Shown here: positions 1 to 64,000 of the stretch, piece after piece
How the letters are laid out: the number at the start of each line of letters is the position of its first letter
Position numbering within the stretch: position 1 is the stretch's first letter
Virus record (IMG/VR): IMGVR_UViG_3300047557_003034
Span: 13,362-77,361 of that record
Length of the DNA: 64,000 bases
Source of the DNA: a virus
Direction: 5' to 3' (one strand)
Made by a program: the position numbers and the translations under genes
Notes under the pieces: generated by a model
Databases searched by the model: none
Seen by the model: only the letters and a program-made list of their open reading frames with translations
What the model was told of the DNA's origin: nothing

Positions 1-1
1 T

Positions 2-3000
2 ATTTCAAACTGTACCCTCACGGTTACAGGATCTTCAACACTTTACGGAGTAATTTGTGGTGGTACCAATCCAATAGTAGCTGGCGATGGGTCTGCTGTG
101 TTGAATGGTTGGAGCAACAGTGCAATAGGTAGCGGTTCCATAGTAGGTAGCGGTTGCCAAAACATAGCATCAGGCTCATGCTCAGCAGTAGTAGGTGGTA
201 GATTCAATACTGGTTCAGGTGGATTTAGCTTTGTAGGAAATGGCTATGGTAACATAGCATCAGGTAGTTACACAGCAATAGTAGGCGGTCTAAACAACAC
301 AGGCTCAGGAGCATTTGGTTTTATAGGTGGTGGCAACAACAATAAGATAATTTACAACACAACAAGCGATGCTTGTTATGTAGCTATAGGTGGCGGACTC
401 AATAACACAGTATGCTCTAGATACAGTGCAATATTTGGCGGTGTCAACAACACAATAGGCATTGAAACAGATGCATCAACTATTGTTGGAGGTAATGCTA
501 ACCAAGTAACAAGTGCAGGATACTCGTTCGTAGGTGGTGGTGGAAACAACCTAAGCACTGGTTACTACAGCTTTGTAGGAGGTGGATGCGGTAATAGAAT
601 TAGCATAGGAATATGTGCATACGGTGTTATAGTAGGTGGTGCTGGAAACTGTTTAGTAATAAACAACAACTCAGCTATTGTAGGAGGTCAAACAAACTGT
701 ATAGATGGTAACTACAGCTTTATAGGAGGTGGTGCTGGAAACAGAGTTATAGCAGCATCAGGATCAATAGTAGGTGGTTTTTCTAATATAGTAAGTACAG
801 CTGGATGTGCAGGATTCATAGGTGGTGGTCAGTCTAACACAGTCAATAGCACTGCAGCAGTAATTGGAGGTGGTCTTTCGAACAGTGCAACAGGAATATA
901 CTCAATAGTAGCTGGAGGTGCTAGTAACATAGCAAATAGCTCCTACGCAGCAGTATTAGGCGGTACATTAAACTGTGCAACAGAATTTTACTCGACAGTA
1001 TCAGGTGGCTACAAAAGTTGTGCAACAAATCAATTTTCTTTTGTTGGTGGTGGTCGTATTAATGTAGTTAGCGGTAACTCGGCAGGTATAGTAGCAGGAC
1101 GCTCAAATGTAGCTAGTGGTCAATCTTCTTTTATCGGTAGTGGATTTAGCAACTCAGCATCAAACTGTTACGCAGTTGCAGTAGGAGGTTCAGGAAGCTT
1201 AGCATCAGGAATTGGCAGTTTTGTAGGTGGTGGATTTAATAATAGAGCAACATCAGCTTGTTCGGTAGTAGTAGGCGGTCAACAGAATACTGGCTCAGCA
1301 GCGTGGACCTTTGTAGGAGGAGGTATATCAAACACAGCTTCTAACACATATGCATTTGTAGGAGGAGGTTTTTGCAACGTTTCTAGTGGTTTATACGCCA
1401 CTGTCACAGGAGGTCAATTCAATACAGCTTCATTCGGTTTTGCTTTCGTAGGAGGTGGATGTCGCAATGCAGCAACAAGTTACGCATCGTTTGTAGGAGG
1501 TGGTGATGGAAACACTGCATCGGGATATAGAAACGTCGTAGTAGGTGGTGCTGGCAACACTGCATCGGGATACAGAGCAGCAATAGTAGGAGGTTCTGGA
1601 AACACTAACACAGGTACAAATTCGTTTGTAGGAGCTGGTGCACAGAACAATGCAGGTGGTCTATGGTCAGGAATCGTATTGGGAAGGTTGAACTGTACTT
1701 GTACATCATCAACAGCATCATTCATAGGTGGTGGTCAAAACAATACAGTAAGCAACGTACTACAATCTTCCATCGTAGGTGGAGGTTCAAACTCAGTAAC
1801 TGCTACTTTAGGATTTATAGGAGGTGGTGCAGAAAATACAGTAGCAGCTGAAACTGGATCGATTGTAGGTGGTAGGGGCAACGTAATTTGCATAGGAGGC
1901 TCAGGATCATTCATAGGAGGTGGTCGAAGTAACGTAATCAGCTCATGTCTTGCAGCAATAGTAAGCGGTCTTACTAACACAGTATCAAATTTTTACGGTT
2001 TTATAGGTGGTGGTACGAGCAATACAGTATCGGGGTATCTTGGTGCTGTTCTAGGAGGAGCCAGCAACCAAGCCACAGCAGGGTATTCAACAGTAGTTGG
2101 CGGTCAAAGCAACTGTGCAGTTGGACAGAAAGGATTTGTAGGAGGTGGTAGGTGTAACAGAGCATCAGGATTTGCAATTGTGGGTGGTGGTTGCTGCAAC
2201 TCAGCATCAAACTATTACACAGCTATACTAGGAGGTAGACAAAATACTATAACAACGGGTGGCAACTGTTCAATTATAGGCGGCGGTGCTTTTAATACAA
2301 TAGCAGCCTATACTGGATCAATAGTAGGTGGAGATAGAAACCGCATCTGTGCAGCTGCATGTGGTGCATTTATAGGTGGAGGTCAACAGAACACCGGTTC
2401 CGGTGTACTAACCTTCATAGGTGGTGGTCAGCAAAATGTAGCTGCTGGTGCCCTTAGTTTTGTAGGGGGTGGTCAGCAAAATGTAGCTACTGGTATCCTT
2501 AGTTTTGTGGGGGGTGGTACTTTTAATACTGTAGCAGCAGCAACTGGCTCAATAGTAGGCGGTGAACGCAACCTCATAACATCAACAGGATGTGCAGCAT
2601 TCATAGGTGGTGGTCAACTGAACACAGGCTCAGCAGCATGGAGCTTTATAGGTGGTGGTTTTAACAACTATGCTTTAGGACAAGGAAGCTTTATAGGTGG
2701 AGGTGGCTCTAATCTAACATTTGGTTCAGCAACATCAGCCTCAGTAGTTAGTGGTACGTGCAACTGTGCACAGGGAATTGCAAGTATTGTGGGTAGTGGA
2801 TGTCTAAACAAAGCTACAGGTACAAATACCGGTGTATTGGGTGGTTCAGGCAATACTGCATCAGGTGCTTGTTCTACTGTAGTTGGTGGTAATGGCAACG
2901 TTGCAAGCGGTGGATATAGCATAGCAGGATCAGGTTTAACAAACAGTGCATCAGGATATCTATCAGCATTGCTTGGTGGTGAAAGTAATACATCAGGAGG

Positions 3001-6000
3001 TTCTCGAAGTGCAGTATTAGGAGGTCGCTCAAACAGTGCTAGTGCTTATCAATCAGTAGCAGTTGGAGGTGGAACTAACTGTGCAACAGCAACTGCTGCT
3101 GCAGTAGTAGGAGGCTCTTTGAACACTGTTTCTGGAGCTTGTAGCTTTATAGGGGGTGGCACACTCAACACACTAAGCGGAATAGGAGGTGTTATTGTAG
3201 GAGGCAGCTCTAATACAGGTTCAGCTAATTTAGGTTTCATAGGAGGTGGTGGTGGTAATGTAGTATGTAACTCCTACGCTACAGTACTAGGTGGTGAAAA
3301 TAACCGAGCCATGGCCAGCCGTTCAACTGTAGGAGCTGGTAGTGGTAACCTTGCATCTGGAAGCTACTCAGGAGTCTTCAGCGGTCAAAACAATAACGGA
3401 TCAGGTTCATATAGCTTCATAGGAGGTGGAGTTAGCAACGTAGCATTAACTGTATCAGTTGTAGCTGGTGGAGGTCAAAATACAGCATCAGGTGGTTATG
3501 CAATCATAGGAGGCGGTAAACAAAACTCACTATCAGGTGACTACGCATCTATACTAGGAGGTACTATAAATGCAGTAACAGCTATTCACGGATTTGTAGG
3601 AGGAGGCTGTAGAAATACAGTGGCAGGACCAAGCGGATCAATAGTCGGTGGTTCTAGAAACTGCATTACTACTGCAGGAGTTGAAAGCTTCATAGGTGGT
3701 GGTTATGGTAACTGTACAACAGCAGCTTGTACAGCAATCTTGGGCGGTGGATTCAACACAGCATCAGCAGCTTTTGCAGGTGCATTTGGCTGCAACTTGA
3801 ATGCAAGTCAAGCTTGCCACTTCTACGTCAACAACTTATCAGTACCAGGCAACCTAACCGGTTCTAACATGGTACTTAGCGGTAAGCTAACAGTATGTCA
3901 GATAGAAGTACAAATCTTATCATCATCAGTAAGCTTCTTTACAGGATCTACAATCTTTGGATCTTGTTTAACAAATACACATCAGTTTACAGGATCAGTT
4001 AGTATAACTGGAAGTTTGAGGACCTGCGGTCCAGTTTGCTTTACGCAAACTATGGCTGTAGGTAGCGGATCTACTGCATCAGGAACTTATAGCAGTGTTG
4101 CAGGTGGTTTATCAAACACAGCATCAGGCAACTGTTCACACGTGGGTGGCGGTAGAGCTAATACGACATCAGGTGGATTTAGTACTGTAGGTGGTGGTTT
4201 TTCAAACAGCTCATCTGCAAACTATGCAACTACAGCAGGAGGTATTGGTAACAGAGCAGCTGGTGATTCTTCCTTCGTAGGTGGTGGTGGTAGCAACCTC
4301 GCATGTGGCAACTGTTCAGCAGTCGTAGGAGGTAGCCTTAACAGTGGATCAGCTGCTTTCACATTTGTTGGTGGTGGTTCTGATAACAGAGCGACTGCAT
4401 TTGCATCAGCGGTTGTAGGTGGTCAAGTTGGTCTAGTAAGTGGAGAATACTCAACGATATCAGGAGGATATAGAAATACTGTAGCTGGGTGTTTTGGATT
4501 CGTAGGAGGTGGGTATGAAAATACCGTATCAGCGCAGACTGGATCAATAGTGGGTGGTCGTAGTAACTGTATCTGCATAAGTGCGAGTGGATCATTCATA
4601 GGTGGCGGTCGAAGTAACATAGTCAGAGGACTCCTCGCATCGGCAGTAGGAGGTGTAGGCAACTCAGCATCGGGATCATACAGCTTTATAGGAGGTGGTA
4701 GTAGTAATGTAGTTGAGAGTTGTGGTGGAGCAGTTGTGAGTGGTACAGGTAACATTATACGAGCTGTAGTAGGAGGACAAGGATTTATAGGAGCAGGTGC
4801 TGCTAATACGGTATCAGGATGCAGAGCAATAATAGGTGCTGGTGTCGGTAACACAGCATCAGGAGATGATAACGTTATAGGAGGTGGCTTTTACAACACA
4901 GTAAGCAATTACCAATCAGTTGTAGTAGGTGGCTATCAAAACGTAGCAAGTAATACAAGAGTATTCATAGGTGGCGGTCAAAACAACTTAGCTTGTGGTA
5001 GTTTATCAGTTGTAGCAGGTGGTCAGCTAAATACTGGATCAGCAAATTTAACATCTGTATTAGGAGGTTTTGGTAATCGTGCAACAGCTGCAGGAGCAGT
5101 TGCTGTAGGTGGTTCTTCAAACCAATCCGCAGGTGCATCCGGATTTATTGGTGGAGGCTTCAACAACACAGTATCAGCACCCACTGGTTCAATAGTAGGT
5201 GGTGCCTTTAACTGTCTTTGCACAGCAGCATGTGCAGCATTTATAGGAGGTGGCCAACAAAACACTGGTTCAGGTGTAATGAGCTTTATTGGTGGTGGAA
5301 TTTGCAATGTAGCATCAGGCAACTGTTCAACAATAGTAGGCGGTCAACAGAACACTGGTTCAGGCATATTCAGCTTTATGGGTGGCGGTGGGAGAAATGC
5401 TGCATTAGGTGCCTGCTCTACAGTAGGTGGTGGTGAAATAAACATTGCAGGCAATCAACTATCAACAGTATCAGGCGGGTATAGAAACTACGCATGTGAA
5501 TATGGTGCTACTGTAGCAGGTGGTATAACAAACTGTGTATGCGGTTACATAGGAACTATAGCAGGTGGATTTGGAAATGCAGCATCAGGTTCTTATTCTT
5601 TTGTAGGAGGAGGTAGACAAAATCTAGCGTTAGCAGCATCAAGTTCTATAGTAGGTGGTTGTAGTAATACAATCTGCATAAGTGCAAGTGGATCATTCAT
5701 AGGTGGCGGTCAAAGCAACACAGTATCAGGACTACTGTCAGCAGTGGTTGGTGGTCAGAGTAATCTAGCATCAGGATCTCATAGCTTTGTAGGAGGAGGA
5801 TCTAGTAATGCTGTTCGCACTTGTTTCTCATTCATAGGAGGTGGTACTGGAAACTCGATAACAACAAGTTGCTGTTCAGTAATTGTCGGTGGTCAAAACA
5901 ACACTATCAGCGGTGATTTCTATCAAAACTGGCACTTTATAGGTGGTGGATTTGGAAACTCGATAGCTGGTGGAACCAATAATAGGTACGGTAACATTAT

Positions 6001-8836
6001 TGTAGGTGGCTGTCTTAACAGTACTAGTGGTTACAATAGTGTAATAGTAGGAGGACACTCAAATACAATAAGTGGAACACAATCAGATACTGTAGGTTCA
6101 GTGATAGGTGGTGGTTGTTTCAACACTGTTAGTCTACTAGGTGCGATCTTCAGTGGTCATAGAAACTGTGTAATAGGTGTAAACTCTCAGGGAGAAGTAG
6201 GCGGTATCTTTGGTGGTGCATACAACACAGGATCTAATAGAAGTCACATCGTAGGTGGCTGTAATAACTCAGCAACTGGATGTAGATCTTTCATCGGATC
6301 AGGTACACGCAACTCAGTGTCAGGGTACGCTTCATCAGTAGTAGGAGGTTATCAAAACACCGGTTCTGCTAGCAACGTATTCGTAGGAAACGGAGCATTT
6401 AACGCAGCAGCTGCAACATACGCAGTCGTAGGAGGCGGTCAAGGCAATAGAGTACTAGGAGAAACCGGCTCAATAGCAGGCGGTTGGGGTAATACAATAT
6501 GTCTTGCTGGTAGCGGTTCATTCATAGGAGGTGGTCGAGTAAATACTATAACAGCACAGCTATCAACAATAGGAGGTGGTGTTAATAATACTGGTTCAAA
6601 CTCTTATACGTTTATAGGTGGTGGTGCAAGTAATACAGCAACTGGTCTATTTGCATCAGTCGTAGGAGGAGGTAGTAACTGTTCTGCATGCAACTTCGGT
6701 TTTGTAGGAGGTGGTCAAAATAACTGGTCAATAGGAAATGAATCAACTATATCAGGTGGATATTGTAATAGGATATTAAACACAGTATCAACATTTATAG
6801 GAGGTGGTTTCAAGAACTGTGTTACATCAGGACCCTACTCAGCTGTAGCAGGTGGTATTTTAAACACGATCACAGTAAGAGATTTTAGAAACAGTGCAAT
6901 AATAGCTGGAGGATCTACTAACACTGTAACAGCTGGTCTTAGTTTTATAGGCGGAGGTTGCACGAATACAGTAGCAGCAGAAACAGGATCAATAGTAGGT
7001 GGTGCTAGTAACACAATCTGCATAAGTGCAAGTGGATCATTCATAGGTGGTGGTAGAGGTAATATAGTGTCAGGACAGCTAGCAGCAGTGGTAGGTGGTC
7101 AAAGTAATACAGCATCGGGATCTAATAGTTTTGTAGGAGGAGGTTTAGCTAATAATGCAGCAGGTGCAGTATCTGTCGTAGGTGGTGGATGTGGAAATCG
7201 AACAAGTAACACCTACACAACTATTGCAGGAGGACTTATTAACACAACTAGCGGATACGGAGATACTATAGGTGGTGGTTATTTAAACATCACAGCAAAT
7301 AACAACTATCAAGGAATCTTTAGTGGATATGGTAATCAAACTACAGGTTCTTATAGTGCAGTACTAGGTGGTCTTCAAAACAGAGCAGCAGGTACAGCAG
7401 CAGCAGTAGGAAGTGGTTATTACAATGTAGCAGGTGGTTCTCACTCGTTTATAGGAAGTGGTAGAAACAACACTGCTAGCGGAACTTGCTCAACTATATC
7501 AGGTGGATACTTCAACGTCGCAACAGGCAACCATAGCTTCATAGGAAACGGTGCTTATAATAGCAACGTAGCATTAGGAGGTTTCATAGGAAACGGCTTT
7601 GAAAACTGTCTTACATCTGCAGCAGTATCATCCTCAGTAGTAGGCGGTGCTGATAACTGTGTTACAGGATGCTTTGCATTCATAGGAGGCGGTTGTCGAA
7701 ACACTGGTTCAGGTGTATTTAGCTTCGTAGGAGTTGGTAACAACAACAAAGCACTAAGTAACCATGGCCTAATAGTAGGAGGTAGAAACATTACCGTATC
7801 AGGAACTTATGGAATAGTAGGAGGTGGTGAAGGTAACTGTGTAACAGAAGTTTACGGATCTGTTTTTGGTGGTCTAACTAACTGTGTGATTGCTACTTAC
7901 GGTTTTGTAGGTGGTGGTACTACCAATACGGTAGCAGGACAAACCGGCTCAATAGTAGGTGGTCACAGTAATAGAATTTGCATCGGAGCATCCGGTTCAT
8001 TTATAGGTGGTGGTCGCTCAAACGTTGCATTGGACGGCATTGAAACAGTTATAGGAGGTGGCACAACTAACTGCACTAGTCAAAGATGGTCAGCAGTTGT
8101 AGGAGGTAACAACAACATCATAGCTAACTCAGCTGCATGTGCAAGTTTTATAGGTGCTGGTATCAGTAATATAATCTGCTGTGGATACAGTGTTATAGGA
8201 GGTGGATTTACGAACACAGCAATCCAGATGGGTAACGTCATTGCAGGAGGCTTCAATAACTCAAACAGCGGTGCATACGGTGTTATAGGAGGTGGTTGTT
8301 TGAATGTGGTTACTGCAACAGCAGCTACAATAGCAGGTGGTGTTAGGAACTGTGCAACAGCAGCTTGCTCAGCAATCTTGGGTGGTAACTTCAACACAGC
8401 ATCAGCAGTATTCGCAGGAGCTTTTGGATGCAACATCAACGCAAATGTGGCTTGTCACTTCTTCGTTAATAACCTCTCCGTAACAAATAACGTAACAGGA
8501 TCAAACGCCTGCTACACAGGCACAGTATCAGCAGCCTGTTTGATAGAAACATCATCAGAGAGGTATAAAGAGTGTATCAGACCTATAGGCTACAACACTG
8601 AAACTGTACAGCAACTTAATCCAATCCGCTTCCAATGGAAAGACAAAACCATCAGCAAGGATGACCAGTTAGGTCTCATTGCAGAAGAAGTGCAGAAGAT
8701 AATGCCGGAAGCAGTGATCTTGAATGATAAAGGTGAAGCAGAAGGTATCTCATACACAAAACTTGTACCGGTTCTAATCAAAGCAGTACAAGAGTTAGAG
8801 CAAAGAGTTGTATATTTAGAGAGTAAACTAAAATAA
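2..8836 (+). CDS. Giant tail fibre/adhesin with ~15-aa GGGxxNxAxGxxSxI repeats and C-terminal peptidase S74 intramolecular chaperone; 5'-truncated by the window edge
   Basis: The frame is open from base 2 (ISNCTLTVTGSS...), so the real start is upstream. Well over a hundred ~15-residue beta-roll-type repeats. The C-terminus TSSERYKECI...LNPIRFQWK...LGLIAEEV...YTKLVPVLIKAVQEL is typical of S74 chaperones. Confidence 0.85.
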   Translation: MSNCTLTVTGSSTLYGVICGGTNPIVAGDGSAVLNGWSNSAIGSGSIVGSGCQNIASGSCSAVVGGRFNTGSGGFSFVGNGYGNIASGSYTAIVGGLNNTGSGAFGFIGGGNNNKIIYNTTSDACYVAIGGGLNNTVCSRYSAIFGGVNNTIGIETDASTIVGGNANQVTSAGYSFVGGGGNNLSTGYYSFVGGGCGNRISIGICAYGVIVGGAGNCLVINNNSAIVGGQTNCIDGNYSFIGGGAGNRVIAASGSIVGGFSNIVSTAGCAGFIGGGQSNTVNSTAAVIGGGLSNSATGIYSIVAGGASNIANSSYAAVLGGTLNCATEFYSTVSGGYKSCATNQFSFVGGGRINVVSGNSAGIVAGRSNVASGQSSFIGSGFSNSASNCYAVAVGGSGSLASGIGSFVGGGFNNRATSACSVVVGGQQNTGSAAWTFVGGGISNTASNTYAFVGGGFCNVSSGLYATVTGGQFNTASFGFAFVGGGCRNAATSYASFVGGGDGNTASGYRNVVVGGAGNTASGYRAAIVGGSGNTNTGTNSFVGAGAQNNAGGLWSGIVLGRLNCTCTSSTASFIGGGQNNTVSNVLQSSIVGGGSNSVTATLGFIGGGAENTVAAETGSIVGGRGNVICIGGSGSFIGGGRSNVISSCLAAIVSGLTNTVSNFYGFIGGGTSNTVSGYLGAVLGGASNQATAGYSTVVGGQSNCAVGQKGFVGGGRCNRASGFAIVGGGCCNSASNYYTAILGGRQNTITTGGNCSIIGGGAFNTIAAYTGSIVGGDRNRICAAACGAFIGGGQQNTGSGVLTFIGGGQQNVAAGALSFVGGGQQNVATGILSFVGGGTFNTVAAATGSIVGGERNLITSTGCAAFIGGGQLNTGSAAWSFIGGGFNNYALGQGSFIGGGGSNLTFGSATSASVVSGTCNCAQGIASIVGSGCLNKATGTNTGVLGGSGNTASGACSTVVGGNGNVASGGYSIAGSGLTNSASGYLSALLGGESNTSGGSRSAVLGGRSNSASAYQSVAVGGGTNCATATAAAVVGGSLNTVSGACSFIGGGTLNTLSGIGGVIVGGSSNTGSANLGFIGGGGGNVVCNSYATVLGGENNRAMASRSTVGAGSGNLASGSYSGVFSGQNNNGSGSYSFIGGGVSNVALTVSVVAGGGQNTASGGYAIIGGGKQNSLSGDYASILGGTINAVTAIHGFVGGGCRNTVAGPSGSIVGGSRNCITTAGVESFIGGGYGNCTTAACTAILGGGFNTASAAFAGAFGCNLNASQACHFYVNNLSVPGNLTGSNMVLSGKLTVCQIEVQILSSSVSFFTGSTIFGSCLTNTHQFTGSVSITGSLRTCGPVCFTQTMAVGSGSTASGTYSSVAGGLSNTASGNCSHVGGGRANTTSGGFSTVGGGFSNSSSANYATTAGGIGNRAAGDSSFVGGGGSNLACGNCSAVVGGSLNSGSAAFTFVGGGSDNRATAFASAVVGGQVGLVSGEYSTISGGYRNTVAGCFGFVGGGYENTVSAQTGSIVGGRSNCICISASGSFIGGGRSNIVRGLLASAVGGVGNSASGSYSFIGGGSSNVVESCGGAVVSGTGNIIRAVVGGQGFIGAGAANTVSGCRAIIGAGVGNTASGDDNVIGGGFYNTVSNYQSVVVGGYQNVASNTRVFIGGGQNNLACGSLSVVAGGQLNTGSANLTSVLGGFGNRATAAGAVAVGGSSNQSAGASGFIGGGFNNTVSAPTGSIVGGAFNCLCTAACAAFIGGGQQNTGSGVMSFIGGGICNVASGNCSTIVGGQQNTGSGIFSFMGGGGRNAALGACSTVGGGEINIAGNQLSTVSGGYRNYACEYGATVAGGITNCVCGYIGTIAGGFGNAASGSYSFVGGGRQNLALAASSSIVGGCSNTICISASGSFIGGGQSNTVSGLLSAVVGGQSNLASGSHSFVGGGSSNAVRTCFSFIGGGTGNSITTSCCSVIVGGQNNTISGDFYQNWHFIGGGFGNSIAGGTNNRYGNIIVGGCLNSTSGYNSVIVGGHSNTISGTQSDTVGSVIGGGCFNTVSLLGAIFSGHRNCVIGVNSQGEVGGIFGGAYNTGSNRSHIVGGCNNSATGCRSFIGSGTRNSVSGYASSVVGGYQNTGSASNVFVGNGAFNAAAATYAVVGGGQGNRVLGETGSIAGGWGNTICLAGSGSFIGGGRVNTITAQLSTIGGGVNNTGSNSYTFIGGGASNTATGLFASVVGGGSNCSACNFGFVGGGQNNWSIGNESTISGGYCNRILNTVSTFIGGGFKNCVTSGPYSAVAGGILNTITVRDFRNSAIIAGGSTNTVTAGLSFIGGGCTNTVAAETGSIVGGASNTICISASGSFIGGGRGNIVSGQLAAVVGGQSNTASGSNSFVGGGLANNAAGAVSVVGGGCGNRTSNTYTTIAGGLINTTSGYGDTIGGGYLNITANNNYQGIFSGYGNQTTGSYSAVLGGLQNRAAGTAAAVGSGYYNVAGGSHSFIGSGRNNTASGTCSTISGGYFNVATGNHSFIGNGAYNSNVALGGFIGNGFENCLTSAAVSSSVVGGADNCVTGCFAFIGGGCRNTGSGVFSFVGVGNNNKALSNHGLIVGGRNITVSGTYGIVGGGEGNCVTEVYGSVFGGLTNCVIATYGFVGGGTTNTVAGQTGSIVGGHSNRICIGASGSFIGGGRSNVALDGIETVIGGGTTNCTSQRWSAVVGGNNNIIANSAACASFIGAGISNIICCGYSVIGGGFTNTAIQMGNVIAGGFNNSNSGAYGVIGGGCLNVVTATAATIAGGVRNCATAACSAILGGNFNTASAVFAGAFGCNINANVACHFFVNNLSVTNNVTGSNACYTGTVSAACLIETSSERYKECIRPIGYNTETVQQLNPIRFQWKDKTISKDDQLGLIAEEVQKIMPEAVILNDKGEAEGISYTKLVPVLIKAVQELEQRVVYLESKLK

Positions 8837-8840
8837 GAGT

Positions 8841-9581
8841 ATGGCATTTTCAAATGGTTGGAGAGGTCCTGATATTGTAGCTGATGGCTTGGTGTTGTAT
8901 CTTGATGCAGGATCACCTAATTCATATAGGACTGGCTTTGGCACTACATGGAAGGATATTAGTGGGTTTGGGTATAACGGAACGTTGACTAATGGTCCAA
9001 CTTTCAGTTCTGCGAATGGAGGTAGTTTTGTGTTTGATGGGACAGATGACTATGCCCAGTTTACTAATCCATCTAACCTACAAGCTCAGAACCTGACTAT
9101 CTCATTGTGGGTTAATCCTGCTAGTGCAACTAATGTGATTACTAGCCTTATAGACTACGATCATGCAAGCCTTCCTGTTCAAGGCTGGGTAATACAATCT
9201 GAAGACGCAACTTCAAACAGATACTACTATTTTGCATACTATGATGGAACTAAATACGAACCAGCTACAGGTATAGGAGCAGGAAAAGGTGTACAATTAA
9301 CAAATTCGACGTGGCAAAATCTAACATTCACTAAAAGTGGGACGTCTGTTCTAGGATACTTGAACGGAACTCAAACATTCACTTCCACTGCAGGAAACGC
9401 TACTATTTCATACCTACCCAGTAGGAATTTAAGAATTGCAAACGTTATTTCTACTGCATCTGGCGTTGGTAATCGCTCTTATAACGGACAAGTGTCAACA
9501 ACACAAATCTACAACAAAGCTCTTTCAGCCTCAGAAGTACTCCAAAACTATAACGCAACTAAAACCCGATTCGGATTATAA
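8841..9581 (+). CDS. LamG/concanavalin A-like lectin-domain virion protein
   Basis: GLVLYLDAG..SY..G.TW.D.SG..NGTL.NGPTF N-terminus and IYNKALSASEVLQNYNA..RFGL C-terminus. Confidence 0.8.
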   Translation: MAFSNGWRGPDIVADGLVLYLDAGSPNSYRTGFGTTWKDISGFGYNGTLTNGPTFSSANGGSFVFDGTDDYAQFTNPSNLQAQNLTISLWVNPASATNVITSLIDYDHASLPVQGWVIQSEDATSNRYYYFAYYDGTKYEPATGIGAGKGVQLTNSTWQNLTFTKSGTSVLGYLNGTQTFTSTAGNATISYLPSRNLRIANVISTASGVGNRSYNGQVSTTQIYNKALSASEVLQNYNATKTRFGL

Positions 9582-9582
9582 T

Positions 9583-10344
9583 ATGTCAGTAGCAGGTGGA
9601 CCAGATACAATACAAGATAGTTTAGTGTTATCACTAGATGCAGCAGACAGGAATAGTTATCCAGGATCTGGTGCAACCTGGTTTGATTTGAGTGGGAATG
9701 GATATAATTTTATTGGCAATGGAAACTATGGATTCTCGAATAACGCGATCCTATTCAATAGGGATAACGCTGCTAATACAGGTACTGTCTTTACACTTTC
9801 AAATATAGCTAACCAATTAAAGATAGAAAATTTTTTAGCAGGCAGTTGTACAATTGAAGTTTGGCATGTACCTCAAACTCTAAATAGCTCTAATTTTGAT
9901 GCAAACGAAGTCATATCAGGAGTTGTAGTTTGGCCAGGATTTCATAATGGTATGGTTTTTAGTTCAACAAGCTACCAATTTACTTTATGGAACTCAACAC
10001 AAACTAATGCTTTTAATATGGTTTCCACAAGTAGCATTTCTCTACCTTCCGTTACTTCATTTAATCAAATGATAACGTCTATTGATAGGAGTAACACAAC
10101 TTCATACATATATAGAAACGGTACGCAAGTTTACAGCACCGGATCTATACCAACTCTACCTTCAATGACTTCAGCTCAAAGTCTTCCTACAAACACACTT
10201 AACATCGGAGCAGCAAGAAACTCAGGAACCTTTAGATGGTTCTACACAGGAAGTATAGCTATAGTTAGGTTATACAACCGAGCTCTCTCAGCCTCAGAAA
10301 TCGCTCAAAATTACAACTCAACTAAAACCCGATTCGGACTATAA
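9583..10344 (+). CDS. LamG/ConA-like lectin-domain protein (paralog 2)
   Basis: ATG at 9583 (MSVAGGPDTIQDSLVLSLDAA) lies just after the previous stop and aligns with its paralogs, so the ORF-track start at 9436 is an overextension. Confidence 0.8.
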   Translation: MSVAGGPDTIQDSLVLSLDAADRNSYPGSGATWFDLSGNGYNFIGNGNYGFSNNAILFNRDNAANTGTVFTLSNIANQLKIENFLAGSCTIEVWHVPQTLNSSNFDANEVISGVVVWPGFHNGMVFSSTSYQFTLWNSTQTNAFNMVSTSSISLPSVTSFNQMITSIDRSNTTSYIYRNGTQVYSTGSIPTLPSMTSAQSLPTNTLNIGAARNSGTFRWFYTGSIAIVRLYNRALSASEIAQNYNSTKTRFGL

Positions 10345-10347
10345 ACT

Positions 10348-11034
10348 ATGGCTACACAATACGCAAATGGAAAGATCGTTACGGATGGTTTAGTATTGTC
10401 ACTAAATGCTGCGGATAGAAATTCATATCCAGGCAGTGGTACTACTTGGACTGATATGTCGGGTAATGGAAATAATGGTACCTTGACTAACGGTCCCACT
10501 TTTAGTTCTGCGAATGGCGGTGCGATTGTGTTTGACGGAACTAACGATTATGTGGCTACGGCTGGTATCAGTGCAACTGTTAGTGAACTTACAATTGCTA
10601 CCTGGCTTTTTGTAACAGAACCTCAACCAAACGAGTATAGTTCTATTGTCTTTTCTAGGAGTGGTAATATTACAGGTTTACATTTTTTAGGAATAGCCTT
10701 TGGAGGAAACGGGTACAAGCTAAGCTACACCTACAACGGCAGTGGCTATACTTGGGGAGGCGCACCTGCAGTTACTCCTTCAGTCTGGAATAGTGTAACA
10801 CTTGTTTTCAGGAGTACAGGAGCATTCTTTTACATAAACGGACAGTTCTCAGCATCAGATTTAGCGAGTTTAGCAGCAACAAACCTAGCAGCTCTCCAGA
10901 TAGGTAGAGACTCTGGTACGTTTGGTAGATACTATAAAGGTAATCTTGCAACAACTCAAATCTACAACAGAGCCCTCTCAGCCTCAGAAATCACACAAAA
11001 CTACAACGCACAAAAATCACGATACGGACTATAA
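10348..11034 (+). CDS. LamG/ConA-like lectin-domain protein (paralog 3)
   Basis: Same conserved N- and C-terminal motifs (GLVLSLNAAD...IYNRALSASEITQNYNA). Confidence 0.8.
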   Translation: MATQYANGKIVTDGLVLSLNAADRNSYPGSGTTWTDMSGNGNNGTLTNGPTFSSANGGAIVFDGTNDYVATAGISATVSELTIATWLFVTEPQPNEYSSIVFSRSGNITGLHFLGIAFGGNGYKLSYTYNGSGYTWGGAPAVTPSVWNSVTLVFRSTGAFFYINGQFSASDLASLAATNLAALQIGRDSGTFGRYYKGNLATTQIYNRALSASEITQNYNAQKSRYGL

Positions 11035-11046
11035 AACAATATAACT

Positions 11047-11313
11047 ATGGAAGAAACGCAATACGACAACAGAGAATTTATGATATTCGCTGTATCTGAA
11101 CTAGATCAAATCGACTTCACACAGGTCTTGGAAACTAGCATAGATACTGTTAGAAAGTCTGTGGACGGTCTCAAGACTTTTGTGAAGTGGGATGGTCTAA
11201 GTATCCCAAGCTCGGTAGAAGCACTGACAACAAAGGAAGGACCCTACACATACAACGAAATACTCACCATCCTAGCAACACCGGAGTGGACAGATCCTAA
11301 TCCAATCCCATAA
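11047..11313 (+). CDS. Small acidic protein, probable tail fibre accessory/assembly protein
   Basis: Clean 88-aa ORF following the LamG genes; function inferred from context only. Confidence 0.6.
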   Translation: MEETQYDNREFMIFAVSELDQIDFTQVLETSIDTVRKSVDGLKTFVKWDGLSIPSSVEALTTKEGPYTYNEILTILATPEWTDPNPIP

Positions 11314-11342
11314 TTCTTGCAAGCCTTTTACCGACTCTTACC

Positions 11343-11350
11343 TATTTATA
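11343..11350 (+). promoter_or_regulatory. TATTTAT(A/T) putative phage late-promoter element (representative copy)
   Basis: Also at 18863, 24311, 24898, 27911, 28484, 29532, 40607, 45793, 51843, 58598, 63421 and 63868 (+) and 62077-62084 (-), each upstream of a gene and oriented with it. Confidence 0.7.
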
Positions 11351-11385
11351 TGTAGGTGATTTCTAAGTAAAACAGCAAGAAATAT

Positions 11386-14300
11386 ATGGCATACTTACAG
11401 TGTACGGTCATTACTGGGTCTCAAAATGTATTGAGTGTTATAGGTTCAGGTAGTGCCACGACATCTTCTTTGTTATCTGTCGATGGAAATAGCGGAAGGC
11501 TGTTCCAAGTAACCGACACATTATCTGGTTCTCTCTTCTCTGTCAATACAGTATCGGGTCTACCCGTAATAGAGGCATTTTCCGACAACACTGTCCGCAT
11601 TGGACAGTACGGTCAGAAGGCACTTTTTGTATCACAATCCAAGGTAGGAGTTGGCAAGGAAGACTCACTTAACGGAACACTAGACGTATCAGGCAGCTTA
11701 ACTGTTACCGGATCAACCAATATCAACGGTAATCTCACAGGATCTAATGCTCTTTTGACAGGAACTTTGACAGTGAACACGATCAATGTCAGCATACTGT
11801 CATCTTCAATAAGCTTCTTTACGGGTTCTACGATATTTGGATGCTCAATTTCCAATCAACATCAATTTACGGGATCTGTTAGCATAACAGGAAGTTTAAG
11901 AACATGCGGTCCCATGTGCTCCACTACAACAATGGCAATAGGTAGTGGATCTACAGCATCAGGCATCTACAGTAGTGTAGCAGGAGGTAGATTGAACACA
12001 GCATCAGGAAACTATTCACATATAGGAGGCGGTAGTGGTAGCCTAGCATTAGGTGTAAATTCGTTTATAGGCGGTGGTCAGTTTAACTGTATTCCTGCCG
12101 GTGGTCAATGTGCAGTAATAGGAGGCGGTCAATACAACACTGGATCGTCGGTGTTAGGTTTCATTGGTGGTGGTACCAATAACAATATGTCTTGTTTTTA
12201 CGCTGTGATTGGAGGTGGTATATCAAATACAACAAGTGGATACGGCTCAGTAATCGCAGGAGGTAACATAAACAATAACTCAGGTAGATGGGGATTCTTA
12301 GGTGCTGGACGCTCAAATCAGCTATCAGGAAACTGTACTGCTATCGTTGGTGGTGGTAGTAACACGGTTAGTGGATTCTACAATGCAATAGTAGCAGGAT
12401 GTGCTAATACTGTTAGTAATAGTGGTAGTTTCATTGGTGGAGGCTTTGGTAACACGGTATTAGCAGATACCGGATCAATAGTAGGTGGTCGTAGTAATAT
12501 AATCTGCTTAGGTGGCTCCGGTTCATTTATAGGTGGTGGCCAAAGTAATACAGTCTCCGGTAAGTGCAGTGCGGTAGTAGTAGGTCAGCTTAATAGTGCT
12601 ACTGGTGAAAATGGATTTGTAGGCAGTGGTTATCAAAACTCATTCACTGGTTTTAGAGGTGGTATTGTAGCTGGTCAGCAAAATACGTTATCATCCGTTT
12701 ACGGATTTATAGGTTCAGGTCTCTCAAACGTAGTTGCAGCTAGTTCTACCTCAATAATAGCTGGTCAAAATAACTGTGCTATTGGAGCACTTTCCATTAT
12801 AGGAGGTGGTAACTTCAACAGAATGTCAGCTAACTGCGCAGCAGTAGTAGCTGGTACGTACAACACGGGTTCAGGAGCAGGCAGCTTCATAGGTGCTGGT
12901 AGTGGAAGTGTGGCAGCAGGAGCTCTAACATTTATAGGAGGCGGTCAATTTAACTGTGCATCAGCTAACTATGCAGCAGTAGTAGGAGGCTTTCAAAATA
13001 CAGGTTCAGGTACGTTTAGCTTTGTGGGTGGAGGCGGTGGAAATACTGCAGCAGGTGCATGTTCTACAGTAGGCGGTGGTGAAATAAACATTGCAAGCAG
13101 CCAGATATCAACGGTATCAGGTGGATATAGAAACTATGCAGCAAGCTACGCTGCAACTGTAGGGGGTGGATTGCTAAACTGTGCATGTGGATACAACGGA
13201 ACTGTATCAGGCGGATACAGAAACTCAGCATCAGGAAGCTACTCTTTTGTAGGAGGAGGTAAGCAGAACCTAGCACTAGCAGTATCAAGTTCAGTAGTAG
13301 GAGGCTGGCTTAACTGTGTAACTACTAATGGTACTGGTTCATTCATAGGAGGTGGTCAGGGCAACACAGTAACAGGACGACTATCAACAGTAGTAGGTGG
13401 TGCTGGTAACCAAGTTACCGGAAACTGCTCAACAATATCTGGTGGATACTTTAACGTAGCTACTAATACATTAGCAGCAGTAGTAGGTGGTCGGAATAAT
13501 CAAGCACGAGGAGAAAATAGCGTAGTAGGTGGATATTTCAACTGTGCTTGTGGTGTTTCAAGCATAGTAGCAGGCGGACACAATCAGACTGTGCTAAGCA
13601 GTTATGGCACTGTAAGTGGAGGTTACAACAACTGTATTACATCAACTCTAGCTGATTCATCGACAATTAGTGGTGGATATCAAAATAGAATATCAAGCAT
13701 CCGTTCCGTCATAGCAGGAGGTCAAAATAACGTTATCAGTGGAAACCGATCATTCATAGGGGGTGGTCGACAAAATACAGCATCAGGCAACTATGCATCA
13801 GTAGCAGGTGGTAGTGGAAGTGTAGCATCAGGACTTAACTCATTCGTAGGAGGCGGTCAATTCAACCTAGCAAACGGTGCATGTGCATCGGTAGTAGGTG
13901 GCTTTCAAAACACTGGTTCAGGTGGATTTAGCTTTGTAGGAGGCGGTACAGGAAGTATTGCAGCAGGACTTTATAGCTCTGTAATAGGTGGATTCATAAA
14001 CTGTGCTAGCCAAGTCTACGCAACAGTAGGTGGTGGTGGTAGGAATCTTTCAAGTGGAAACAGTACGACAGTAAGTGGTGGCTATGGTAACCAAGCAACA
14101 GTCACCTTCGCAAGTGTGTTAGGTGGTGTAGGCAACGTAGCTACGGGACATACCTCAACTGCGGTAGGAGGACAATCCAACTCAGCAACAGCTTGTCATT
14201 CGTTTGTAGGAGGTGGTGCATCAAATACGGTAGCAGCAGAAACAGGATCTATAGTAGGTGGTCGTAGTAACAGCATAACTTCAAACGGCTCTGGTTCATT

Positions 14301-17300
14301 TATAGGTGGTGGTCAAGGTAACATAGTCTCAGGACAGCTATCGACAGTGGTAGGTGGTCTTGTTAATCAAGTTACTGGCTGTCATAGTGTTGTGGGAGGT
14401 GGTATAACTAACTGTGTAACTGGAAATTGCTCTACAGTAGCAGGTGGCAGACTTAACACTGTAAGTAATAATTATTCTGTAATTGCTGGAGGTAATGTTA
14501 ATACTGCATCAGGTCAAGCTTCTTTCGTAGGTGGTGGCTTCCGAAATACAAGCGGACTCACCTATTCAATAGTAGTTGGTGGTATAGATAACATATCAAA
14601 TGCTAACAGATCAGTAATAGTTGGTGGTGAGTCCAATTGTATTGTGACCGGTGGTTATAGTTTCATAGGCGGTGGTCAACTGAACACTGGATCAGGAGCG
14701 TTTAGCTTCATAGGAGGAGGTAGTGGTAGTGTGGCAGTAGGAGCTAATTCATTTATAGGAGGCGGTCAATTCAACATAGCAGGTAACTGTGCAGCAGTAG
14801 TAGGTGGGCAATTAAACACAGGTTCAGGGTACTGGAGCTTTGTAGGTGGAGGCTGTTTGAATCTAGCAATTGGAAACAATTCATTTGTGGGTGCTGGTAG
14901 GCAAAACTGCACTACGCAAAACTGTTCGGTATCAGTTGGAGGATACAACAATGTTGCTAGCGGTGTCAATTCAACAGTAGTTGGAGGCTTTGTAAACACA
15001 GCAAGTGGTTATAGATCGGGAATACTAACTGGTCAAGGTAACGTAGCAGATGGTCAGTGGAGCTTTCTTGGTGGTGGAAACTTCAACCAAGCAAACGGCG
15101 TCTGCTCAGTTACTGTGGGTGGTAGATTTAACTGCTCAAATGCAACATCGTCTTTTGTAGGTGGTGGATGTGGAAACTACGTTGTAGCAAACAGTGCATC
15201 AATAGTAGGTGGACACGGTAACATAGTAACCGTTGGAGGCTCTGGTTCATTTATAGGTGGTGGTCAAGGAAACTTAGTATCAGCACAGCTATCAGCACTG
15301 GTAGGAGGTTTTGGTAACCTAGCATCAGGAAATGGCTCATTTGTAGGAGGTGGTGTTATAAACTGTGCAACTGGAAACTGCTCTACAGTAGGTGGAGGAC
15401 GTTGGAATGTAGCATCAAACAACAGTGCAACTGTTATAGGAGGTTGGGTTAACACAGCATCAGGTCTTTATAGTGTGACAGCAGGTTACGAAAACAAAAA
15501 CTCAGCCAATTACGGAGTAATACCAGGAGGTGGTACTAACTGCTTACAAGCAGGTGCAAGCTATTCAACAATATCAGGAGGCTACACAAACATATTAACT
15601 AACACATACTCTGCAATTGGAGGTGGTCTTCGAAACAGTGGGTCAGGTGCATTTAGCTTCATAGGAGGTGGTTTCTGTAACAACAACGCAGCAGCAGGAG
15701 GCTTTATAGGAGGTGGTTTTAACAACTGTTTAACTACAGCTGCAGTATCAGCTTCAATAGCAGGCGGTGATAGAAACTGTGCTACAGGCTGCTTTGCATT
15801 CATAGGAAATGGTCAACTGAACACTGGATCAGGAGTTTACAGCTTCGTTGGAGGTGGTTCTGGAAATAGAGCAACACTCAACGGTGCTGCTGTTGTGGCA
15901 GGCACAACTAACGGAGCTACAGACGTAGCTGCATTTGTAGGAACTGGTTTTTGTAATAATGCAACTGGCAGAGCATCTGCAATCGTCAGCGGTTTTCTCA
16001 ACTCAGCATCGAACTTTTACGCAGCAGTACTTGGCGGTGCTCGCAACTGTGCAATTGCTAGAGCATCAGCAATAGTAGGTGGATGTGTAAATGCAGCAAG
16101 AGCTTCCGGATCATTCATAGGAGGTGGTCAACAAAACTGCAACTCAGGAGATTGTGCAGTGATAGGTGGTGGTATCCAAAATTGCCTAACAGGTAATGCG
16201 TCAGTTTTAACAGGAGGTAGTGCTAATGCAGTTGGTGCACCACATGCATTCCTGGGAGGTGGTCAATTCAACTTAACATCAGGATCCCACTCTAGTATAG
16301 TTGGTGGTGTACTTAATTGTGTTATGGGCAATTGTACAACCGTAGTTGGTGGTCAAAGCAACACTGGTTCAGGAGCATGGAGCTTTGTAGGAGGCGGTCA
16401 GTGTAATAACGTATCAGCAAATTATACAACACTATCAGGAGGATACTTCAATACAGCATCAGGTAGGTATGCAACACTCGTAGGTGGAGATTCTAACACA
16501 GCTGGCGGTAGAGCTAGTTTTGTTGGTGGAGGCATTAACAACAGAACATGTGCACCAGCCTCATCATCAGTTCTTGCTGGTGGTCAAAGTAACGTATTGC
16601 AAGGACTGAGAAGTGCAATGTTGGGAGGCTATCTCAACACTGTATCAAGCACATACGGAACAATAGGAGGTGGTTATTTCAATATAGTAGGCGGAGCAAA
16701 CGGATTTATAGGTGCAGGTGACACCAACTTTGTATCAGGATCACATGCAAGTGTGGTAGGAGGATTTGGAAACTGTGCAACAGGCAACTGCTCAGCAGTA
16801 GTAGGAGGTTTTCAAAATACCGGATCAGGCATAGCTAGTTTCGTAGGAGGTGGCATTCAAAACTGTGCTTGCGGTTGCAGGACTTTTGTAGGAGGTGGAT
16901 CTAATAACTGCGCATTCGATAGCTGGGCAACAGTAGGTGGCGGCTATCTTAATGTGGCCAGCGGATCACATAGTACAGTTGGAGGTGGCTGTACAAACAT
17001 AGCTAGTGGATCGGCTGCTACTGTGGCTGGTGGATCTAACAACTGCGCATTTGAACTCTCGGCAACTGTGGGTGGTGGTGGAGTGAATACTGTTAGAAGG
17101 TGTTTTGGTACAATTGCTGGAGGATATTTGAACTGTACAGATGGTGCTTTTGGAACCATCAGTGGCGGTTATCAAAACAGAGCTAGTGGATCCCACAACT
17201 TTATAGGCAGCGGTCGCTGTAACACATCCAGCGGATCTTATGTGGCAATAGTAGGCGGACGGTTCAACTGTATTGAAGGAGCAGTCTCCTATAGCTTTTT

Positions 17301-17937
17301 AGGAGGTGGTCAGTTGAATATTGTGGCTGCAACAGCAGCTACTATAGCAGGTGGTGATAGAAACTGCATAACAGCAGCTTGTTCAGCAATCTTGGGAGGC
17401 ACTCTTAACACTGCATCAGCAGTATTTGCAGGAGCTTTTGGATGTAACATTAATGCAAATGTAGCAAACCACTTCTTTGTTAACAATCTTAACGCAACAA
17501 ATAACATCACGGGATCAAATGCTCGCTTTACAGGTACAGCAACAATAGGTTCTGCACTTGCAGTTGGAGCAATAACGCCATCAGCAACAGTAGGTCGTAT
17601 TGACGCAGCCAACGACGTAGTAGCATTTTCAACTTCAGATAGGAATCTCAAGACCAATCTTACTCCAATTTCAGATGCACTTTATAAGATAGCGGAGATA
17701 ACAGGATATGAATTTGATTGGATACCAAACGAAGAGATACATGGGTACGAAGGTCATGATGTAGGTATCATAGCTCAAGAGATAGAGAAAGTACTTCCTG
17801 AAGTGGTAACAACAAGATCTAACGGCTACAAAGCAGTTAAGTATGAGAAGATTGTACCACTCCTCATTCAAGCAATTAAAGAACAAAGCCAGCAAATAAA
17901 GAGATTAGAAGAGTTAATCAAGACAATCAAAGGGTAA
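11386..17937 (+). CDS. Second giant repeat tail fibre/adhesin with C-terminal peptidase S74 chaperone
   Basis: Same 15-aa repeat. C-terminus STSDRNLKTNL...GYEFDW...DVGIIAQEIEKVLPEVV...VKYEKIVPLLIQAIKE. TATTTATA motif upstream. Confidence 0.87.
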   Translation: MAYLQCTVITGSQNVLSVIGSGSATTSSLLSVDGNSGRLFQVTDTLSGSLFSVNTVSGLPVIEAFSDNTVRIGQYGQKALFVSQSKVGVGKEDSLNGTLDVSGSLTVTGSTNINGNLTGSNALLTGTLTVNTINVSILSSSISFFTGSTIFGCSISNQHQFTGSVSITGSLRTCGPMCSTTTMAIGSGSTASGIYSSVAGGRLNTASGNYSHIGGGSGSLALGVNSFIGGGQFNCIPAGGQCAVIGGGQYNTGSSVLGFIGGGTNNNMSCFYAVIGGGISNTTSGYGSVIAGGNINNNSGRWGFLGAGRSNQLSGNCTAIVGGGSNTVSGFYNAIVAGCANTVSNSGSFIGGGFGNTVLADTGSIVGGRSNIICLGGSGSFIGGGQSNTVSGKCSAVVVGQLNSATGENGFVGSGYQNSFTGFRGGIVAGQQNTLSSVYGFIGSGLSNVVAASSTSIIAGQNNCAIGALSIIGGGNFNRMSANCAAVVAGTYNTGSGAGSFIGAGSGSVAAGALTFIGGGQFNCASANYAAVVGGFQNTGSGTFSFVGGGGGNTAAGACSTVGGGEINIASSQISTVSGGYRNYAASYAATVGGGLLNCACGYNGTVSGGYRNSASGSYSFVGGGKQNLALAVSSSVVGGWLNCVTTNGTGSFIGGGQGNTVTGRLSTVVGGAGNQVTGNCSTISGGYFNVATNTLAAVVGGRNNQARGENSVVGGYFNCACGVSSIVAGGHNQTVLSSYGTVSGGYNNCITSTLADSSTISGGYQNRISSIRSVIAGGQNNVISGNRSFIGGGRQNTASGNYASVAGGSGSVASGLNSFVGGGQFNLANGACASVVGGFQNTGSGGFSFVGGGTGSIAAGLYSSVIGGFINCASQVYATVGGGGRNLSSGNSTTVSGGYGNQATVTFASVLGGVGNVATGHTSTAVGGQSNSATACHSFVGGGASNTVAAETGSIVGGRSNSITSNGSGSFIGGGQGNIVSGQLSTVVGGLVNQVTGCHSVVGGGITNCVTGNCSTVAGGRLNTVSNNYSVIAGGNVNTASGQASFVGGGFRNTSGLTYSIVVGGIDNISNANRSVIVGGESNCIVTGGYSFIGGGQLNTGSGAFSFIGGGSGSVAVGANSFIGGGQFNIAGNCAAVVGGQLNTGSGYWSFVGGGCLNLAIGNNSFVGAGRQNCTTQNCSVSVGGYNNVASGVNSTVVGGFVNTASGYRSGILTGQGNVADGQWSFLGGGNFNQANGVCSVTVGGRFNCSNATSSFVGGGCGNYVVANSASIVGGHGNIVTVGGSGSFIGGGQGNLVSAQLSALVGGFGNLASGNGSFVGGGVINCATGNCSTVGGGRWNVASNNSATVIGGWVNTASGLYSVTAGYENKNSANYGVIPGGGTNCLQAGASYSTISGGYTNILTNTYSAIGGGLRNSGSGAFSFIGGGFCNNNAAAGGFIGGGFNNCLTTAAVSASIAGGDRNCATGCFAFIGNGQLNTGSGVYSFVGGGSGNRATLNGAAVVAGTTNGATDVAAFVGTGFCNNATGRASAIVSGFLNSASNFYAAVLGGARNCAIARASAIVGGCVNAARASGSFIGGGQQNCNSGDCAVIGGGIQNCLTGNASVLTGGSANAVGAPHAFLGGGQFNLTSGSHSSIVGGVLNCVMGNCTTVVGGQSNTGSGAWSFVGGGQCNNVSANYTTLSGGYFNTASGRYATLVGGDSNTAGGRASFVGGGINNRTCAPASSSVLAGGQSNVLQGLRSAMLGGYLNTVSSTYGTIGGGYFNIVGGANGFIGAGDTNFVSGSHASVVGGFGNCATGNCSAVVGGFQNTGSGIASFVGGGIQNCACGCRTFVGGGSNNCAFDSWATVGGGYLNVASGSHSTVGGGCTNIASGSAATVAGGSNNCAFELSATVGGGGVNTVRRCFGTIAGGYLNCTDGAFGTISGGYQNRASGSHNFIGSGRCNTSSGSYVAIVGGRFNCIEGAVSYSFLGGGQLNIVAATAATIAGGDRNCITAACSAILGGTLNTASAVFAGAFGCNINANVANHFFVNNLNATNNITGSNARFTGTATIGSALAVGAITPSATVGRIDAANDVVAFSTSDRNLKTNLTPISDALYKIAEITGYEFDWIPNEEIHGYEGHDVGIIAQEIEKVLPEVVTTRSNGYKAVKYEKIVPLLIQAIKEQSQQIKRLEELIKTIKG

Positions 17938-17940
17938 GTT

Positions 17941-18828
17941 ATGGCGATACCAGCATCAGGACCGGTTTCAATGAGTATGCTCAATGTTGAATTGGGCAGA
18001 AGTTTTAACACAGCCAACTCAGCTCTGGCAGGTTCTTCGACACCTTCCATAGGATCTCTATTCTATCTTGGTGCACAGAGTGGTAGTCTTAATCAAACAG
18101 CACCACATGCAATAAGTGAGTGGTACGGATACACTACTATAATTCCACAACCTACACTTAAGTATGATGCTTACAGCAGTAGCTACGACGGATCTGTATC
18201 AGTTAACTTAGGTTCAGGAGGTACAACGTATAACTTAAATGAGACAGGAACTGTAGAGACTGGTAGTGGAACTAATCTAGGAAGCAATTACTATAATATA
18301 AACTTGCCTGGAACTACAACTGGATATCTTACATCTAGTTTTTCTCCCGTACCGTCCAACACTTCATTCTCTATTAGTATAATGGCATTTATTACTGGTA
18401 GCTCTGGTCAACTGTTTAGTATAGAATTAGCAACAGGTAACCGACTATACATCGAGACTAATTTTGTAACAACTGGTGTGTACGATATCAGAGCTAATTT
18501 ATACTCAGCAGGTACTAGAGTAGTATACTTATCTGGATCTATAAATCAAAATGATTGGAATCACATAGTTTGGGTGCATGATAACAACTTAGCTACGGAC
18601 GATAGTAAGCTGTACATCAACAATGCATTAGCTCAATCTGTCACAGCAACCAATAACATATCTCAAACTGATGCATATCAAATCAGAGTTGGTATTAACA
18701 TACTTTCGACCATTGTTAGCTATAGATTAGGATCGGTCTCTTTCTGGAATGGTTACTATCTAGCACCTTTACAAATAGAAGACCTATATAACGAGTTCTA
18801 CGACAGATACGTGTACGTACCCGTATAA
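17941..18828 (+). CDS. Fibre-tip adhesin-like protein with LamG-like domain
   Basis: MAIPASGPVSMSMLNVELG N-terminus of a type often seen directly after S74 fibres; WNHIVWV...KLYINN LamG-like strands. Confidence 0.6.
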   Translation: MAIPASGPVSMSMLNVELGRSFNTANSALAGSSTPSIGSLFYLGAQSGSLNQTAPHAISEWYGYTTIIPQPTLKYDAYSSSYDGSVSVNLGSGGTTYNLNETGTVETGSGTNLGSNYYNINLPGTTTGYLTSSFSPVPSNTSFSISIMAFITGSSGQLFSIELATGNRLYIETNFVTTGVYDIRANLYSAGTRVVYLSGSINQNDWNHIVWVHDNNLATDDSKLYINNALAQSVTATNNISQTDAYQIRVGINILSTIVSYRLGSVSFWNGYYLAPLQIEDLYNEFYDRYVYVPV

Positions 18829-18889
18829 GCAATTTCAAGCAACTTAATGTAACAGAAGCAACTATTTATAACAGTAAAACATAAAAACT

Positions 18890-19228
18890 ATGATGATAAT
18901 TGGCAAAATCGATCCGACAGCTACAATATACCTTCAATCGGATCCGTTTAATCCTTCTACAATTACAGGATCTTACATTGCTGCTGTAGCACGTCCTTAT
19001 GTTCTTGGTACCAACAGTGTAAACTTCCAAGTGTCTTATGGTAACTGTACTTTCGATGAAGGTGGTAACATAACTGAGTTCACTACTATCTTCAATAGTA
19101 ATTGCAACCTTTCTGGTACAGCAATTGAGACTTGGGGTACAGATGACACAGTAGTTCTTCAAGAGATTGCACAAGCGCAAGGTACAACTGTTACACAGTT
19201 CTACTCAAGCAGTCTTAACATATTCTAA
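18890..19228 (+). CDS. Hypothetical virion-associated protein
   Basis: 112-aa ORF with TATTTATA motif upstream. Confidence 0.6.
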   Translation: MMIIGKIDPTATIYLQSDPFNPSTITGSYIAAVARPYVLGTNSVNFQVSYGNCTFDEGGNITEFTTIFNSNCNLSGTAIETWGTDDTVVLQEIAQAQGTTVTQFYSSSLNIF

Positions 19229-19235
19229 AATTCGT

Positions 19236-19266
19236 TTTGCAATCTAATCTAGTTTTCGTAAATTGC
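19236..19266 (+). promoter_or_regulatory. Bacteroidota-type -33/-7 promoter of the glycosylation/sulfation operon
   Basis: TTTG, 19 nt, TAAATTGC; ATG 4 nt downstream. Confidence 0.6.
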
Positions 19267-19270
19267 CGTT

Positions 19271-20146
19271 ATGAACATAATATTCCAAATCAACGGAGGA
19301 ATAGGTAAATGTATTATGGCTACCGCTGTATGCGAAGCCATTAAAAAGCAATACCCAAACTCTAAGCTCATAGTTGTTTCAGGATACGCAGATGTGTTCT
19401 TAAATAACCCACATGTTGATAGATCGCTGCAGTTTGGCAGCATAAGTTACTTCTACGAAGAGTATTTGCAAAACGAGAAGGACTTCAAAGTATTCGCTCA
19501 CGATCCGTACGTACAAACCGAATATCTCTACCAAAATGAACACTTGATTCAAACTTGGTGTGAGATGTTCGGCATTGCTTATGATGGTGAATACCCAAGC
19601 ATACATCTGACAGATAGAGAAAAAACATTCCTAAGCTCCAAATTTACATCGGATAGACCGATGCTAGTAATGCAAACAAATGGAGGAGCTGATGCAAACT
19701 TAAAGTACTCCTGGGCAAGAGATTTACCAGCCAATAACGTAACGGATGTAGTACAATACTTTTCTGAGCATTATAACATTGTGCATATAAGAAGAGAAGA
19801 TCAAATACAATATCCAGGCACAATACCAGTATCAGACAACTTCAGATCACTTGTGGTGCTTATATCACTGAGCCATAAGAGGCTGTTTATTGATAGCATG
19901 GGTCAACATGTGGCTGCATGTTTAGGATTACCATCAACAGTGTGTTGGGTTGTGAATAAACCTGAAGTCTTTGGATACCCAATACACGATAACATCATCT
20001 GTAAACCATTCACCAAGAAACCAGAGCTGAGAAATTCATACTTCCAGCAGTTCAATATTGGTGGTGATTTACTAGAATTTCCCTATAACTCCGAACACGA
20101 AGTGTTTGATAGCAAAGACATCATAAACTCAATACTAAAACAATAG
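19271..20146 (+). CDS. GT9 (ADP-heptose:heptosyltransferase)-like glycosyltransferase
   Basis: N-terminal GGIGK..MAT.V...IKK.YP...LIV motif, LNNPHVD, C-terminal FIDS..QHVAA.LG.P, resembling the GT9 GxGD...DSG..H.AAA pattern. Confidence 0.7.
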   Translation: MNIIFQINGGIGKCIMATAVCEAIKKQYPNSKLIVVSGYADVFLNNPHVDRSLQFGSISYFYEEYLQNEKDFKVFAHDPYVQTEYLYQNEHLIQTWCEMFGIAYDGEYPSIHLTDREKTFLSSKFTSDRPMLVMQTNGGADANLKYSWARDLPANNVTDVVQYFSEHYNIVHIRREDQIQYPGTIPVSDNFRSLVVLISLSHKRLFIDSMGQHVAACLGLPSTVCWVVNKPEVFGYPIHDNIICKPFTKKPELRNSYFQQFNIGGDLLEFPYNSEHEVFDSKDIINSILKQ

Positions 20147-20151
20147 GTTAC

Positions 20152-20970
20152 ATGGAGAAGTTATTCTTTCAGAGTTCTTTACCGAGAGCAGGCAGTACAC
20201 TTTTACAAAACATTCTCGCACAAAACCCAGACATCTATGCTACTCCTACATCAGGAGTGTTAGAACTTGTGTTTGCAGCAAGAGGAAATTACACTGAATC
20301 ACCAGAGTTCATTGCTCAAGATCCAAGTCTAATGCGAGCAGGCTTTTTATCCTTTTGTAGAAAGGGAATGGATGGCTTTTACGAAGCTGTGACAGACAAG
20401 AAGTACGTAGTAGATAAATCAAGAGGATGGGGAATACACTACGACTTCCTCAACCTAATCTATCCAGAACCCAAGATCGTTGTCATGGTTAGGGACCTAA
20501 GAGACATCTTCTGTTCAATGGAGAAGAACTTCAGAAAGAATCCTGACAAAGCTAGTTCAGTTCTTAACTGGTCACAGATGAGCGGTACAACAGTACCTAA
20601 GAGGATTGATATATGGGCTCAATCACAGCCGGTAGGACTTGCAATAGAGAGGTTGTCTGAAATATTCAGGCAGGGACTTGACAGTAAAATGCTATTTGTT
20701 CGCTTTGAAGATCTTTGTTTATATCCCGAAACTGAGATGACTAGGATCTATCAATACCTCGATATCCCCTACTACCAGCATGATTTTGATCATATAGAAC
20801 AAGTGACAAAGGAAGATGATGAGGTGTATGGTATGTTCGGAGATCACCAGATCAGAACTAAGTTAGCTCCTGTACCATCTACTGCTAAACAAGTACTTGG
20901 AAAGGATGTAACAGAGTGGATTTGGAATGCATACCCCTGGTATTTCCAACAGTTTAGGTACACAAAATAA
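20152..20970 (+). CDS. PAPS-dependent sulfotransferase
   Basis: 5'-PSB loop SLPRAGSTLL, DKSRGW, 3'-PB motif VRDLRDIFCS, VRFEDL. Confidence 0.85.
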   Translation: MEKLFFQSSLPRAGSTLLQNILAQNPDIYATPTSGVLELVFAARGNYTESPEFIAQDPSLMRAGFLSFCRKGMDGFYEAVTDKKYVVDKSRGWGIHYDFLNLIYPEPKIVVMVRDLRDIFCSMEKNFRKNPDKASSVLNWSQMSGTTVPKRIDIWAQSQPVGLAIERLSEIFRQGLDSKMLFVRFEDLCLYPETEMTRIYQYLDIPYYQHDFDHIEQVTKEDDEVYGMFGDHQIRTKLAPVPSTAKQVLGKDVTEWIWNAYPWYFQQFRYTK

Positions 20971-20974
20971 AAGT

Positions 20975-21412
20975 ATGATATACTGGTTCACTGGTCAGCC
21001 TGGAGCAGGCAAAACAACTCTCTGCAAAAGTCTCATTCTTCAGTTCTACCCGTCTAAGACAATTCACGTGGATGGTGACGACATAAGAGAGATTTTTGAA
21101 AATAAAGATTACTCGGAAGCAGGTAGAAGAAAAAACGTAGAGCTTGCACAGAACATTGCCTACTTCATGCATAAAAAAGGCTACCTAGTGTTGGTTTCAC
21201 TAGTATCTCCTTATAAAGATCAAAGAGAAGCCTTCAAAGCACGGCTAGGTGACTCAATTAAGGAAATCTACGTACATGCGTTTACAGATAGGGGTAGAAC
21301 GCAGTTTCACGTGGCTAATTACGAGCCTCCTACTGAGAACTACATTGACATAGATACAACAAATGCCACTGAATTTGAGTCGTTAAAACAGCTATTAACA
21401 CAGATAAAATAA
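20975..21412 (+). CDS. cysC: Adenylylsulfate (APS) kinase
   Basis: MIYWFTGQPGAGKTT P-loop, DGDDIR, YS..GR..N, SLVSPY, YEPP; ATG at 20975 follows the sulfotransferase stop. Confidence 0.85.
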   Translation: MIYWFTGQPGAGKTTLCKSLILQFYPSKTIHVDGDDIREIFENKDYSEAGRRKNVELAQNIAYFMHKKGYLVLVSLVSPYKDQREAFKARLGDSIKEIYVHAFTDRGRTQFHVANYEPPTENYIDIDTTNATEFESLKQLLTQIK

Positions 21413-21774
21413 TGATAAAAGAAGCAGAAATAGTTGAAAAAGGTTGGGGACAGGAAGTGGTGTTTGCAAATAGCCAGCAGTATTGTGGTAAAATACTCGT
21501 ATTCAAGGAAGGTGGTACTAGCTCAATGCATTACCACATACAAAAGCAAGAGACTTGGTACGTTACAAAAGGTAAGTTTCTGTACAAGTACATTGATACA
21601 GATACAGCAGATGTACTAGAGGCTGAACTAAATGTCGGAGATGTTGTGACAAATCTAAGAGGAGAACCACATCAGTTAATAGCTCTAGAAGAGAATAGTG
21701 TAATATTCGAAGTGTCAACAGAGCATATAGATGAGGATTCTTACAGAGTATTTAAAGGAGATTCACAACAATGA
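21412..21774 (+). CDS. Cupin-fold sugar isomerase (mannose-6-phosphate isomerase/lyxose isomerase-like)
   Basis: KGWG.E, YCGKIL, SMHYH..K.ETWYV..G, PHQL, EVST cupin motifs. Confidence 0.75.
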   Translation: MIKEAEIVEKGWGQEVVFANSQQYCGKILVFKEGGTSSMHYHIQKQETWYVTKGKFLYKYIDTDTADVLEAELNVGDVVTNLRGEPHQLIALEENSVIFEVSTEHIDEDSYRVFKGDSQQ

Positions 21775-22184
21775 AAGTTTGGGTAAATGGAACATTTGAT
21801 GTTTTACATTTGGGGCATATTAGGTTACTTGAGTATGCTGCCAGTCATGGAGAGGTCAGAGTGGGGGTGGACACAGATGAGAGAGTTAGACAGGCGAAAG
21901 GTCCAACCAGACCCTTTAACATACTTAGAGATAGGATGGCTATGCTATCATCTATCAGGTATGTTAGTAGCGTCGTGTCTTTTGGTACAGATGATGAACT
22001 TGTACAATGTGTTATGGAGTACAAACCTGACATTATGGTAGTTGGCTCAGATTATGAGAACAAGAGGGTTATTGGTCATGAGCATGCGGATGTTTTAATA
22101 TTCTTTCCCAAAATCCAATCGTACAGCACAACTGACATATTAAGGTATGAAACAAATATTAATAATCGGGGATCAGTGTATTGA
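21771..22184 (+). CDS. hldC: Heptose-1-phosphate nucleotidyltransferase (RfaE domain II/HldC-like)
   Basis: NGTFDVLHLGH, KGPTRPFN, KPDIMVVGSDY, YSTT motifs. Confidence 0.8.
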   Translation: MKVWVNGTFDVLHLGHIRLLEYAASHGEVRVGVDTDERVRQAKGPTRPFNILRDRMAMLSSIRYVSSVVSFGTDDELVQCVMEYKPDIMVVGSDYENKRVIGHEHADVLIFFPKIQSYSTTDILRYETNINNRGSVY

Positions 22185-22890
22185 TAAGTTTGTGTACGGA
22201 GAAGCAAAGAGACTAAGTCCTGAAGCTCCTGTACCAGTCTTTACACCTCATAATACAGCAACCAGCAATGGAATGGCTGCAAATGTTGCACGTAATCTAC
22301 GAGCAATGGCTCCCGAATACATGATAACAACTCAACACAATCCGGAAACCATAACTAAGACTAGGTATATCGATCATAAGACAAATCATATGTTTCTTAG
22401 AGTGGATGAAGGAGATACTGTGAAACCACTTGAACTAGATCTAAAACTAAGAGCTTCCATCCCAGAATTTGATGCTGTTGTAGTAAGCGATTATAACAAA
22501 GGATACCTACCACTCAGCGTTATTGAGTACATAGGTAAGAATGCCAAAATGTCTTTCATTGACTCTAAAAAGAAGCTGCCACTAGAAGTTGCTAGTCTTT
22601 ATACTATTGTCAAAATGAACGAACAAGAGTATGAGAGCTATAACGGGTCTCTAGACTCAATCTCAAACAGCCTCATAATCACACTAGGTAGTAAGGGAGC
22701 TAAGTATAAGCACAAAGTATTCAACTCACTGCAGCCAAAAGAAACGATAGATGTGAGTGGTGCTGGAGATACTTTCCTAGCAGCATTCGTATATTGGTAC
22801 CTACAGACAGGATCAATCCAATCAGCAATAGTCCATGCCAATGAAAAAGCCGCTATAGTTGTAACTAAAAAAGGAGTTGCTGTACCATGA
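22147..22890 (+). CDS. hldA: Heptose-7-phosphate kinase (RfaE domain I/HldA, PfkB family)
   Basis: GD..ID.FVYG...RLSPEAPVPV, SDYNKG, DVSGAGDTF. Confidence 0.88.
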   Translation: MKQILIIGDQCIDKFVYGEAKRLSPEAPVPVFTPHNTATSNGMAANVARNLRAMAPEYMITTQHNPETITKTRYIDHKTNHMFLRVDEGDTVKPLELDLKLRASIPEFDAVVVSDYNKGYLPLSVIEYIGKNAKMSFIDSKKKLPLEVASLYTIVKMNEQEYESYNGSLDSISNSLIITLGSKGAKYKHKVFNSLQPKETIDVSGAGDTFLAAFVYWYLQTGSIQSAIVHANEKAAIVVTKKGVAVP

Positions 22891-23699
22891 ATATAGTAGT
22901 GACTGGTCATTTAGGTTTTATTGGTCGTAATCTGAAAGCAGAGCTTGAAAAGAAACACCAAGTCTACGGGATTGAAGTAGATGCCTATGATGATGCAGAC
23001 TGGCAATTTACACTAAAAAACAAACTGGATAGCATAAAACCAACTGCTATTTTTCATGTAGGAGCAATATCAAACACGCTTCATACGGACGTTGAAACCA
23101 TAATGAAACTAAACTGGGAGACAACAACAGTGTTTTCAGACTACTGCAAAGCAGTAAACATTCCACTAATCTACAGCTCAACTGCAGCTATCTACGGAGA
23201 TGGTGAAGGTAAGAAAAACCTATATGCTTGGACTAAGTATGCAGGAGAGAAGTATGTAATAGCAAACAATCAAATAGCTCTCAGGTACTTCAACGTATAC
23301 GGACCTGGAGAGGATAAAAAGAAACGTATGGCATCAGTTGCCTACCAAGCCTTTTTGCACGATATACACGGAACCAAGATCAAGCTGTTCAAAGGAGAAC
23401 CAAAGAGAGACTTCGTATACGTAAAGGATGTAGTGGATGCAAACATATTCGCACTTAAGAATTACTTCAAACTAACTAAGAAACAATATGATGTGGGTGT
23501 TGGTAAAGCGGTTACGTTTGAGTATCTTATGGATATAATGAATCTCAAGTACGCATATCAAGATATATCAGCAATACCAAACAACTATCAATACCATACC
23601 CAAAGTAATCCTGAAAACTGGATGAAGGGTTGGAAACCTAAATACGACGTTGAGAAAGGATTAAATGAATACAAGCAACACTTATGGAATACTATTTAG
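22887..23699 (+). CDS. hldD: ADP-L-glycero-D-manno-heptose 6-epimerase
   Basis: VTG..GFIG, YSSTAAIYG, YxxxK (YAWTK), LRYFNVYGPGE..K..MASV, RDFVYVKDVV. Confidence 0.82.
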   Translation: MNIVVTGHLGFIGRNLKAELEKKHQVYGIEVDAYDDADWQFTLKNKLDSIKPTAIFHVGAISNTLHTDVETIMKLNWETTTVFSDYCKAVNIPLIYSSTAAIYGDGEGKKNLYAWTKYAGEKYVIANNQIALRYFNVYGPGEDKKKRMASVAYQAFLHDIHGTKIKLFKGEPKRDFVYVKDVVDANIFALKNYFKLTKKQYDVGVGKAVTFEYLMDIMNLKYAYQDISAIPNNYQYHTQSNPENWMKGWKPKYDVEKGLNEYKQHLWNTI

Positions 23700-24082
23700 C
23701 AAGAGCAGCTGGAGATTTGCTGACAAAAGGACCTAAATATGCCATGTTCATAGGAAGATGGCAACCATGGCATGCTGGACATAGGTGGCTTATTGATCAA
23801 GCACTTAACAAAGGTAAAAATGTTCTCATCTGCATAAGAGATGTAGAACCTGATGATAAAAATCCTTGGACTGCAAAGCAGATACTTGACAATCTTGCAA
23901 ACGAGCTTAAAGATTTGCTTTTAGAAGGCAGAGTAGTACTGCTTGTGATTCCTGACATAGAGTCTGTCAACATAGGTAGAGGTGTTGGATATGATGTAAT
24001 AGAACATACACCACCCGAAGAAATCAGACAGATATCAGCAACAGCAATCAGGGAAGAAATGAAAAAGGAAGGTAAACTGTGA
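23684..24082 (+). CDS. HIGH-motif (HUP-fold) nucleotidyltransferase, candidate minimal ATP sulfurylase
   Basis: FIGRWQPWHAGH and C-terminal ISATAIR; lies in an operon with APS kinase and a sulfotransferase. Confidence 0.65.
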   Translation: MEYYLARAAGDLLTKGPKYAMFIGRWQPWHAGHRWLIDQALNKGKNVLICIRDVEPDDKNPWTAKQILDNLANELKDLLLEGRVVLLVIPDIESVNIGRGVGYDVIEHTPPEEIRQISATAIREEMKKEGKL

Positions 24083-24291
24083 AGGTAACTGCAAAACGAC
24101 ATATAGCAAAAACAATCAGCTACCGTATTGTAAGTACGTTGATAGGGTTTTTGATAATGTGGTGGGCAACAGGAAGTGTGAAAGTGGGAGCGGCTTTTGG
24201 TGTAGCTGAACTGATCTATAAACCAGTTCAATACTACATTCATGAGAGAGTTTGGTATAAATGGATAAAATTTGGATTAGTGAAAGAGTAG
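24079..24291 (+). CDS. DUF2061-like small membrane protein
   Basis: RHIAKTISYR...YYIHERVW pattern with two hydrophobic segments; GTG start. Confidence 0.75.
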   Translation: MKVTAKRHIAKTISYRIVSTLIGFLIMWWATGSVKVGAAFGVAELIYKPVQYYIHERVWYKWIKFGLVKE

Positions 24292-24336
24292 TTTTTCTGT
24301 AATCTCTTAATATTTATATATAACAAAACAGCAATT

Positions 24337-24594
24337 ATGGGTCCATTTATCTTTATTCTTGCCGTTATCGTAGTAGTTACACTATTAGCAATCGGCGTTC
24401 AGAAGAACAAAAAGAAGCTTGCAGAAGAACACAAGCAACACGAACTACCGAATCCAATCGCACAAGTGCCTACACTTGAGCAACCAGGAGCCGGAGACGA
24501 TGTTGCAGTAGAATGGCCAACTGCACAGCCAGTAGAAGCTCCACAAGAAAAGAAATTAGTAAGAAAGCCAAGAAAACCAAAAGCAGATAAATAA
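24337..24594 (+). CDS. Small N-terminally membrane-anchored protein
   Basis: Hydrophobic N-terminal helix, basic C-terminus, TATTTATA upstream. Confidence 0.6.
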   Translation: MGPFIFILAVIVVVTLLAIGVQKNKKKLAEEHKQHELPNPIAQVPTLEQPGAGDDVAVEWPTAQPVEAPQEKKLVRKPRKPKADK

Positions 24595-24872
24595 TGAGTA
24601 ATCAATTGACACCAGAAGAGTTGCAAGAGTTTCAGAGCTATCGTACTGAAGTTAACAATCTAGCATCCGTATTAGGAGAGCTAACTTACCAAAAAACCTT
24701 GATTGATTTTGAACTTGATTCAGTGAAGGCAAACATCAAAGAGGTTGCACAAAAACAACGTGCACAGCTTCGTGAACTTGGAAACAAATACGGAAACGTA
24801 CTAATCGATTTCGAGACAGGAAAACTCACACCCCAGGAGGTAGACAGCGAGCAATCAGAGTCACAAGAATAA
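24594..24872 (+). CDS. Coiled-coil hypothetical protein
   Basis: 92-aa heptad-rich ORF overlapping the previous stop. Confidence 0.6.
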   Translation: MSNQLTPEELQEFQSYRTEVNNLASVLGELTYQKTLIDFELDSVKANIKEVAQKQRAQLRELGNKYGNVLIDFETGKLTPQEVDSEQSESQE

Positions 24873-24925
24873 ATTTGCTTTTGCCACTTTACACTGCTAT
24901 TTATTAGTAGAAATAAACTATTAAG

Positions 24926-27046
24926 ATGGCAGAAGCATTAATAAGTCCTGGTGTTTTCCTAAGAGAAAACGACCTATCCCAGATAACAGTTGGACCAATT
25001 ACGGTAGGATCAGCATTGATTGGTCCTACTGTTCTTGGTAGAGCTAATGTACCAACCCTAGTAACATCCTACTCTCAGTACAAAGCGAGATTTGGAGCTA
25101 CCTTTATTTCAGGAGGTACCACTTACGAATATCTGACCTCTCAAGCTGCGTACAACTACTTTCAACAAGGTGGTACATCGCTCTTAGTAACAAGAGTCAC
25201 TAGTGGTTCCTATACTCCAGCATCAGCTAGTGTATTAAATAATCTAGGAAGCACAGCTGGTGCTGTGATTAACGACAACAGCGCATCTTTTCAAAACTAC
25301 CCAGCAACTAATACATCAGCCTTTGAGTTGACTGGATCTGGATTAGCTAAGATATTCATCACATCTAGTACTTTTATAGGTAGTGACTCAGCTCCTAACT
25401 ATTTTGTTGCTTCTGGTTCAAGTCAAGCACTTACATCAGCAGCTATAGTATCAAAAATTAACACCCTAACGTCTACGTTAGGAATTGTAGCAACACTGAG
25501 CGGCAATGCTTTCACACTAGCCGCTAACGTTCCAGGTACTGCAGGAAATAGTTACATCTATAGAACTGGTTCCATTACCAGTACTTTTTCTGGTGGACTT
25601 GCTCAAACAGCTAGCTTCGAACTAGAAACTATATCCGTAGGTAACGCAATGAATAACAACTACAACTCAGCAGCAGGTGTAGCAGTTAACGGTGTACTTC
25701 AATCAGGTTCAGCTGATAACATTAGATGGCAGATTACACAAGCTGATACAGCTTCTGGATACTTTACTCTTTTGATCAGGCAAGGTAACGATTACACAGC
25801 TAATCAAAGCGTACTTGAGACTTGGTCTAACATCTCTCTTGATCCAAACCAGAACAACTACATTGAGTATGTAATTGGTAACCAAACTTATCAAGTACTT
25901 ACAGATGAATCTGGTCAAGCTTACTTGCAAGTTACTGGTAGCTATCCAAACGCGTCTAACTACGTTAGAGTTAAAGCAGTAAACTACCCAACACCAAACT
26001 ATCTTAGCCCTACTGGTCAGGCACAACCTCAATACACTGCATCCATTCCTGTAAACGGAAGTGGATCTTACAATGGTTCGTTTGGTGGTGCAAGCGGTCC
26101 TTTATTTGGAGGTCTTGGTGTAGCAGCAGTTAACCTTTACGAATCGATTCCAACAGTAACTTCTACAACTCCTGCAACCAACATTCAGGGTCTTGTAGCA
26201 GCAGATTACAACACAGCAATTAATCTACTTGCAAATACAGATGCATACGTCTACAACGCAATATATGCACCTGGTTTGACTAATCAGAATGCATCAACTC
26301 AAGTAAGTGCTCTACTAGCTACTGTGCAAAATCGTGGTGATGCTATTGCAGTAGTAGACATGGTTGGATACAATCAAACAATCACAGCAGTATCAACTGC
26401 AGCACAATCTTACGATAACTCATACGGTGCAACTTACTGGCCTTGGGTTCAGCTAAGATCAACTGAGACTGGTAGACTTAATTTCGTTCCTGCATCAACA
26501 ATTGTACCTGCAGTTTATGAGTACAATGATAAAGTAGCTGCTGAATGGTTTGCACCAGCAGGTTTAAATCGTGGTGGTCTTCCGACAGTAATTCAACCAG
26601 AAAGAAGGCTAACAGTAGCACAGAGAAACACACTCTATACTGCTAAAGTAAACCCAATAGCAATATTCCCTGGTCAAGGTACAGTAATATACGGTCAGAA
26701 GACTCTACAAGCTAGAGCATCTGCTCTTGATCGTGTGAATGTAAGGCGTCTTTTGATTGCTCTTAAGAGTTACATCGGTCAAATTGCACAAACACTCGTG
26801 TTCGAACAAAACACAGCTGTTACACGTAACAAGTTCTTGTCTCAAGTTAATCCATACCTTGAGTATGTACAACAAAGACAAGGTCTCTATGCATTCAGAG
26901 TAGTAATGGATGACACCAATAACACTCCAGATGTAATTGATAGAAACTTGCTTGTAGGTGCTATTTACTTACAACCAACTAGGACTGCTGAATTTATTCA
27001 ACTTGATTTCAACATCCTACCAACTGGTGTAACATTTGGACAGTAA
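24926..27046 (+). CDS. Contractile tail sheath protein
   Basis: SPGVFLRENDLS N-terminus; YWPW, WFAPAGLNRG, VNPI, GQKTL, RVNVRRL, FEQN, PTRTAEFI. Confidence 0.95.
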   Translation: MAEALISPGVFLRENDLSQITVGPITVGSALIGPTVLGRANVPTLVTSYSQYKARFGATFISGGTTYEYLTSQAAYNYFQQGGTSLLVTRVTSGSYTPASASVLNNLGSTAGAVINDNSASFQNYPATNTSAFELTGSGLAKIFITSSTFIGSDSAPNYFVASGSSQALTSAAIVSKINTLTSTLGIVATLSGNAFTLAANVPGTAGNSYIYRTGSITSTFSGGLAQTASFELETISVGNAMNNNYNSAAGVAVNGVLQSGSADNIRWQITQADTASGYFTLLIRQGNDYTANQSVLETWSNISLDPNQNNYIEYVIGNQTYQVLTDESGQAYLQVTGSYPNASNYVRVKAVNYPTPNYLSPTGQAQPQYTASIPVNGSGSYNGSFGGASGPLFGGLGVAAVNLYESIPTVTSTTPATNIQGLVAADYNTAINLLANTDAYVYNAIYAPGLTNQNASTQVSALLATVQNRGDAIAVVDMVGYNQTITAVSTAAQSYDNSYGATYWPWVQLRSTETGRLNFVPASTIVPAVYEYNDKVAAEWFAPAGLNRGGLPTVIQPERRLTVAQRNTLYTAKVNPIAIFPGQGTVIYGQKTLQARASALDRVNVRRLLIALKSYIGQIAQTLVFEQNTAVTRNKFLSQVNPYLEYVQQRQGLYAFRVVMDDTNNTPDVIDRNLLVGAIYLQPTRTAEFIQLDFNILPTGVTFGQ

Positions 27047-27057
27047 AATAAAAGATA

Positions 27058-27888
27058 ATGAATAAGAATACTATTATACGACTTCACATGCCTAAAAGCC
27101 TTCTCGAGTCTCTCACAAAGCAGATACTTGCAGAAGCTAAGAAAGGTGATATGTCAGGTGGTGCTTATACCGAAGCTGTTAAGATGCCTAAAGCCAAAAA
27201 GATAAAAGAGGAAGCTAGAAAAGGAGTGTTTGATAACTTTGAAGAATGGAAAAAATCCTTCCCTGGAGGTACTGAATTTCAAAGTAAAAATAACTACATG
27301 GTTGCCATGAAAGATGGCGAACAATTAGGCAAGTGGAACCCAATTCAAAAACAGGGTATGCATGCTGACGACTTTCAGTATAAAAACCTCGAAGAGACTA
27401 GGGAAGGAGTTTTTAATAATTTTGAAGAATGGAAAAAATCATTTCCTGGAGGCACCGAGTTTGAAAGTAAAAACAACTACATGGTTGCCATGAAAGATGG
27501 TAAGGAGCTAGGTAAATGGAATCCAATCCAGAAGCAGGGTATGCATACTGGTGACTTTCAATATAAAAACCTCGAAGAAACTGAGCATGGCGGAGAGTAT
27601 AAAGTAGGAGACAAAGTGACATACCTTGGACATCCTGCTGAAATTACGAAGGTACACAAGGATGTCATGGGACGGACCCAATATAGCTTATACTACGACA
27701 AAGGAAACGGCAAAACTAAGGTATCCAATATCATGTCAAATGACGACTCCATAAAGCCAGTAAAAGAAGTAGCTAAGAAGCAACATTCTCTAGAGGAGCT
27801 TATGAAAGTAAAAGAGAAGATAGAAAAGAAGATCATGGAGATGGAATCTTCTAGTAAAAAAGCTGATGACTCAAAACACATGAAGTAA
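27058..27888 (+). CDS. Charged protein with a tandem 61-aa duplication, possible internal head protein
   Basis: Two near-identical GVF.NFEEWKKSFPGGTEF...FQYKNLEE units. Confidence 0.65.
   Translation: MNKNTIIRLHMPKSLLESLTKQILAEAKKGDMSGGAYTEAVKMPKAKKIKEEARKGVFDNFEEWKKSFPGGTEFQSKNNYMVAMKDGEQLGKWNPIQKQGMHADDFQYKNLEETREGVFNNFEEWKKSFPGGTEFESKNNYMVAMKDGKELGKWNPIQKQGMHTGDFQYKNLEETEHGGEYKVGDKVTYLGHPAEITKVHKDVMGRTQYSLYYDKGNGKTKVSNIMSNDDSIKPVKEVAKKQHSLEELMKVKEKIEKKIMEMESSSKKADDSKHMK
27208..27578 (+). repeat. Tandem 183-bp direct repeat (2 copies) within the CDS
   Basis: gaagaatggaaaaaatc at 27241 and 27424; taaaaacctcgaaga ends both copies. Confidence 0.9.
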
Positions 27889-27940
27889 GAGTGAAAAAGC
27901 TGTTATTGTCTATTTATAAAGGAAGAAAAACTACATAAAA

Positions 27941-28426
27941 ATGCCTGTACTCGATCCAAATGAAATTATGTTTACGGCCTTTGAACCAACAGTTCAAAAC
28001 CGTTTCATAATGTATATTGATGGTATTCCATCATTCATGATCAAAAGTGCCACTGCACCAAACGTAAACTTGAACGAGGTTAAACTTGACCACATCAACG
28101 TTTACCGTAAGATCAAAGGTAAAGCTGAGTGGCAGGACATGACACTCAACCTTTATAACCCAATCTCTCCTTCTGGACAACAAGCTTGTATGGAATGGAT
28201 TCGTTTATCACACGAATCTGTTACTGGACGTGATGGATATTCAGACTTCTATAAGAAAGATCTGAATCTATCAATTCTAGGTCCGGTAGGTGATGTAGTA
28301 TCAGAGTGGATAATCAAAGGAGCTTTTGTGAAGACTGCTAACTTTGGTCAGTACGATTGGTCCAATCAAGAAGCGATATCAATCGAACTTGGAATTGGAA
28401 TGGATTATTGTATCCTCAACTACTAA
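27941..28426 (+). CDS. Tail tube protein (T4 gp19-like)
   Basis: FEP...NRF, W..L.HESVTGRDGY.DFYKKD, W...GAF; follows the sheath gene. Confidence 0.9.
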   Translation: MPVLDPNEIMFTAFEPTVQNRFIMYIDGIPSFMIKSATAPNVNLNEVKLDHINVYRKIKGKAEWQDMTLNLYNPISPSGQQACMEWIRLSHESVTGRDGYSDFYKKDLNLSILGPVGDVVSEWIIKGAFVKTANFGQYDWSNQEAISIELGIGMDYCILNY

Positions 28427-28450
28427 GACTTAACACATTATATAAAAATG

Positions 28451-28473
28451 CCCTTCCTATGGAAGGGTTTTTT
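28451..28473 (+). terminator. Rho-independent terminator after the tail tube gene
   Basis: CCCTTCC-tat-GGAAGGG stem followed by TTTTTT. Confidence 0.85.
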
Positions 28474-28509
28474 ATTTTGTATATATTTATAAGTACAAAC
28501 AAATAGATT

Positions 28510-29265
28510 ATGTCAGAAAAGTTTACGTTGCCAACAGAAATCGTTACGCTACCTTCCGAAGGTTTAGTCTACGAATTAGAAAATCCGTTATCAGCGGGTA
28601 CGGTAGAAATGAAGTATATGACAGCAAGAGAAGAGGATATTTTAACAAATGTCAACTTATTACGTCAAGGTCTTGCTATTGAGAAGATGCTTCAATCACT
28701 CATAAAATCACCAATCAAGTACGAAGATTTACTACTAGGAGACAGAAACGGTCTTCTTATAGCAGCGAGAATCCTAGCCTACGGATCTCAGTACTCATTC
28801 TCGTACACAGAAGAAAACTCGGACATACCAGAACAGGTCATGTTTGATCTACAGGAACTTAAGAACAAAGAGATTGATAGGAAGATATTCAACAACAAAA
28901 ACGAATTCTTCTTCGAATTACCAGCCTCCAAGAACAAAGTAAGCTTCAAGCTGCTCACAGTTGGAGATGAAAAGAAGATTGAGCAAGAGATAAAAGGATT
29001 CAAGAAAGCTACAAACCTCACTGCAGGAGAGCTTACAACAAGACTAAAGCACCAAATACTATCAGTAAATGGCGACTATGAGCAAAAGAGTGTAAGAGAC
29101 TTTGTAGACAATTATCTACTTGCAAAAGATTCTAGTGCACTTAGAAGTTACATGCTAACAGTCACACCCGACATAGATTTGCAAATTACTTTCACATTAT
29201 CAAGTGGAAGGGAGGTCACAGAAAGTTTGCCACTAACGGCAGAGTTTTTTTTTCCCGGGACCTGA
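28510..29265 (+). CDS. Tail/baseplate assembly chaperone (T4 gp26-like)
   Basis: LPSEG..Y, MTAREEDILT, GDRN.LLIAARI..YG; lies between tube and tape measure and ends just after a T9 run. Confidence 0.75.
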   Translation: MSEKFTLPTEIVTLPSEGLVYELENPLSAGTVEMKYMTAREEDILTNVNLLRQGLAIEKMLQSLIKSPIKYEDLLLGDRNGLLIAARILAYGSQYSFSYTEENSDIPEQVMFDLQELKNKEIDRKIFNNKNEFFFELPASKNKVSFKLLTVGDEKKIEQEIKGFKKATNLTAGELTTRLKHQILSVNGDYEQKSVRDFVDNYLLAKDSSALRSYMLTVTPDIDLQITFTLSSGREVTESLPLTAEFFFPGT

Positions 29266-29530
29266 GTATAGAGCTGTCTACAAACGAGAGGTATTTGAAC
29301 TGACGTATCACGGTGGTGGTGGATTTTCGTGGTCGGAGGTAATGGATATGCCTATCTCCGAGAGAAGACTCAATATAAAGTTTATCAACGAACACCTCAA
29401 CAAAATGCAGGAAGTGCAAGAAAAGAACCGAATGGTTACTGCAGATAAACCGCTTACAGCAAAGCCAGCAATAAAACCTCCCGTTGAACAGAAGCCAACT
29501 TATACATCGACAGTAAAACCTAGGAAATAG
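29246..29530 (+). CDS. Frameshift-accessed extension of the tail assembly chaperone (G/GT-type)
   Basis: The +1 frame reads FFFPGPEYRAVYKREVFELTYHGGGGFSWSEVMDMPISERR..., with no ATG/GTG/TTG between the stop at 29234-29236 and the ATG at 29342. Confidence 0.65.
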   Translation, partial: FFFPGPEYRAVYKREVFELTYHGGGGFSWSEVMDMPISERRLNIKFINEHLNKMQEVQEKNRMVTADKPLTAKPAIKPPVEQKPTYTSTVKPRK

Positions 29531-29558
29531 CTATTTATTTAGGTAACAACTAACTAAT

Positions 29559-31931
29559 ATGCCTCCTCCCCAAGGTCCAGGTAACATAACTGATCAAAGC
29601 TCGTTTAACATATCTGAAACAGACGTAAAACGTCTAGAAGCTCAGGAACTATCTCTACGTAATATACTGAAGCTCAAGAAAGAGATTAAGAAAGCTTCAA
29701 AGGAGCAAACAACAATCTACGACGAGCTAGCTAAGTTGACTGGTCAAGAAGCGCAAAACTCACGAGCTTACAAAGCTTCAGTAGCGTTCACAACTCAACT
29801 CGAAAAGAATCTAGAACGAGCCAGAGCACAAGGTAATACACGTGCTGTACGCACAACTCAAAATCTAATAAAAGCTCAAAAAGCACAGCAGGACCTACTA
29901 GCAAAAACACTTGGTGGTAGTTTAAGAGCTCAAGAAGTTGAAGCAGCCAAGAGGAGAGTCATGCTTGAAAAGGAGAGAGATCTCATAAAAAACATCAACA
30001 AACAGAGATCAATAGGTCAGAAAATAGGATCACTTTTCATGAGTGATCAAAAAAAACAGTTACAAATTGACATAGCTCGTGCACAAGCAGGAGGTGGTAT
30101 AAATCAACCCCCTGGAGGTGACGGTGGTGGAGCCGGAGGTGGTGGCGGAGCTGGCGGTGGCGGTGGCACTGGAGGCGGTGGTGGAGGCCAAGGAGGCGGT
30201 GGTGGCAAAGGTAAAGGTGCTGTCGGTATTTTAGGTGCGTTAGCAGGTTTAGGTGTAGTTGGAGGTATTATAGCAGCTATAGGAATGGGTATTAGCAAGA
30301 TAATGGCACCCATTAAAGCTCTAGGAAATGCACTAAAAGCAGGAGTAGTTGGATCTTTAGCACAAGCATCTGGCTTAGTAAGTGGTGGTATAGGTGGTGG
30401 ATACGGAGTAGGAGGAGGTGCTGTATCGGGTGAAGGAGCTACAAGTATACTAGGCGGACTTCAAGACATAGCTAAATCAATTCCTTTCATAGGCGGACTT
30501 TTAGGTGGTCTGGTTGGAGCTTTGAAAGGTGTTGTCGATCTTGTTTTAGGTGTAGATCAAGGCCTAACAAACTTCAGCAGAAACCTAGCCATATCAAAAG
30601 AGGATGCTAGAGGCTTAAAATTACAATTTGATGGCATAGCTGCTGCTAGTGGTAACATAGTTGTCAACTCGACAAGGTTGATGGAGTCGCAAGTTGAGAT
30701 GGGTAAAGCACTTGGTATAACCAATACCCTAACAGAGAGTCAACTAGTTGCCAACGTAAAGCTAAAAGAGTTAGCAGGTCTTGAACTTGAAACTCGAAAG
30801 GAGTTACTAGCTACTAGCATAATAACAGGTCGCAACGAAGAAGAGCTTACAAAGAGCATACTTGGTCAAGTAAAGTCTTTCCAACTAGCAACTGGTATTG
30901 CATTTGATTACAAGCAAGTACTAGGAGAAGCTTCTAAATTAGGTGGTGCACTTGGATTACAATTTGCTAAATATCCAGAGAAGATAGTTAAAGCTTTGAT
31001 GTCAACGAAAGCTCTTGGATTTGAGCTTAAGAGTTTGGATCAAACTGCAAACAGCTTCCTAGATTTTGAAAGCAGCATATCAAAGGAATTTGAAGCTCAG
31101 ATCTTAACTGGAAAAGAGTTAAATTTAACCAAAGCAAGAGAAGCTGCTCTCAACAACGATCTAGTTACTTTAGCTGGTGAAATAAATAAAAACATAGGAG
31201 ACTCAACTGCATACCTAAAACTTAATAGGATTCAACAGGATTCTATTGCTGAGGCTGTTGGTATGACTAGGGATAGTTTAGCAGATGCACTTAAGCAGCA
31301 AGAGATGTTTCGGAGGATTGGTGCTAAAGATCTCAAACAAGCTCAAGAAAAGCTGAGAGTTTTACAGCAACAAGGTAAAACACAGGAAGAGATTACTAAG
31401 ATGCTTGGTGAAGATGCTTACAACTACATTACACAAACATCTACAGCAGAGAAGTTAGCTGAGTTGATGAATAAGATAAAAACTGTATTTGTGCAGTTTG
31501 TTGAAAACTCAGGACTACTCGACTTCATAACAAACCCAGCAAAGATAGAATCATTTGCAAGAGGATTACTTAACACTATTGCAGGAGCAGTATCGTTGAT
31601 AGGTGACATAATTGCAACTGTTTTACGTGCAATAGGATCACTACCCTTTACAGATAAAGCCAAGTTTGAGAACTTAGCTAATCAAGTTCAAGGTGGTTCA
31701 TCAAATTTAGCAGGTAGTATTCAAGGTGTACAGACAAATTTTGGACCAGCAGCAGCTTCAATAAGCGATACAGTAGCAAATGGTGCAACCTCAAAAGCAC
31801 CAGCACCGGCAGCAGGTACTTCGGGTAAAGCTGCAAAAGGAGAAGAAAATTACCAAATCATCTACTTAACAATAGATGGTGAAGTGGTTGCAAAGAAAGT
31901 ATTAATTAACGCAGCAAAAGTGCACCAATAA
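29559..31931 (+). CDS. Tape measure protein
   Basis: Long helical Ala/Leu/Lys-rich protein with LDFESSI..EFEAQ.LTGK.LNL..AR.AAL motif; follows the chaperone; contains a Gly-rich linker. Confidence 0.8.
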   Translation: MPPPQGPGNITDQSSFNISETDVKRLEAQELSLRNILKLKKEIKKASKEQTTIYDELAKLTGQEAQNSRAYKASVAFTTQLEKNLERARAQGNTRAVRTTQNLIKAQKAQQDLLAKTLGGSLRAQEVEAAKRRVMLEKERDLIKNINKQRSIGQKIGSLFMSDQKKQLQIDIARAQAGGGINQPPGGDGGGAGGGGGAGGGGGTGGGGGGQGGGGGKGKGAVGILGALAGLGVVGGIIAAIGMGISKIMAPIKALGNALKAGVVGSLAQASGLVSGGIGGGYGVGGGAVSGEGATSILGGLQDIAKSIPFIGGLLGGLVGALKGVVDLVLGVDQGLTNFSRNLAISKEDARGLKLQFDGIAAASGNIVVNSTRLMESQVEMGKALGITNTLTESQLVANVKLKELAGLELETRKELLATSIITGRNEEELTKSILGQVKSFQLATGIAFDYKQVLGEASKLGGALGLQFAKYPEKIVKALMSTKALGFELKSLDQTANSFLDFESSISKEFEAQILTGKELNLTKAREAALNNDLVTLAGEINKNIGDSTAYLKLNRIQQDSIAEAVGMTRDSLADALKQQEMFRRIGAKDLKQAQEKLRVLQQQGKTQEEITKMLGEDAYNYITQTSTAEKLAELMNKIKTVFVQFVENSGLLDFITNPAKIESFARGLLNTIAGAVSLIGDIIATVLRAIGSLPFTDKAKFENLANQVQGGSSNLAGSIQGVQTNFGPAAASISDTVANGATSKAPAPAAGTSGKAAKGEENYQIIYLTIDGEVVAKKVLINAAKVHQ

Positions 31932-31938
31932 TAGCAAC

Positions 31939-32169
31939 ATGGCAATAATACAACAAATCAAGAAATCAAACCTCAGCAAGCAGGGTTTTACTAATCCAAC
32001 AGGAGTCTTTGAGGGAAAGCCTCAAAACGTAGCAGTTGTACAAAGAGGATCGACAGTACCAAGAGCATCCTCTGTCATACCTGCTATTAGGAATCCAATA
32101 GATACAACTTATAATTTTCTCAATCAAGGCACCTATTTAGATTATTTGAAATCATCACCAAGACGATAA
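31939..32169 (+). CDS. Small hypothetical tail-module protein
   Basis: 76-aa ORF tightly packed in the operon. Confidence 0.55.
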   Translation: MAIIQQIKKSNLSKQGFTNPTGVFEGKPQNVAVVQRGSTVPRASSVIPAIRNPIDTTYNFLNQGTYLDYLKSSPRR

Positions 32170-32170
32170 C

Positions 32171-34144
32171 ATGCCACTAATAGACTTTAAAACTGATTTA
32201 ACTAGCCTCAAATACGGTCTAGATAGACCTGGTGGCGGATCTAGTGGTCAGCCTTACGTTCAATTTCCCATTGATAATGCAGAGGCGCCAACTAACATTA
32301 GGAGGTACTACGAGTTAAACAGAACAAGTCTAGACTTTCCAATAAGAGGTGGTGCGATTGAGTCTTTAATTAACGGTAACTACTCCGCATTAGCAGCAAC
32401 AGTTGATAGGAGACGAATAGAGCAGTTTTTCAAAGATGCACCAAGAGGCACAGCATTCATACAAAAGCAGATAGGACTTGGACTAACTAATCCAAGAACA
32501 CAAGTACCAAACACGTTAACTTTTGCAGGTTCCATTTTACAAAACGCAATTCTACCTGTAACTCAAACGTATAACCCACTTAACACACTAGCACAAGTAC
32601 AAGTTCAAGGTACCGGAGCTCATTTCAACAGACAGGGTGTTGCACCTACTATAACAGAATCGCTTAGACAAACCTATGAGTATCTAGCAGGTGCACCACA
32701 AAACAACACAGCTACTACTAACAGATTGCTTATACTGAAAGCACTTAAGTTAGATGCACAGAGTGGATTCAATCCTACACAGAACGATATTATAGATACT
32801 GGAGTAGATCCAATTACAATAAATCAACTGGGCATCTCACCTATAAGCAATCAGCTATTCAACTACCCAGGAGGTCCTGGATCTGTGTATGGTATAGGAA
32901 CTACTAGAATATTTAGAGTAACCAATACCGAACCAACTGAAGATCCAATAACACAAACACCCTACTCTTCCATTGCGTTTAGCTATGCACAAATAGCATC
33001 TCAAAATACTCACCTACCAACGTCTCCAACTGAAGTCAAGATCCAAAACTTTATGGGTCAGTTGGTTGATGGTAGAACACCTTTTGTTTCCTATAGCCCT
33101 TATAACATACAAATTCCATTCAACGGTATAGGTGGATTGGGTACCGGTAATCCAGGAGGTCCTCTCACCAGCGATCAAAGAAAGAGCTTTTTATTCAGTA
33201 ATCCAAATGCAGTTGATGCAGTCAACGCTCTTAAACCTTACTACTACGATTCAAATAGTGAAGATCCTTGGACAGCTGGTGGTAATAACACAAAGGACAT
33301 CATTAAATTTGTATTCGAATGTTTATCAAACGACAATCCAGGTTTTGCAGTCGCATTAGTTTTTAGAGCCTTCTTTGATGGATCGATCACAGACAACAAC
33401 ACAGCTGAGTTCAACTCATTTAAGTATCTAGGAAGAGGTGAAACTTTTAGAACCTACCAAGGATTTGACAGATCAATTTCCTTTAGCTTCAAGTTATTTG
33501 CACAGACAAGGTCTGAGATGGCACCAATTTACACAAAACTCAACCACCTCATGTCCCAAGTGTATCCAGATTACTCTCCTGACTCAAAGTTGATGAGAGG
33601 TTCCGTTGTTAGATTGACGATAGGTGATTATATTTATAGGATGCACGGTTTCATAGAAAATGTGAACGTTACAATAGACAATAGCACAACACCTTGGGAA
33701 ATCCAACTATTTGGTCAGGAAGCTGAGAGTGATGTCGCACAAATGCCTCACGTGGTATCAGTACAGGTGTCTTTTAGACCTATAATGGAGCAACTACCAT
33801 CAAGAGTTACAAATACTAATCCAAACGTAGATTTAATAGGAAATGTAGTGGATGGAAAGTTCATAGGAGACATCGTCGATACGACAGCACCACCGGTCAC
33901 AACTGCAGCCGACAGTGATCAAACTGATGTAGAGTTAGATGATACATCAATACCAGCATCAGAACTTGAAGCAACTGGTCCGGTTAGCGATAATGCCAAA
34001 ACTGATCCGCTAAAGAGGAAAGCAGCTAGACAAGCAGCAGCTAGAGCAAGAGCACAAGCACGAGCAGAAGCAAGAGAAGCAAGGAGGGAAGCACGAGCAG
34101 AGGTAAGGGAACAAGCAAGTTTCAGGAGACTTATCAACGGGTAA
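32171..34144 (+). CDS. Baseplate/tail tube initiator-like protein
   Basis: FRAF..SITDN..AEFN...YLGRGE.F..Y.GF.R.ISFSF...RLTIGDY C-terminal domain typical of tube initiators. Confidence 0.65.
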   Translation: MPLIDFKTDLTSLKYGLDRPGGGSSGQPYVQFPIDNAEAPTNIRRYYELNRTSLDFPIRGGAIESLINGNYSALAATVDRRRIEQFFKDAPRGTAFIQKQIGLGLTNPRTQVPNTLTFAGSILQNAILPVTQTYNPLNTLAQVQVQGTGAHFNRQGVAPTITESLRQTYEYLAGAPQNNTATTNRLLILKALKLDAQSGFNPTQNDIIDTGVDPITINQLGISPISNQLFNYPGGPGSVYGIGTTRIFRVTNTEPTEDPITQTPYSSIAFSYAQIASQNTHLPTSPTEVKIQNFMGQLVDGRTPFVSYSPYNIQIPFNGIGGLGTGNPGGPLTSDQRKSFLFSNPNAVDAVNALKPYYYDSNSEDPWTAGGNNTKDIIKFVFECLSNDNPGFAVALVFRAFFDGSITDNNTAEFNSFKYLGRGETFRTYQGFDRSISFSFKLFAQTRSEMAPIYTKLNHLMSQVYPDYSPDSKLMRGSVVRLTIGDYIYRMHGFIENVNVTIDNSTTPWEIQLFGQEAESDVAQMPHVVSVQVSFRPIMEQLPSRVTNTNPNVDLIGNVVDGKFIGDIVDTTAPPVTTAADSDQTDVELDDTSIPASELEATGPVSDNAKTDPLKRKAARQAAARARAQARAEAREARREARAEVREQASFRRLING

Positions 34145-34153
34145 ACAATAAAC

Positions 34154-34459
34154 ATGGCATCTAGATATCAAAACATACCAATAGTAAAGTTAGATGGAAG
34201 TGGAAGTTTGTACTACCGAAACAACGTCTATCCAACAATAGCACCTACAAACAGTGACTACTACGTAATCACAACAGCTGGTGATAGATTAGATCTACTG
34301 GCTTATGATTTTTATCAAGATAGTAGTTTATGGTGGGTTATAGCATCAGCAAATGCCTTACCAGGAGATTCTATTTATCCACCTATAGGAGTTCAGTTAA
34401 GAATACCAACAGACTTGGGAGTAATACTAAGTTCGTATAACATACAAAACAATGGCTGA
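34154..34459 (+). CDS. LysM-like baseplate wedge protein (gp53/tail X-like)
   Basis: GDRLDLLA.DFY.DSSLWWVIASAN...G.QLRIP. Confidence 0.8.
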   Translation: MASRYQNIPIVKLDGSGSLYYRNNVYPTIAPTNSDYYVITTAGDRLDLLAYDFYQDSSLWWVIASANALPGDSIYPPIGVQLRIPTDLGVILSSYNIQNNG

Positions 34460-37400
34460 TAAGTTATCAAATGTAATTGGTGCACCTTTTGAACAGTACG
34501 TTTTGGAACAGCTATATGTTAGAGCTGCTAGGAACAGTACATCTAAGAGAAGCACAGAGGAAGTTCTGTTTTTAGCCAACAAGACAGCGTGGGTTAGAAT
34601 GATATCATCAGTCAACATCGCAGCTGGCAGCAATTCAGATACAGAACCCTTAACTAAGTTTTATGAAAAACTAGAATTAGGTGACACTTATACAACACCT
34701 GATGCACTTGCAAGAAACTGGATATTAGAAGCCGGAACATCTAAAAATGCAGGACAAGGTAGTCAACTAAGATACGGTGTTAGTGACGATGGATCGTATG
34801 GATTAGGTGGTACTGAAGAATTAGGTTATAGACCAATGCCAGGACTTGATTCTGTTCAAATTGAAACAGCGGGCAGGTTAGGATCACTTAGGATAGCTAC
34901 TGTGAGATTTAAGGTGTGGAACATGAATCAACTCAATGTAGTTGAAGCTCTATACTTTAGGCTAGGATACTCCATGTTGCTAGAATGGGGACACACGCAG
35001 TATTTTGCAAATCCAAAACTGAAGAGCACTACCAACGGTACTTTTACAATTACAACAAACACATACGGTATAGATAATCCCTTCAGTACAAGTCTCAACA
35101 AAACACTAATACAGCAGAACATCAAGAAGAAGTCAAAGGAAATGAGTGGCAACTATGATGGAATGCTTGGGATTGTTTCAAATTTTACATGGGCATTTAA
35201 TCAAGAGGGAGGCTATGACTGCACAGTCAAGTTAATTGGACTAGGCGCAATTATAGACACTATGAGGATAAACCAATCCTACAAAATGCCTCCAGGGATA
35301 GTTAAGGCTTTTAAAAAAGCATCGCAGGCAATTCAGGATGAGATAGAAAGGAGAAAAGCAGAAGAAGCAAAAGCTGCAGCAGATAGGCTTGCAAAGGAAG
35401 AAGCTGAGAAAAAAAGAAAAGCAGACGCAGCAGCAGCAGCTGCTGCAGCACGATTTCCGGTAATTAAGAACTTCGACGAATTGTATCAATACGCTGTTGA
35501 TCTAGGTGGGTTTGTAGGTTCAAAAGATAATTTTACAGAAGAAGTATCCTACTACCCAACATACTTCCCAGAAAACCAGACTATCGCAACCTTCCCAGAT
35601 TACTTTTTTGTTGCAGGGGGAGTGGCGGATGCTGATCTCTACAATAAAGAGGTATTTGGGTTATTTCTTCAAAAAGATGGTGCAGCTTGGGTACCGTTAC
35701 ATCAAAACACTGCTCTAGAGTATGGAGGAGCTTATTTTACAATTAATCAACTCTTGTTAGCAAAAGCAATTGAAAGTATTATAGAAGAAACAAATCTTCT
35801 TCGGGATTCTGACAAAGAGGTGTATAGAAAATCAACTTATAAAACTCCTATTGCAAGATACGTTGAAGCTGCTTTACCGCTAGCTACTGCAAAAAATTTT
35901 GGAGCAGTACAAGGAGCTGGATTAAGTCCCGTTTTTGTTTTCTATTCTGGAAATGTTACCGAGAAGCGTGCCGAAAAGGATTTTGAAATTAGATTCACTG
36001 TAAGGTATAATGACGAAGGCTATCAACCAACTGTCAAACAATTTCTAAATGCAGTGGATGATTGGCTAAGCACCTCTACTCCAAATTCAAAACCTGGGCA
36101 ACTTTACTTAACTAATTTTGAAGTTGAACGTGAATACGCCCGTCCCTGGTATCTTGAAGACTTGTTTGTAACAGGTATATCACCTAAATTTACAATACCA
36201 AACGTTCCGTATACTGGACCTAGCAAGGACAAAGCAAAAACAAAACCATTATCCGATGTGCAGGTCTGGTTTGAAATGAGATTCGATAATACAGGGTTGA
36301 TAGATGAAGTGGGAAAAGGAACTGCAACTCAACCAGCTCCACCCACAACTACTCAACCAGCTAACGATGGTAATACGACAGCAGCTCAGAATCAAGCAAC
36401 ACCTGTGCAGACAGAAGCAGCTGAAGGCTACGAATCAGCCTTGCATGTTATGTTATCTTATGTAAAGACTGTATCGATATCTAAAGCATTGGATACCCGT
36501 TACAGACAAGTACCGGTTATTCCAGTTGATATATTAGATGCCACTAAAACTTTCTATCAGGATGGCATTTTCAAAAACGTTTTGACAACTGCAACTGGAA
36601 GTGTAAATAGTGCTACTGGAGTTCCTTTTGATCTTACTAAATACGCTCAAAAAGGATTTAATAGCTACTTGCTAGCTGATGGTTTATCTACACCATCACT
36701 ATACGACCAAGTTCCGTTTGTAGATTTCAAAGCATTATCCAAAGCGTATCTAGTACAGTACCAAATAAGCGGCCAAACAACGGATGAGATAAGTTTTCCG
36801 GTGTACATTACACTTGGATACTTAATGGCATTCCTTAACAATATGTGTTTGATTTACGATTCAAAACAAGAAGCCGGATCAAACAAAACACCAAGCGGAG
36901 ATGACAAAACACCATACGTATTCTTGGACTTTAATCCAGAAACCAACTACTGTTTGACATCACCTCAACATTTATCCATAGATCCGACTATTTGTTTAAT
37001 TCCGTTTAATTCAAGTGACCAACAATATCGAGACATATTTCCCGACAATGTTGTGAGTAGTATAACTGGAATCTATAAACCCCAATCCCAAGATTTCCTA
37101 TCAGGTCAGATTCCAGCATTTAAAACACAAAATCCTTACCAAGGTAGAACAATGAATATTCTACTGAACGTAGATTATCTCATGAATCTAGCTCATACCT
37201 ACGCTCTTGAAGATCCTGACCACTCTGTTAACTTAAAAAGATTTTTAGAGCAGATCGTTGTAGATGTAAACAAGAGTCTTGGAAATATCAACCTCTTCAG
37301 TATTGCCTACAGAGACGATTCAAATACCTTGCAAATTAAAGATGATCAATTCGTACCACCAAAAGATGGTGAAAGTACAGCAATTAGTAGAATCCAACAA

Positions 37401-38606
37401 GGAGGAGGTGGGTATGGTAACTTACCAATCTTCGGTTTGCAGAGTCTTGTTAGAGAGTTTCAATTCAAGACAAACCTATCAACAAAGTTGAGCAGCATGA
37501 TAGCTATATCAGCTCAAGCAGCAACCGGATCTGTAAACTCCATAGACGGTTCATCTATGAGTTACTTAAATCGAAATTATGTAGATAGGTTTAAACCTTT
37601 TATAACAGATGCATCTGCAAACCCTGCTGGAACTGGTGCAGCAACTAAGACTACGACTGCTGCAGCAGGTAAGCTTCCTAATAATGATGTTACAGTAGCA
37701 GAGCATTTTAACACAATGGTTAAAAATGTCTACTCAAACTTCACTTTAGATGTAGCTAGGATAGAAACAGCTAAGAACTACTACATAGAGCGTTTGAGCA
37801 AAGTAAAATCAGAAGATCCAATTACATCAGCAGCCATACCAATACCAGCTGATCTCGATATGACTATTGATGGTATTGCAGGAATTGTAATGGGGAATGC
37901 TTTTACGATACCAGAAAGTAGGTTACCGCTATCATTGAGAGGAGAGAACGGAGTTCCAAAAGTTGGATTCATTGTAGCAGGTCTAGTACACATAATTGAA
38001 AACAACGAATGGCTGACCAGGATCAAAGGTCAGATGATCAAACTACGCGAGACTGCTAAGTACGGAACTGTGACAGCACCGCAAACAGCCTCAGCACCAC
38101 CAGCTAATTGTAAAACTAGCTACCCAGAGCTTAAGCTTATTGATGCTGTTCAGTTAGAAATCTACCCTAAACAGAATGCAATAAATTACCTAAAAGCTAA
38201 TTATCCTAGTGTTGGAAAATCTGTATATGCAATAATGACAGCAGAAGCAAGAACTATAGGAAAGGATAAGTTTAGATCTGCTGGTGGTAATAACTTTGGT
38301 GGTGTACAAACAGATGGTGGAAGGTGGGGATTTGGTACTTTTGTTGGACAGTTTTGTAGACCGGATGTATCAGGTAATCTTAGAATGTTTGCAGCTTTTA
38401 GCAGTCCTGAAGCTTTTATGGACTTTGTTGCTAATAGAGCATTGAGTAAAGGTTTTGCAGGTGTGGATGGTGAAAAGTGGGTAGAGTTGTATGTGAATAA
38501 GTGGGTATTCCGTCCTGATAGAAAAGACATTGTAAAAGGAACAGCTACCTTTAATAATATTTTAACAATTTTTAATGATGCTTCAAAACAATACGATCGT
38601 ACGTAA
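34452..38606 (+). CDS. Large baseplate hub protein with putative C-terminal lysozyme-like domain
   Basis: RPMPG...LEWG...GNYDGMLG.V.NF.W...GGYDC hub motifs; C-terminal AEA...NNFGGVQ...FAAFSS resembles glucosaminidase/lysozyme folds. Confidence 0.6.
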   Translation: MADKLSNVIGAPFEQYVLEQLYVRAARNSTSKRSTEEVLFLANKTAWVRMISSVNIAAGSNSDTEPLTKFYEKLELGDTYTTPDALARNWILEAGTSKNAGQGSQLRYGVSDDGSYGLGGTEELGYRPMPGLDSVQIETAGRLGSLRIATVRFKVWNMNQLNVVEALYFRLGYSMLLEWGHTQYFANPKLKSTTNGTFTITTNTYGIDNPFSTSLNKTLIQQNIKKKSKEMSGNYDGMLGIVSNFTWAFNQEGGYDCTVKLIGLGAIIDTMRINQSYKMPPGIVKAFKKASQAIQDEIERRKAEEAKAAADRLAKEEAEKKRKADAAAAAAAARFPVIKNFDELYQYAVDLGGFVGSKDNFTEEVSYYPTYFPENQTIATFPDYFFVAGGVADADLYNKEVFGLFLQKDGAAWVPLHQNTALEYGGAYFTINQLLLAKAIESIIEETNLLRDSDKEVYRKSTYKTPIARYVEAALPLATAKNFGAVQGAGLSPVFVFYSGNVTEKRAEKDFEIRFTVRYNDEGYQPTVKQFLNAVDDWLSTSTPNSKPGQLYLTNFEVEREYARPWYLEDLFVTGISPKFTIPNVPYTGPSKDKAKTKPLSDVQVWFEMRFDNTGLIDEVGKGTATQPAPPTTTQPANDGNTTAAQNQATPVQTEAAEGYESALHVMLSYVKTVSISKALDTRYRQVPVIPVDILDATKTFYQDGIFKNVLTTATGSVNSATGVPFDLTKYAQKGFNSYLLADGLSTPSLYDQVPFVDFKALSKAYLVQYQISGQTTDEISFPVYITLGYLMAFLNNMCLIYDSKQEAGSNKTPSGDDKTPYVFLDFNPETNYCLTSPQHLSIDPTICLIPFNSSDQQYRDIFPDNVVSSITGIYKPQSQDFLSGQIPAFKTQNPYQGRTMNILLNVDYLMNLAHTYALEDPDHSVNLKRFLEQIVVDVNKSLGNINLFSIAYRDDSNTLQIKDDQFVPPKDGESTAISRIQQGGGGYGNLPIFGLQSLVREFQFKTNLSTKLSSMIAISAQAATGSVNSIDGSSMSYLNRNYVDRFKPFITDASANPAGTGAATKTTTAAAGKLPNNDVTVAEHFNTMVKNVYSNFTLDVARIETAKNYYIERLSKVKSEDPITSAAIPIPADLDMTIDGIAGIVMGNAFTIPESRLPLSLRGENGVPKVGFIVAGLVHIIENNEWLTRIKGQMIKLRETAKYGTVTAPQTASAPPANCKTSYPELKLIDAVQLEIYPKQNAINYLKANYPSVGKSVYAIMTAEARTIGKDKFRSAGGNNFGGVQTDGGRWGFGTFVGQFCRPDVSGNLRMFAAFSSPEAFMDFVANRALSKGFAGVDGEKWVELYVNKWVFRPDRKDIVKGTATFNNILTIFNDASKQYDRT

Positions 38607-39241
38607 TGATTAAGTATTATCCACTGAACAGAATTAAAATGAATCTCTACACAGGTGGTGGTCAGTTTAAACTACCTAATGGAAAAGAGTATGTAGGGAG
38701 ATACTACTTGACTTACAATAACAAAGCCTTTGCAGGAGCAAATCCATACATAGGCACCAATCAATCGTTAGAAAGAATACCACCAAGACCTGCACCACTT
38801 GCAGACGGACCAGCACCGTCATCAGACTACACAAGAGCATCTAGTCAGGGTATTGTTAGAAGAGCAGGACCTGCTGAAACAGAATTACAAGAACTTAAAC
38901 CATACTATCCAACACCACTAGAATCTGATTACCAAAAAGGTTATTTTACTCGATACTTTGCGAAGTACGTATCAGGTCCTGGTTACATAATTGAGATTTC
39001 TGAAAACGACTTCTCAAATATAGACAACGGATTAACTCAAACAAACATGCTTGCTTATGAGGTTGAGTCGATGTTGTGGCAGTTAACAGGACCTTTAAAG
39101 GACACGAGAATTTCACAGTATCAGATTAAAGGAGGTGTTGAGACAACTAACCGAAGAGTCACAGAAGCAAAAGAAAAAACTTTCAAAGGAATTATCGCAT
39201 ACATAGGGGGAGACTATACTAAATTTGCACGTATTGTATAA
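38606..39241 (+). CDS. Hypothetical baseplate-associated protein
   Basis: NLYT.G.QF...Y.G.Y and PTLE..DY.KG.FTRYF-like motifs; last gene of the structural operon. Confidence 0.6.
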   Translation: MIKYYPLNRIKMNLYTGGGQFKLPNGKEYVGRYYLTYNNKAFAGANPYIGTNQSLERIPPRPAPLADGPAPSSDYTRASSQGIVRRAGPAETELQELKPYYPTPLESDYQKGYFTRYFAKYVSGPGYIIEISENDFSNIDNGLTQTNMLAYEVESMLWQLTGPLKDTRISQYQIKGGVETTNRRVTEAKEKTFKGIIAYIGGDYTKFARIV

Positions 39242-39247
39242 TCAAGG

Positions 39248-39278
39248 TTTGTTGATGTAGAAATACTCGGTAACTTGC
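39248..39278 (+). promoter_or_regulatory. Bacteroidota-type -33/-7 promoter
   Basis: TTTG, 19 nt, TAACTTGC upstream of the short PolA. Confidence 0.55.
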
Positions 39279-39297
39279 CGCAAAGGTTATAAAGGTT

Positions 39298-40599
39298 ATG
39301 TTTTATATCGTCGAAACACAATGGCAGCTACAAAATTTACCACAAACTGATGAATGCTTTATAGAGCTTATAGCACAGTGTGACGACTACCATCCCAACC
39401 TAACAAACCCAAGCTTAGTTTACTATAACGATTTCAGTAAAGGATACATTATCCCTATCACACATTCAGAAGGATTTAGCATTGACCTCGGAAGTGTTTA
39501 TAAGTTTTTATCTCGAAAAGCTAAAGTATATGTATTGGATGCTAAATGGCATTCTTACTTTCTAGCCTCTCATAACCTAGTGGATGTCTATACAACTGTG
39601 TTGGATGAAACAAACAAGCTAGAAGAGGATGACTGCAATACACGGTTACACAACGACTACAATAACAAGTTTAAGTACGAATCAAACAGAAACACGTTAA
39701 TACCTATTTCTAAGCATTATGAACGCTGTCAATGCTTATATGATAGTATCAAGCCTTTTATAGGATTGGAGGAAAATTTGCCGTGGAAAAACGATTATTA
39801 CGAGGCTTATAAATGGGTTGAAAGGAGAGGTATCAAAATAGATGAGAAAATCTTCGATAAATACTTTGAACCTGTATGGAAAGCTAGGTCAGTTAAGAAT
39901 GGACTTATTTACACATCGTACAACCTCTACAATGTAACTGGTAGACCAACCAATGCATTTAATGGTATAAACTTTCTTGCTTTCAACAAAGACAATAATT
40001 CAAGAGCTGCTTTTGTACCGTATGGAGATTTCTTTGTTGAGTTTGATTTTGATGCCTACCATCTAAGATTGTTGGGTAATCATTTAGGAGTTGAGCTACC
40101 ACAAGATGAATCAATACACAAGATATTAGGATGCCACTATTTCGGAGTTGATGAACTCACCGAAGAACAGTACAAGGAATCTAAAAAGATCACTTTTAGA
40201 CAACTATACAATGGGGTTGAGGAAGCATATAGAGAAATAGAGCTTTTCAAACGCATATCACAATTTGTATTGGAACTTGATGATCATTACACAAAGCACG
40301 GTTACATAATACTACCAAACGGAAGAAAACTCCTGAAAGGTGATTACAATCCGCAGAAGCTACTAAACTACTATGTACAATGCTTAGAAACAGTTAATAA
40401 TGTCCAAAAACTACTAAGACTGAGGGATTATCTATCAAACAAACTCAGTGGTGTGGTTTTGGTTGTTTACGATTCTATTTTAATTGATTTTCATAAACAA
40501 GACGGCATAGAAACAATAAAAGGCATACTGGCTATTCTACAAGAAGGTGGATACACAGTCAAGGTCCAAAAAGGTACTAACTACAACTTTTACAACTAA
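39298..40599 (+). CDS. Short family A DNA polymerase-like protein
   Basis: TGRP, motif A EFDFDAYHLRL, motif B SKKITFRQLY, motif C VYDSILID; no clear intact exonuclease motifs. Confidence 0.75.
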   Translation: MFYIVETQWQLQNLPQTDECFIELIAQCDDYHPNLTNPSLVYYNDFSKGYIIPITHSEGFSIDLGSVYKFLSRKAKVYVLDAKWHSYFLASHNLVDVYTTVLDETNKLEEDDCNTRLHNDYNNKFKYESNRNTLIPISKHYERCQCLYDSIKPFIGLEENLPWKNDYYEAYKWVERRGIKIDEKIFDKYFEPVWKARSVKNGLIYTSYNLYNVTGRPTNAFNGINFLAFNKDNNSRAAFVPYGDFFVEFDFDAYHLRLLGNHLGVELPQDESIHKILGCHYFGVDELTEEQYKESKKITFRQLYNGVEEAYREIELFKRISQFVLELDDHYTKHGYIILPNGRKLLKGDYNPQKLLNYYVQCLETVNNVQKLLRLRDYLSNKLSGVVLVVYDSILIDFHKQDGIETIKGILAILQEGGYTVKVQKGTNYNFYN

Positions 40600-40614
40600 T
40601 TAAGACTATTTATA

Positions 40615-41034
40615 ATGGAATATGTAGAACTAACCCAGGAGCAGTTGAAGAATAAATTATTTTGTACTTTTTCACCGAAATCAAAAATTACTGAAACTTT
40701 AGATACGATCAAAAGTGAGTACACTATTATGTACGATAAGATCTTCGTGTTGGAGTCGGTTGATTCTGAGGAGTATCTTTGTACATATAATATCCTGGTG
40801 CAGAATGGTACAGCAAGAATCCTCCCAAACACAATACTGCTACACAGAAAAAAAGAGTCCAACACTCTTTACACAATCAACAGCCTCAATCTACTTATCA
40901 AGTCTTTAAATGAAGGTATTTTAGATACATCCTACAGAATCGATTGGTTCAATTACAGAAACACAGTGCTATTGACACAAGGGGAGGAACTAAAGAAGCT
41001 CTCCACCAAGATTCACAAAATAGTAACAGTGTGA
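40615..41034 (+). CDS. Conserved phage hypothetical protein
   Basis: NKLFCTF...HRKKESNTLYTINSLN; start uncertain. Confidence 0.6.
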   Translation: MEYVELTQEQLKNKLFCTFSPKSKITETLDTIKSEYTIMYDKIFVLESVDSEEYLCTYNILVQNGTARILPNTILLHRKKESNTLYTINSLNLLIKSLNEGILDTSYRIDWFNYRNTVLLTQGEELKKLSTKIHKIVTV

Positions 41035-41066
41035 GTTGCTAGATCGGTGTAACCTGCCTACCTTTA
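41035..41066 (+). promoter_or_regulatory. Bacteroidota-type -33/-7 promoter
   Basis: GTTG, 20 nt, TACCTTTA upstream of SSB. Confidence 0.55.
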
Positions 41067-41094
41067 TTTCCTCGAAAAACTAAATCTCAATTAT

Positions 41095-41901
41095 ATGGCT
41101 ATGGATCTAAGTATGATCAAGAACAAGCTATCCTCTCTGCAGAATCAGCGTCAGGGGGGTGGACAGAAAAGGGATATGTCACTTATCCTGTGGAAACCTG
41201 GTATAGGTAAGCACAGTGTACGTATTGTCCCATCTATGTACGATAAGACAAATCCGTTTAAGGAAGTTTTCGTACACTACGGTATTGGAAACCGCACAAT
41301 GATTTCTCTTGCTAACTTTGGCGAGAAAGATCCTATTGTAGAGTTTGCAAAATCACTTCGCACAACAAGCGACAAAGAAAACTGGTCACTTGCTAAGAAA
41401 CTCGAACCAAAGATGAGAGTCTTTGCTCCTGTTATTGTTCGTGGTGAAGAAGAAAAAGGTGTTCGTTTGTGGGAGTTTGGAAAGCAAGTCTACCAAGAAC
41501 TCCTCAGCATTGCAGATGACCCAGATGTAGGTGATTACACCGACCCAGTAGAAGGTCGTGATATCACAATTGAAACAACTGGTCCTGAGACAAACGGTAC
41601 AAGTTTCAATCAATCTAAAGTACGTGTTCGTACTAAGGTTACTCCTCTTTCTGACAGTGCTGAAGAAGTAGAGAAGTGGCTCAACAATCAACCTGAAGCA
41701 CTTGGAGTTTTCAAGAAGTATTCCTATGATGAGATGAAAGAATCTCTACTCAGTTGGTTGAACCCAGAAGATCAAGCTGAAGAACCAGCTCCTGCAGCAC
41801 CAATAGCAGAAGCACCAGCTCCACAGTCCTTTGCACTTAACACTCCTGCAAAGAAGACTATCGATGATGAGTTTGATGAGTTGTTTAACATCAAGAAATA
41901 A
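41095..41901 (+). CDS. Single-stranded DNA-binding protein (gp32-like)
   Basis: WKP..GK..VRIVP, GV.LWEFGK, D..EGRD; acidic C-terminal tail DDEFDELF. Confidence 0.8.
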   Translation: MAMDLSMIKNKLSSLQNQRQGGGQKRDMSLILWKPGIGKHSVRIVPSMYDKTNPFKEVFVHYGIGNRTMISLANFGEKDPIVEFAKSLRTTSDKENWSLAKKLEPKMRVFAPVIVRGEEEKGVRLWEFGKQVYQELLSIADDPDVGDYTDPVEGRDITIETTGPETNGTSFNQSKVRVRTKVTPLSDSAEEVEKWLNNQPEALGVFKKYSYDEMKESLLSWLNPEDQAEEPAPAAPIAEAPAPQSFALNTPAKKTIDDEFDELFNIKK

Positions 41902-41903
41902 TT

Positions 41904-42971
41904 ATGGCAAAAGCACTTAACCAAAGTGTTGGAGATGCATTGAAAGGTTCCTTTGATTTAGATAAGTTTATCAAGTCGAAGAACCTCTCAAGCACTTCAA
42001 TCAAAATGAAGGAGCAAAAATGGATACCACTATCACAAGCATTTCAGAACTGTCTTTCAATCCCAGGGATTCCCATTGGACATATAACCCTTTTACGGGG
42101 TCATTCGGATACTGGAAAGACGACAGCATTGCTGGAAGCAGCAGTGAGTTGCCAGAAGATGGGAATCCTACCAGTTTTCATCATAACAGAGATGAAATGG
42201 AACTGGGATCACGCAAAGCAGATGGGTCTACAATTTGAGGGAGTTCCTAATGAAGATGGTGAAATAGCTGACTACAAAGGTTTCTTTATCTACGTAGACC
42301 GAGAAAAGTTGAACACTATTGAAGATGTAGCAGCCTTTATTGCTGACTTACTAGATGAGCAAAAGAATGGTAGGTTACCTTACGATCTATGTTTCTTCTG
42401 GGATAGTGTTGGATCAATTCCGTGTCGTCTTAGTGTTGAATCTAACAAGAACAACAACGAATGGAATGCTGGTGCAATGTCTCAGCAGTTTGGAAACTTC
42501 ATTAACCAAAAGATCGTACTCTCTCGCAAGCAATCACAACCCTACACCAATACAATGGTTGCTGTGAATAAGATCTGGGTTGCTAAAGCTGAAACTATTA
42601 TGTCACAACCTAAGATGAAGAATAAAGGAGGTGACACAATGTACTTCGATTCAAGTCTCATAATTACATTTGGTAACGTAACAAACTCAGGTACCAATAA
42701 GATTAAGGCAACTAAGAATAGCAAGGAAGTTGAGTTTGCAAAAAGAACCAAGATCAGCTGTGATAAGAACCATGTAAACGATGTTACATCTACTAGCAAG
42801 GTTATTATGACTGCTCATGGTTTTATTGATGACACCAAAGCTGCGATTGACAACTACAAAAAAGCACATTCCAACGAATGGTTGAAAACACTAGGAAGTG
42901 CTGATTTTGAGGTAGTTGTAGAATCTGATGAAGATAACAGAGATATCTTTGACGCAACTGACTCAGAATAG
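41904..42971 (+). CDS. recA: RecA/UvsX-like recombinase
   Basis: GIP.GHIT.L.GHSDTGKTT Walker A, FFWDSVGS Walker B, KGG. Confidence 0.85.
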   Translation: MAKALNQSVGDALKGSFDLDKFIKSKNLSSTSIKMKEQKWIPLSQAFQNCLSIPGIPIGHITLLRGHSDTGKTTALLEAAVSCQKMGILPVFIITEMKWNWDHAKQMGLQFEGVPNEDGEIADYKGFFIYVDREKLNTIEDVAAFIADLLDEQKNGRLPYDLCFFWDSVGSIPCRLSVESNKNNNEWNAGAMSQQFGNFINQKIVLSRKQSQPYTNTMVAVNKIWVAKAETIMSQPKMKNKGGDTMYFDSSLIITFGNVTNSGTNKIKATKNSKEVEFAKRTKISCDKNHVNDVTSTSKVIMTAHGFIDDTKAAIDNYKKAHSNEWLKTLGSADFEVVVESDEDNRDIFDATDSE

Positions 42972-42996
42972 TAGTATATTATCACAAATAAAAGTT

Positions 42997-43440
42997 ATGA
43001 CTAGAATAAACATCGGTATCCCAGTTAAGTCTTTAACGGATAAACATCTCATTGCAGAGCATAGAGAACTTAAAAGAATCCCTAATGTCGTATCAAAAGG
43101 TAGATATAACCTCAAGACTGCTCCAAAAGAGTTTACTCTTGGTAAAGGACACGTCTCCTTTTTTTACGACAAGCTGGGATATTTGAAAGAACGCTACATA
43201 GAACTTTACAACGAATGTCGAGAGCGGGGCTTTAATGTCCAAAGCTACCTCAACTCCTGGGATGGAGTACCAGACCATCTAATGAACAGCTACACTCCAA
43301 CTCAAAAAGACATAGAGATAGTGAGTGCAAGAATAGCTGATAGGCTAGCTAATCCAATATCAAAACAAAAGAAACAACGTGATGGACTACAGAAAGTTAT
43401 TCAATCAGATGGAGAGTCAGAAGGAGGAGGATCTACATAG
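42997..43440 (+). CDS. denV: Pyrimidine dimer DNA glycosylase (endonuclease V)
   Basis: MTRIN...L.DKHLIAEHRELKRI, FTLGKGHV.FFYDKL.YL..RY; ATG at 42997. Confidence 0.9.
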   Translation: MTRINIGIPVKSLTDKHLIAEHRELKRIPNVVSKGRYNLKTAPKEFTLGKGHVSFFYDKLGYLKERYIELYNECRERGFNVQSYLNSWDGVPDHLMNSYTPTQKDIEIVSARIADRLANPISKQKKQRDGLQKVIQSDGESEGGGST

Positions 43441-44395
43441 AAACAGTAGAGTTCTCATTGTAGATTCGCTCAACACCTTCCTTAGGAGTTTTGCTGCGAT
43501 ACACCACTTGAATCCAAGCGGCAATCACATAGGAGGTTTAGCAGGCTACCTAAAATCAGTTGGGTCTGTTATTAAGCACATTGAGCCTACACGAGTGGTG
43601 CTTGTCTTCGACGGACAAGGTGGATCAACAAACAAACGATACCTATATCCTGAATACAAAGCCAACAGACACATAAGCAAGATAACCAATTGGGATATCT
43701 TTGACACACAAGAAGAAGAGTCAGAAGCTATCACAGCACAGATCATAAGACTCATCGATTACTTAAAATGCTTACCAGTAGATTTAATCTCGATAGATAA
43801 GATCGAAGCAGATGATGTAATCGGCTACCTCTCTCAGAGGTTTCCAGAAAAAGTAGTTATACTTTCAACAGACCAAGACTACCTACAACTCGTATCAGAA
43901 AACGTATCAGTATTCTCTCCCGTTAAGAAAACAATTTACTACCCTGAAACTGTAATGAAAGAGTATGGTATTCCACCACACAACTTCCTCTTGCATAAGA
44001 TTGTAGTTGGTGATAAAGGAGACAATGTACCAGGAGTTAAGGGTATAGCCATTAAGACGCTTCTGAAATTGTTTCCCGACCTCAAAGGGGAGAAACTACA
44101 GCTTAACCAATTGTTACAGGAATGTGAAGGTAAGCCGGGAAAATATGGTGATATTTACAATTACAGACATCAGCTTAGTATAAACAAGCAGCTTATGGAT
44201 TTGGTTGAGCCAAACATACCTGAGGAAGATGCTGAGAGGTTGGATGCTGTTATTAATAATCCACGTATTGTATACGATCCTCAAACATTTCTTAAGCTGT
44301 GTCAAGAAGACCAGCTAGGTAAGAGTCTAATGAATCCACAAGTGTGGTTAAGTGAGACTTTTGCAAAGCTTCAAAACTACGAAATAAGAAACTAA
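43382..44395 (+). CDS. 5'-3' exonuclease/flap endonuclease (RNase H-like)
   Basis: LIVDSLN, VFDG, YPEYKANR, EADDVIG, STDQDYLQL, GDKGDNVPGVKGI. Confidence 0.9.
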   Translation: MDYRKLFNQMESQKEEDLHRNSRVLIVDSLNTFLRSFAAIHHLNPSGNHIGGLAGYLKSVGSVIKHIEPTRVVLVFDGQGGSTNKRYLYPEYKANRHISKITNWDIFDTQEEESEAITAQIIRLIDYLKCLPVDLISIDKIEADDVIGYLSQRFPEKVVILSTDQDYLQLVSENVSVFSPVKKTIYYPETVMKEYGIPPHNFLLHKIVVGDKGDNVPGVKGIAIKTLLKLFPDLKGEKLQLNQLLQECEGKPGKYGDIYNYRHQLSINKQLMDLVEPNIPEEDAERLDAVINNPRIVYDPQTFLKLCQEDQLGKSLMNPQVWLSETFAKLQNYEIRN

Positions 44396-44406
44396 ATATA
44401 AGAGTT

Positions 44407-45789
44407 ATGCCAGTCCTCAATCAATTACATTCTTACGGTGTAGGCTTTCAAATCAAAGTCCTATCCAGTCTACTAACCCATAGAGAGTTTCTACAAGGGA
44501 TACACGATATCCTAGAAGCTGATTACTTTGATAACCCAGCACATAAATGGATAGTTGAAGAGATCTTGAAGTACTACTACCGGTATCATGCAACACCTAC
44601 TCTAGATGCATTGCAAGTCGAAGTCAAGAAAATTGAAAACGAAATCCTAAGAATATCAGTAGTAGAGCAGTTAAAGGAATCCTACAAAGCATCTAACGAA
44701 GACAGAGAGTACGTTGAACAGGAGTTCAGTAACTTTTGTAAGAACCAACAGCTCAAAAAAGCACTACTCTCTTCGGTTGATCTTTTAGAGAAAGGACAAT
44801 ACGATGACATACGTTATTTAATAGATTCAGCACTAAAAGCAGGTCAAGATAAAAACATAGGACATGAGTATGAGAAGGATACTGAAGTAAGATACAGAGA
44901 AGAAGAAAGAAGAGCAGTACCAACCTCATGGGATCACTTAAACGATCTTTTGATGGGTGGTCTTGGTGCAGGAGACTTAGGACTTGTGTTTGGTAATCCA
45001 GGAGGAGGTAAGAGTTGGTTCCTAGTAAACATAGGAGCTAAGGCAGCTTCTTTAGGTTTCAAAGTATGCCACTATACGTTAGAGTTATCTGAATACTACG
45101 TCGGTAGAAGATACGACTCAGTATTCACAGGCATAGGTGTACAAGACCTGCAAAAGCATAGAGCTGAGATTGATGAGATTGTGAGCAAAGTTCCAGGAAA
45201 GCTAATCATAAAGGAGTTTGCAATGGGTAAAGCATCCATTGCCAATATAGAATCCCACATCCAGAAATGTAAAGATTTAGGACACTCACCAGATCTTATT
45301 ATAATAGACTACGTTGACTTATTGAAATCTAAACGCAAGTCAATAGATAGAAAGGATGAGATAGACGATGTCTACACATCAACTAAAGGACTGGCTAGAG
45401 AATTAAATGTTCCAATTTGGACAGTATCCCAGGTGAATAGAGCAGGTGCAAAGGATGATATTATAGAAGGAGATAAAGCAGCAGGTTCTTATAATAAGAT
45501 GATGATTGCTGACTTTGCAATATCCCTATCAAGAAAGAGGCAGGACAAAGTAAATGGTACTGGTAGGATACATGTGATGAAAAATAGGTATGGATCTGAT
45601 GGTATGACCTACGCAGCTAAGATAAATACCAACAACGGTAACATTGAGATTAGTGCAAATGAAATGGACGAAGATCAATTCACAACAAGTGAAACCAGCA
45701 TGTCAGGATCTCGATCTGGTTCAGCCACAGGGTTTAGTAGTCAAGAGAGAAATTATTTGAATCAGAAGTTCTTTGAATTGAGTAAATAG
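44407..45789 (+). CDS. dnaB: DnaB-like replicative helicase
   Basis: GNPGGGKS Walker A, TLEL, IIIDYVD, SQVNR, KNRYG. Confidence 0.9.
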   Translation: MPVLNQLHSYGVGFQIKVLSSLLTHREFLQGIHDILEADYFDNPAHKWIVEEILKYYYRYHATPTLDALQVEVKKIENEILRISVVEQLKESYKASNEDREYVEQEFSNFCKNQQLKKALLSSVDLLEKGQYDDIRYLIDSALKAGQDKNIGHEYEKDTEVRYREEERRAVPTSWDHLNDLLMGGLGAGDLGLVFGNPGGGKSWFLVNIGAKAASLGFKVCHYTLELSEYYVGRRYDSVFTGIGVQDLQKHRAEIDEIVSKVPGKLIIKEFAMGKASIANIESHIQKCKDLGHSPDLIIIDYVDLLKSKRKSIDRKDEIDDVYTSTKGLARELNVPIWTVSQVNRAGAKDDIIEGDKAAGSYNKMMIADFAISLSRKRQDKVNGTGRIHVMKNRYGSDGMTYAAKINTNNGNIEISANEMDEDQFTTSETSMSGSRSGSATGFSSQERNYLNQKFFELSK

Positions 45790-45818
45790 CTCTATTTATT
45801 AATACAAATTCCAGGATT

Positions 45819-46028
45819 ATGAGCCTTATTTCGCTATATGAAAAGAAAAAGACCGCTTTCGGACCACCCGCAGTTAAAACTACATACGAGCAGTTCGTAT
45901 TCAATATGGAAAGGTCTGGTCTAAACAACTTAGTGACTCTTAACGAAGAAGATCCTCTTTTCACACCTCCAAAAGTAACAGACACTTACATCGGAAAGCT
46001 GTTCAGAGAGGGTGTACTTCCTGGATAA
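45819..46028 (+). CDS. Small hypothetical protein
   Basis: 69-aa ORF preceded by TATTTATT. Confidence 0.55.
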   Translation: MSLISLYEKKKTAFGPPAVKTTYEQFVFNMERSGLNNLVTLNEEDPLFTPPKVTDTYIGKLFREGVLPG

Positions 46029-46124
46029 TTACTGATCTTTACTGCAAAGGTTGCGAACTCTACGCCGGAGAGCTTCTTTTCTGAGTGTTAAACCTATCTC
46101 TATAATTTTAAAAACCAACTAAAA

Positions 46125-48182
<2,058 letters not shown>

Positions 48183-48196
48183 TCAAAACATTTAGT

Positions 48197-48658
48197 ATGA
48201 AATTCCAATCAAGTAAGGTTTTTGACGGCTTTTCAACTGTGTTTAGACAGTGGAAGGCTGATGGAACTCATTGTCGTTTTTTGCACGGTTATGATATCGA
48301 AATACGAGTTCACTTTGAAGGAGAGCTGGATCATCGGAATTGGGTATGGGATTTTGGTGGTATGAAAAGAGCTCAAGGTACTATTGATGGATATAATCCA
48401 AAAGAGTGGTTTGACTATATGTTCGATCACACAACTGTCGTAGCTGAAGATGATCCGTTCATAGAGAAGTTCATTGACATGGATCTCAAAGGAATTATTC
48501 AACTTCGCATCATTCCATCAGTGGGAGCAGAGCAGTTTGCTAAGTTCGTATTTGAGAAAGTTGATGCTTTTGTGAAAGAGGAGACGGACGGAAGAGTTTA
48601 CATTACCAAAGTAGAAGTAGCAGAGAATCGCAAGAACGCAGCATCATACACAAAATAA
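48197..48658 (+). CDS. queD: 6-carboxy-5,6,7,8-tetrahydropterin synthase
   Basis: HCRFLHGY (CxxxHG), VWDFG, FDH, AE, E..KNAA. Confidence 0.88.
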   Translation: MKFQSSKVFDGFSTVFRQWKADGTHCRFLHGYDIEIRVHFEGELDHRNWVWDFGGMKRAQGTIDGYNPKEWFDYMFDHTTVVAEDDPFIEKFIDMDLKGIIQLRIIPSVGAEQFAKFVFEKVDAFVKEETDGRVYITKVEVAENRKNAASYTK

Positions 48659-48662
48659 CAAT

Positions 48663-49538
48663 ATGAGTAAAATTGATTCACACAAGTTATTAATCAGTTC
48701 CGACTTCTACTCTGTCCAAGGTGAGGGTATTTCATCAGGAGTACCTTCCTACTTTGTTCGCTTAGGTATTTGCAATCTAACCTGCGGTATGAGTAGGCAG
48801 TTTGCAAATCAACTAGCCAAAGAACAAACATTAGAGGATGGAGAGATATTTGAAGGTGATTTAGTCAAAGAAGGTAAAGCAACTTGGACTTGTGATTCTA
48901 CGAGTCAGTGGTTGTGGAGAGGTGAAGATAAAGAGTTCCAGTATTTAATAGACAGGTGGAAAGAGCAAGACATCTACGATGACGTTAAGAATGGTACTAT
49001 CCACATCATCTGGACTGGTGGTGAACCTACGATCAAAGGTCATCAAGAAGCAATTGTTAATTTCTTTAGATACTGGAAATCAATAGACCCCTCTGTTAAG
49101 AAAGTTGAATCGGGAGGTTTAATTCACACAGATGCTGTTACTGCTTTTAGTGAGATAGAAACAAACGGAACTGTAGAAATTACCGATTTACTCAGAGTTT
49201 ACATAGACCAGATCAACTGCTCTCCCAAGCTATCTAACTCAGGTATGACTGAAAAACAGCGTATCAATCCAGAAGCTATCAAGACAATAATGAACAGCAA
49301 TAGAACTTATCAATTCAAATTCGTTATATCAAACGAAGAAGATGTTCAAGAATTGTTCCGTGACTTTGTTGTACCATTCAACATACCTCTTGCCAACGTG
49401 GTTTGTATGCCGGGACTAGACGATGTAGCTAATTTTGAAGAGCGTACACAATTTGTACTTGAAATGGCTAAGAAGTATAAGTTCAGAGGATTAACTCGTT
49501 TGCACATTGCAGCTTGGAATAAAACACTAAACGTATAG
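48663..49538 (+). CDS. queE: 7-carboxy-7-deazaguanine synthase (radical SAM)
   Basis: FYSVQGEG...FVRL..CNLTC...CDS, TGGEP, IETNGT, SPKL, KFVI, RLHI. Confidence 0.88.
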   Translation: MSKIDSHKLLISSDFYSVQGEGISSGVPSYFVRLGICNLTCGMSRQFANQLAKEQTLEDGEIFEGDLVKEGKATWTCDSTSQWLWRGEDKEFQYLIDRWKEQDIYDDVKNGTIHIIWTGGEPTIKGHQEAIVNFFRYWKSIDPSVKKVESGGLIHTDAVTAFSEIETNGTVEITDLLRVYIDQINCSPKLSNSGMTEKQRINPEAIKTIMNSNRTYQFKFVISNEEDVQELFRDFVVPFNIPLANVVCMPGLDDVANFEERTQFVLEMAKKYKFRGLTRLHIAAWNKTLNV

Positions 49539-49539
49539 T

Positions 49540-49647
49540 ATGGGAATAGCCATCTTTATATCATTAGTATGTTTAACTATTGCTACTGCGTACGGTGTTG
49601 TAGATGTACTTAGACAGACAAATAGAATAAAGAAAAATGAAAAATAA
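49540..49647 (+). CDS. Small membrane peptide (35 aa)
   Basis: MGIAIFISLVCLTIATAYGVVDVLRQTNRIKKNEK; fills the gap after queE; not in the ORF track. Confidence 0.4.
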   Translation: MGIAIFISLVCLTIATAYGVVDVLRQTNRIKKNEK

Positions 49648-50311
49648 TATTCTAATTATAAACGCATCTATTAGAGGACAGCAAGGTAATTCTTATGCAA
49701 TTGCATTATTCACAAAAAGTTACATTGAAAAAAAACAAAGTGCTAATGTAGAAATATACGACCTCACACATCCTAAAAATACAATTCAGGAAGTGTATGC
49801 ACTGTTGGAACACGCAGATGCATTTGTAGTCATATCAGGCACATATTGGAACAATTTAGGTTCAACTCTTCAAAGATTTATTGAAGTCTGCACTCCTTTT
49901 GAAAACACAAATGCTTTTTTCGGAAAACCAGTTTCAACAATTATTTCAATGGATTCCGTTGGAGGCATTGATGTTGCCAATAAAATAATAAGTTCTTTTT
50001 CAGGATTAGGCTGTTGGACACCACCGTGTTCAACAATTATCTTATCAAGATTAGGTGAAGAATCTGTAAAACGGACACAAGACTTGGAGGATGACCCCAA
50101 TGAAGATGTATGGAGATTGGAGGACATTGAAATTCTTATAGACAATTTAATTTTAGCAAGTCAAATAGAAAAAAATAAATGGAGAGTATGGCCCAATATT
50201 CAACTTCAAATAGAAGACAGGCAGTGGCCATCAAGCGGAGATTTGAATATGAACAATCCAATATTTATTAAACAAAATTTTCTAAAAACCACATTTAACT
50301 ACCAAATATGA
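49637..50311 (+). CDS. Flavodoxin-like NAD(P)H-dependent FMN reductase
   Basis: ILIINASIRG..GNS, ADAFVVISGTYW, FFGKP. Confidence 0.7.
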   Translation: MKNNILIINASIRGQQGNSYAIALFTKSYIEKKQSANVEIYDLTHPKNTIQEVYALLEHADAFVVISGTYWNNLGSTLQRFIEVCTPFENTNAFFGKPVSTIISMDSVGGIDVANKIISSFSGLGCWTPPCSTIILSRLGEESVKRTQDLEDDPNEDVWRLEDIEILIDNLILASQIEKNKWRVWPNIQLQIEDRQWPSSGDLNMNNPIFIKQNFLKTTFNYQI

Positions 50312-50484
50312 GAAACCTAATCCTAATCTTTCTTGGAACTGTGCTTTTATACGAGTTCATAGCATTCCCTATGATAACATCTAGAAGCACTCTGCTTAAT
50401 GTATTAGGAGTAGCTATCTTTGTATCCAATACTGTACTCATTATAGAGTACATAAGAATCAAGTTTTTGAACCGTAAAAATTGA
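50308..50484 (+). CDS. Small two-TM membrane protein (58 aa)
   Basis: MRNLILIFLGTVLLYEFIAFP...; ATGA overlap with the previous stop; not in the ORF track. Confidence 0.5.
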   Translation: MRNLILIFLGTVLLYEFIAFPMITSRSTLLNVLGVAIFVSNTVLIIEYIRIKFLNRKN

Positions 50485-50488
50485 CGTT

Positions 50489-50743
50489 ATGCCTAATTTT
50501 GATCAAGACATCGAACCTTCCGATTATGTAGAATCTTGTAGTCGTTATGAGATTGATGAGTTACTAGATGCACTAGAGATTGGTGGATACATTTCTAAGA
50601 ATTTGAGACGGACTAAAGAAGATCCTGGTAGATCTGTTGCTGAGTCGGAGTTCCAAGAGGCATTGGATAAGTTACACAATAAATGGAATATGCTGAGTAG
50701 TGAGGAAGAACAAGCAATCCTGCAAATCTCTAAACGGTTTTAA
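50489..50743 (+). CDS. Hypothetical protein
   Basis: 84-aa ORF in the operon. Confidence 0.55.
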   Translation: MPNFDQDIEPSDYVESCSRYEIDELLDALEIGGYISKNLRRTKEDPGRSVAESEFQEALDKLHNKWNMLSSEEEQAILQISKRF

Positions 50744-50744
50744 T

Positions 50745-51005
50745 ATGGAAAATGCAAATCAAAAAGAACACTGCGTCATCTGCGGTAAAGAAACTCCCTA
50801 TCTCATTTCAACTCACATAGACTACCGAATAGGATATGTGGAAGGAGTTGGACAGCTATGTAGAACTTGTACTCAAGACAGCCACCGTAACTACGCCAAT
50901 CGACACATAGCGATTGATAGAAGCGTTGTTGAAAGTACACCCAACGACTTTGAACTAGGAGCCAAAATAAGAAAGCAGTACTATGACTCAGCAAACAACG
51001 ATTGA
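50745..51005 (+). CDS. Small Zn-ribbon-like protein
   Basis: CVICG...YVEGVGQLCRTC; ATG at 50745. Confidence 0.6.
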   Translation: MENANQKEHCVICGKETPYLISTHIDYRIGYVEGVGQLCRTCTQDSHRNYANRHIAIDRSVVESTPNDFELGAKIRKQYYDSANND

Positions 51006-51231
51006 AGATTTCTACGAAGCAATTAAACACGTAGGTGCTGGTAGTCTATATTATATTAGGAAGAAAGAAGGCTCTGAAACAGAATTTGTTTTTGAACCGG
51101 TCATAATAGATACAAAGGACAAAGAACTGACCCTCAGAATCTTAAAAAGAGTCTCCCTAGATCCAAACTTCATAGCATTTCCAGGAACAGCAGAAGCTTA
51201 TGAATTTCTAAATTCAGATGTTGCTGGATAA
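50983..51231 (+). CDS. Hypothetical protein
   Basis: 82-aa ORF overlapping the previous gene. Confidence 0.5.
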   Translation: MTQQTTIEDFYEAIKHVGAGSLYYIRKKEGSETEFVFEPVIIDTKDKELTLRILKRVSLDPNFIAFPGTAEAYEFLNSDVAG

Positions 51232-51251
51232 GCTTGAAACACTTACCTTTA
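51220..51251 (+). promoter_or_regulatory. Bacteroidota-type -33/-7 promoter
   Basis: GTTG, 20 nt, TACCTTTA upstream of the ATG at 51266 and dpdL. Confidence 0.55.
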
Positions 51252-51265
51252 GCAAAACAAATCAA

Positions 51266-51502
51266 ATGACAATAACACTCAGTGAAGGCATCCTATATCT
51301 AGCTGTCGTACTGATCCTAATGATAATCCAAGTCTACCAGCTAAAGAGAATAGCTGATCTTCAGAAAGAGTGTGATCTTATTTGGACTCAGGTAAGTACT
51401 ATCGTTATGAGCATATCTGCTAAGATGTTGGAAATGCAAAAAGATATCACAGACGCAAAACAGAAAAATGAAAACATACGTAGTAGTGAAGTTGCAGGTT
51501 GA
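51266..51502 (+). CDS. Small membrane/coiled-coil protein
   Basis: ATG at 51266 downstream of a Bacteroidota-type promoter; TM segment GILYLAVVLILMIIQVY. Confidence 0.55.
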   Translation: MTITLSEGILYLAVVLILMIIQVYQLKRIADLQKECDLIWTQVSTIVMSISAKMLEMQKDITDAKQKNENIRSSEVAG

Positions 51503-51815
51503 GGGACTGCATAACTTTCCAAACGCACCGGAGATCTTTCCGGAAGTAGGGTTTTTAGCAGATCCACACAGGCACATGTTTCACATAGAAATGTCCTGTG
51601 CAGTGACACATTCAAATCGGGATAAAGAGTTTATTATGCTGAAGAGAGATGTTTTAGATTACTTAAAGCAGCGTTATTACAATCCCACAACTAGAATCCA
51701 TGAATTTGGAGCTAGAAGTTGCGAAGCTTTGGCGACGGAGCTTCTACATCAATTTGAATGTGAGTATGTAGAGGTTTGGGAAGATCTCGAAAATGGAGGA
51801 AGAGTTGAAAGGTGA
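51468..51815 (+). CDS. dpdL: QueD-paralog T-fold protein, putative 7-carboxy-7-deazaguanine decarboxylase
   Basis: LADPHRHMF matches the LxxxHRHxF signature recalled for DpdL; SCE and WED.ENG T-fold motifs; lies in the que locus. Confidence 0.72.
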   Translation: MKTYVVVKLQVEGLHNFPNAPEIFPEVGFLADPHRHMFHIEMSCAVTHSNRDKEFIMLKRDVLDYLKQRYYNPTTRIHEFGARSCEALATELLHQFECEYVEVWEDLENGGRVER

Positions 51816-51864
51816 TCTGCTCTAGATTACTATCATCACGACTATTTATTAAAAATAGATTCGT

Positions 51865-52494
51865 ATGTATAGAGCTTTTAGACAGTGCCCAAAGTGTGGT
51901 ATGTTGATAGAACATGCTACAATACACTCACAAAGTAAAGCTGATAAATTAGCTGAGCAGTCCACAAAACAAGAGAAGCTCTGTAGAAGTTGTATAGCAG
52001 TTAATATCAACAATAGAAGGTGGGCTGACCCGGCTAACATTGAAAAACAATCGCAAAGGTTCCTACACAACAATCCAAGCAAAGGAAAACCAGCTTGGAA
52101 CAGAGGTGTTCCTCGAGACCTTAGCACAAAAAAGAAAATACAAGATACTAAAAAAAACAATGGTAGTTCGTCGGGAAATCGTAACTCAAATTATGGTAAC
52201 TTCAAGTATCACAACACCCAGCAGAATTTTAAACAATTTCGTAATCGTGTAGTTGTGTTAACAGAGAGAGTCAAGCATTTGGTAGATGGATATAGTGAGG
52301 TAAAGAGAGGAAAGACTAACGTAGAAGGAGCTTATCAAATTGATCACATAAAGCCCATAATAGACTGTTGGTATGATGGGTGGACACCGGAACAGGCTGC
52401 TGACGTGACAAATTTGAGATTCATACCGTGGGAAGAGAATTTAAAACTAAGAAAATGGAGAAAACATCTGACACATCGCCAACATCTAAAGTAG
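51865..52494 (+). mobile_element. Free-standing HNH homing endonuclease with NUMOD-type DNA-binding motif
   Basis: CPKC/CRSC, KGKPAWNRG, IDHIKPI...NLRFIPWEEN; own TATTTATT motif; overlaps the downstream kinase start. Confidence 0.7.
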
Positions 52495-52949
52495 TACTGC
52501 TATTTGGTCGTATCTGCAGTGGTAAAGGTAGCTACATGAACGATCCAGTGGATAATGCTAGAGTAGTTGTATCTCAACTTGTAGGTAGTTTGGTTAGATC
52601 GAATAGCAGAAGTGATATGCAAGATACTCTACACTTTGATCACATTCTAGCTGATCTCATAGTCAAGAGAGTTGGTACTTTGGTAAACATGAATCTCTGG
52701 AGTAACGTTATCGTAGACGGTATAAGACAACTGAGCATAGTTGAGAAAGTGATTGAGATCTATCCAGAAGCGCAACTCATTTGGCTAGAAGTACCAGTAG
52801 AGGAAAGAAAGAGGAGGTATGAGAATAGAAAGGATGGTAAGGATAGTCTACAGAGCTTTGAAGTTGCAGACAACAAGCCAATAGAATTAGAATGTCAAAA
52901 GATATTTGACACATTAAAAGACAAATTAATAATCGTAAATAACTACTAA
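52455..52949 (+). CDS. P-loop nucleoside monophosphate kinase-like protein
   Basis: VLLFGRICSGKGS, VIVDGIRQ, LEVP.EER.RRY..R lid. Confidence 0.7.
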   Translation: MEKTSDTSPTSKVVLLFGRICSGKGSYMNDPVDNARVVVSQLVGSLVRSNSRSDMQDTLHFDHILADLIVKRVGTLVNMNLWSNVIVDGIRQLSIVEKVIEIYPEAQLIWLEVPVEERKRRYENRKDGKDSLQSFEVADNKPIELECQKIFDTLKDKLIIVNNY

Positions 52950-53594
52950 ATGGAGCTCATTAAGAAAGCCAACGGTAACATTGTCCGTACAGCAGAAGAA
53001 AAAGCTAAGATGATCGAACAAGCAGCTGAGCATTATGGAAACTTTCTAACAGCCTTAGGTTTTAATTGGAAAGCTGACCCACACTCAGAGAACACACCAA
53101 AAAGAGTTGCCAAGGCTTGGGTAAACGATCTCATTGCGGGATCTAATAGTCCGGCTCCCGAAGTCACTGCTTTTCCTAACGATGAAGGATATACAGGACT
53201 CATCTGCCAAACTCGTATTCCTGTCATCAGTCTCTGTGCTCATCATAATCTAACTTTTCACGGAGTAGCTCACGTAGCCTACATTCCAGGTAAGGATAAG
53301 AATGATATGGTGATTGGTCTTAGTAAACTAAATCGCATAGTCGATTTCTTCAGTCGTCGTCCTAATATTCAAGAGTCTCTTACAAAGCAGATTCATGATG
53401 AGATTGATAGACTTTGTATAGGTAACAGAGGTGTAGCTGTTGTAATCGAATCACAGCACAATTGTGTACTGTGCCGTGGTGTTAAACACGACAGTGTAAT
53501 GAAGACCTCTCAAATGTCAGGATACTTCTGGACTAACGAAGTTGGAACTCGTGCAGAGTTTTTCCATCTGATAGATCAGAGCAGGCATGCTTAG
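52950..53594 (+). CDS. folE: GTP cyclohydrolase I
   Basis: TPKRVAK, SLCAHH, GLSKLNR, QE.LT, H.C..CRGV. Confidence 0.95.
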   Translation: MELIKKANGNIVRTAEEKAKMIEQAAEHYGNFLTALGFNWKADPHSENTPKRVAKAWVNDLIAGSNSPAPEVTAFPNDEGYTGLICQTRIPVISLCAHHNLTFHGVAHVAYIPGKDKNDMVIGLSKLNRIVDFFSRRPNIQESLTKQIHDEIDRLCIGNRGVAVVIESQHNCVLCRGVKHDSVMKTSQMSGYFWTNEVGTRAEFFHLIDQSRHA

Positions 53595-53602
53595 TCAACG
53601 TT

Positions 53603-54142
53603 ATGATAAAACTAAAACAACTAATTATGGAAGCTACACAACAGAAGTATGAATATGGCTGTGTTATGCTATACTTCAACTTCCCAACTCTCAAAATTTT
53701 GCATCAAGCAATTGATCCAGCTGACATCTATACAGAAGATGGTACTAGAAGCTTTGGTCTTGAAGTTGAACCGCATGTCACGTTATTGTACGGATTACAC
53801 AACGATGTCACAGCTGATCAAGTGAAGAAAATTGTTAATAGGTTTCCATACAGTAAATGCAGATTCTACAATGCTTCTTTATTTGAAAATGATTACGATG
53901 TTCTTAAGTTTCGTGTTGAAGGACTCAACTTGCATACAAGCAATAAGATGCTTAAAGAATTACCACACACAAGCACCTTTCCCAACTACCAACCACATTT
54001 AACAGTTGGATATCTCAAACAAGGAGCTGGTAAAAAGTATACAGAGATGTTTGAGCATTTAGAGTTTGAAGCTATGCCAACTTACGTGGTCTACAGTGCT
54101 GCAGACGGAACTAAGCATACGCTTTCAATTGAACTTATATGA
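53603..54142 (+). CDS. 2H phosphoesterase (Acb1/T4 57B-like, putative anti-CBASS nuclease)
   Basis: Two HxT motifs: PHVTLLYG and PHLTVGY. Confidence 0.7.
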   Translation: MIKLKQLIMEATQQKYEYGCVMLYFNFPTLKILHQAIDPADIYTEDGTRSFGLEVEPHVTLLYGLHNDVTADQVKKIVNRFPYSKCRFYNASLFENDYDVLKFRVEGLNLHTSNKMLKELPHTSTFPNYQPHLTVGYLKQGAGKKYTEMFEHLEFEAMPTYVVYSAADGTKHTLSIELI

Positions 54143-54951
54143 AAAAGATCAAATACGGATACATAGCTCCCATTGCCTATCAGCACATGATACCTGAGAG
54201 TGCTGACTTTCATCTCATACTTACACACCTACTAGATGACCCTCAATATGTAGACTTCTATAAAAAGAAGATTGAAAGAGGTGACACAGTGATACTTGAT
54301 AATAGTGCTTTTGAGTTTAAACGAGCTCTCAGTACTGAAGAGATTCTAGGCTTTATTGAACGCAGTGGTATACAACCTACCTACGTAGTAGCACCTGACT
54401 ATCCTTTCCAGGATTGGGAAATAACTTGGAACTCAACTCTTAAATTTATCGAAGAGGTAAAAGGAATGCCATACAAAGTCATGGCAGTACCTCAAAGCAA
54501 GAAAGGTGATTATCAGGGGTGGATAAGGGGTTATTCTGAGATGCTCCAACATCCTGATATAGAGATTATTGGTATGTCAATCTTAGGAATACCAAATGCT
54601 TTCTGTAGCCTGACTCATACTGAAGATGTAGCTTTCAATCGAGTATATGCAACTAGCTATTTACTCAATAAAGGAATTGTGGCTCCTGGATGGAAGTGGC
54701 ATCACTATTTAGGTTTAGGTGGAGGTCCTAGGGAGATCCTAATTCAAAGACAGCTTGAGCTTATGGATAGCAATGACAGCTCTTCACCTTTCTGGCATGG
54801 ACACTTGGGAGTTAAGTTTGATAACTCGATATGGGGTCTTAAGAATGGAAAGAGTCCGCTTGAAGTTAGATTCAATGCAGTACAAGATCCAGAAGCTTTG
54901 GACGATATAGAACACAACATTCAGTACATGGAACGATACATTCTAGGTTAA
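54139..54951 (+). CDS. dpdA: TGT/DpdA-superfamily deazaguanine transglycosylase-like protein (DpdA3-like)
   Basis: ILDNSAFE, VAPD, MAVPQ, HHYLG, S.DSSSP motifs of the TGT TIM-barrel fold; lies within the folE/que locus. Confidence 0.6.
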   Translation: MKKIKYGYIAPIAYQHMIPESADFHLILTHLLDDPQYVDFYKKKIERGDTVILDNSAFEFKRALSTEEILGFIERSGIQPTYVVAPDYPFQDWEITWNSTLKFIEEVKGMPYKVMAVPQSKKGDYQGWIRGYSEMLQHPDIEIIGMSILGIPNAFCSLTHTEDVAFNRVYATSYLLNKGIVAPGWKWHHYLGLGGGPREILIQRQLELMDSNDSSSPFWHGHLGVKFDNSIWGLKNGKSPLEVRFNAVQDPEALDDIEHNIQYMERYILG

Positions 54952-54952
54952 T

Positions 54953-55147
54953 ATGCAAGAGTTTGATCCAAAGAAGAAAGCACAAGGTCTAGGTGACACA
55001 GTAGCTAAGTTTACACATGCTTTAGGCATTGACAAGCTTGCCATGTTCATAGCAAGACTCATGGGAAAAGAGGATTGCGGATGTAATAGAAGAAGGAAGA
55101 AGTTAAACAAATTAGTTACGTACAAAGATGAACAAAAAGTATCTTGA
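54953..55147 (+). CDS. Small conserved phage protein
   Basis: GLGDTVAKFT...DCGC.RRR..LN motif. Confidence 0.6.
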   Translation: MQEFDPKKKAQGLGDTVAKFTHALGIDKLAMFIARLMGKEDCGCNRRRKKLNKLVTYKDEQKVS

Positions 55148-55538
55148 TTGGAGGGACATTGAACAAGGAGTTGAACGTCTAGCTACCAACATCACCGCAA
55201 GCAAAATTGAATTTACAGCAGTAACAGGATTACCGCGTGGAGGCTTAATTCCAGCTATAATGCTCTCACACACCTTAAGCATTCCTTTTATAAGCCAACC
55301 ACCTAATCAAGTAGGAAGCTCAATACTGGTCGTAGATGACATCTGTGACTCAGGTGTTACTATGCAAAAGTTTAAAGATGTTGAAAATATCTACACTGTA
55401 ACACTACATTACAAAACTACAGCATGCTACGAACCAAACTATTGGTGGAGGTTAGTAGGTGATAATGAGTGGATAGTATATCCGTGGGAAAGAAAAGATT
55501 CACAAACAATACCCGACTATGCAACAAAGAGAGAGTAA
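55128..55538 (+). CDS. Purine (xanthine/guanine-type) phosphoribosyltransferase
   Basis: GLPRGGLIPA, PRPP-binding LVVDDICDSGVT, WIVYPWE. Confidence 0.88.
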   Translation: MNKKYLDWRDIEQGVERLATNITASKIEFTAVTGLPRGGLIPAIMLSHTLSIPFISQPPNQVGSSILVVDDICDSGVTMQKFKDVENIYTVTLHYKTTACYEPNYWWRLVGDNEWIVYPWERKDSQTIPDYATKRE

Positions 55539-55689
55539 GACAAACTGGCATTTCAACTTCAGCATCGCTAAATCAATCTTCAGAGTATTTGCTGGTACAG
55601 CATTACTCTACAGTAACATTTGGTATTTAGTATCAGCAGGAGCTATGCTGATTGTAGCAGAAATATTAGGTGTTTTGGAAGAACTTTAA
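55519..55689 (+). CDS. Small membrane protein (56 aa)
   Basis: MQQRESKTNWHFNFSIAKSIFRVFAG...LIVAEILGVLEEL; not in the ORF track. Confidence 0.55.
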   Translation: MQQRESKTNWHFNFSIAKSIFRVFAGTALLYSNIWYLVSAGAMLIVAEILGVLEEL

Positions 55690-55701
55690 TAACTTTATAT
55701 C

Positions 55702-56250
55702 ATGATAAACGCACAACAAATAGTAGAAGCAGGTCTCCTAAAGTTGGAGCACAGCAAAGGCAAACCAGCCCAGATTGGATACGATCTATCCTTAAAAGCA
55801 GTTCAAAGAATTGGTGGTGCATACGGAACTACTACAGGACATCCGATAATGGAGGATATGGAGATTGGCAAAGTTCTAAAGGATAAAACGCATCTTGCAA
55901 CCTACACACCAGTAGAAACTACAAAGGTAGACGGCATACAAGGCTGGTTATTGTACCCAGGTTCATACGATATTACTTTCTGGGAAGGATGTAAGATACC
56001 ATCCAACTACGTAGGTCTCATAAGACAGAGATCTTCAATGCTGAGAAACGGTACAGTACTACACTCCTCTGTATTTGATCCAGGATTTGAAACAGACTTC
56101 ATGGGAACTGTAATGGTTGTGAATGAAACCATATTTGTTGAGCAGGATGCAAGAGTAGCACAAATCTACTTCCACGAATGTACACCAGTCGATAATGAAA
56201 ATCTTTACCAAGGTCAATGGCAAAATGACAAGCAGCGTTCATCTCTATGA
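55702..56250 (+). CDS. Trimeric dUTPase/dCTP deaminase-fold protein
   Basis: GYDL, RSS..R.G, VFDPGF, RVAQ, Y.GQWQ. Confidence 0.8.
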   Translation: MINAQQIVEAGLLKLEHSKGKPAQIGYDLSLKAVQRIGGAYGTTTGHPIMEDMEIGKVLKDKTHLATYTPVETTKVDGIQGWLLYPGSYDITFWEGCKIPSNYVGLIRQRSSMLRNGTVLHSSVFDPGFETDFMGTVMVVNETIFVEQDARVAQIYFHECTPVDNENLYQGQWQNDKQRSSL

Positions 56251-58556
56251 CACAAGAAAAAAGTTATGTAACAGTCAATAGTAAGGAAACCCTACTAGAC
56301 CTTGTAAAGCACATTCAAGAAAGTGAATACTGTGCTTATGATACTGAAACCGATAGTTTGAATCCACGTAAAGGATGTATTATCGGTTTCTCTGTCTCAG
56401 GTCAGGTAGGTAGAGGTTACTACATGCCGGTCAAACAATTTAAAGATGGCTCTTTACAAGACATCTACATAGAAGATCGCAAAGCAAGTGATCTTGCTAA
56501 GGTAGTTATAACAAAGCTACTAGACAAGAAGCTGATAATGCATAACGCTTCGTTCGATATTCGATTTACAAAAAACCACTATGGAATAAACCTACTACCA
56601 GCTTTATATGCTGATACTGGACTTTTGGTTCATACTGTAAAGGAGGAAGGTGCTTTCGGTTATGGTAATCCTTTTGGTTTGAAGCCAATCGCAATGATGG
56701 TGCAGAGTGAGATTGGACTCGATGTTGAAAAGGATGCTAACGAAGAACAGCTCGCACTCAAAGCTAGTATAAAAGAGAATGGTGGGCAAGTCTCAAAAGA
56801 GAACTTTGAAATCTATAAAGCAGATCAGGAAATCTTATCTAAGTACGCAGCAGCTGATACTGATCTCACTCTTAGAATCTATTTTCATTTTTTGGAGATA
56901 CTCAAACAAGAAGGTCTTGAGAAGTTTTTCTTTGAGGAAGAGGTTATGCCACTTTACAAAGAAGTAACAATTCCAATGGAAGATCACGGTGTGAGATTGG
57001 ATATTGAACTGATGCAAAAGACAAAGGAGAATATCGTAGCTGATCTAGCAAGGCATGCTGAATTAGTAGTAGAGGAATTGTTGAAAGATGGTAGGATTAG
57101 AGGTTGGATTATAGATCGAGCTGTTGAAGCTTATCCACCAAAAGCTAAAGGTACGTTTGCACAAAGGTTACTTGAGCAAAATGATATTGAATTAGTACGC
57201 TCTGATAAGACTGGTAAATTCACTATCAACAAATCAGCTGTAGCATCTCTGCCAGAGTCTCCAATCAAGGACTACTTGATGACTGGTGACACCAGCTATT
57301 TAACAAAAGAGCAGATAGTAAAATGTTCTCTTTCCTTATGGAAGGAAGATAACGATGGGAAGTTCTTTAACATCCAATCAAAAGATCAGTTAGGTAAGAT
57401 TGCTTTTGAGGTACTTGGTATCAAACCACTATCTGAGACCAGCAAAGGCAAACCACAGTTCGATGAAGACCTCATTCAATCAATAAGTGGTGAGTATACG
57501 TGGGCTAAGTATTTGAGAATTTACAACAAGCTTACAAAGATCAAAACAGCCTACATAGATAGATTCCTAGACTCATCAGAAGATGGAAGGTTTTATCCCT
57601 ACTTCAAACAGAACGGTACAGTATCGGGAAGGTACGGATCAGATCTACAACAGCTTCCTAAACCACTTGAGCCTGGACAGGATGAGCAGATAGTAATGGA
57701 TTACACAAACGTAGTGAGAGCTTTCTTTATCTGTGATCCAGGGTATAAACTTCTTGACACAGACTATCAATCTCTTGAACCTAGAATCTTTGCAGCTGTG
57801 GCTGGTGATCAGGGATTAAAGGATATCTTTGCAAATGGTTGGGACTTTTATTCAACGGTAGCAATCAGAACTGAAAAGCTAGAAGGAGTCAGTCCAGACA
57901 CCAAAGCACCTAACTACCTCAAGAAACTAGATCCGGTGAAAAGACAAACAGCCAAGTCTTACTCACTCGGTATTGCGTACGGTATGTCAGGATACGCATT
58001 AGCCATGACTCTCAACATACCAGCAAAGGAAGCAGACAAACTAGTGGAAGGCTATCTCGAAGGATTCCCAGAACTCAAAAAGTGGAGAGAAGAGTCGAGA
58101 GCTTTTGTAAAAGCAAACGGATACATCAAGAATAAAGTAGGACGAATAAGACACCTACCCGTAGCTAAGGAAATCTATGAAGCTATGGAAGATAGGTTGC
58201 TTGATTGGAAAGTGAGAAAGGAACTAGAAAGAGAGTACGGACTTGATAAAGTAAACTCTCTCTACAGAGACTATAGGAATGCGCTTAATAACTGTTTAAA
58301 CTACCAAATTCAGAGTTTTGCAGCTTCGGTGGTGAATCGAGCAGCTGTACAAATAAACAGGAGATTTCGCAGTGAAAACATACGAGGACAGGTGATTGCT
58401 CAGATACATGACCAGCTTGTGTGTCAAGTTCACGAAGAAGATACAAAACGTGCATGTGAGATTGTGCAAGAGTGTATGGAGAATACAACCATACTAGATG
58501 GTGTAGCCTTAGTAGCTGAACCAGAGGTTACGATTAATTTTAGAGACGGTCACTAA
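56247..58556 (+). CDS. polA: Family A DNA polymerase with 3'-5' exonuclease
   Basis: ExoI DTET, ExoII HNASFD, ExoIII YAAAD; motif A DYQSLEPR, motif B RQTAKSYSLGIAYG, motif C IHDQL. Confidence 0.93.
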   Translation: MTQEKSYVTVNSKETLLDLVKHIQESEYCAYDTETDSLNPRKGCIIGFSVSGQVGRGYYMPVKQFKDGSLQDIYIEDRKASDLAKVVITKLLDKKLIMHNASFDIRFTKNHYGINLLPALYADTGLLVHTVKEEGAFGYGNPFGLKPIAMMVQSEIGLDVEKDANEEQLALKASIKENGGQVSKENFEIYKADQEILSKYAAADTDLTLRIYFHFLEILKQEGLEKFFFEEEVMPLYKEVTIPMEDHGVRLDIELMQKTKENIVADLARHAELVVEELLKDGRIRGWIIDRAVEAYPPKAKGTFAQRLLEQNDIELVRSDKTGKFTINKSAVASLPESPIKDYLMTGDTSYLTKEQIVKCSLSLWKEDNDGKFFNIQSKDQLGKIAFEVLGIKPLSETSKGKPQFDEDLIQSISGEYTWAKYLRIYNKLTKIKTAYIDRFLDSSEDGRFYPYFKQNGTVSGRYGSDLQQLPKPLEPGQDEQIVMDYTNVVRAFFICDPGYKLLDTDYQSLEPRIFAAVAGDQGLKDIFANGWDFYSTVAIRTEKLEGVSPDTKAPNYLKKLDPVKRQTAKSYSLGIAYGMSGYALAMTLNIPAKEADKLVEGYLEGFPELKKWREESRAFVKANGYIKNKVGRIRHLPVAKEIYEAMEDRLLDWKVRKELEREYGLDKVNSLYRDYRNALNNCLNYQIQSFAASVVNRAAVQINRRFRSENIRGQVIAQIHDQLVCQVHEEDTKRACEIVQECMENTTILDGVALVAEPEVTINFRDGH

Positions 58557-58608
58557 ATAAAGGCAATAATTTTGATCAATATTTACTGGAAGTAGGATAT
58601 TTATAATC

Positions 58609-58929
58609 ATGAAGGCAGTAGCTACTATATTACTTATCCTAAGCATGAGCTCCTGCTACGTCTACGATAACGCATACTACAATCCGGATAGACCGGTAAC
58701 AAGATATCAATATTACTACGACTATCCAACTTATCCTTATTTTAGACCTACACCCTACAGCTATCACCAAAGACCTTCCATTATAGTAATAGAGAAGAAC
58801 AATCAAAAGATAGTAAGGCCAGCACCAAGAGTAAATGCTTTTGGTCCAACAGCACCACCCTCAGCTCCAAGAAACCCATCCGCACCAATTAGAACATTCC
58901 CAAGAAAAGACGACAAAAGAGAGAAGTAG
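58609..58929 (+). CDS. Putative lipoprotein, Tyr/Pro-rich
   Basis: Signal peptide with lipobox-like LSMSSC. Confidence 0.6.
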   Translation: MKAVATILLILSMSSCYVYDNAYYNPDRPVTRYQYYYDYPTYPYFRPTPYSYHQRPSIIVIEKNNQKIVRPAPRVNAFGPTAPPSAPRNPSAPIRTFPRKDDKREK

Positions 58930-58947
58930 TAAAACTTATCAATAGTT

Positions 58948-59136
58948 ATGCCCAAAATCGAATTTCTGACATTCCAGGACAATCTTTACATTATTAGAAG
59001 AATCTTGAGAGAAGATCTTGATCCCAACATAGATGTTTGGAAAGAGCATCTCAATGCTGATACAGTACTGAAAAAGGATGGCTGGTTATATTTTCTAGAA
59101 ATTGTGCCTGAATTGGAAATAATTGAGGACCTTTAA
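58948..59136 (+). CDS. Hypothetical protein
   Basis: 62-aa ORF. Confidence 0.55.
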   Translation: MPKIEFLTFQDNLYIIRRILREDLDPNIDVWKEHLNADTVLKKDGWLYFLEIVPELEIIEDL

Positions 59137-59147
59137 CAAAATACAAT

Positions 59148-59438
59148 ATGAATAAGTTACAACCCCTTAACGGCTACATTGTGATAAAGCCGATTGACGA
59201 AGAAGAACAAATGTACGGTAACATTGTAATTCCCGATCTAGGAAAGGAAAAACCAGAGATGGGAGAAGTGGTAGCAACATCTGACACCTACAACTTCCAC
59301 AGCGACTCGTTAGTAGAATCCAAACTCAAGGTAGGAGATAGAGTATTGGTACCTAAATTAGGAACAGTTCGGGTATCAGTAGAAAATGAAGATTACTACA
59401 TTTGCAAAGAACAGGACATATACTCAAAAATAAACTAA
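59148..59438 (+). CDS. groES: Co-chaperonin GroES
   Basis: LQPL...IVIK, IVIPD..KEKP..GEVVA, LKVGDRVL. Confidence 0.9.
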   Translation: MNKLQPLNGYIVIKPIDEEEQMYGNIVIPDLGKEKPEMGEVVATSDTYNFHSDSLVESKLKVGDRVLVPKLGTVRVSVENEDYYICKEQDIYSKIN

Positions 59439-59439
59439 C

Positions 59440-61101
59440 ATGACAACAACGGTTTTCGGAACAGAACTCAAGAACAAACTCCTGGCAGGTATCCAAAAGT
59501 TAAACCAATCAGTATCCTCAACTTTAGGACCAGGAGGTCGTACAGTACTCATCAAAGACAAAAGTGGAGAAGTGAAAGTGACCAAAGATGGTGTCACAGT
59601 AGCTCGTTCATTTCATGAACTTGAAGATCAAGTAGAGGACTTAGGTGCACAGCTTGTAAAGCAGGTCAGTATTAAGAGTGCGAATGAAGCAGGTGATGGT
59701 ACAACAACATCAACACTGCTTGCTACTACTATGGTTGAAGAAGGCCTTAAGCTCATTAACCAAGGTTCTAATCCAGTAGAAGTTAAAAAAGGTATCGATA
59801 AGTATGTAGCAGAGGTTGTGAACCAACTTAGAAGTATTGCTGAGGATGTTACATCTCAAGAGCAAATCAAACAAGTAGCAGCTATCTCAGCTAACAATGA
59901 TCAGGAGGTTGGTAATTTAATATCAACAGCAATAGAAAAGGTTGGACGAGAGGGTATTGTAACAATCGAAGAGTCGAAGACAGGAGAAACTGTTCTTGAA
60001 ATAGTAGAGGGTATGCAGTTTGATCGTGGTTACAAGTCTCCTTACTTTGTTACCAACAACACAACCATGCAGGCTGTCTTAGAAGAACCTTACATCTTTA
60101 TCTATGATGGTAGGATAACAAAAGCATCTGAACTTCTTAATGCTCTTAGTAAGGTTAGCGGTGAAAACAAATCACTACTCATTGTTGCTGAAGACATAGA
60201 AGATGAAGCTCTTGCAACTCTCATTGTCAATAAGATGAGGAACATCATCAAAGTAGTTGCAGTTAAAGCGCCTGACTTTGGAGAAAGGAGAACACTTATC
60301 TTGGAAGACTTAGCTGCACTTACAGGCGGAACTGTTATATCAAAGAACAAAGGTCACAAGCTAGATAAACTAGCACCCGTTCAAGTAGTTGAGTTCTTAG
60401 GTAAAGCTAGAACAGTAACTGTTTCAAAAGAGGCTACCACCATTGTAGACGGTTCAGGTGATCCTGAAGCAATCGCAGCTAGGGCTGATGATATAAAAGA
60501 GCAAATAGAAAAAGCTACATCTTTCTACGAGAAAGAAAAGCTGCAGGAGAGGTTAGGTAAACTGATTGGTGGAGTAGCAATCATATCAGTTGGTGGTAAT
60601 TCAGACATCGAGATCAAAGAAAGAAAAGATAGAGTCGAAGATGCTCTCTTTGCTACAAAAGCAGCATTAGTAGAAGGAATCGTTCCAGGTGGTGGTGTAG
60701 CTCTTATTGAGGCATTTAATGCACTCTCAATCAGTCCTAAAGAAGTATCTGCAGATGAAATGCTTGGTTTTGATATTGTGAGAAAAGCTTGCTTTGCTCC
60801 ATTCAAGACAATACTCAAGAACTGTGGTATAGAGGATTACTACTCAATACTAAGAGCAGTATCAGATGCTAGGATAGGTCTTGTAGGAAGTGGTGGTGAA
60901 GATATGCTCTACACTTATGATGCTAAGACACAAAATGTAGTAGGAGCAAAGGAGTCAGGTCTTCTAGATCCAGCCAAGGTAACTCGAACAGCATTAGAAA
61001 ACGCAGCTTCTGTAGCTGGTACAATATTAACAACAGAGTCGGTCATCTTTGAGAAGAAGAATGAAAACTCAAACGAAGATCCGGCAATGGCAGCTTTTTA
61101 G
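59440..61101 (+). CDS. groEL: Chaperonin GroEL
   Basis: [57 protein letters not shown]. Confidence 0.97.
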
Positions 61102-61121
61102 GTGTTTTATCAAAGGTTGAC

Positions 61122-61149
61122 GCCCTCCGTTTCTACGGGGGGCTTTTTT
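61122..61149 (+). terminator. Rho-independent terminator after groEL
   Basis: GCCCTCCGT-ttct-ACGGGGGGC stem followed by TTTTTT; sits between convergent genes. Confidence 0.85.
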
Positions 61150-61165
61150 ATGCAACCTACGAGTG

Positions 61166-61819
61166 TTAACCAACCTGTGTTAGCGTTGCTATTACTGAAG
61201 GGATAGCTGGGTAATTTCCTGCAGCTGGGTCGTACACCAACTGCATATTAATATCATCAGACTGCCATACTATTTCTAAATAATCTCCAGCATTCATAAC
61301 GTCAACATAATTCCAAGCTGCTACAAATCTTCCACTTCCTCCCGCTTGTTTTAGTACATCTACACTTGTATTAGAACGAGGAACATTAGATCCATTCTTT
61401 TTAAACCAAATGTATGCTGTATCCGCTCCATTATCTGTTTTTTCTAATTGAGCCGAAAACTGTAAATTGTAAACTCCAAGATGGGAAACTGTAATCCTAC
61501 TTCCACTAACTACTATAACACCATTAGAATATTCTGTAGTTTCTAATTGCATGGAGCGAGACACATTAGGAGTCAGGTTAGTCTGAGAGCTAGTAGAACA
61601 AAAAGCACCGTAAAATCCAAAATTACCGTTTGATCCCGAGGTCCAGAAAGACCCTGTCTGACTGGGTAGTACTACAGAAGATGATATCTGATTAAATATA
61701 GAATTTCCTATAGCTTGAAGTGTTGTCTTTTTGGTTATGTTGGTATTGACAACAGGAAATACATCATTTGATTCTGGGGTAGTTAGTAAAGGCAGTGCTG
61801 ATATAGGTAAATCTGGCAT
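61166..61819 (-). CDS. Virion structural protein with C1q/TNF-like beta-sandwich C-terminus
   Basis: MPDLPISALP N-terminus; GVYNLQFSAQL...IWFKKNG...GDYLEIVW...PSVIATL. Confidence 0.65.
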   Translation of the reverse strand: MPDLPISALPLLTTPESNDVFPVVNTNITKKTTLQAIGNSIFNQISSSVVLPSQTGSFWTSGSNGNFGFYGAFCSTSSQTNLTPNVSRSMQLETTEYSNGVIVVSGSRITVSHLGVYNLQFSAQLEKTDNGADTAYIWFKKNGSNVPRSNTSVDVLKQAGGSGRFVAAWNYVDVMNAGDYLEIVWQSDDINMQLVYDPAAGNYPAIPSVIATLTQVG

Positions 61820-61830
61820 TTGTGGTATCT

Positions 61831-62073
61831 TTATACGGTTACATAAATTTTGGATCCATCCTCTTGAAGGATGTAAGCCAGATCTTCTTGCTGTAAGAAA
61901 CCTTCTACAACCGGTCCGACAACACCGGTCTGCGTAGCTCCTCCGCGATTAAGCCAAGCAGCGTACATATTTTGTTGAAGCTCGTTGACATATTCGTTGT
62001 ACATCCGAACTTGCTGATCTAAGGTTAGGCTCTTAACCTCATTGAGCTGTCTAAAATGTTGCCAATGTATCAC
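61831..62073 (-). CDS. Small hypothetical (structural) protein
   Basis: LQQED..YILQEDGSKI motif; TATTTATA on the minus strand just upstream of the GTG start. Confidence 0.55.
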   Translation of the reverse strand: MIHWQHFRQLNEVKSLTLDQQVRMYNEYVNELQQNMYAAWLNRGGATQTGVVGPVVEGFLQQEDLAYILQEDGSKIYVTV

Positions 62074-62142
62074 ATTTATAAATATCTACCAGGTAGATAG
62101 TATAACGGGCGTTTAGTAAATACTTATTAAGGGGTTTTCACT

Positions 62143-62370
62143 ATGATAAAGTTTGCTAAACACAACAATAGGGAATACGTTTTAGTAGATAGCTCTTTTG
62201 AAGTTAATCAAGTAACAGTTCCTATCCATTTACAAATTGACATCACTAGTTTAGAAGAACCCGAAAAGATTCTAATATACAGAACATCTGCAACAGCCTT
62301 CAATAGACACATCGTGTTTGCAAAGAAAAAGGAAGAGAAAGTGAAAAAGGCTTGGTGGAAGATTTGGTAA
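62143..62370 (+). CDS. Hypothetical protein
   Basis: 75-aa ORF ending KKAWWKIW. Confidence 0.55.
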   Translation: MIKFAKHNNREYVLVDSSFEVNQVTVPIHLQIDITSLEEPEKILIYRTSATAFNRHIVFAKKKEEKVKKAWWKIW

Positions 62371-62374
62371 GACT

Positions 62375-62405
62375 GTTGTTCCCATTCAAATAAATTGTAT
62401 CTTTG
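62375..62405 (+). promoter_or_regulatory. Bacteroidota-type -33/-7 promoter
   Basis: GTTG, 19 nt, TATCTTTG (exact TAnnTTTG); ATG 4 nt downstream. Confidence 0.65.
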
Positions 62406-62409
62406 TTAT

Positions 62410-63156
62410 ATGAAATTTGTTTGCGTAAGCGATACACATACTAAACATGGAAAGTTAGGTAGCTCTCTAACGCTGCCAGACGGTGATGTGTTGCTTCATG
62501 CAGGAGACTTTTCAAATGTAGGTGGTAGACATGAGGTAGATGGTTTCTTTAACTGGCTTATCAAACAAGCACCTCGCTATACATACGGAATTGTGTTTAT
62601 AGCAGGTAACCACGATAAGTCGTTTGACACTAAGTATAAACATCTATTCGCACTCAAAGAAGCTCCAGGAGGGAAACCTCAGTGGCTTGTTGACATGCTG
62701 GAAGATTTAACTGAGGAAGGTAGTAATGTTACCTACTTAGAAAACAGCTCTGTAGAACTCAACGGAACTAAGATATGGGGTAGTCCTTATAGTCCGTGGT
62801 ATTATGGAGATAGGTGGGCATTCAATAAACGTAGAGGAAAAGAAATAGCAGAAGTTTGGAATCTAATACCTGTGAATACAGATATCGTAATCACACATAC
62901 CCCAGTAGCTTACAAACTTGATTGGATTCCATCCACACAAGAATATGTAGGATGCTATGATCTAGGTAGAAGATTAGAAGACGTTAGACCAAGACTTCAT
63001 GTATCAGGTCATATTCATGAAAGCTTTGGAGTTGATAGAAACCTAGATACAACTTTCATAAATGCATCAACTTGTAATGAATACTACGATGCAGCAAATG
63101 AACCGATTGTAGTCACTATTGAAGATGGTGAAGTAACCGTAGAAGATAAACAATAA
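62410..63156 (+). CDS. Calcineurin-like metallophosphoesterase
   Basis: SDTH, HAGD, AGNHD, THTP, GHIHE; ATG at 62410. Confidence 0.88.
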   Translation: MKFVCVSDTHTKHGKLGSSLTLPDGDVLLHAGDFSNVGGRHEVDGFFNWLIKQAPRYTYGIVFIAGNHDKSFDTKYKHLFALKEAPGGKPQWLVDMLEDLTEEGSNVTYLENSSVELNGTKIWGSPYSPWYYGDRWAFNKRRGKEIAEVWNLIPVNTDIVITHTPVAYKLDWIPSTQEYVGCYDLGRRLEDVRPRLHVSGHIHESFGVDRNLDTTFINASTCNEYYDAANEPIVVTIEDGEVTVEDKQ

Positions 63157-63160
63157 AACA

Positions 63161-63415
63161 ATGAACGTATTATACTTTACAGCTGAGTGGTGTGGTCCTT
63201 GCAAAGCATTTAAACCTATTGTAAATCAAGTTGTTCTGCAAACTGGAATAAACATACAATACGTGGATGTTGATGCATCGAGAGACTTGGCAGCAAACTA
63301 CCAAATAGCATCAGTACCAACTATACTAATTCTGAAAGATGGACAAGTAGAAGCAAGAAAGTCAGGTGCTATGAGTGCAGAAGATCTGAAAAGATTTTTC
63401 TCTCAACACAGATAA
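63161..63415 (+). CDS. trxA: Thioredoxin
   Basis: WCGPC active site, SVPT cis-Pro loop. Confidence 0.9.
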   Translation: MNVLYFTAEWCGPCKAFKPIVNQVVLQTGINIQYVDVDASRDLAANYQIASVPTILILKDGQVEARKSGAMSAEDLKRFFSQHR

Positions 63416-63449
63416 CGAGCTATTTATATATACAAGATCTTTGAACTAC

Positions 63450-63841
63450 GGGGGTAAATTGGTATCGATTGCTATGAGAATGGTAATACCACATGCAGGC
63501 ATTTGAGTATACTGCCTTAGAAGATACTAAACAATAACTGACGAAGTGTCAACAATGACCTTCGAAGACCTTATGGACTTCGTTGGTGCCGACTACGCCA
63601 TGGCTGCTTAGTCCGCAATGGGTGTGAGTAACCTAGAAACAGAATACCACCGAGTACTCACGATCGACTCGTTAAATAAGGATGGTGTTATGGCATTCCT
63701 GCTTGAGCCATGTAATTAAGTAGGTGGTGGAAACGACCACAAAGGTCAGCCCTACTGATCAGACTTGTTCAGATCTAAGCATGTGACACGTTGGTGTTAT
63801 TGTTACTTAGCAAGACGTAGGTTCGAATCCTACTACCTCCA
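63450..63841 (+). ncRNA. ssrA: tmRNA (transfer-messenger RNA)
   Basis: 5' GGGGGTA pairs with 3' TACCTCC+A including the G3:U alanyl wobble. T-arm GTAGG-TTCGAAT-CCTAC. The tag ORF at 63540-63611 follows AATAACT and encodes DEVSTMTFEDLMDFVGADYAMAA*. Confidence 0.92.
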
Positions 63842-63888
63842 CTGGGTGCCGTTTTGTGTTTTTTAGCTATTTATACTAAAGGTATAAA

Positions 63889-64000
63889 ATGGTTAAAAAG
63901 GAGTATGGTAGTAGAAAAAAATACCATTACATTTATAGAACAACTAATACCATTAGTGGTAGATATTATGTAGGTATGCATTCTACAAACGATCTTAACG
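63889..64000 (+). mobile_element. GIY-YIG (Seg-like) homing endonuclease, 3'-truncated by the window edge
   Basis: MVKKEYGSRKKYHYIYRTTNTISGRYYVGMHSTNDLN has the YIY..TN...GR.YVG.H pattern; TATTTATA upstream. Confidence 0.75.

Follow-up and report, generated by a model that had tools for sequence, protein, structure and literature searches.

Here we describe a compact operon of an uncultured lake phage, for which we see about an even chance that it adds a sugar, probably heptose, as well as sulfate to the fibres of the phage itself, with an adenylyltransferase-like protein (NT2) taking the place of ATP sulfurylase and a cupin that of GmhA. The window, which is the whole stretch of DNA that was analysed, comprises 64,000 nucleotides (positions 13,362 to 77,361 of IMG/VR record IMGVR_UViG_3300047557_003034); all coordinates below are those of the window, and all features lie on the + strand.

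The operon (19271-24291) consists of nine open reading frames whose junctions are either overlaps of 1-44 nt or gaps of 5 nt. They encode a GT9-fold glycosyltransferase (GT), a sulfotransferase (ST), an adenosine phosphosulfate (APS) kinase, a cupin, HldC-, HldA- and HldD-like enzymes, NT2 and a DUF2061 protein, and inspection of the catalytic motifs of the enzymes found all of them intact. Two giant Gly/Ser/Asn-rich fibres border the operon on one side and the tail sheath (24926..27046) on the other. The preliminary description had placed the nine genes between the fibre genes and the sheath, which is borne out by the ORF positions and the family matches. A promoter-like motif, CTATTTATA, is located at 18862..18870, 20 nt upstream of the start codon of o18890 (18890..19228), which encodes a small virus-only protein (112 aa) and accompanies the fibre gene. 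Further copies of the motif stand before the fibre B, sheath and tube genes; all 11 copies lie upstream of a gene, on the + strand, and a scan of the window found none within the operon. It is not conserved in the relatives of this phage. The presence before the operon of a single motif that is common to fibre, sheath and tube genes counts in favour of the fibres as target.

The proposed acceptors are the two giant fibres. Fibre A (2..8836) is open at the 5' end of the window and has a C-terminal S74 intramolecular chaperone (PF13884, 6e-11), and fibre B (11386..17937; 2183 aa) contains an S74 chaperone (PF13884, 4e-15) and a beta-roll-like region (PF21300, 2e-9). Fibre A is followed by three LamG/ConA-like lectin-fold proteins (8841-9581, 9436-10344 and 10348-11034; PF13385, 3e-17, 2.5e-11 and 4.7e-20, respectively), fibre B by one LamG-like protein (17941..18828; PF13385, 1e-5, slightly below the cut-off). 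ISGG, VSGG and ASGG motifs had been described as numerous in the fibres; each fibre has only 7-8 copies of [IVA]SGG, which is therefore not frequent there. The true repeat unit is ~15 residues long (S-[FT]-[VI]-G-G-G-x-x-N-x-[AV]-[ST]-G); fibre B contains ~100 copies of it, and fibre A has ~150 GG..N anchors. The fibres consist of 21-22% Gly, 12% Ser, 8% Thr, 9-10% Asn and 3-3.5% Cys, and contain ~2% Asp plus Glu.

The GT (19271..20146; 291 aa) was identified using an AF2 model (pLDDT 97), Foldseek and hhalign. It has no Pfam match at E <= 0.01, PF01075 included, and this family was reached only by two distant members of the GT family (P0351 and c9 in L025) with 22.9-23.9 bits (cut-off 22). 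The best Foldseek matches were GT9 enzymes (3tov, WaaF 1psw, WaaC 2h1h, 6dfe and TibC 4rap; E 1e-12 to 1e-7), and hhalign yielded a probability of 86.7% for WaaF (E 4e-6, donor domain) and 47.6% for WaaC. The conserved donor motif D-S-x-x-x-H aligns with D-[ST]-G-x-x-H of WaaC and WaaF, and residues D208, S209 and H213 show little or no variation across 73 sequences. The GT thus shares with WaaC and WaaF (CAZy GT9, PF01075) the fold (TM ~0.57-0.65) and a donor motif D-[ST]-x-x-x-H, but differs in that it lacks a PF01075 match, its context is not that of lipopolysaccharide (LPS) genes, and its N-terminal acceptor domain is not alignable, with no detectable similarity to either enzyme. It is probably a heptosyltransferase that acts on a non-LPS acceptor; the context of its putative donor, ADP-heptose, is a heptose block in the window as well as in 6 of 52 relatives, and likely hosts whose own GmhA and HldA homologues score near the cut-offs.

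The fold matches of the GT include TibC, whose heptosylation target is an adhesin encoded beside it, and this counts for modification of the fibres. The TibC-TibA and Aah-AIDA-I systems of E. coli (BAHT; PDB 4rap, 4rb4) likewise have a cytoplasmic GT9-fold GT-B enzyme encoded beside a long beta-solenoid repeat protein. The BAHT enzymes O-heptosylate the neighbouring repeat protein with ADP-heptose, whereas the phage acceptor is a proposed one. The phage enzyme is shorter than the TibC chains in the PDB matches (381-390 aa), presumably with no room for the iron-finger or dodecamer insertions of TibC, and it has no NCBIfam match, TIGR04414 (BAHT, TibC/Aah) included. Moreover, its gene follows that of the putative substrate, whereas the BAHT gene comes before it; the substrate would be a fibre of the phage or a repeat protein of Bacteroidota rather than an autotransporter; and an ST and a PAPS supply are attached.

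The main rival reading, which we consider rather unlikely, is that the operon instead remodels an envelope glycan of the host (heptose-containing, sulfated LPS, a capsule or another lipid-linked glycan), either as a superinfection block or to keep progeny off debris. The rank of WaaF and WaaC among the best GT9-fold matches argues for this, as does the set of HldA, HldC and HldD, which is the donor pathway of the LPS core; the dissimilar acceptor domain of the GT argues against it. That characterised GT9 enzymes act mostly on LPS, and that HldA, HldC and HldD normally feed its core, also counts against the fibres as acceptors. Host O-chain modification is how such genes have been read (PMC7029224), and for the GT and rfaE genes that are linked to fibres in pelagimyophages, a host-directed role is the default published view (PMC7029224).

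The ST (20152..20970) is a PAPS-dependent sulfotransferase of the Sulfotransfer_3 family (PF13469, 1.4e-19; 71.6 bits, cut-off 27) with a sulfotransferase-like fold; the 5'-PSB motif (PRxGS) is present as PRAGS at residue 11 and the 3'-PB motif (RDxR...S) as RDLRD at residue 114. All PDB sequence matches and the eleven best Foldseek matches are tyrosylprotein sulfotransferases, and the best NCBIfam match is the carbohydrate sulfotransferase NoeE (1.6e-10), a glycan enzyme that speaks for an envelope target. We consider it doubtful, although the tyrosylprotein sulfotransferase matches favour it, that the fibres receive two separate modifications, with the ST sulfating tyrosines of the repeats directly and the GT adding a sugar that is not sulfated. 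The TM-scores of these matches are only ~0.6, with carbohydrate sulfotransferases ranking close behind. The fibres do offer 58-82 Tyr, many of them within [IV]SGGYxN loops, but known Tyr-sulfation sites are acidic, unlike these fibres. Bacterial repeat proteins (see below) from cassettes with an ST are richer in Tyr (3.3% vs 2.1%; p = 0.007) and poorer in acidic residues than those without, in an exploratory comparison of 9 with 22 proteins that was one of seven tests and was not corrected for kinship. Finally, the GT and ST genes are nearly always adjacent, which fits consecutive action of the two enzymes.

The sulfate donor would be supplied by the next enzymes. The APS kinase (20927..21412) is a short form of 161 aa (PF01583, 4.6e-17; 62.9 bits, cut-off 21.1) that has a P-loop (residue 23), the motifs DGDDIR (residue 49) and SPY (residue 94) and a short C-terminus, and scores below the TIGR00455 equivalog cut-off (70 vs 138.7 bits). 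NT2 (23684..24082; 132 aa; PF01467) is an NMNAT-like adenylyltransferase. Its match to PF01747, the Sat-type ATP sulfurylase model, is below the cut-off (9.2 bits, E 0.027; cut-off 24.3), and it is the sole place on the contig that responds to this model. A PDB profile search returned NMNATs only; NT2 lacks their C-terminal third. Fusions of NT2 with bona fide PF01583 APS kinase domains occur in both orders in ~15 protein clusters and parallel the ATP sulfurylase-APS kinase fusions of PAPS synthases. We regard NT2 as a candidate for a minimal ATP sulfurylase. A dedicated sulfotransferase is likewise joined in one unit with ATP sulfurylase and APS kinase in PAPS synthases and in rhizobial NodPQ-NodH/NoeE, from which the phage set differs in that NT2 is NMNAT-like, of ~130 aa and neither Sat nor CysDN, and in that the acceptor is not Nod factor. 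The last gene encodes a two-helix membrane protein (24079..24291; PF09834, 4.6e-16), which corresponds, as a separate protein, to the DUF2061 domain that Bacteroidota carry in fusion with APS kinase. Being membrane-embedded, it would fit a lipid-linked acceptor and thus an envelope glycan.

NMNAT-like NT2 and the APS kinase could also form an auxiliary metabolic module that boosts the host's sulfate assimilation or NAD pools rather than feeding a modification pathway, with NT2 acting as NMN adenylyltransferase. The matches of NT2 to NMNATs only would agree with this, cysC-type genes are catalogued as viral auxiliary metabolic genes, and NMNATs fused to a P-loop kinase are known from NadR-type proteins. 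We nevertheless judge it highly improbable: in the 52 related loci the APS kinase never occurs without the ST, nor NT2 without the APS kinase, the fusion partners of NT2 are genuine APS kinases, and the missing C-terminal third sets NT2 apart from NMNATs.

The heptose genes are adjacent to each other and encode HldC-like heptose-1-P adenylyltransferase (21771..22184; TIGR02199, 5e-26), HldA-like PfkB heptose-7-P kinase (22147..22890; TIGR02198, 3.6e-39) and HldD-like ADP-heptose 6-epimerase (22887..23699; TIGR02197, 2.4e-49). All score below the equivalog cut-offs (HldC 91.2 vs 181.5, HldA 134.7 vs 345, HldD 168.2 vs 274.6 bits); despite this, the three models are their best NCBIfam matches, and their GAGD, HxGH, GxxGxxG and YxxxK motifs are intact. 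Neither GmhA (SIS, TIGR00441) nor GmhB (TIGR00213) was found on the 77-kb contig, which represents ~41% of the genome, so that their absence, first noted for the window, extends to the whole contig. The preceding gene encodes a metal-binding cupin (21412..21774; PF07883), which is not a SIS protein. The suggestion that it replaces GmhA gains support at the family level, since D-lyxose/mannose isomerases are its closest relatives of known structure, and we regard it as a candidate sedoheptulose-7-P isomerase analogous to GmhA; the isomerase activity itself is predicted. A mini HAD phosphatase gene is carried by relatives and absent from the window, whose distinguishing feature is a heptose block without it.

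A similar block is present in the 'LPS gene' cluster of cyanophage P-SSM2 (PSSM2_307-313), which includes a GT homologue (24% identity), HldC, HldA, the same cupin and HldD. The GT homologue is located two genes from the heptose block, and all of these genes lie between tail-fibre genes. In P-SSM2, a NolO-like carbamoyltransferase gene takes the place of the ST and PAPS genes, the mini HAD gene is present, and the epimerase is encoded on the opposite strand.

Among related phages, GT and ST form a constant core (49 of 52 loci). The sulfate genes are nested, with ST in 49, APS kinase in 41 and NT2 in 32 loci and none of them without the preceding member; DUF2061, like NT2, is nested within the set that has the APS kinase. 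The heptose block is an accessory insert (6/52), and heptose synthesis is no constant partner of the core; the preliminary description's reading that the phage makes its own donors to decorate its fibres is partly supported, by the fibre linkage in phages and bacteria. A fibre-like gene on the same strand directly precedes the GT in 44 of 55 related phage loci, and four further, rearranged loci have an inverted fibre gene and small partner that still adjoin the core, the 112-aa protein being inverted along with the fibre in loci L054-L059. Occurrence of the operon apart from such fibres had been named as grounds for rejecting a role in their decoration; these counts did not refute that role. 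The right-hand neighbours of the core vary, and the sheath gene holds this position in only 16 of 52 relatives. The phage loci are kin to each other, and their common synteny is therefore not independent evidence. If the operon modified the host envelope, the fibre adjacency might merely reflect a plastic host-recognition region, which leaves its persistence after inversion unexplained. The FkbM, GT25 and GT4 enzymes inserted in relatives are typical glycan builders and fit an envelope target; conversely, the SET-domain gene (protein methyltransferase family) between GT and ST in nine relatives and the resemblance of the ST to tyrosylprotein sulfotransferases point to protein substrates.

Counterparts in bacteria provide an independent case of linkage. 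Chromosomal contigs of Chitinophagales/Flavipsychrobacter (up to 1 Mb) contain a cassette of a repeat protein, an NHL T9SS protein, a GT, sometimes accompanied by FkbM, and, in some loci, an ST; in the ST-bearing loci examined, cysDN and a DUF2061-APS kinase fusion adjoin, cysDN being present in hosts where the phage has NT2. In five Chitinophagales genomes (23 Mb), six of seven fibre-like repeat genes are followed within 7 kb by a same-strand GT homologue, an arrangement that modification of the host envelope leaves unexplained. These proteins have only the repeat region in common with the phage fibres; they lack an S74 domain, and no obvious signal peptide was seen by eye in four examples.

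Related systems have been predicted or described. Bacterial operons with hydroxylases, sulfotransferases and PAPS synthetases have been predicted to act on tail-collar or glycine-rich proteins (Iyer et al. 2010, PMC2938197). That study is likewise computational and takes the co-encoded Gly-rich or phage-fibre-like protein as the sulfated substrate; its operons differ in using dioxygenase-made hydroxyls, in having no GT9 enzyme, and in being bacterial rather than directed at a virion. Mycobacteriophages encode glycosyltransferases that decorate their own virion proteins (Freeman et al. 2023, PMC10527164, via PMC12619734); as relayed by the latter source, the C-termini of capsid and tail-tube proteins are modified by other GT families, with neither sulfate nor donor synthesis mentioned.

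Taken as fibre decoration, the operon would be a late-expressed kit for the virion. The GT would attach a sugar, in all likelihood ADP-heptose-derived L-glycero-D-manno-heptose, to Ser or Thr (or Cys) of the 15-residue repeats of both giant fibres in the cytoplasm, and the ST would next sulfate the added sugar, or the protein directly. For the sulfate donor, NT2 would adenylylate sulfate to APS and the APS kinase convert it to PAPS, with DUF2061 tethering these steps to the membrane; for the sugar donor, sedoheptulose-7-P would be isomerised by the cupin and pass through HldA, a host GmhB phosphatase, HldC and HldD. Related bacteria seem to decorate their own fibre-like proteins in the same manner.

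The virus record from which the sequence derives (IMG/VR; the window covers bases 13362-77361) has a length of 77,361 bp and was judged to be about 41% complete. The source phage is contractile-tailed; its tail sheath (24926-27046) shares 48% identity with the sheath of Flavobacterium phage immuto, and the tail tube gene comes next. Also encoded on the plus strand of the window are a GroEL-type chaperonin (59440-61101; phrog_5725, 4e-150) and a tmRNA (63450-63842; ARAGORN) whose tag peptide ends in AA. The operon claimed in the preliminary description was confirmed as nine plus-strand open reading frames in 19271-24291, which overlap by 1-44 nt or are separated by gaps of 5 nt. The first three genes code for a glycosyltransferase (GT; 19271-20146), a sulfotransferase (ST; 20152-20970; Sulfotransfer_3, 1.4e-19) and an APS kinase (PF01583, 4.6e-17). 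A cupin comes fourth, followed by an adenylyltransferase of HldC type (TIGR02199), a PfkB kinase of HldA type (TIGR02198) and an epimerase of HldD type (TIGR02197); the best match of each of these three, given in brackets, falls short of the equivalog cut-off. The last two genes encode NT2 (23684-24082), a 132-aa member of the cytidylyltransferase superfamily similar to NadM or archaeal NMN adenylyltransferases, and a DUF2061 protein (a 70-aa helical hairpin). Catalytic motifs are intact in every operon enzyme, including those of ST (PRAGS, RDLRD), APS kinase (P-loop, DGDDIR, SPY), the cupin (HxH...E), HldC (HxGH, STT), HldA (GAGD) and HldD (GxxGxxG, YxxxK). Searched by blastn, 50,697 phage records contained no match to the operon.

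Upstream of the operon lie two giant fibre genes, fibre A (2-8836, 5' end open) and fibre B (11386-17937), whose products both terminate in S74 intramolecular chaperone domains and are each followed by LamG-fold proteins. The fibres consist of units of about 15 residues (approximately 150 in fibre A and 100 in fibre B) with the consensus S-[FT]-[VI]-G-G-G-x-x-N-x-[AV]-[ST]-G, and are composed of 21-22% Gly, 12% Ser, 8% Thr, 9-10% Asn and 3-3.5% Cys, with charged residues very scarce. The abundance of SGG motifs reported earlier was not borne out, as [IVA]SGG was counted just 7-8 times per fibre. The repeat (600 aa) had zero matches at 1e-8 in the 50,697 phage records. The general O-glycosylation system of Bacteroidota was rejected as an explanation because each fibre contains just two copies of its sequon, D(S/T)(A/I/L/V/M/T).

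GT gave no match in Pfam and NCBIfam searches. Its AF2 model, built from 73 homologues (pLDDT 97), has GT9 enzymes as top Foldseek matches (3tov, WaaF 1psw, WaaC 2h1h and 6dfe, and TibC 4rap, an adhesin heptosyltransferase). In profile comparisons, the C-terminal donor-binding half aligned with WaaF (86.7% probability) and WaaC (47.6%), and the aligned region contains a D-S-x-x-x-H motif with complete or almost complete conservation across the GT family; similarity of the N-terminal acceptor half to WaaC or WaaF was undetectable. Based on the fold matches and the profile alignment confined to the donor half, GT is GT9-like by fold and donor motif, yet lies outside Pfam model membership and outside TIGR04414 (TibC/Aah). 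Complex prediction of GT with residues 560-770 of fibre B gave a score of 0.00, which weighs neither way on binding.

With GT as query, 70 related IMG/VR loci (54-79% identity) were fetched, and gene content was counted in the 52 loci with at least 6 kb downstream of GT. ST is present in 49 of the 52, ST and APS kinase in 41, and these two together with NT2 and DUF2061 in 32; only six carry the heptose block (cupin, HldC, HldA, HldD) in addition. Nesting is perfect, with no NT2 without APS kinase and no APS kinase without ST. The check suggested in the preliminary description, whether operon and fibres co-occur in relatives, did not refute its reading. Among the 55 phage loci whose sequence extends 3 kb or more ahead of GT, 44 have a fibre-like gene upstream on the same strand. 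Usually one small protein separates fibre and GT, either the one found in the window (18890-19228), which matches solely viral hypothetical proteins in a protein atlas, or an unrelated one (hhalign probability 0.6%, relationship undetectable). In four loci, the fibre and the former small protein are inverted yet still abut GT-ST. The downstream neighbours of the module vary, with a sheath gene in just 16 of 52 loci. Beside the module in 18 loci, the opposite strand encodes a protein that combines GT4 and GT9-like domains in about 1,130 aa (e.g. L025:9892-13278, minus strand). Genes inserted among GT, ST and APS kinase encode FkbM methyltransferases, GT25 and, between GT and ST in nine loci, a SET-domain protein (L049:3026-3412; 128 aa, PF00856 7e-13), a possible pointer to a protein substrate; GT also occurs fused to FkbM or to GT25. 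DNA glycosylation was set aside since the linkage of the module is with fibre and sulfotransferase genes and not with replication genes.

When one genome for each species of prokaryote was scanned with an alignment (A2) narrower than the highly diverse A1, 72 cellular loci were recovered. Most belong to metagenome-assembled genomes of freshwater Chitinophagales (Flavipsychrobacter, Taibaiella, Chitinophagaceae), with contigs as long as 1 Mb. The bacterial cassette comprises, in this order, a repeat protein, an NHL-repeat protein carrying a T9SS sorting domain, GT and, in some loci, ST. The repeat proteins (500-1,280 aa) have the repeat and composition of the phage fibres, with 27-40% identity (tblastn), and lack the S74 domain. 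In five loci (L083, L084, L089, L108, L074), they share a conserved N-terminal M-[SP]-T-F-x-x-F-C and a C-terminal L-P-x-G-x-x-Y...V-[KR], and each is followed by the T9SS-sorted NHL propeller; by eye, no obvious signal peptide was seen in four examples. The bacterial GT has 45-56% identity to that of the phage and is fused to FkbM in some cases, and ST, present in about 15 loci, has 54-58% identity. In five Chitinophagales genomes (23 Mb), six of seven repeat-protein regions lie at most 7 kb upstream of a same-strand GT.

Because GT, and in some loci ST, is tied to such repeat proteins in two different genomic settings, decoration of the phage's own fibres with sugar and sulfate is the best-supported reading, to which we give an even chance. 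A serious rival, which we consider clearly less probable, is remodelling of a host envelope glycan. It has precedent in pelagimyophages and cyanomyophages, where glycosyltransferases and rfaE in a fibre-linked 'host recognition cluster' were interpreted as modifying the host O-chain (PMC7029224), and cyanophage heptose genes have been annotated as LPS genes (PMC7378029). For bacteria, operons have been predicted in which sulfotransferases and PAPS synthetases modify co-encoded tail-collar or Gly-rich proteins (Iyer et al. 2010; PMC2938197). Mycobacteriophages are the only phages for which virion glycosylation is established (Freeman et al. 2023, cited in PMC12619734). Our literature search found no paper describing a phage GT9-sulfotransferase-PAPS module.

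A variant of fibre decoration, in which tyrosines of the fibres are sulfated directly, appears unlikely. All PDB sequence matches of ST and its eleven best Foldseek matches (E 4e-8, TM about 0.6) are tyrosylprotein sulfotransferases; polyketide and heparan sulfotransferases rank next by fold, and the best NCBIfam match is NoeE. Host repeat proteins with ST in the cassette are richer in Tyr (3.3% vs 2.1%) and Cys and poorer in acidic residues, a difference that is only a lead from an exploratory comparison of 9 with 22 proteins (seven tests, kinship ignored).

Returning to decoration with sugar and sulfate, heptose is the likely attached sugar, and it is not constant across the system. Where present, the heptose block lies between APS kinase and NT2 in the order cupin, c24, HldC, HldA, HldD, where c24 is a 100-aa mini HAD phosphatase (DxDGT motif; match at 1e-16 to the capsule biosynthesis protein PDB 9iqw). 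It is homologous to PSSM2_311 of phage P-SSM2 (L001:8722-9066) and to other genes (e.g. L008:8954-9259). Since a mini HAD phosphatase of this type probably performs the GmhB step, the public annotation of PSSM2_311 as 'phosphoheptose isomerase' looks wrong. The cupin is a metal cupin whose closest solved relatives are D-lyxose/D-mannose ketol-isomerases (2y0o, 7e-5); this relationship fits a role in the GmhA step, because isomerisation of a ketose to a manno-aldose is the same chemistry. The accessory block including c24 would cover all five steps up to ADP-L,D-heptose. Neither c24 nor gmhA or gmhB was found on the 77-kb contig (about 41% of the genome), and the window phage would depend on a host phosphatase; a heptose block lacking the HAD gene is the feature that sets the window apart. 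Homologues of GmhA (about 200 bits) and HldA (about 310 bits), both scoring near the cut-off, are encoded in the five Chitinophagales genomes, which makes a supply of ADP-heptose in the likely host probable.

For sulfate activation, about 15 protein clusters contain fusions of NT2 with the APS kinase domain (PF01583), with either partner first. By sequence NT2 is an NMNAT-like enzyme without the C-terminal third, and the sole response of the contig to the ATP-sulfurylase model PF01747 lies inside NT2 at just 9.2 bits, so that a role as ATP sulfurylase is drawn from context and implies no family assignment. No NT2 homologue was found in the Chitinophagales genomes in a search run without a positive control. 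Host cassettes L083 and L089 are flanked by cysN and cysD, and L089 encodes a DUF2061 domain fused N-terminally to a full-length APS kinase (10583-11479, minus strand; 205 bits) beside the ST cassette and cysD. This fusion ties DUF2061 to PAPS synthesis; nothing on DUF2061 function was found in the literature, and longer phage-type DUF2061 proteins have no enzyme domain. The phage module looks like a portable version of the host cassette, in which NT2 stands in place of cysDN and the DUF2061-kinase fusion is split.

The motif CTATTTAT(A) has 11 copies in the window (11342, 18862, 24897, 27910, 29531, 34371, 40606, 45792, 51842, 63420 and 63867), all on the plus strand just upstream of plus-strand genes and none on the other strand, and may be a promoter element specific to the phage. 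Copies precede fibre B, sheath and tube, among others, and the copy at 18862 precedes the small gene ahead of GT; the operon itself contains none, and further on, related motifs next occur at 24311 and 24897. This arrangement suggests that, in the window phage, the operon is a single transcription unit co-regulated with structural genes. Across 60 related loci, the motif has neither strand bias (179 vs 153) nor fixed position, and therefore provides no clade-wide argument for late expression.

We tentatively propose an unrecognised modification system common to Chitinophagales and their large phages, with O-heptosylated, sulfated fibres and two phage-borne non-orthologous replacements. A GT9-fold enzyme would O-heptosylate the beta-roll repeat fibres, with sulfation afterwards. 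The phage version would be self-sufficient because it carries both replacements, namely NT2, a 130-residue NMNAT-like protein that would be a third kind of ATP sulfurylase, and the cupin as putative sedoheptulose-7-phosphate isomerase. The large phages sharing the system probably infect Chitinophagales, and the virion may display the same sulfated glyco-fibre as the host surface.

To our knowledge, no phage has been shown to carry a sulfated-sugar modification of the virion. If the proposal is true, this would be the first phage particle bearing sulfate, and in a group of freshwater phages that is abundant, the tail fibres would be coated with sulfated sugar from donors supplied by phage enzymes. 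Two enzyme predictions would be open to assay, namely a minimal ATP sulfurylase and an analogue of GmhA of the cupin type, and Flavipsychrobacter would offer a culturable entry to a new bacterial system of protein glycosylation and sulfation. Such a coat would also revise the view of host recognition, particle stickiness and antigenicity in environmental phages.

Follow-up and report, generated by a model that had tools for sequence, protein, structure and literature searches.

The DNA that we analysed (the window, 64,000 nucleotides in all) belongs to the IMG/VR virus record IMGVR_UViG_3300047557_003034, which is 77,361 b long and, by estimate, ~41% complete. Its plus strand carries, in this order, a gene for a 291-aa protein that travels with the sulfotransferase (ORF at 19271-20146), a 272-aa PAPS-type sulfotransferase (20152-20970; PF13469, 1.4e-19; PF00685, 5.4e-11), a short, 161-aa APS kinase with a shortened lid region (20927-21412; PF01583, 4.6e-17; TIGR00455, 2e-19), four ADP-heptose-type genes recognised by Pfam and NCBIfam matches (21412-23699), a 132-aa HxGH (HIGH-type) nucleotidyltransferase that we call NT132 (ORF at 23684-24082; PF01467), and a 70-aa small membrane protein of the DUF2061 family (24079-24291; PF09834, E 4.6e-16). 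The ADP-heptose-type set consists of a cupin, an HldE adenylyltransferase-like protein, an HldE kinase-like protein and a heptose 6-epimerase-like protein; the NT132 ORF overlaps the epimerase gene upstream by 16 nt and the DUF2061 gene downstream, which is translationally coupled to it, by 4 nt. NT132 is the subject of this work, as the candidate for a minimal sulfate adenylyltransferase.

The first-pass annotation of the window had described an APS kinase and a sulfotransferase without Sat or CysDN, a ~130-aa protein bearing GRWQPWHAGH and ISATAIR, and a DUF2061-like gene next to it. Family matches bear out the kinase, the sulfotransferase and the DUF2061 gene, the two motifs lie at residues 24-33 and 117-123 of NT132, and neither Sat (PF01747) nor CysD (TIGR02039) was found in the window or in the rest of the record at its ~41% completeness. 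The 291-aa protein, which the same annotation had called GT9-like, has no match in Pfam or NCBIfam at E 0.01. All 22 PDB sequence matches of the window's APS kinase are APS kinases, and its P-loop, DGDxxR, YS..GR..N and SLVxPY..R motifs are invariant or nearly so among 31 orthologous short APS kinases, in which the positions that we take to contact APS are also conserved. The sulfotransferase is the likely consumer of the PAPS product. An assignment of the window to a cyanomyovirus core gene family was dropped, since there were no matches to cultured cyanophages.

NT132 belongs to a large family, which forms 5,285 clusters when grouped at 90% identity and has 1,155 representatives at 50%. Its sole Pfam match is to the N-terminal part of PF01467 (CTP_transf_like; 26.6 bits, cut-off 21), and the Pfam scan returned no match to PF01747. 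The top NCBIfam models are those of NadM/archaeal NMN adenylyltransferases (NMNATs), with scores far under their cut-offs (TIGR01527, 37.3 versus 127; NF002243, 32.1 versus 181.2), and the PPAT model NF001985 also scores below its own (19.2 bits versus 104). Conserved across the family are G24, R25, H30, G32, H33, R52, P61, G98, R99, V101, G102, Y103, S118, T120 and R123; hardly any variation is seen in four arginines or in the catalytic motifs HxGH and ISxTxxR, and two arginines, one in IRD (R52-D53) and one in the GRxVGY loop, are specific to the family. A profile built from 43 members matches the NMNAT of M. jannaschii (1f9a) over two separate segments (2e-11), with profile positions 10-81 falling on residues 4-76 and positions 90-118 on residues 110-137. 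Between the DIE and GYEV motifs, 1f9a has 33 residues and NT132 only 8, so that ~25 residues are missing from the core; the missing segment presumably carries the NMN contacts, and the 8 residues that replace it contain a Gly that never varies and an Arg that rarely does.

Real Sat sequences show QTRNPxHRAH where NT132 has GRWQPWHAGH, and the sulfate-binding QxRN portion of the motif is absent from NT132, although its HxxH portion is present; ISATAIR aligns to the ISGTxxR of Sat, a motif common to the whole superfamily. Taken alone, the motif argument of the first-pass annotation is weak: both HxGH and ISxTxxR are found across the HUP nucleotidyltransferases, and NT132 resembles NMNAT and PPAT more closely than Sat. 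A profile alignment with hhalign of NT132 residues 46-132 to ten real Sat sequences (probability 80%, E 1.4e-5) places ISAT on ISGT and IRD (R52-D53) on the GRD of Sat, with the HxGH region outside the alignment. Two stretches of NT132 are candidates for the counterpart of Sat's GRDHAG loop, namely, IRD and the conserved GR(G/D)VGY at residues 98-103.

The AlphaFold (AF2) model of NT132 (pLDDT 87.9) resembles NMNAT (1f9a) and PPAT equally, with a tie at Z ~10.5 over ~110 residues, and in the Foldseek list Sat first appears at rank 37. Fold searches with the model do not separate NMNAT from PPAT and do not place Sat near the top. Judged from profile matches and from the predicted model, NT132 is closest to archaeal/NadM NMN adenylyltransferases and PPAT, and not to Sat. 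The predicted complex of the APS kinase with NT132 scored 0.00 and was counted neither for nor against an interaction.

Gene linkage in viruses was studied in 80 IMG/VR loci carrying NT132. Of these, 76 contain a homologue of APS kinase, almost always directly upstream, and three of the four loci without one are cut contigs; in the fourth (L068:7076-8605), which is uncut, NT132 is preceded by a UvdE UV-endonuclease gene and followed by DUF2061. Orthologues of the sulfotransferase and of the 291-aa protein occur in 26/80 and 32/80 loci, respectively, the latter usually beside the former. ADP-heptose genes are found in only 7-9 of the 80 loci, which indicates that, in the window, they have been inserted between the two members of an APS kinase-NT132 pair. 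DUF2061 accompanies NT132 in 47/80 viral and 4/80 cellular loci; its longer forms (125-150 aa) offered no informative fusion, and the literature holds only passing mentions of it. Many freshwater phage loci have no sulfotransferase within 8 kb. Five phage contigs of 98-309 kb (L073, L074, L077, L080 and L081) combine the kinase-NT132 pair with no recognisable sulfotransferase over that distance, and their neighboring genes encode DUF3310, an N6/N4 DNA methylase, NUDIX, DUF192 and two conserved proteins that match no family. A HAD-type phosphatase of 112 aa separates APS kinase from NT132, as the only gene between them, in 12 viral loci and comes just after NT132 in 4 more (examples are L060:7657-7992 and, at 7666-8001 in each case, L013-L016, L024 and L037); it is absent from the window, and it could remove PPi or PAP.

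A similar picture emerges from 80 cellular loci, where APS kinase adjoins NT132 in 69, in both gene orders. The carriers include Marinimicrobia, Bacteroidota (Flavobacteriales), Verrucomicrobiota, Planctomycetota, Omnitrophota and Acidobacteriota, as well as Poseidoniia and other archaea. Over the viral and cellular loci together, a kinase HMM detects APS kinase in 146/160. Sulfotransfer_5 occurs in 21 of the 80 cellular loci, within capsule-type gene clusters that also hold Wzi, UDP-glucose dehydrogenase, GT4 and epimerases.

The two domains are also found in a single polypeptide. Fusions of APS kinase and NT132 make up 16 of 21 long homologues, with the kinase first in at least 13 and NT132 first in two, and several of them carry a canonical, full-length CysC with a complete lid. 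Among the 45 long representatives at 50% identity, PF01583 is present in 32 (best E, 9.5e-69) and DUF2061 in one. A fusion of this domain to CysC, which the first-pass annotation had proposed to look for, thus exists in both domain orders, and an archaeal cluster of the ESM Atlas with the kinase-NT132 architecture bears the automatic label "putative sulfate adenylyltransferase/adenylylsulfate kinase". More distant relatives occur in siphophages: proteins of ~245 aa from Xylella phage Bacata (L001:3205-4378) and Stenotrophomonas phage DLP_6 (L002:3593-4321) consist of an NT132-like domain (38-40% identity) fused with a truncated P-loop domain of the APS kinase type, and databases name them "kinase" or "adenylylsulfate kinase". 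The Bacata gene follows a NADAR-domain gene, and across the distant fusions of Xylella, Xanthomonas and Stenotrophomonas phages a NADAR protein is adjacent and no sulfotransferase is in view. In a 237-aa JGI metagenome protein (P0124), the NT132 domain is followed by a C-terminal PF01883 domain (FeS-assembly SUF-type); three further proteins (P0133, P0136 and P0140) look like a truncated NT132 attached to unrelated sequences, perhaps through chimeric assembly.

The clearest exceptions to APS kinase adjacency are three Nitrospiraceae loci (L149:4641-8411, L136 and L152), in which an NT132 homologue, with no kinase alongside, comes after a sulfite reductase-TusA fusion (NIR_SIR plus TusA) and an APS reductase of the thioredoxin-dependent type (TIGR02055, 272-273 bits; cut-off, 235.3); the same genomes hold a Sat-CysC fusion elsewhere. 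APS is the common substrate of APS kinase and APS reductase. Given that both partners of NT132 use APS, the simplest explanation shared by the two contexts is that NT132 would produce it.

In 50 cellular carrier genomes, many of them incomplete MAGs, Sat was found in 7, CysD in 10, one or the other in 16 and neither in 34, tallies that ignore phylogeny; one of the carriers with neither is a single chromosome record of 969,550 b. As a control, we used 151 genomes of one phylum that were at least 80% complete, 99 of which have APS kinase. Sat or CysD is present in 88 of the 95 APS-kinase genomes that lack NT132 and both are absent from 7, whereas all four with NT132 lack both. The raw Fisher p value for this complementarity is 2e-14, a figure that ignores phylogeny and compares sets of differing completeness. 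On the viral side, 36 carrier virus records, 9 of them at least 90% complete, contain neither Sat nor CysD, so that no canonical sat or cysD gene turned up elsewhere in our record or in these fuller related genomes. Five carrier genomes possess a canonical NadD of their own, and NT132 is therefore not needed there as an NMNAT.

A diverged member of the family (~45% identity) is present in 71 of 121 Pelagibacteraceae genomes. In all five SAR11 genomes checked, each largely a single contig of 1.3-1.4 Mb, an APS-kinase-like gene (135-147 aa) lies directly upstream of it, and the kinase of this pair is very reduced; Sat is found in one of the five and CysD in none. Genomic context was recorded for one of the SAR11 genomes (G341; L181:2990-8215), where the pair has a Rieske oxygenase gene on one side and enoyl-CoA hydratase (ECH), CoA-binding, YeeE-type sulfur transport, DUF6691 and flavodoxin-like genes on the other, surroundings unlike those in the phages. 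Among seven SAR11 strains, Grote et al. 2012 (PMC3448164) reported sat in one alone, and they mentioned an APS kinase. The SAR11 pair may differ in function from the phage cassette, and APS in SAR11 could also come from AprBA; the subfamily is as much a caveat as a support for the sulfurylase reading.

Taken together, the adjacency to APS kinase, the fusions, the Nitrospiraceae operon and the complementarity to Sat and CysD support the first-pass proposal of a miniature sulfurylase, and we put the probability that NT132 is a minimal, third type of ATP sulfurylase (EC 2.7.7.4) feeding a phage PAPS pathway at roughly 0.65. The fold, the motifs, the gene linkage, the fusions and the distribution are direct results, and from them we infer what NT132 acts on, what its residues do and what is sulfated, as follows. 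NT132 would be built on an NMNAT/PPAT-like HUP core of ~115 residues, in which ATP would be bound by HxGH and the ISATxIR helix, which would also stabilise the attack on the alpha-phosphate. The short loop SVN-x-GR-x-VGY would replace the NMN-binding segment and, together with the Arg-Asp pair of IRD, bind sulfate, so that NT132 would convert ATP and sulfate to APS and PPi. The neighboring or fused APS kinase would then turn APS into PAPS, pulling the unfavourable first step forward, and the sulfotransferase of the operon would use the PAPS to sulfate an acceptor, either a glycan or the virion. The phage would thus own a route from sulfate through PAPS to the acceptor. With slightly more reserve, we favour the view that NT132 founds a third class of ATP sulfurylases of ~115-130 residues, derived from an NMNAT-like ancestor; its members occur in large phages, SAR406, Flavobacteriales, Planctomycetota, Omnitrophota, Poseidoniia archaea and, in the diverged form, most sampled SAR11 genomes. 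In the literature covered, which takes in few subscription-journal papers, we found no paper describing an NT132-type enzyme.

Linkage to a kinase fits any adenylyl-X intermediate, and NT132 could accordingly adenylylate another oxyanion or a phospho-compound, with the APS-kinase-like enzyme phosphorylating the 3'-OH of the product. PPAT, which ties with NMNAT in fold score, forms just such a system with dephospho-CoA kinase, the SAR11 cassette lies beside ECH and CoA-binding genes, and the lid of the phage kinases is shortened. Nevertheless, we regard a different acceptor as unlikely: many fusion partners are canonical CysC proteins, with E values down to 9.5e-69, the presumed APS-contacting positions persist in the short kinases, and the link to APS reductase and sulfite reductase in Nitrospiraceae is specific to sulfate; the co-occurring sulfotransferases and the distribution complementary to Sat and CysD also speak against it. 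The automatic JGI names point instead to a true NMN adenylyltransferase for NAD salvage. NadM/archaeal NMNATs are indeed the best matches in both sequence and structure, GRxQPxHxGH is common to both, and the distant phage fusions adjoin a NADAR protein. Against these points, NT132 reaches 32-37 bits where the cut-offs are 127-181, it lacks the ~25 residues between DIE and GYEV, its surroundings contain APS kinase in 146/160 loci and no NAD genes, and carrier genomes already have NadD; a role in NAD salvage is, in our estimation, quite improbable.

The tight linkage of NT132 to the kinase, often to the point of fusion, could also reflect a partner of APS kinase that is regulatory or has no catalysis of its own, or else a protein acting on PAPS or PAP, and there is a precedent in fungal Sat, in which an APS-kinase-like domain serves regulation. 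Against it, HxGH, ISxTxxR and four arginines scarcely vary, and in Nitrospiraceae the gene stands beside APS reductase without a kinase; we consider this reading very improbable. The position of NT132 directly after HldE-like and HldD-like genes in the window would fit, finally, a role within that ADP-heptose gene set, as its second nucleotidyltransferase for a sugar phosphate (heptose). This is the explanation to which we give the least credence, as heptose genes occur in 7-9/80 viral loci compared to 76/80 for the kinase, and the operon already has an HldE-type adenylyltransferase (21771-22184).

To our knowledge, the recognised ATP sulfurylases are of two kinds, Sat and CysDN. Whether a genome is called capable of sulfate activation depends on these two alone, and genes of the NT132 type are currently given automatic names as NMNAT or cytidylyltransferase. 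If the sulfurylase reading is correct, the capacity for sulfate activation would be under-called in abundant ocean microbes, including streamlined marine bacteria and archaea, and APS kinases that seem to have no source of APS would be explained. Phages would carry a complete supply of PAPS for the sulfation of glycans or virions, and NT132 would offer a very small enzyme for the synthesis of APS and PAPS in vitro.

Among known systems, PPAT with dephospho-CoA kinase (CoA synthase) resembles the NT132 pair in joining a small HUP adenylyltransferase to a P-loop 3'-kinase, sometimes in one protein; however, the kinase next to NT132 is of the CysC family and not CoaE, and nothing in NT132 indicates a pantetheine pocket. 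The archaeal/NadM NMNATs (PDB 1f9a, 1ej2 and 2qjo) are the closest match overall and share GRxQPxHxGH, NPxT, DIE, GYEV and ISGTxIR with NT132, which differs from them in its 8-residue segment with the GR motif and in a context of sulfate activation instead of NAD. CysDN is comparable in its place upstream of CysC, which is also the role proposed for NT132, and the distribution of NT132 is complementary to that of CysD, but the folds are unrelated (a PAPS-reductase-like CysD and the GTPase CysN) and NT132 has no coupling to GTP. Compared to Sat (PF01747), with roughly 380-400 residues, NT132 has a core of ~115 residues; it gives no PF01747 match, lacks the QxRN motif as well as any additional domain, PUA-like or otherwise, and stands closer to NMNAT in sequence. 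With Sat and the PAPS synthases, such as the Sat-CysC fusions and human PAPSS, NT132 nevertheless has in common the HUP superfamily, HxxH and ISxTxxR, as well as an APS kinase partner, separate or fused with either domain first, and the reaction that we propose for NT132 would be identical to theirs.
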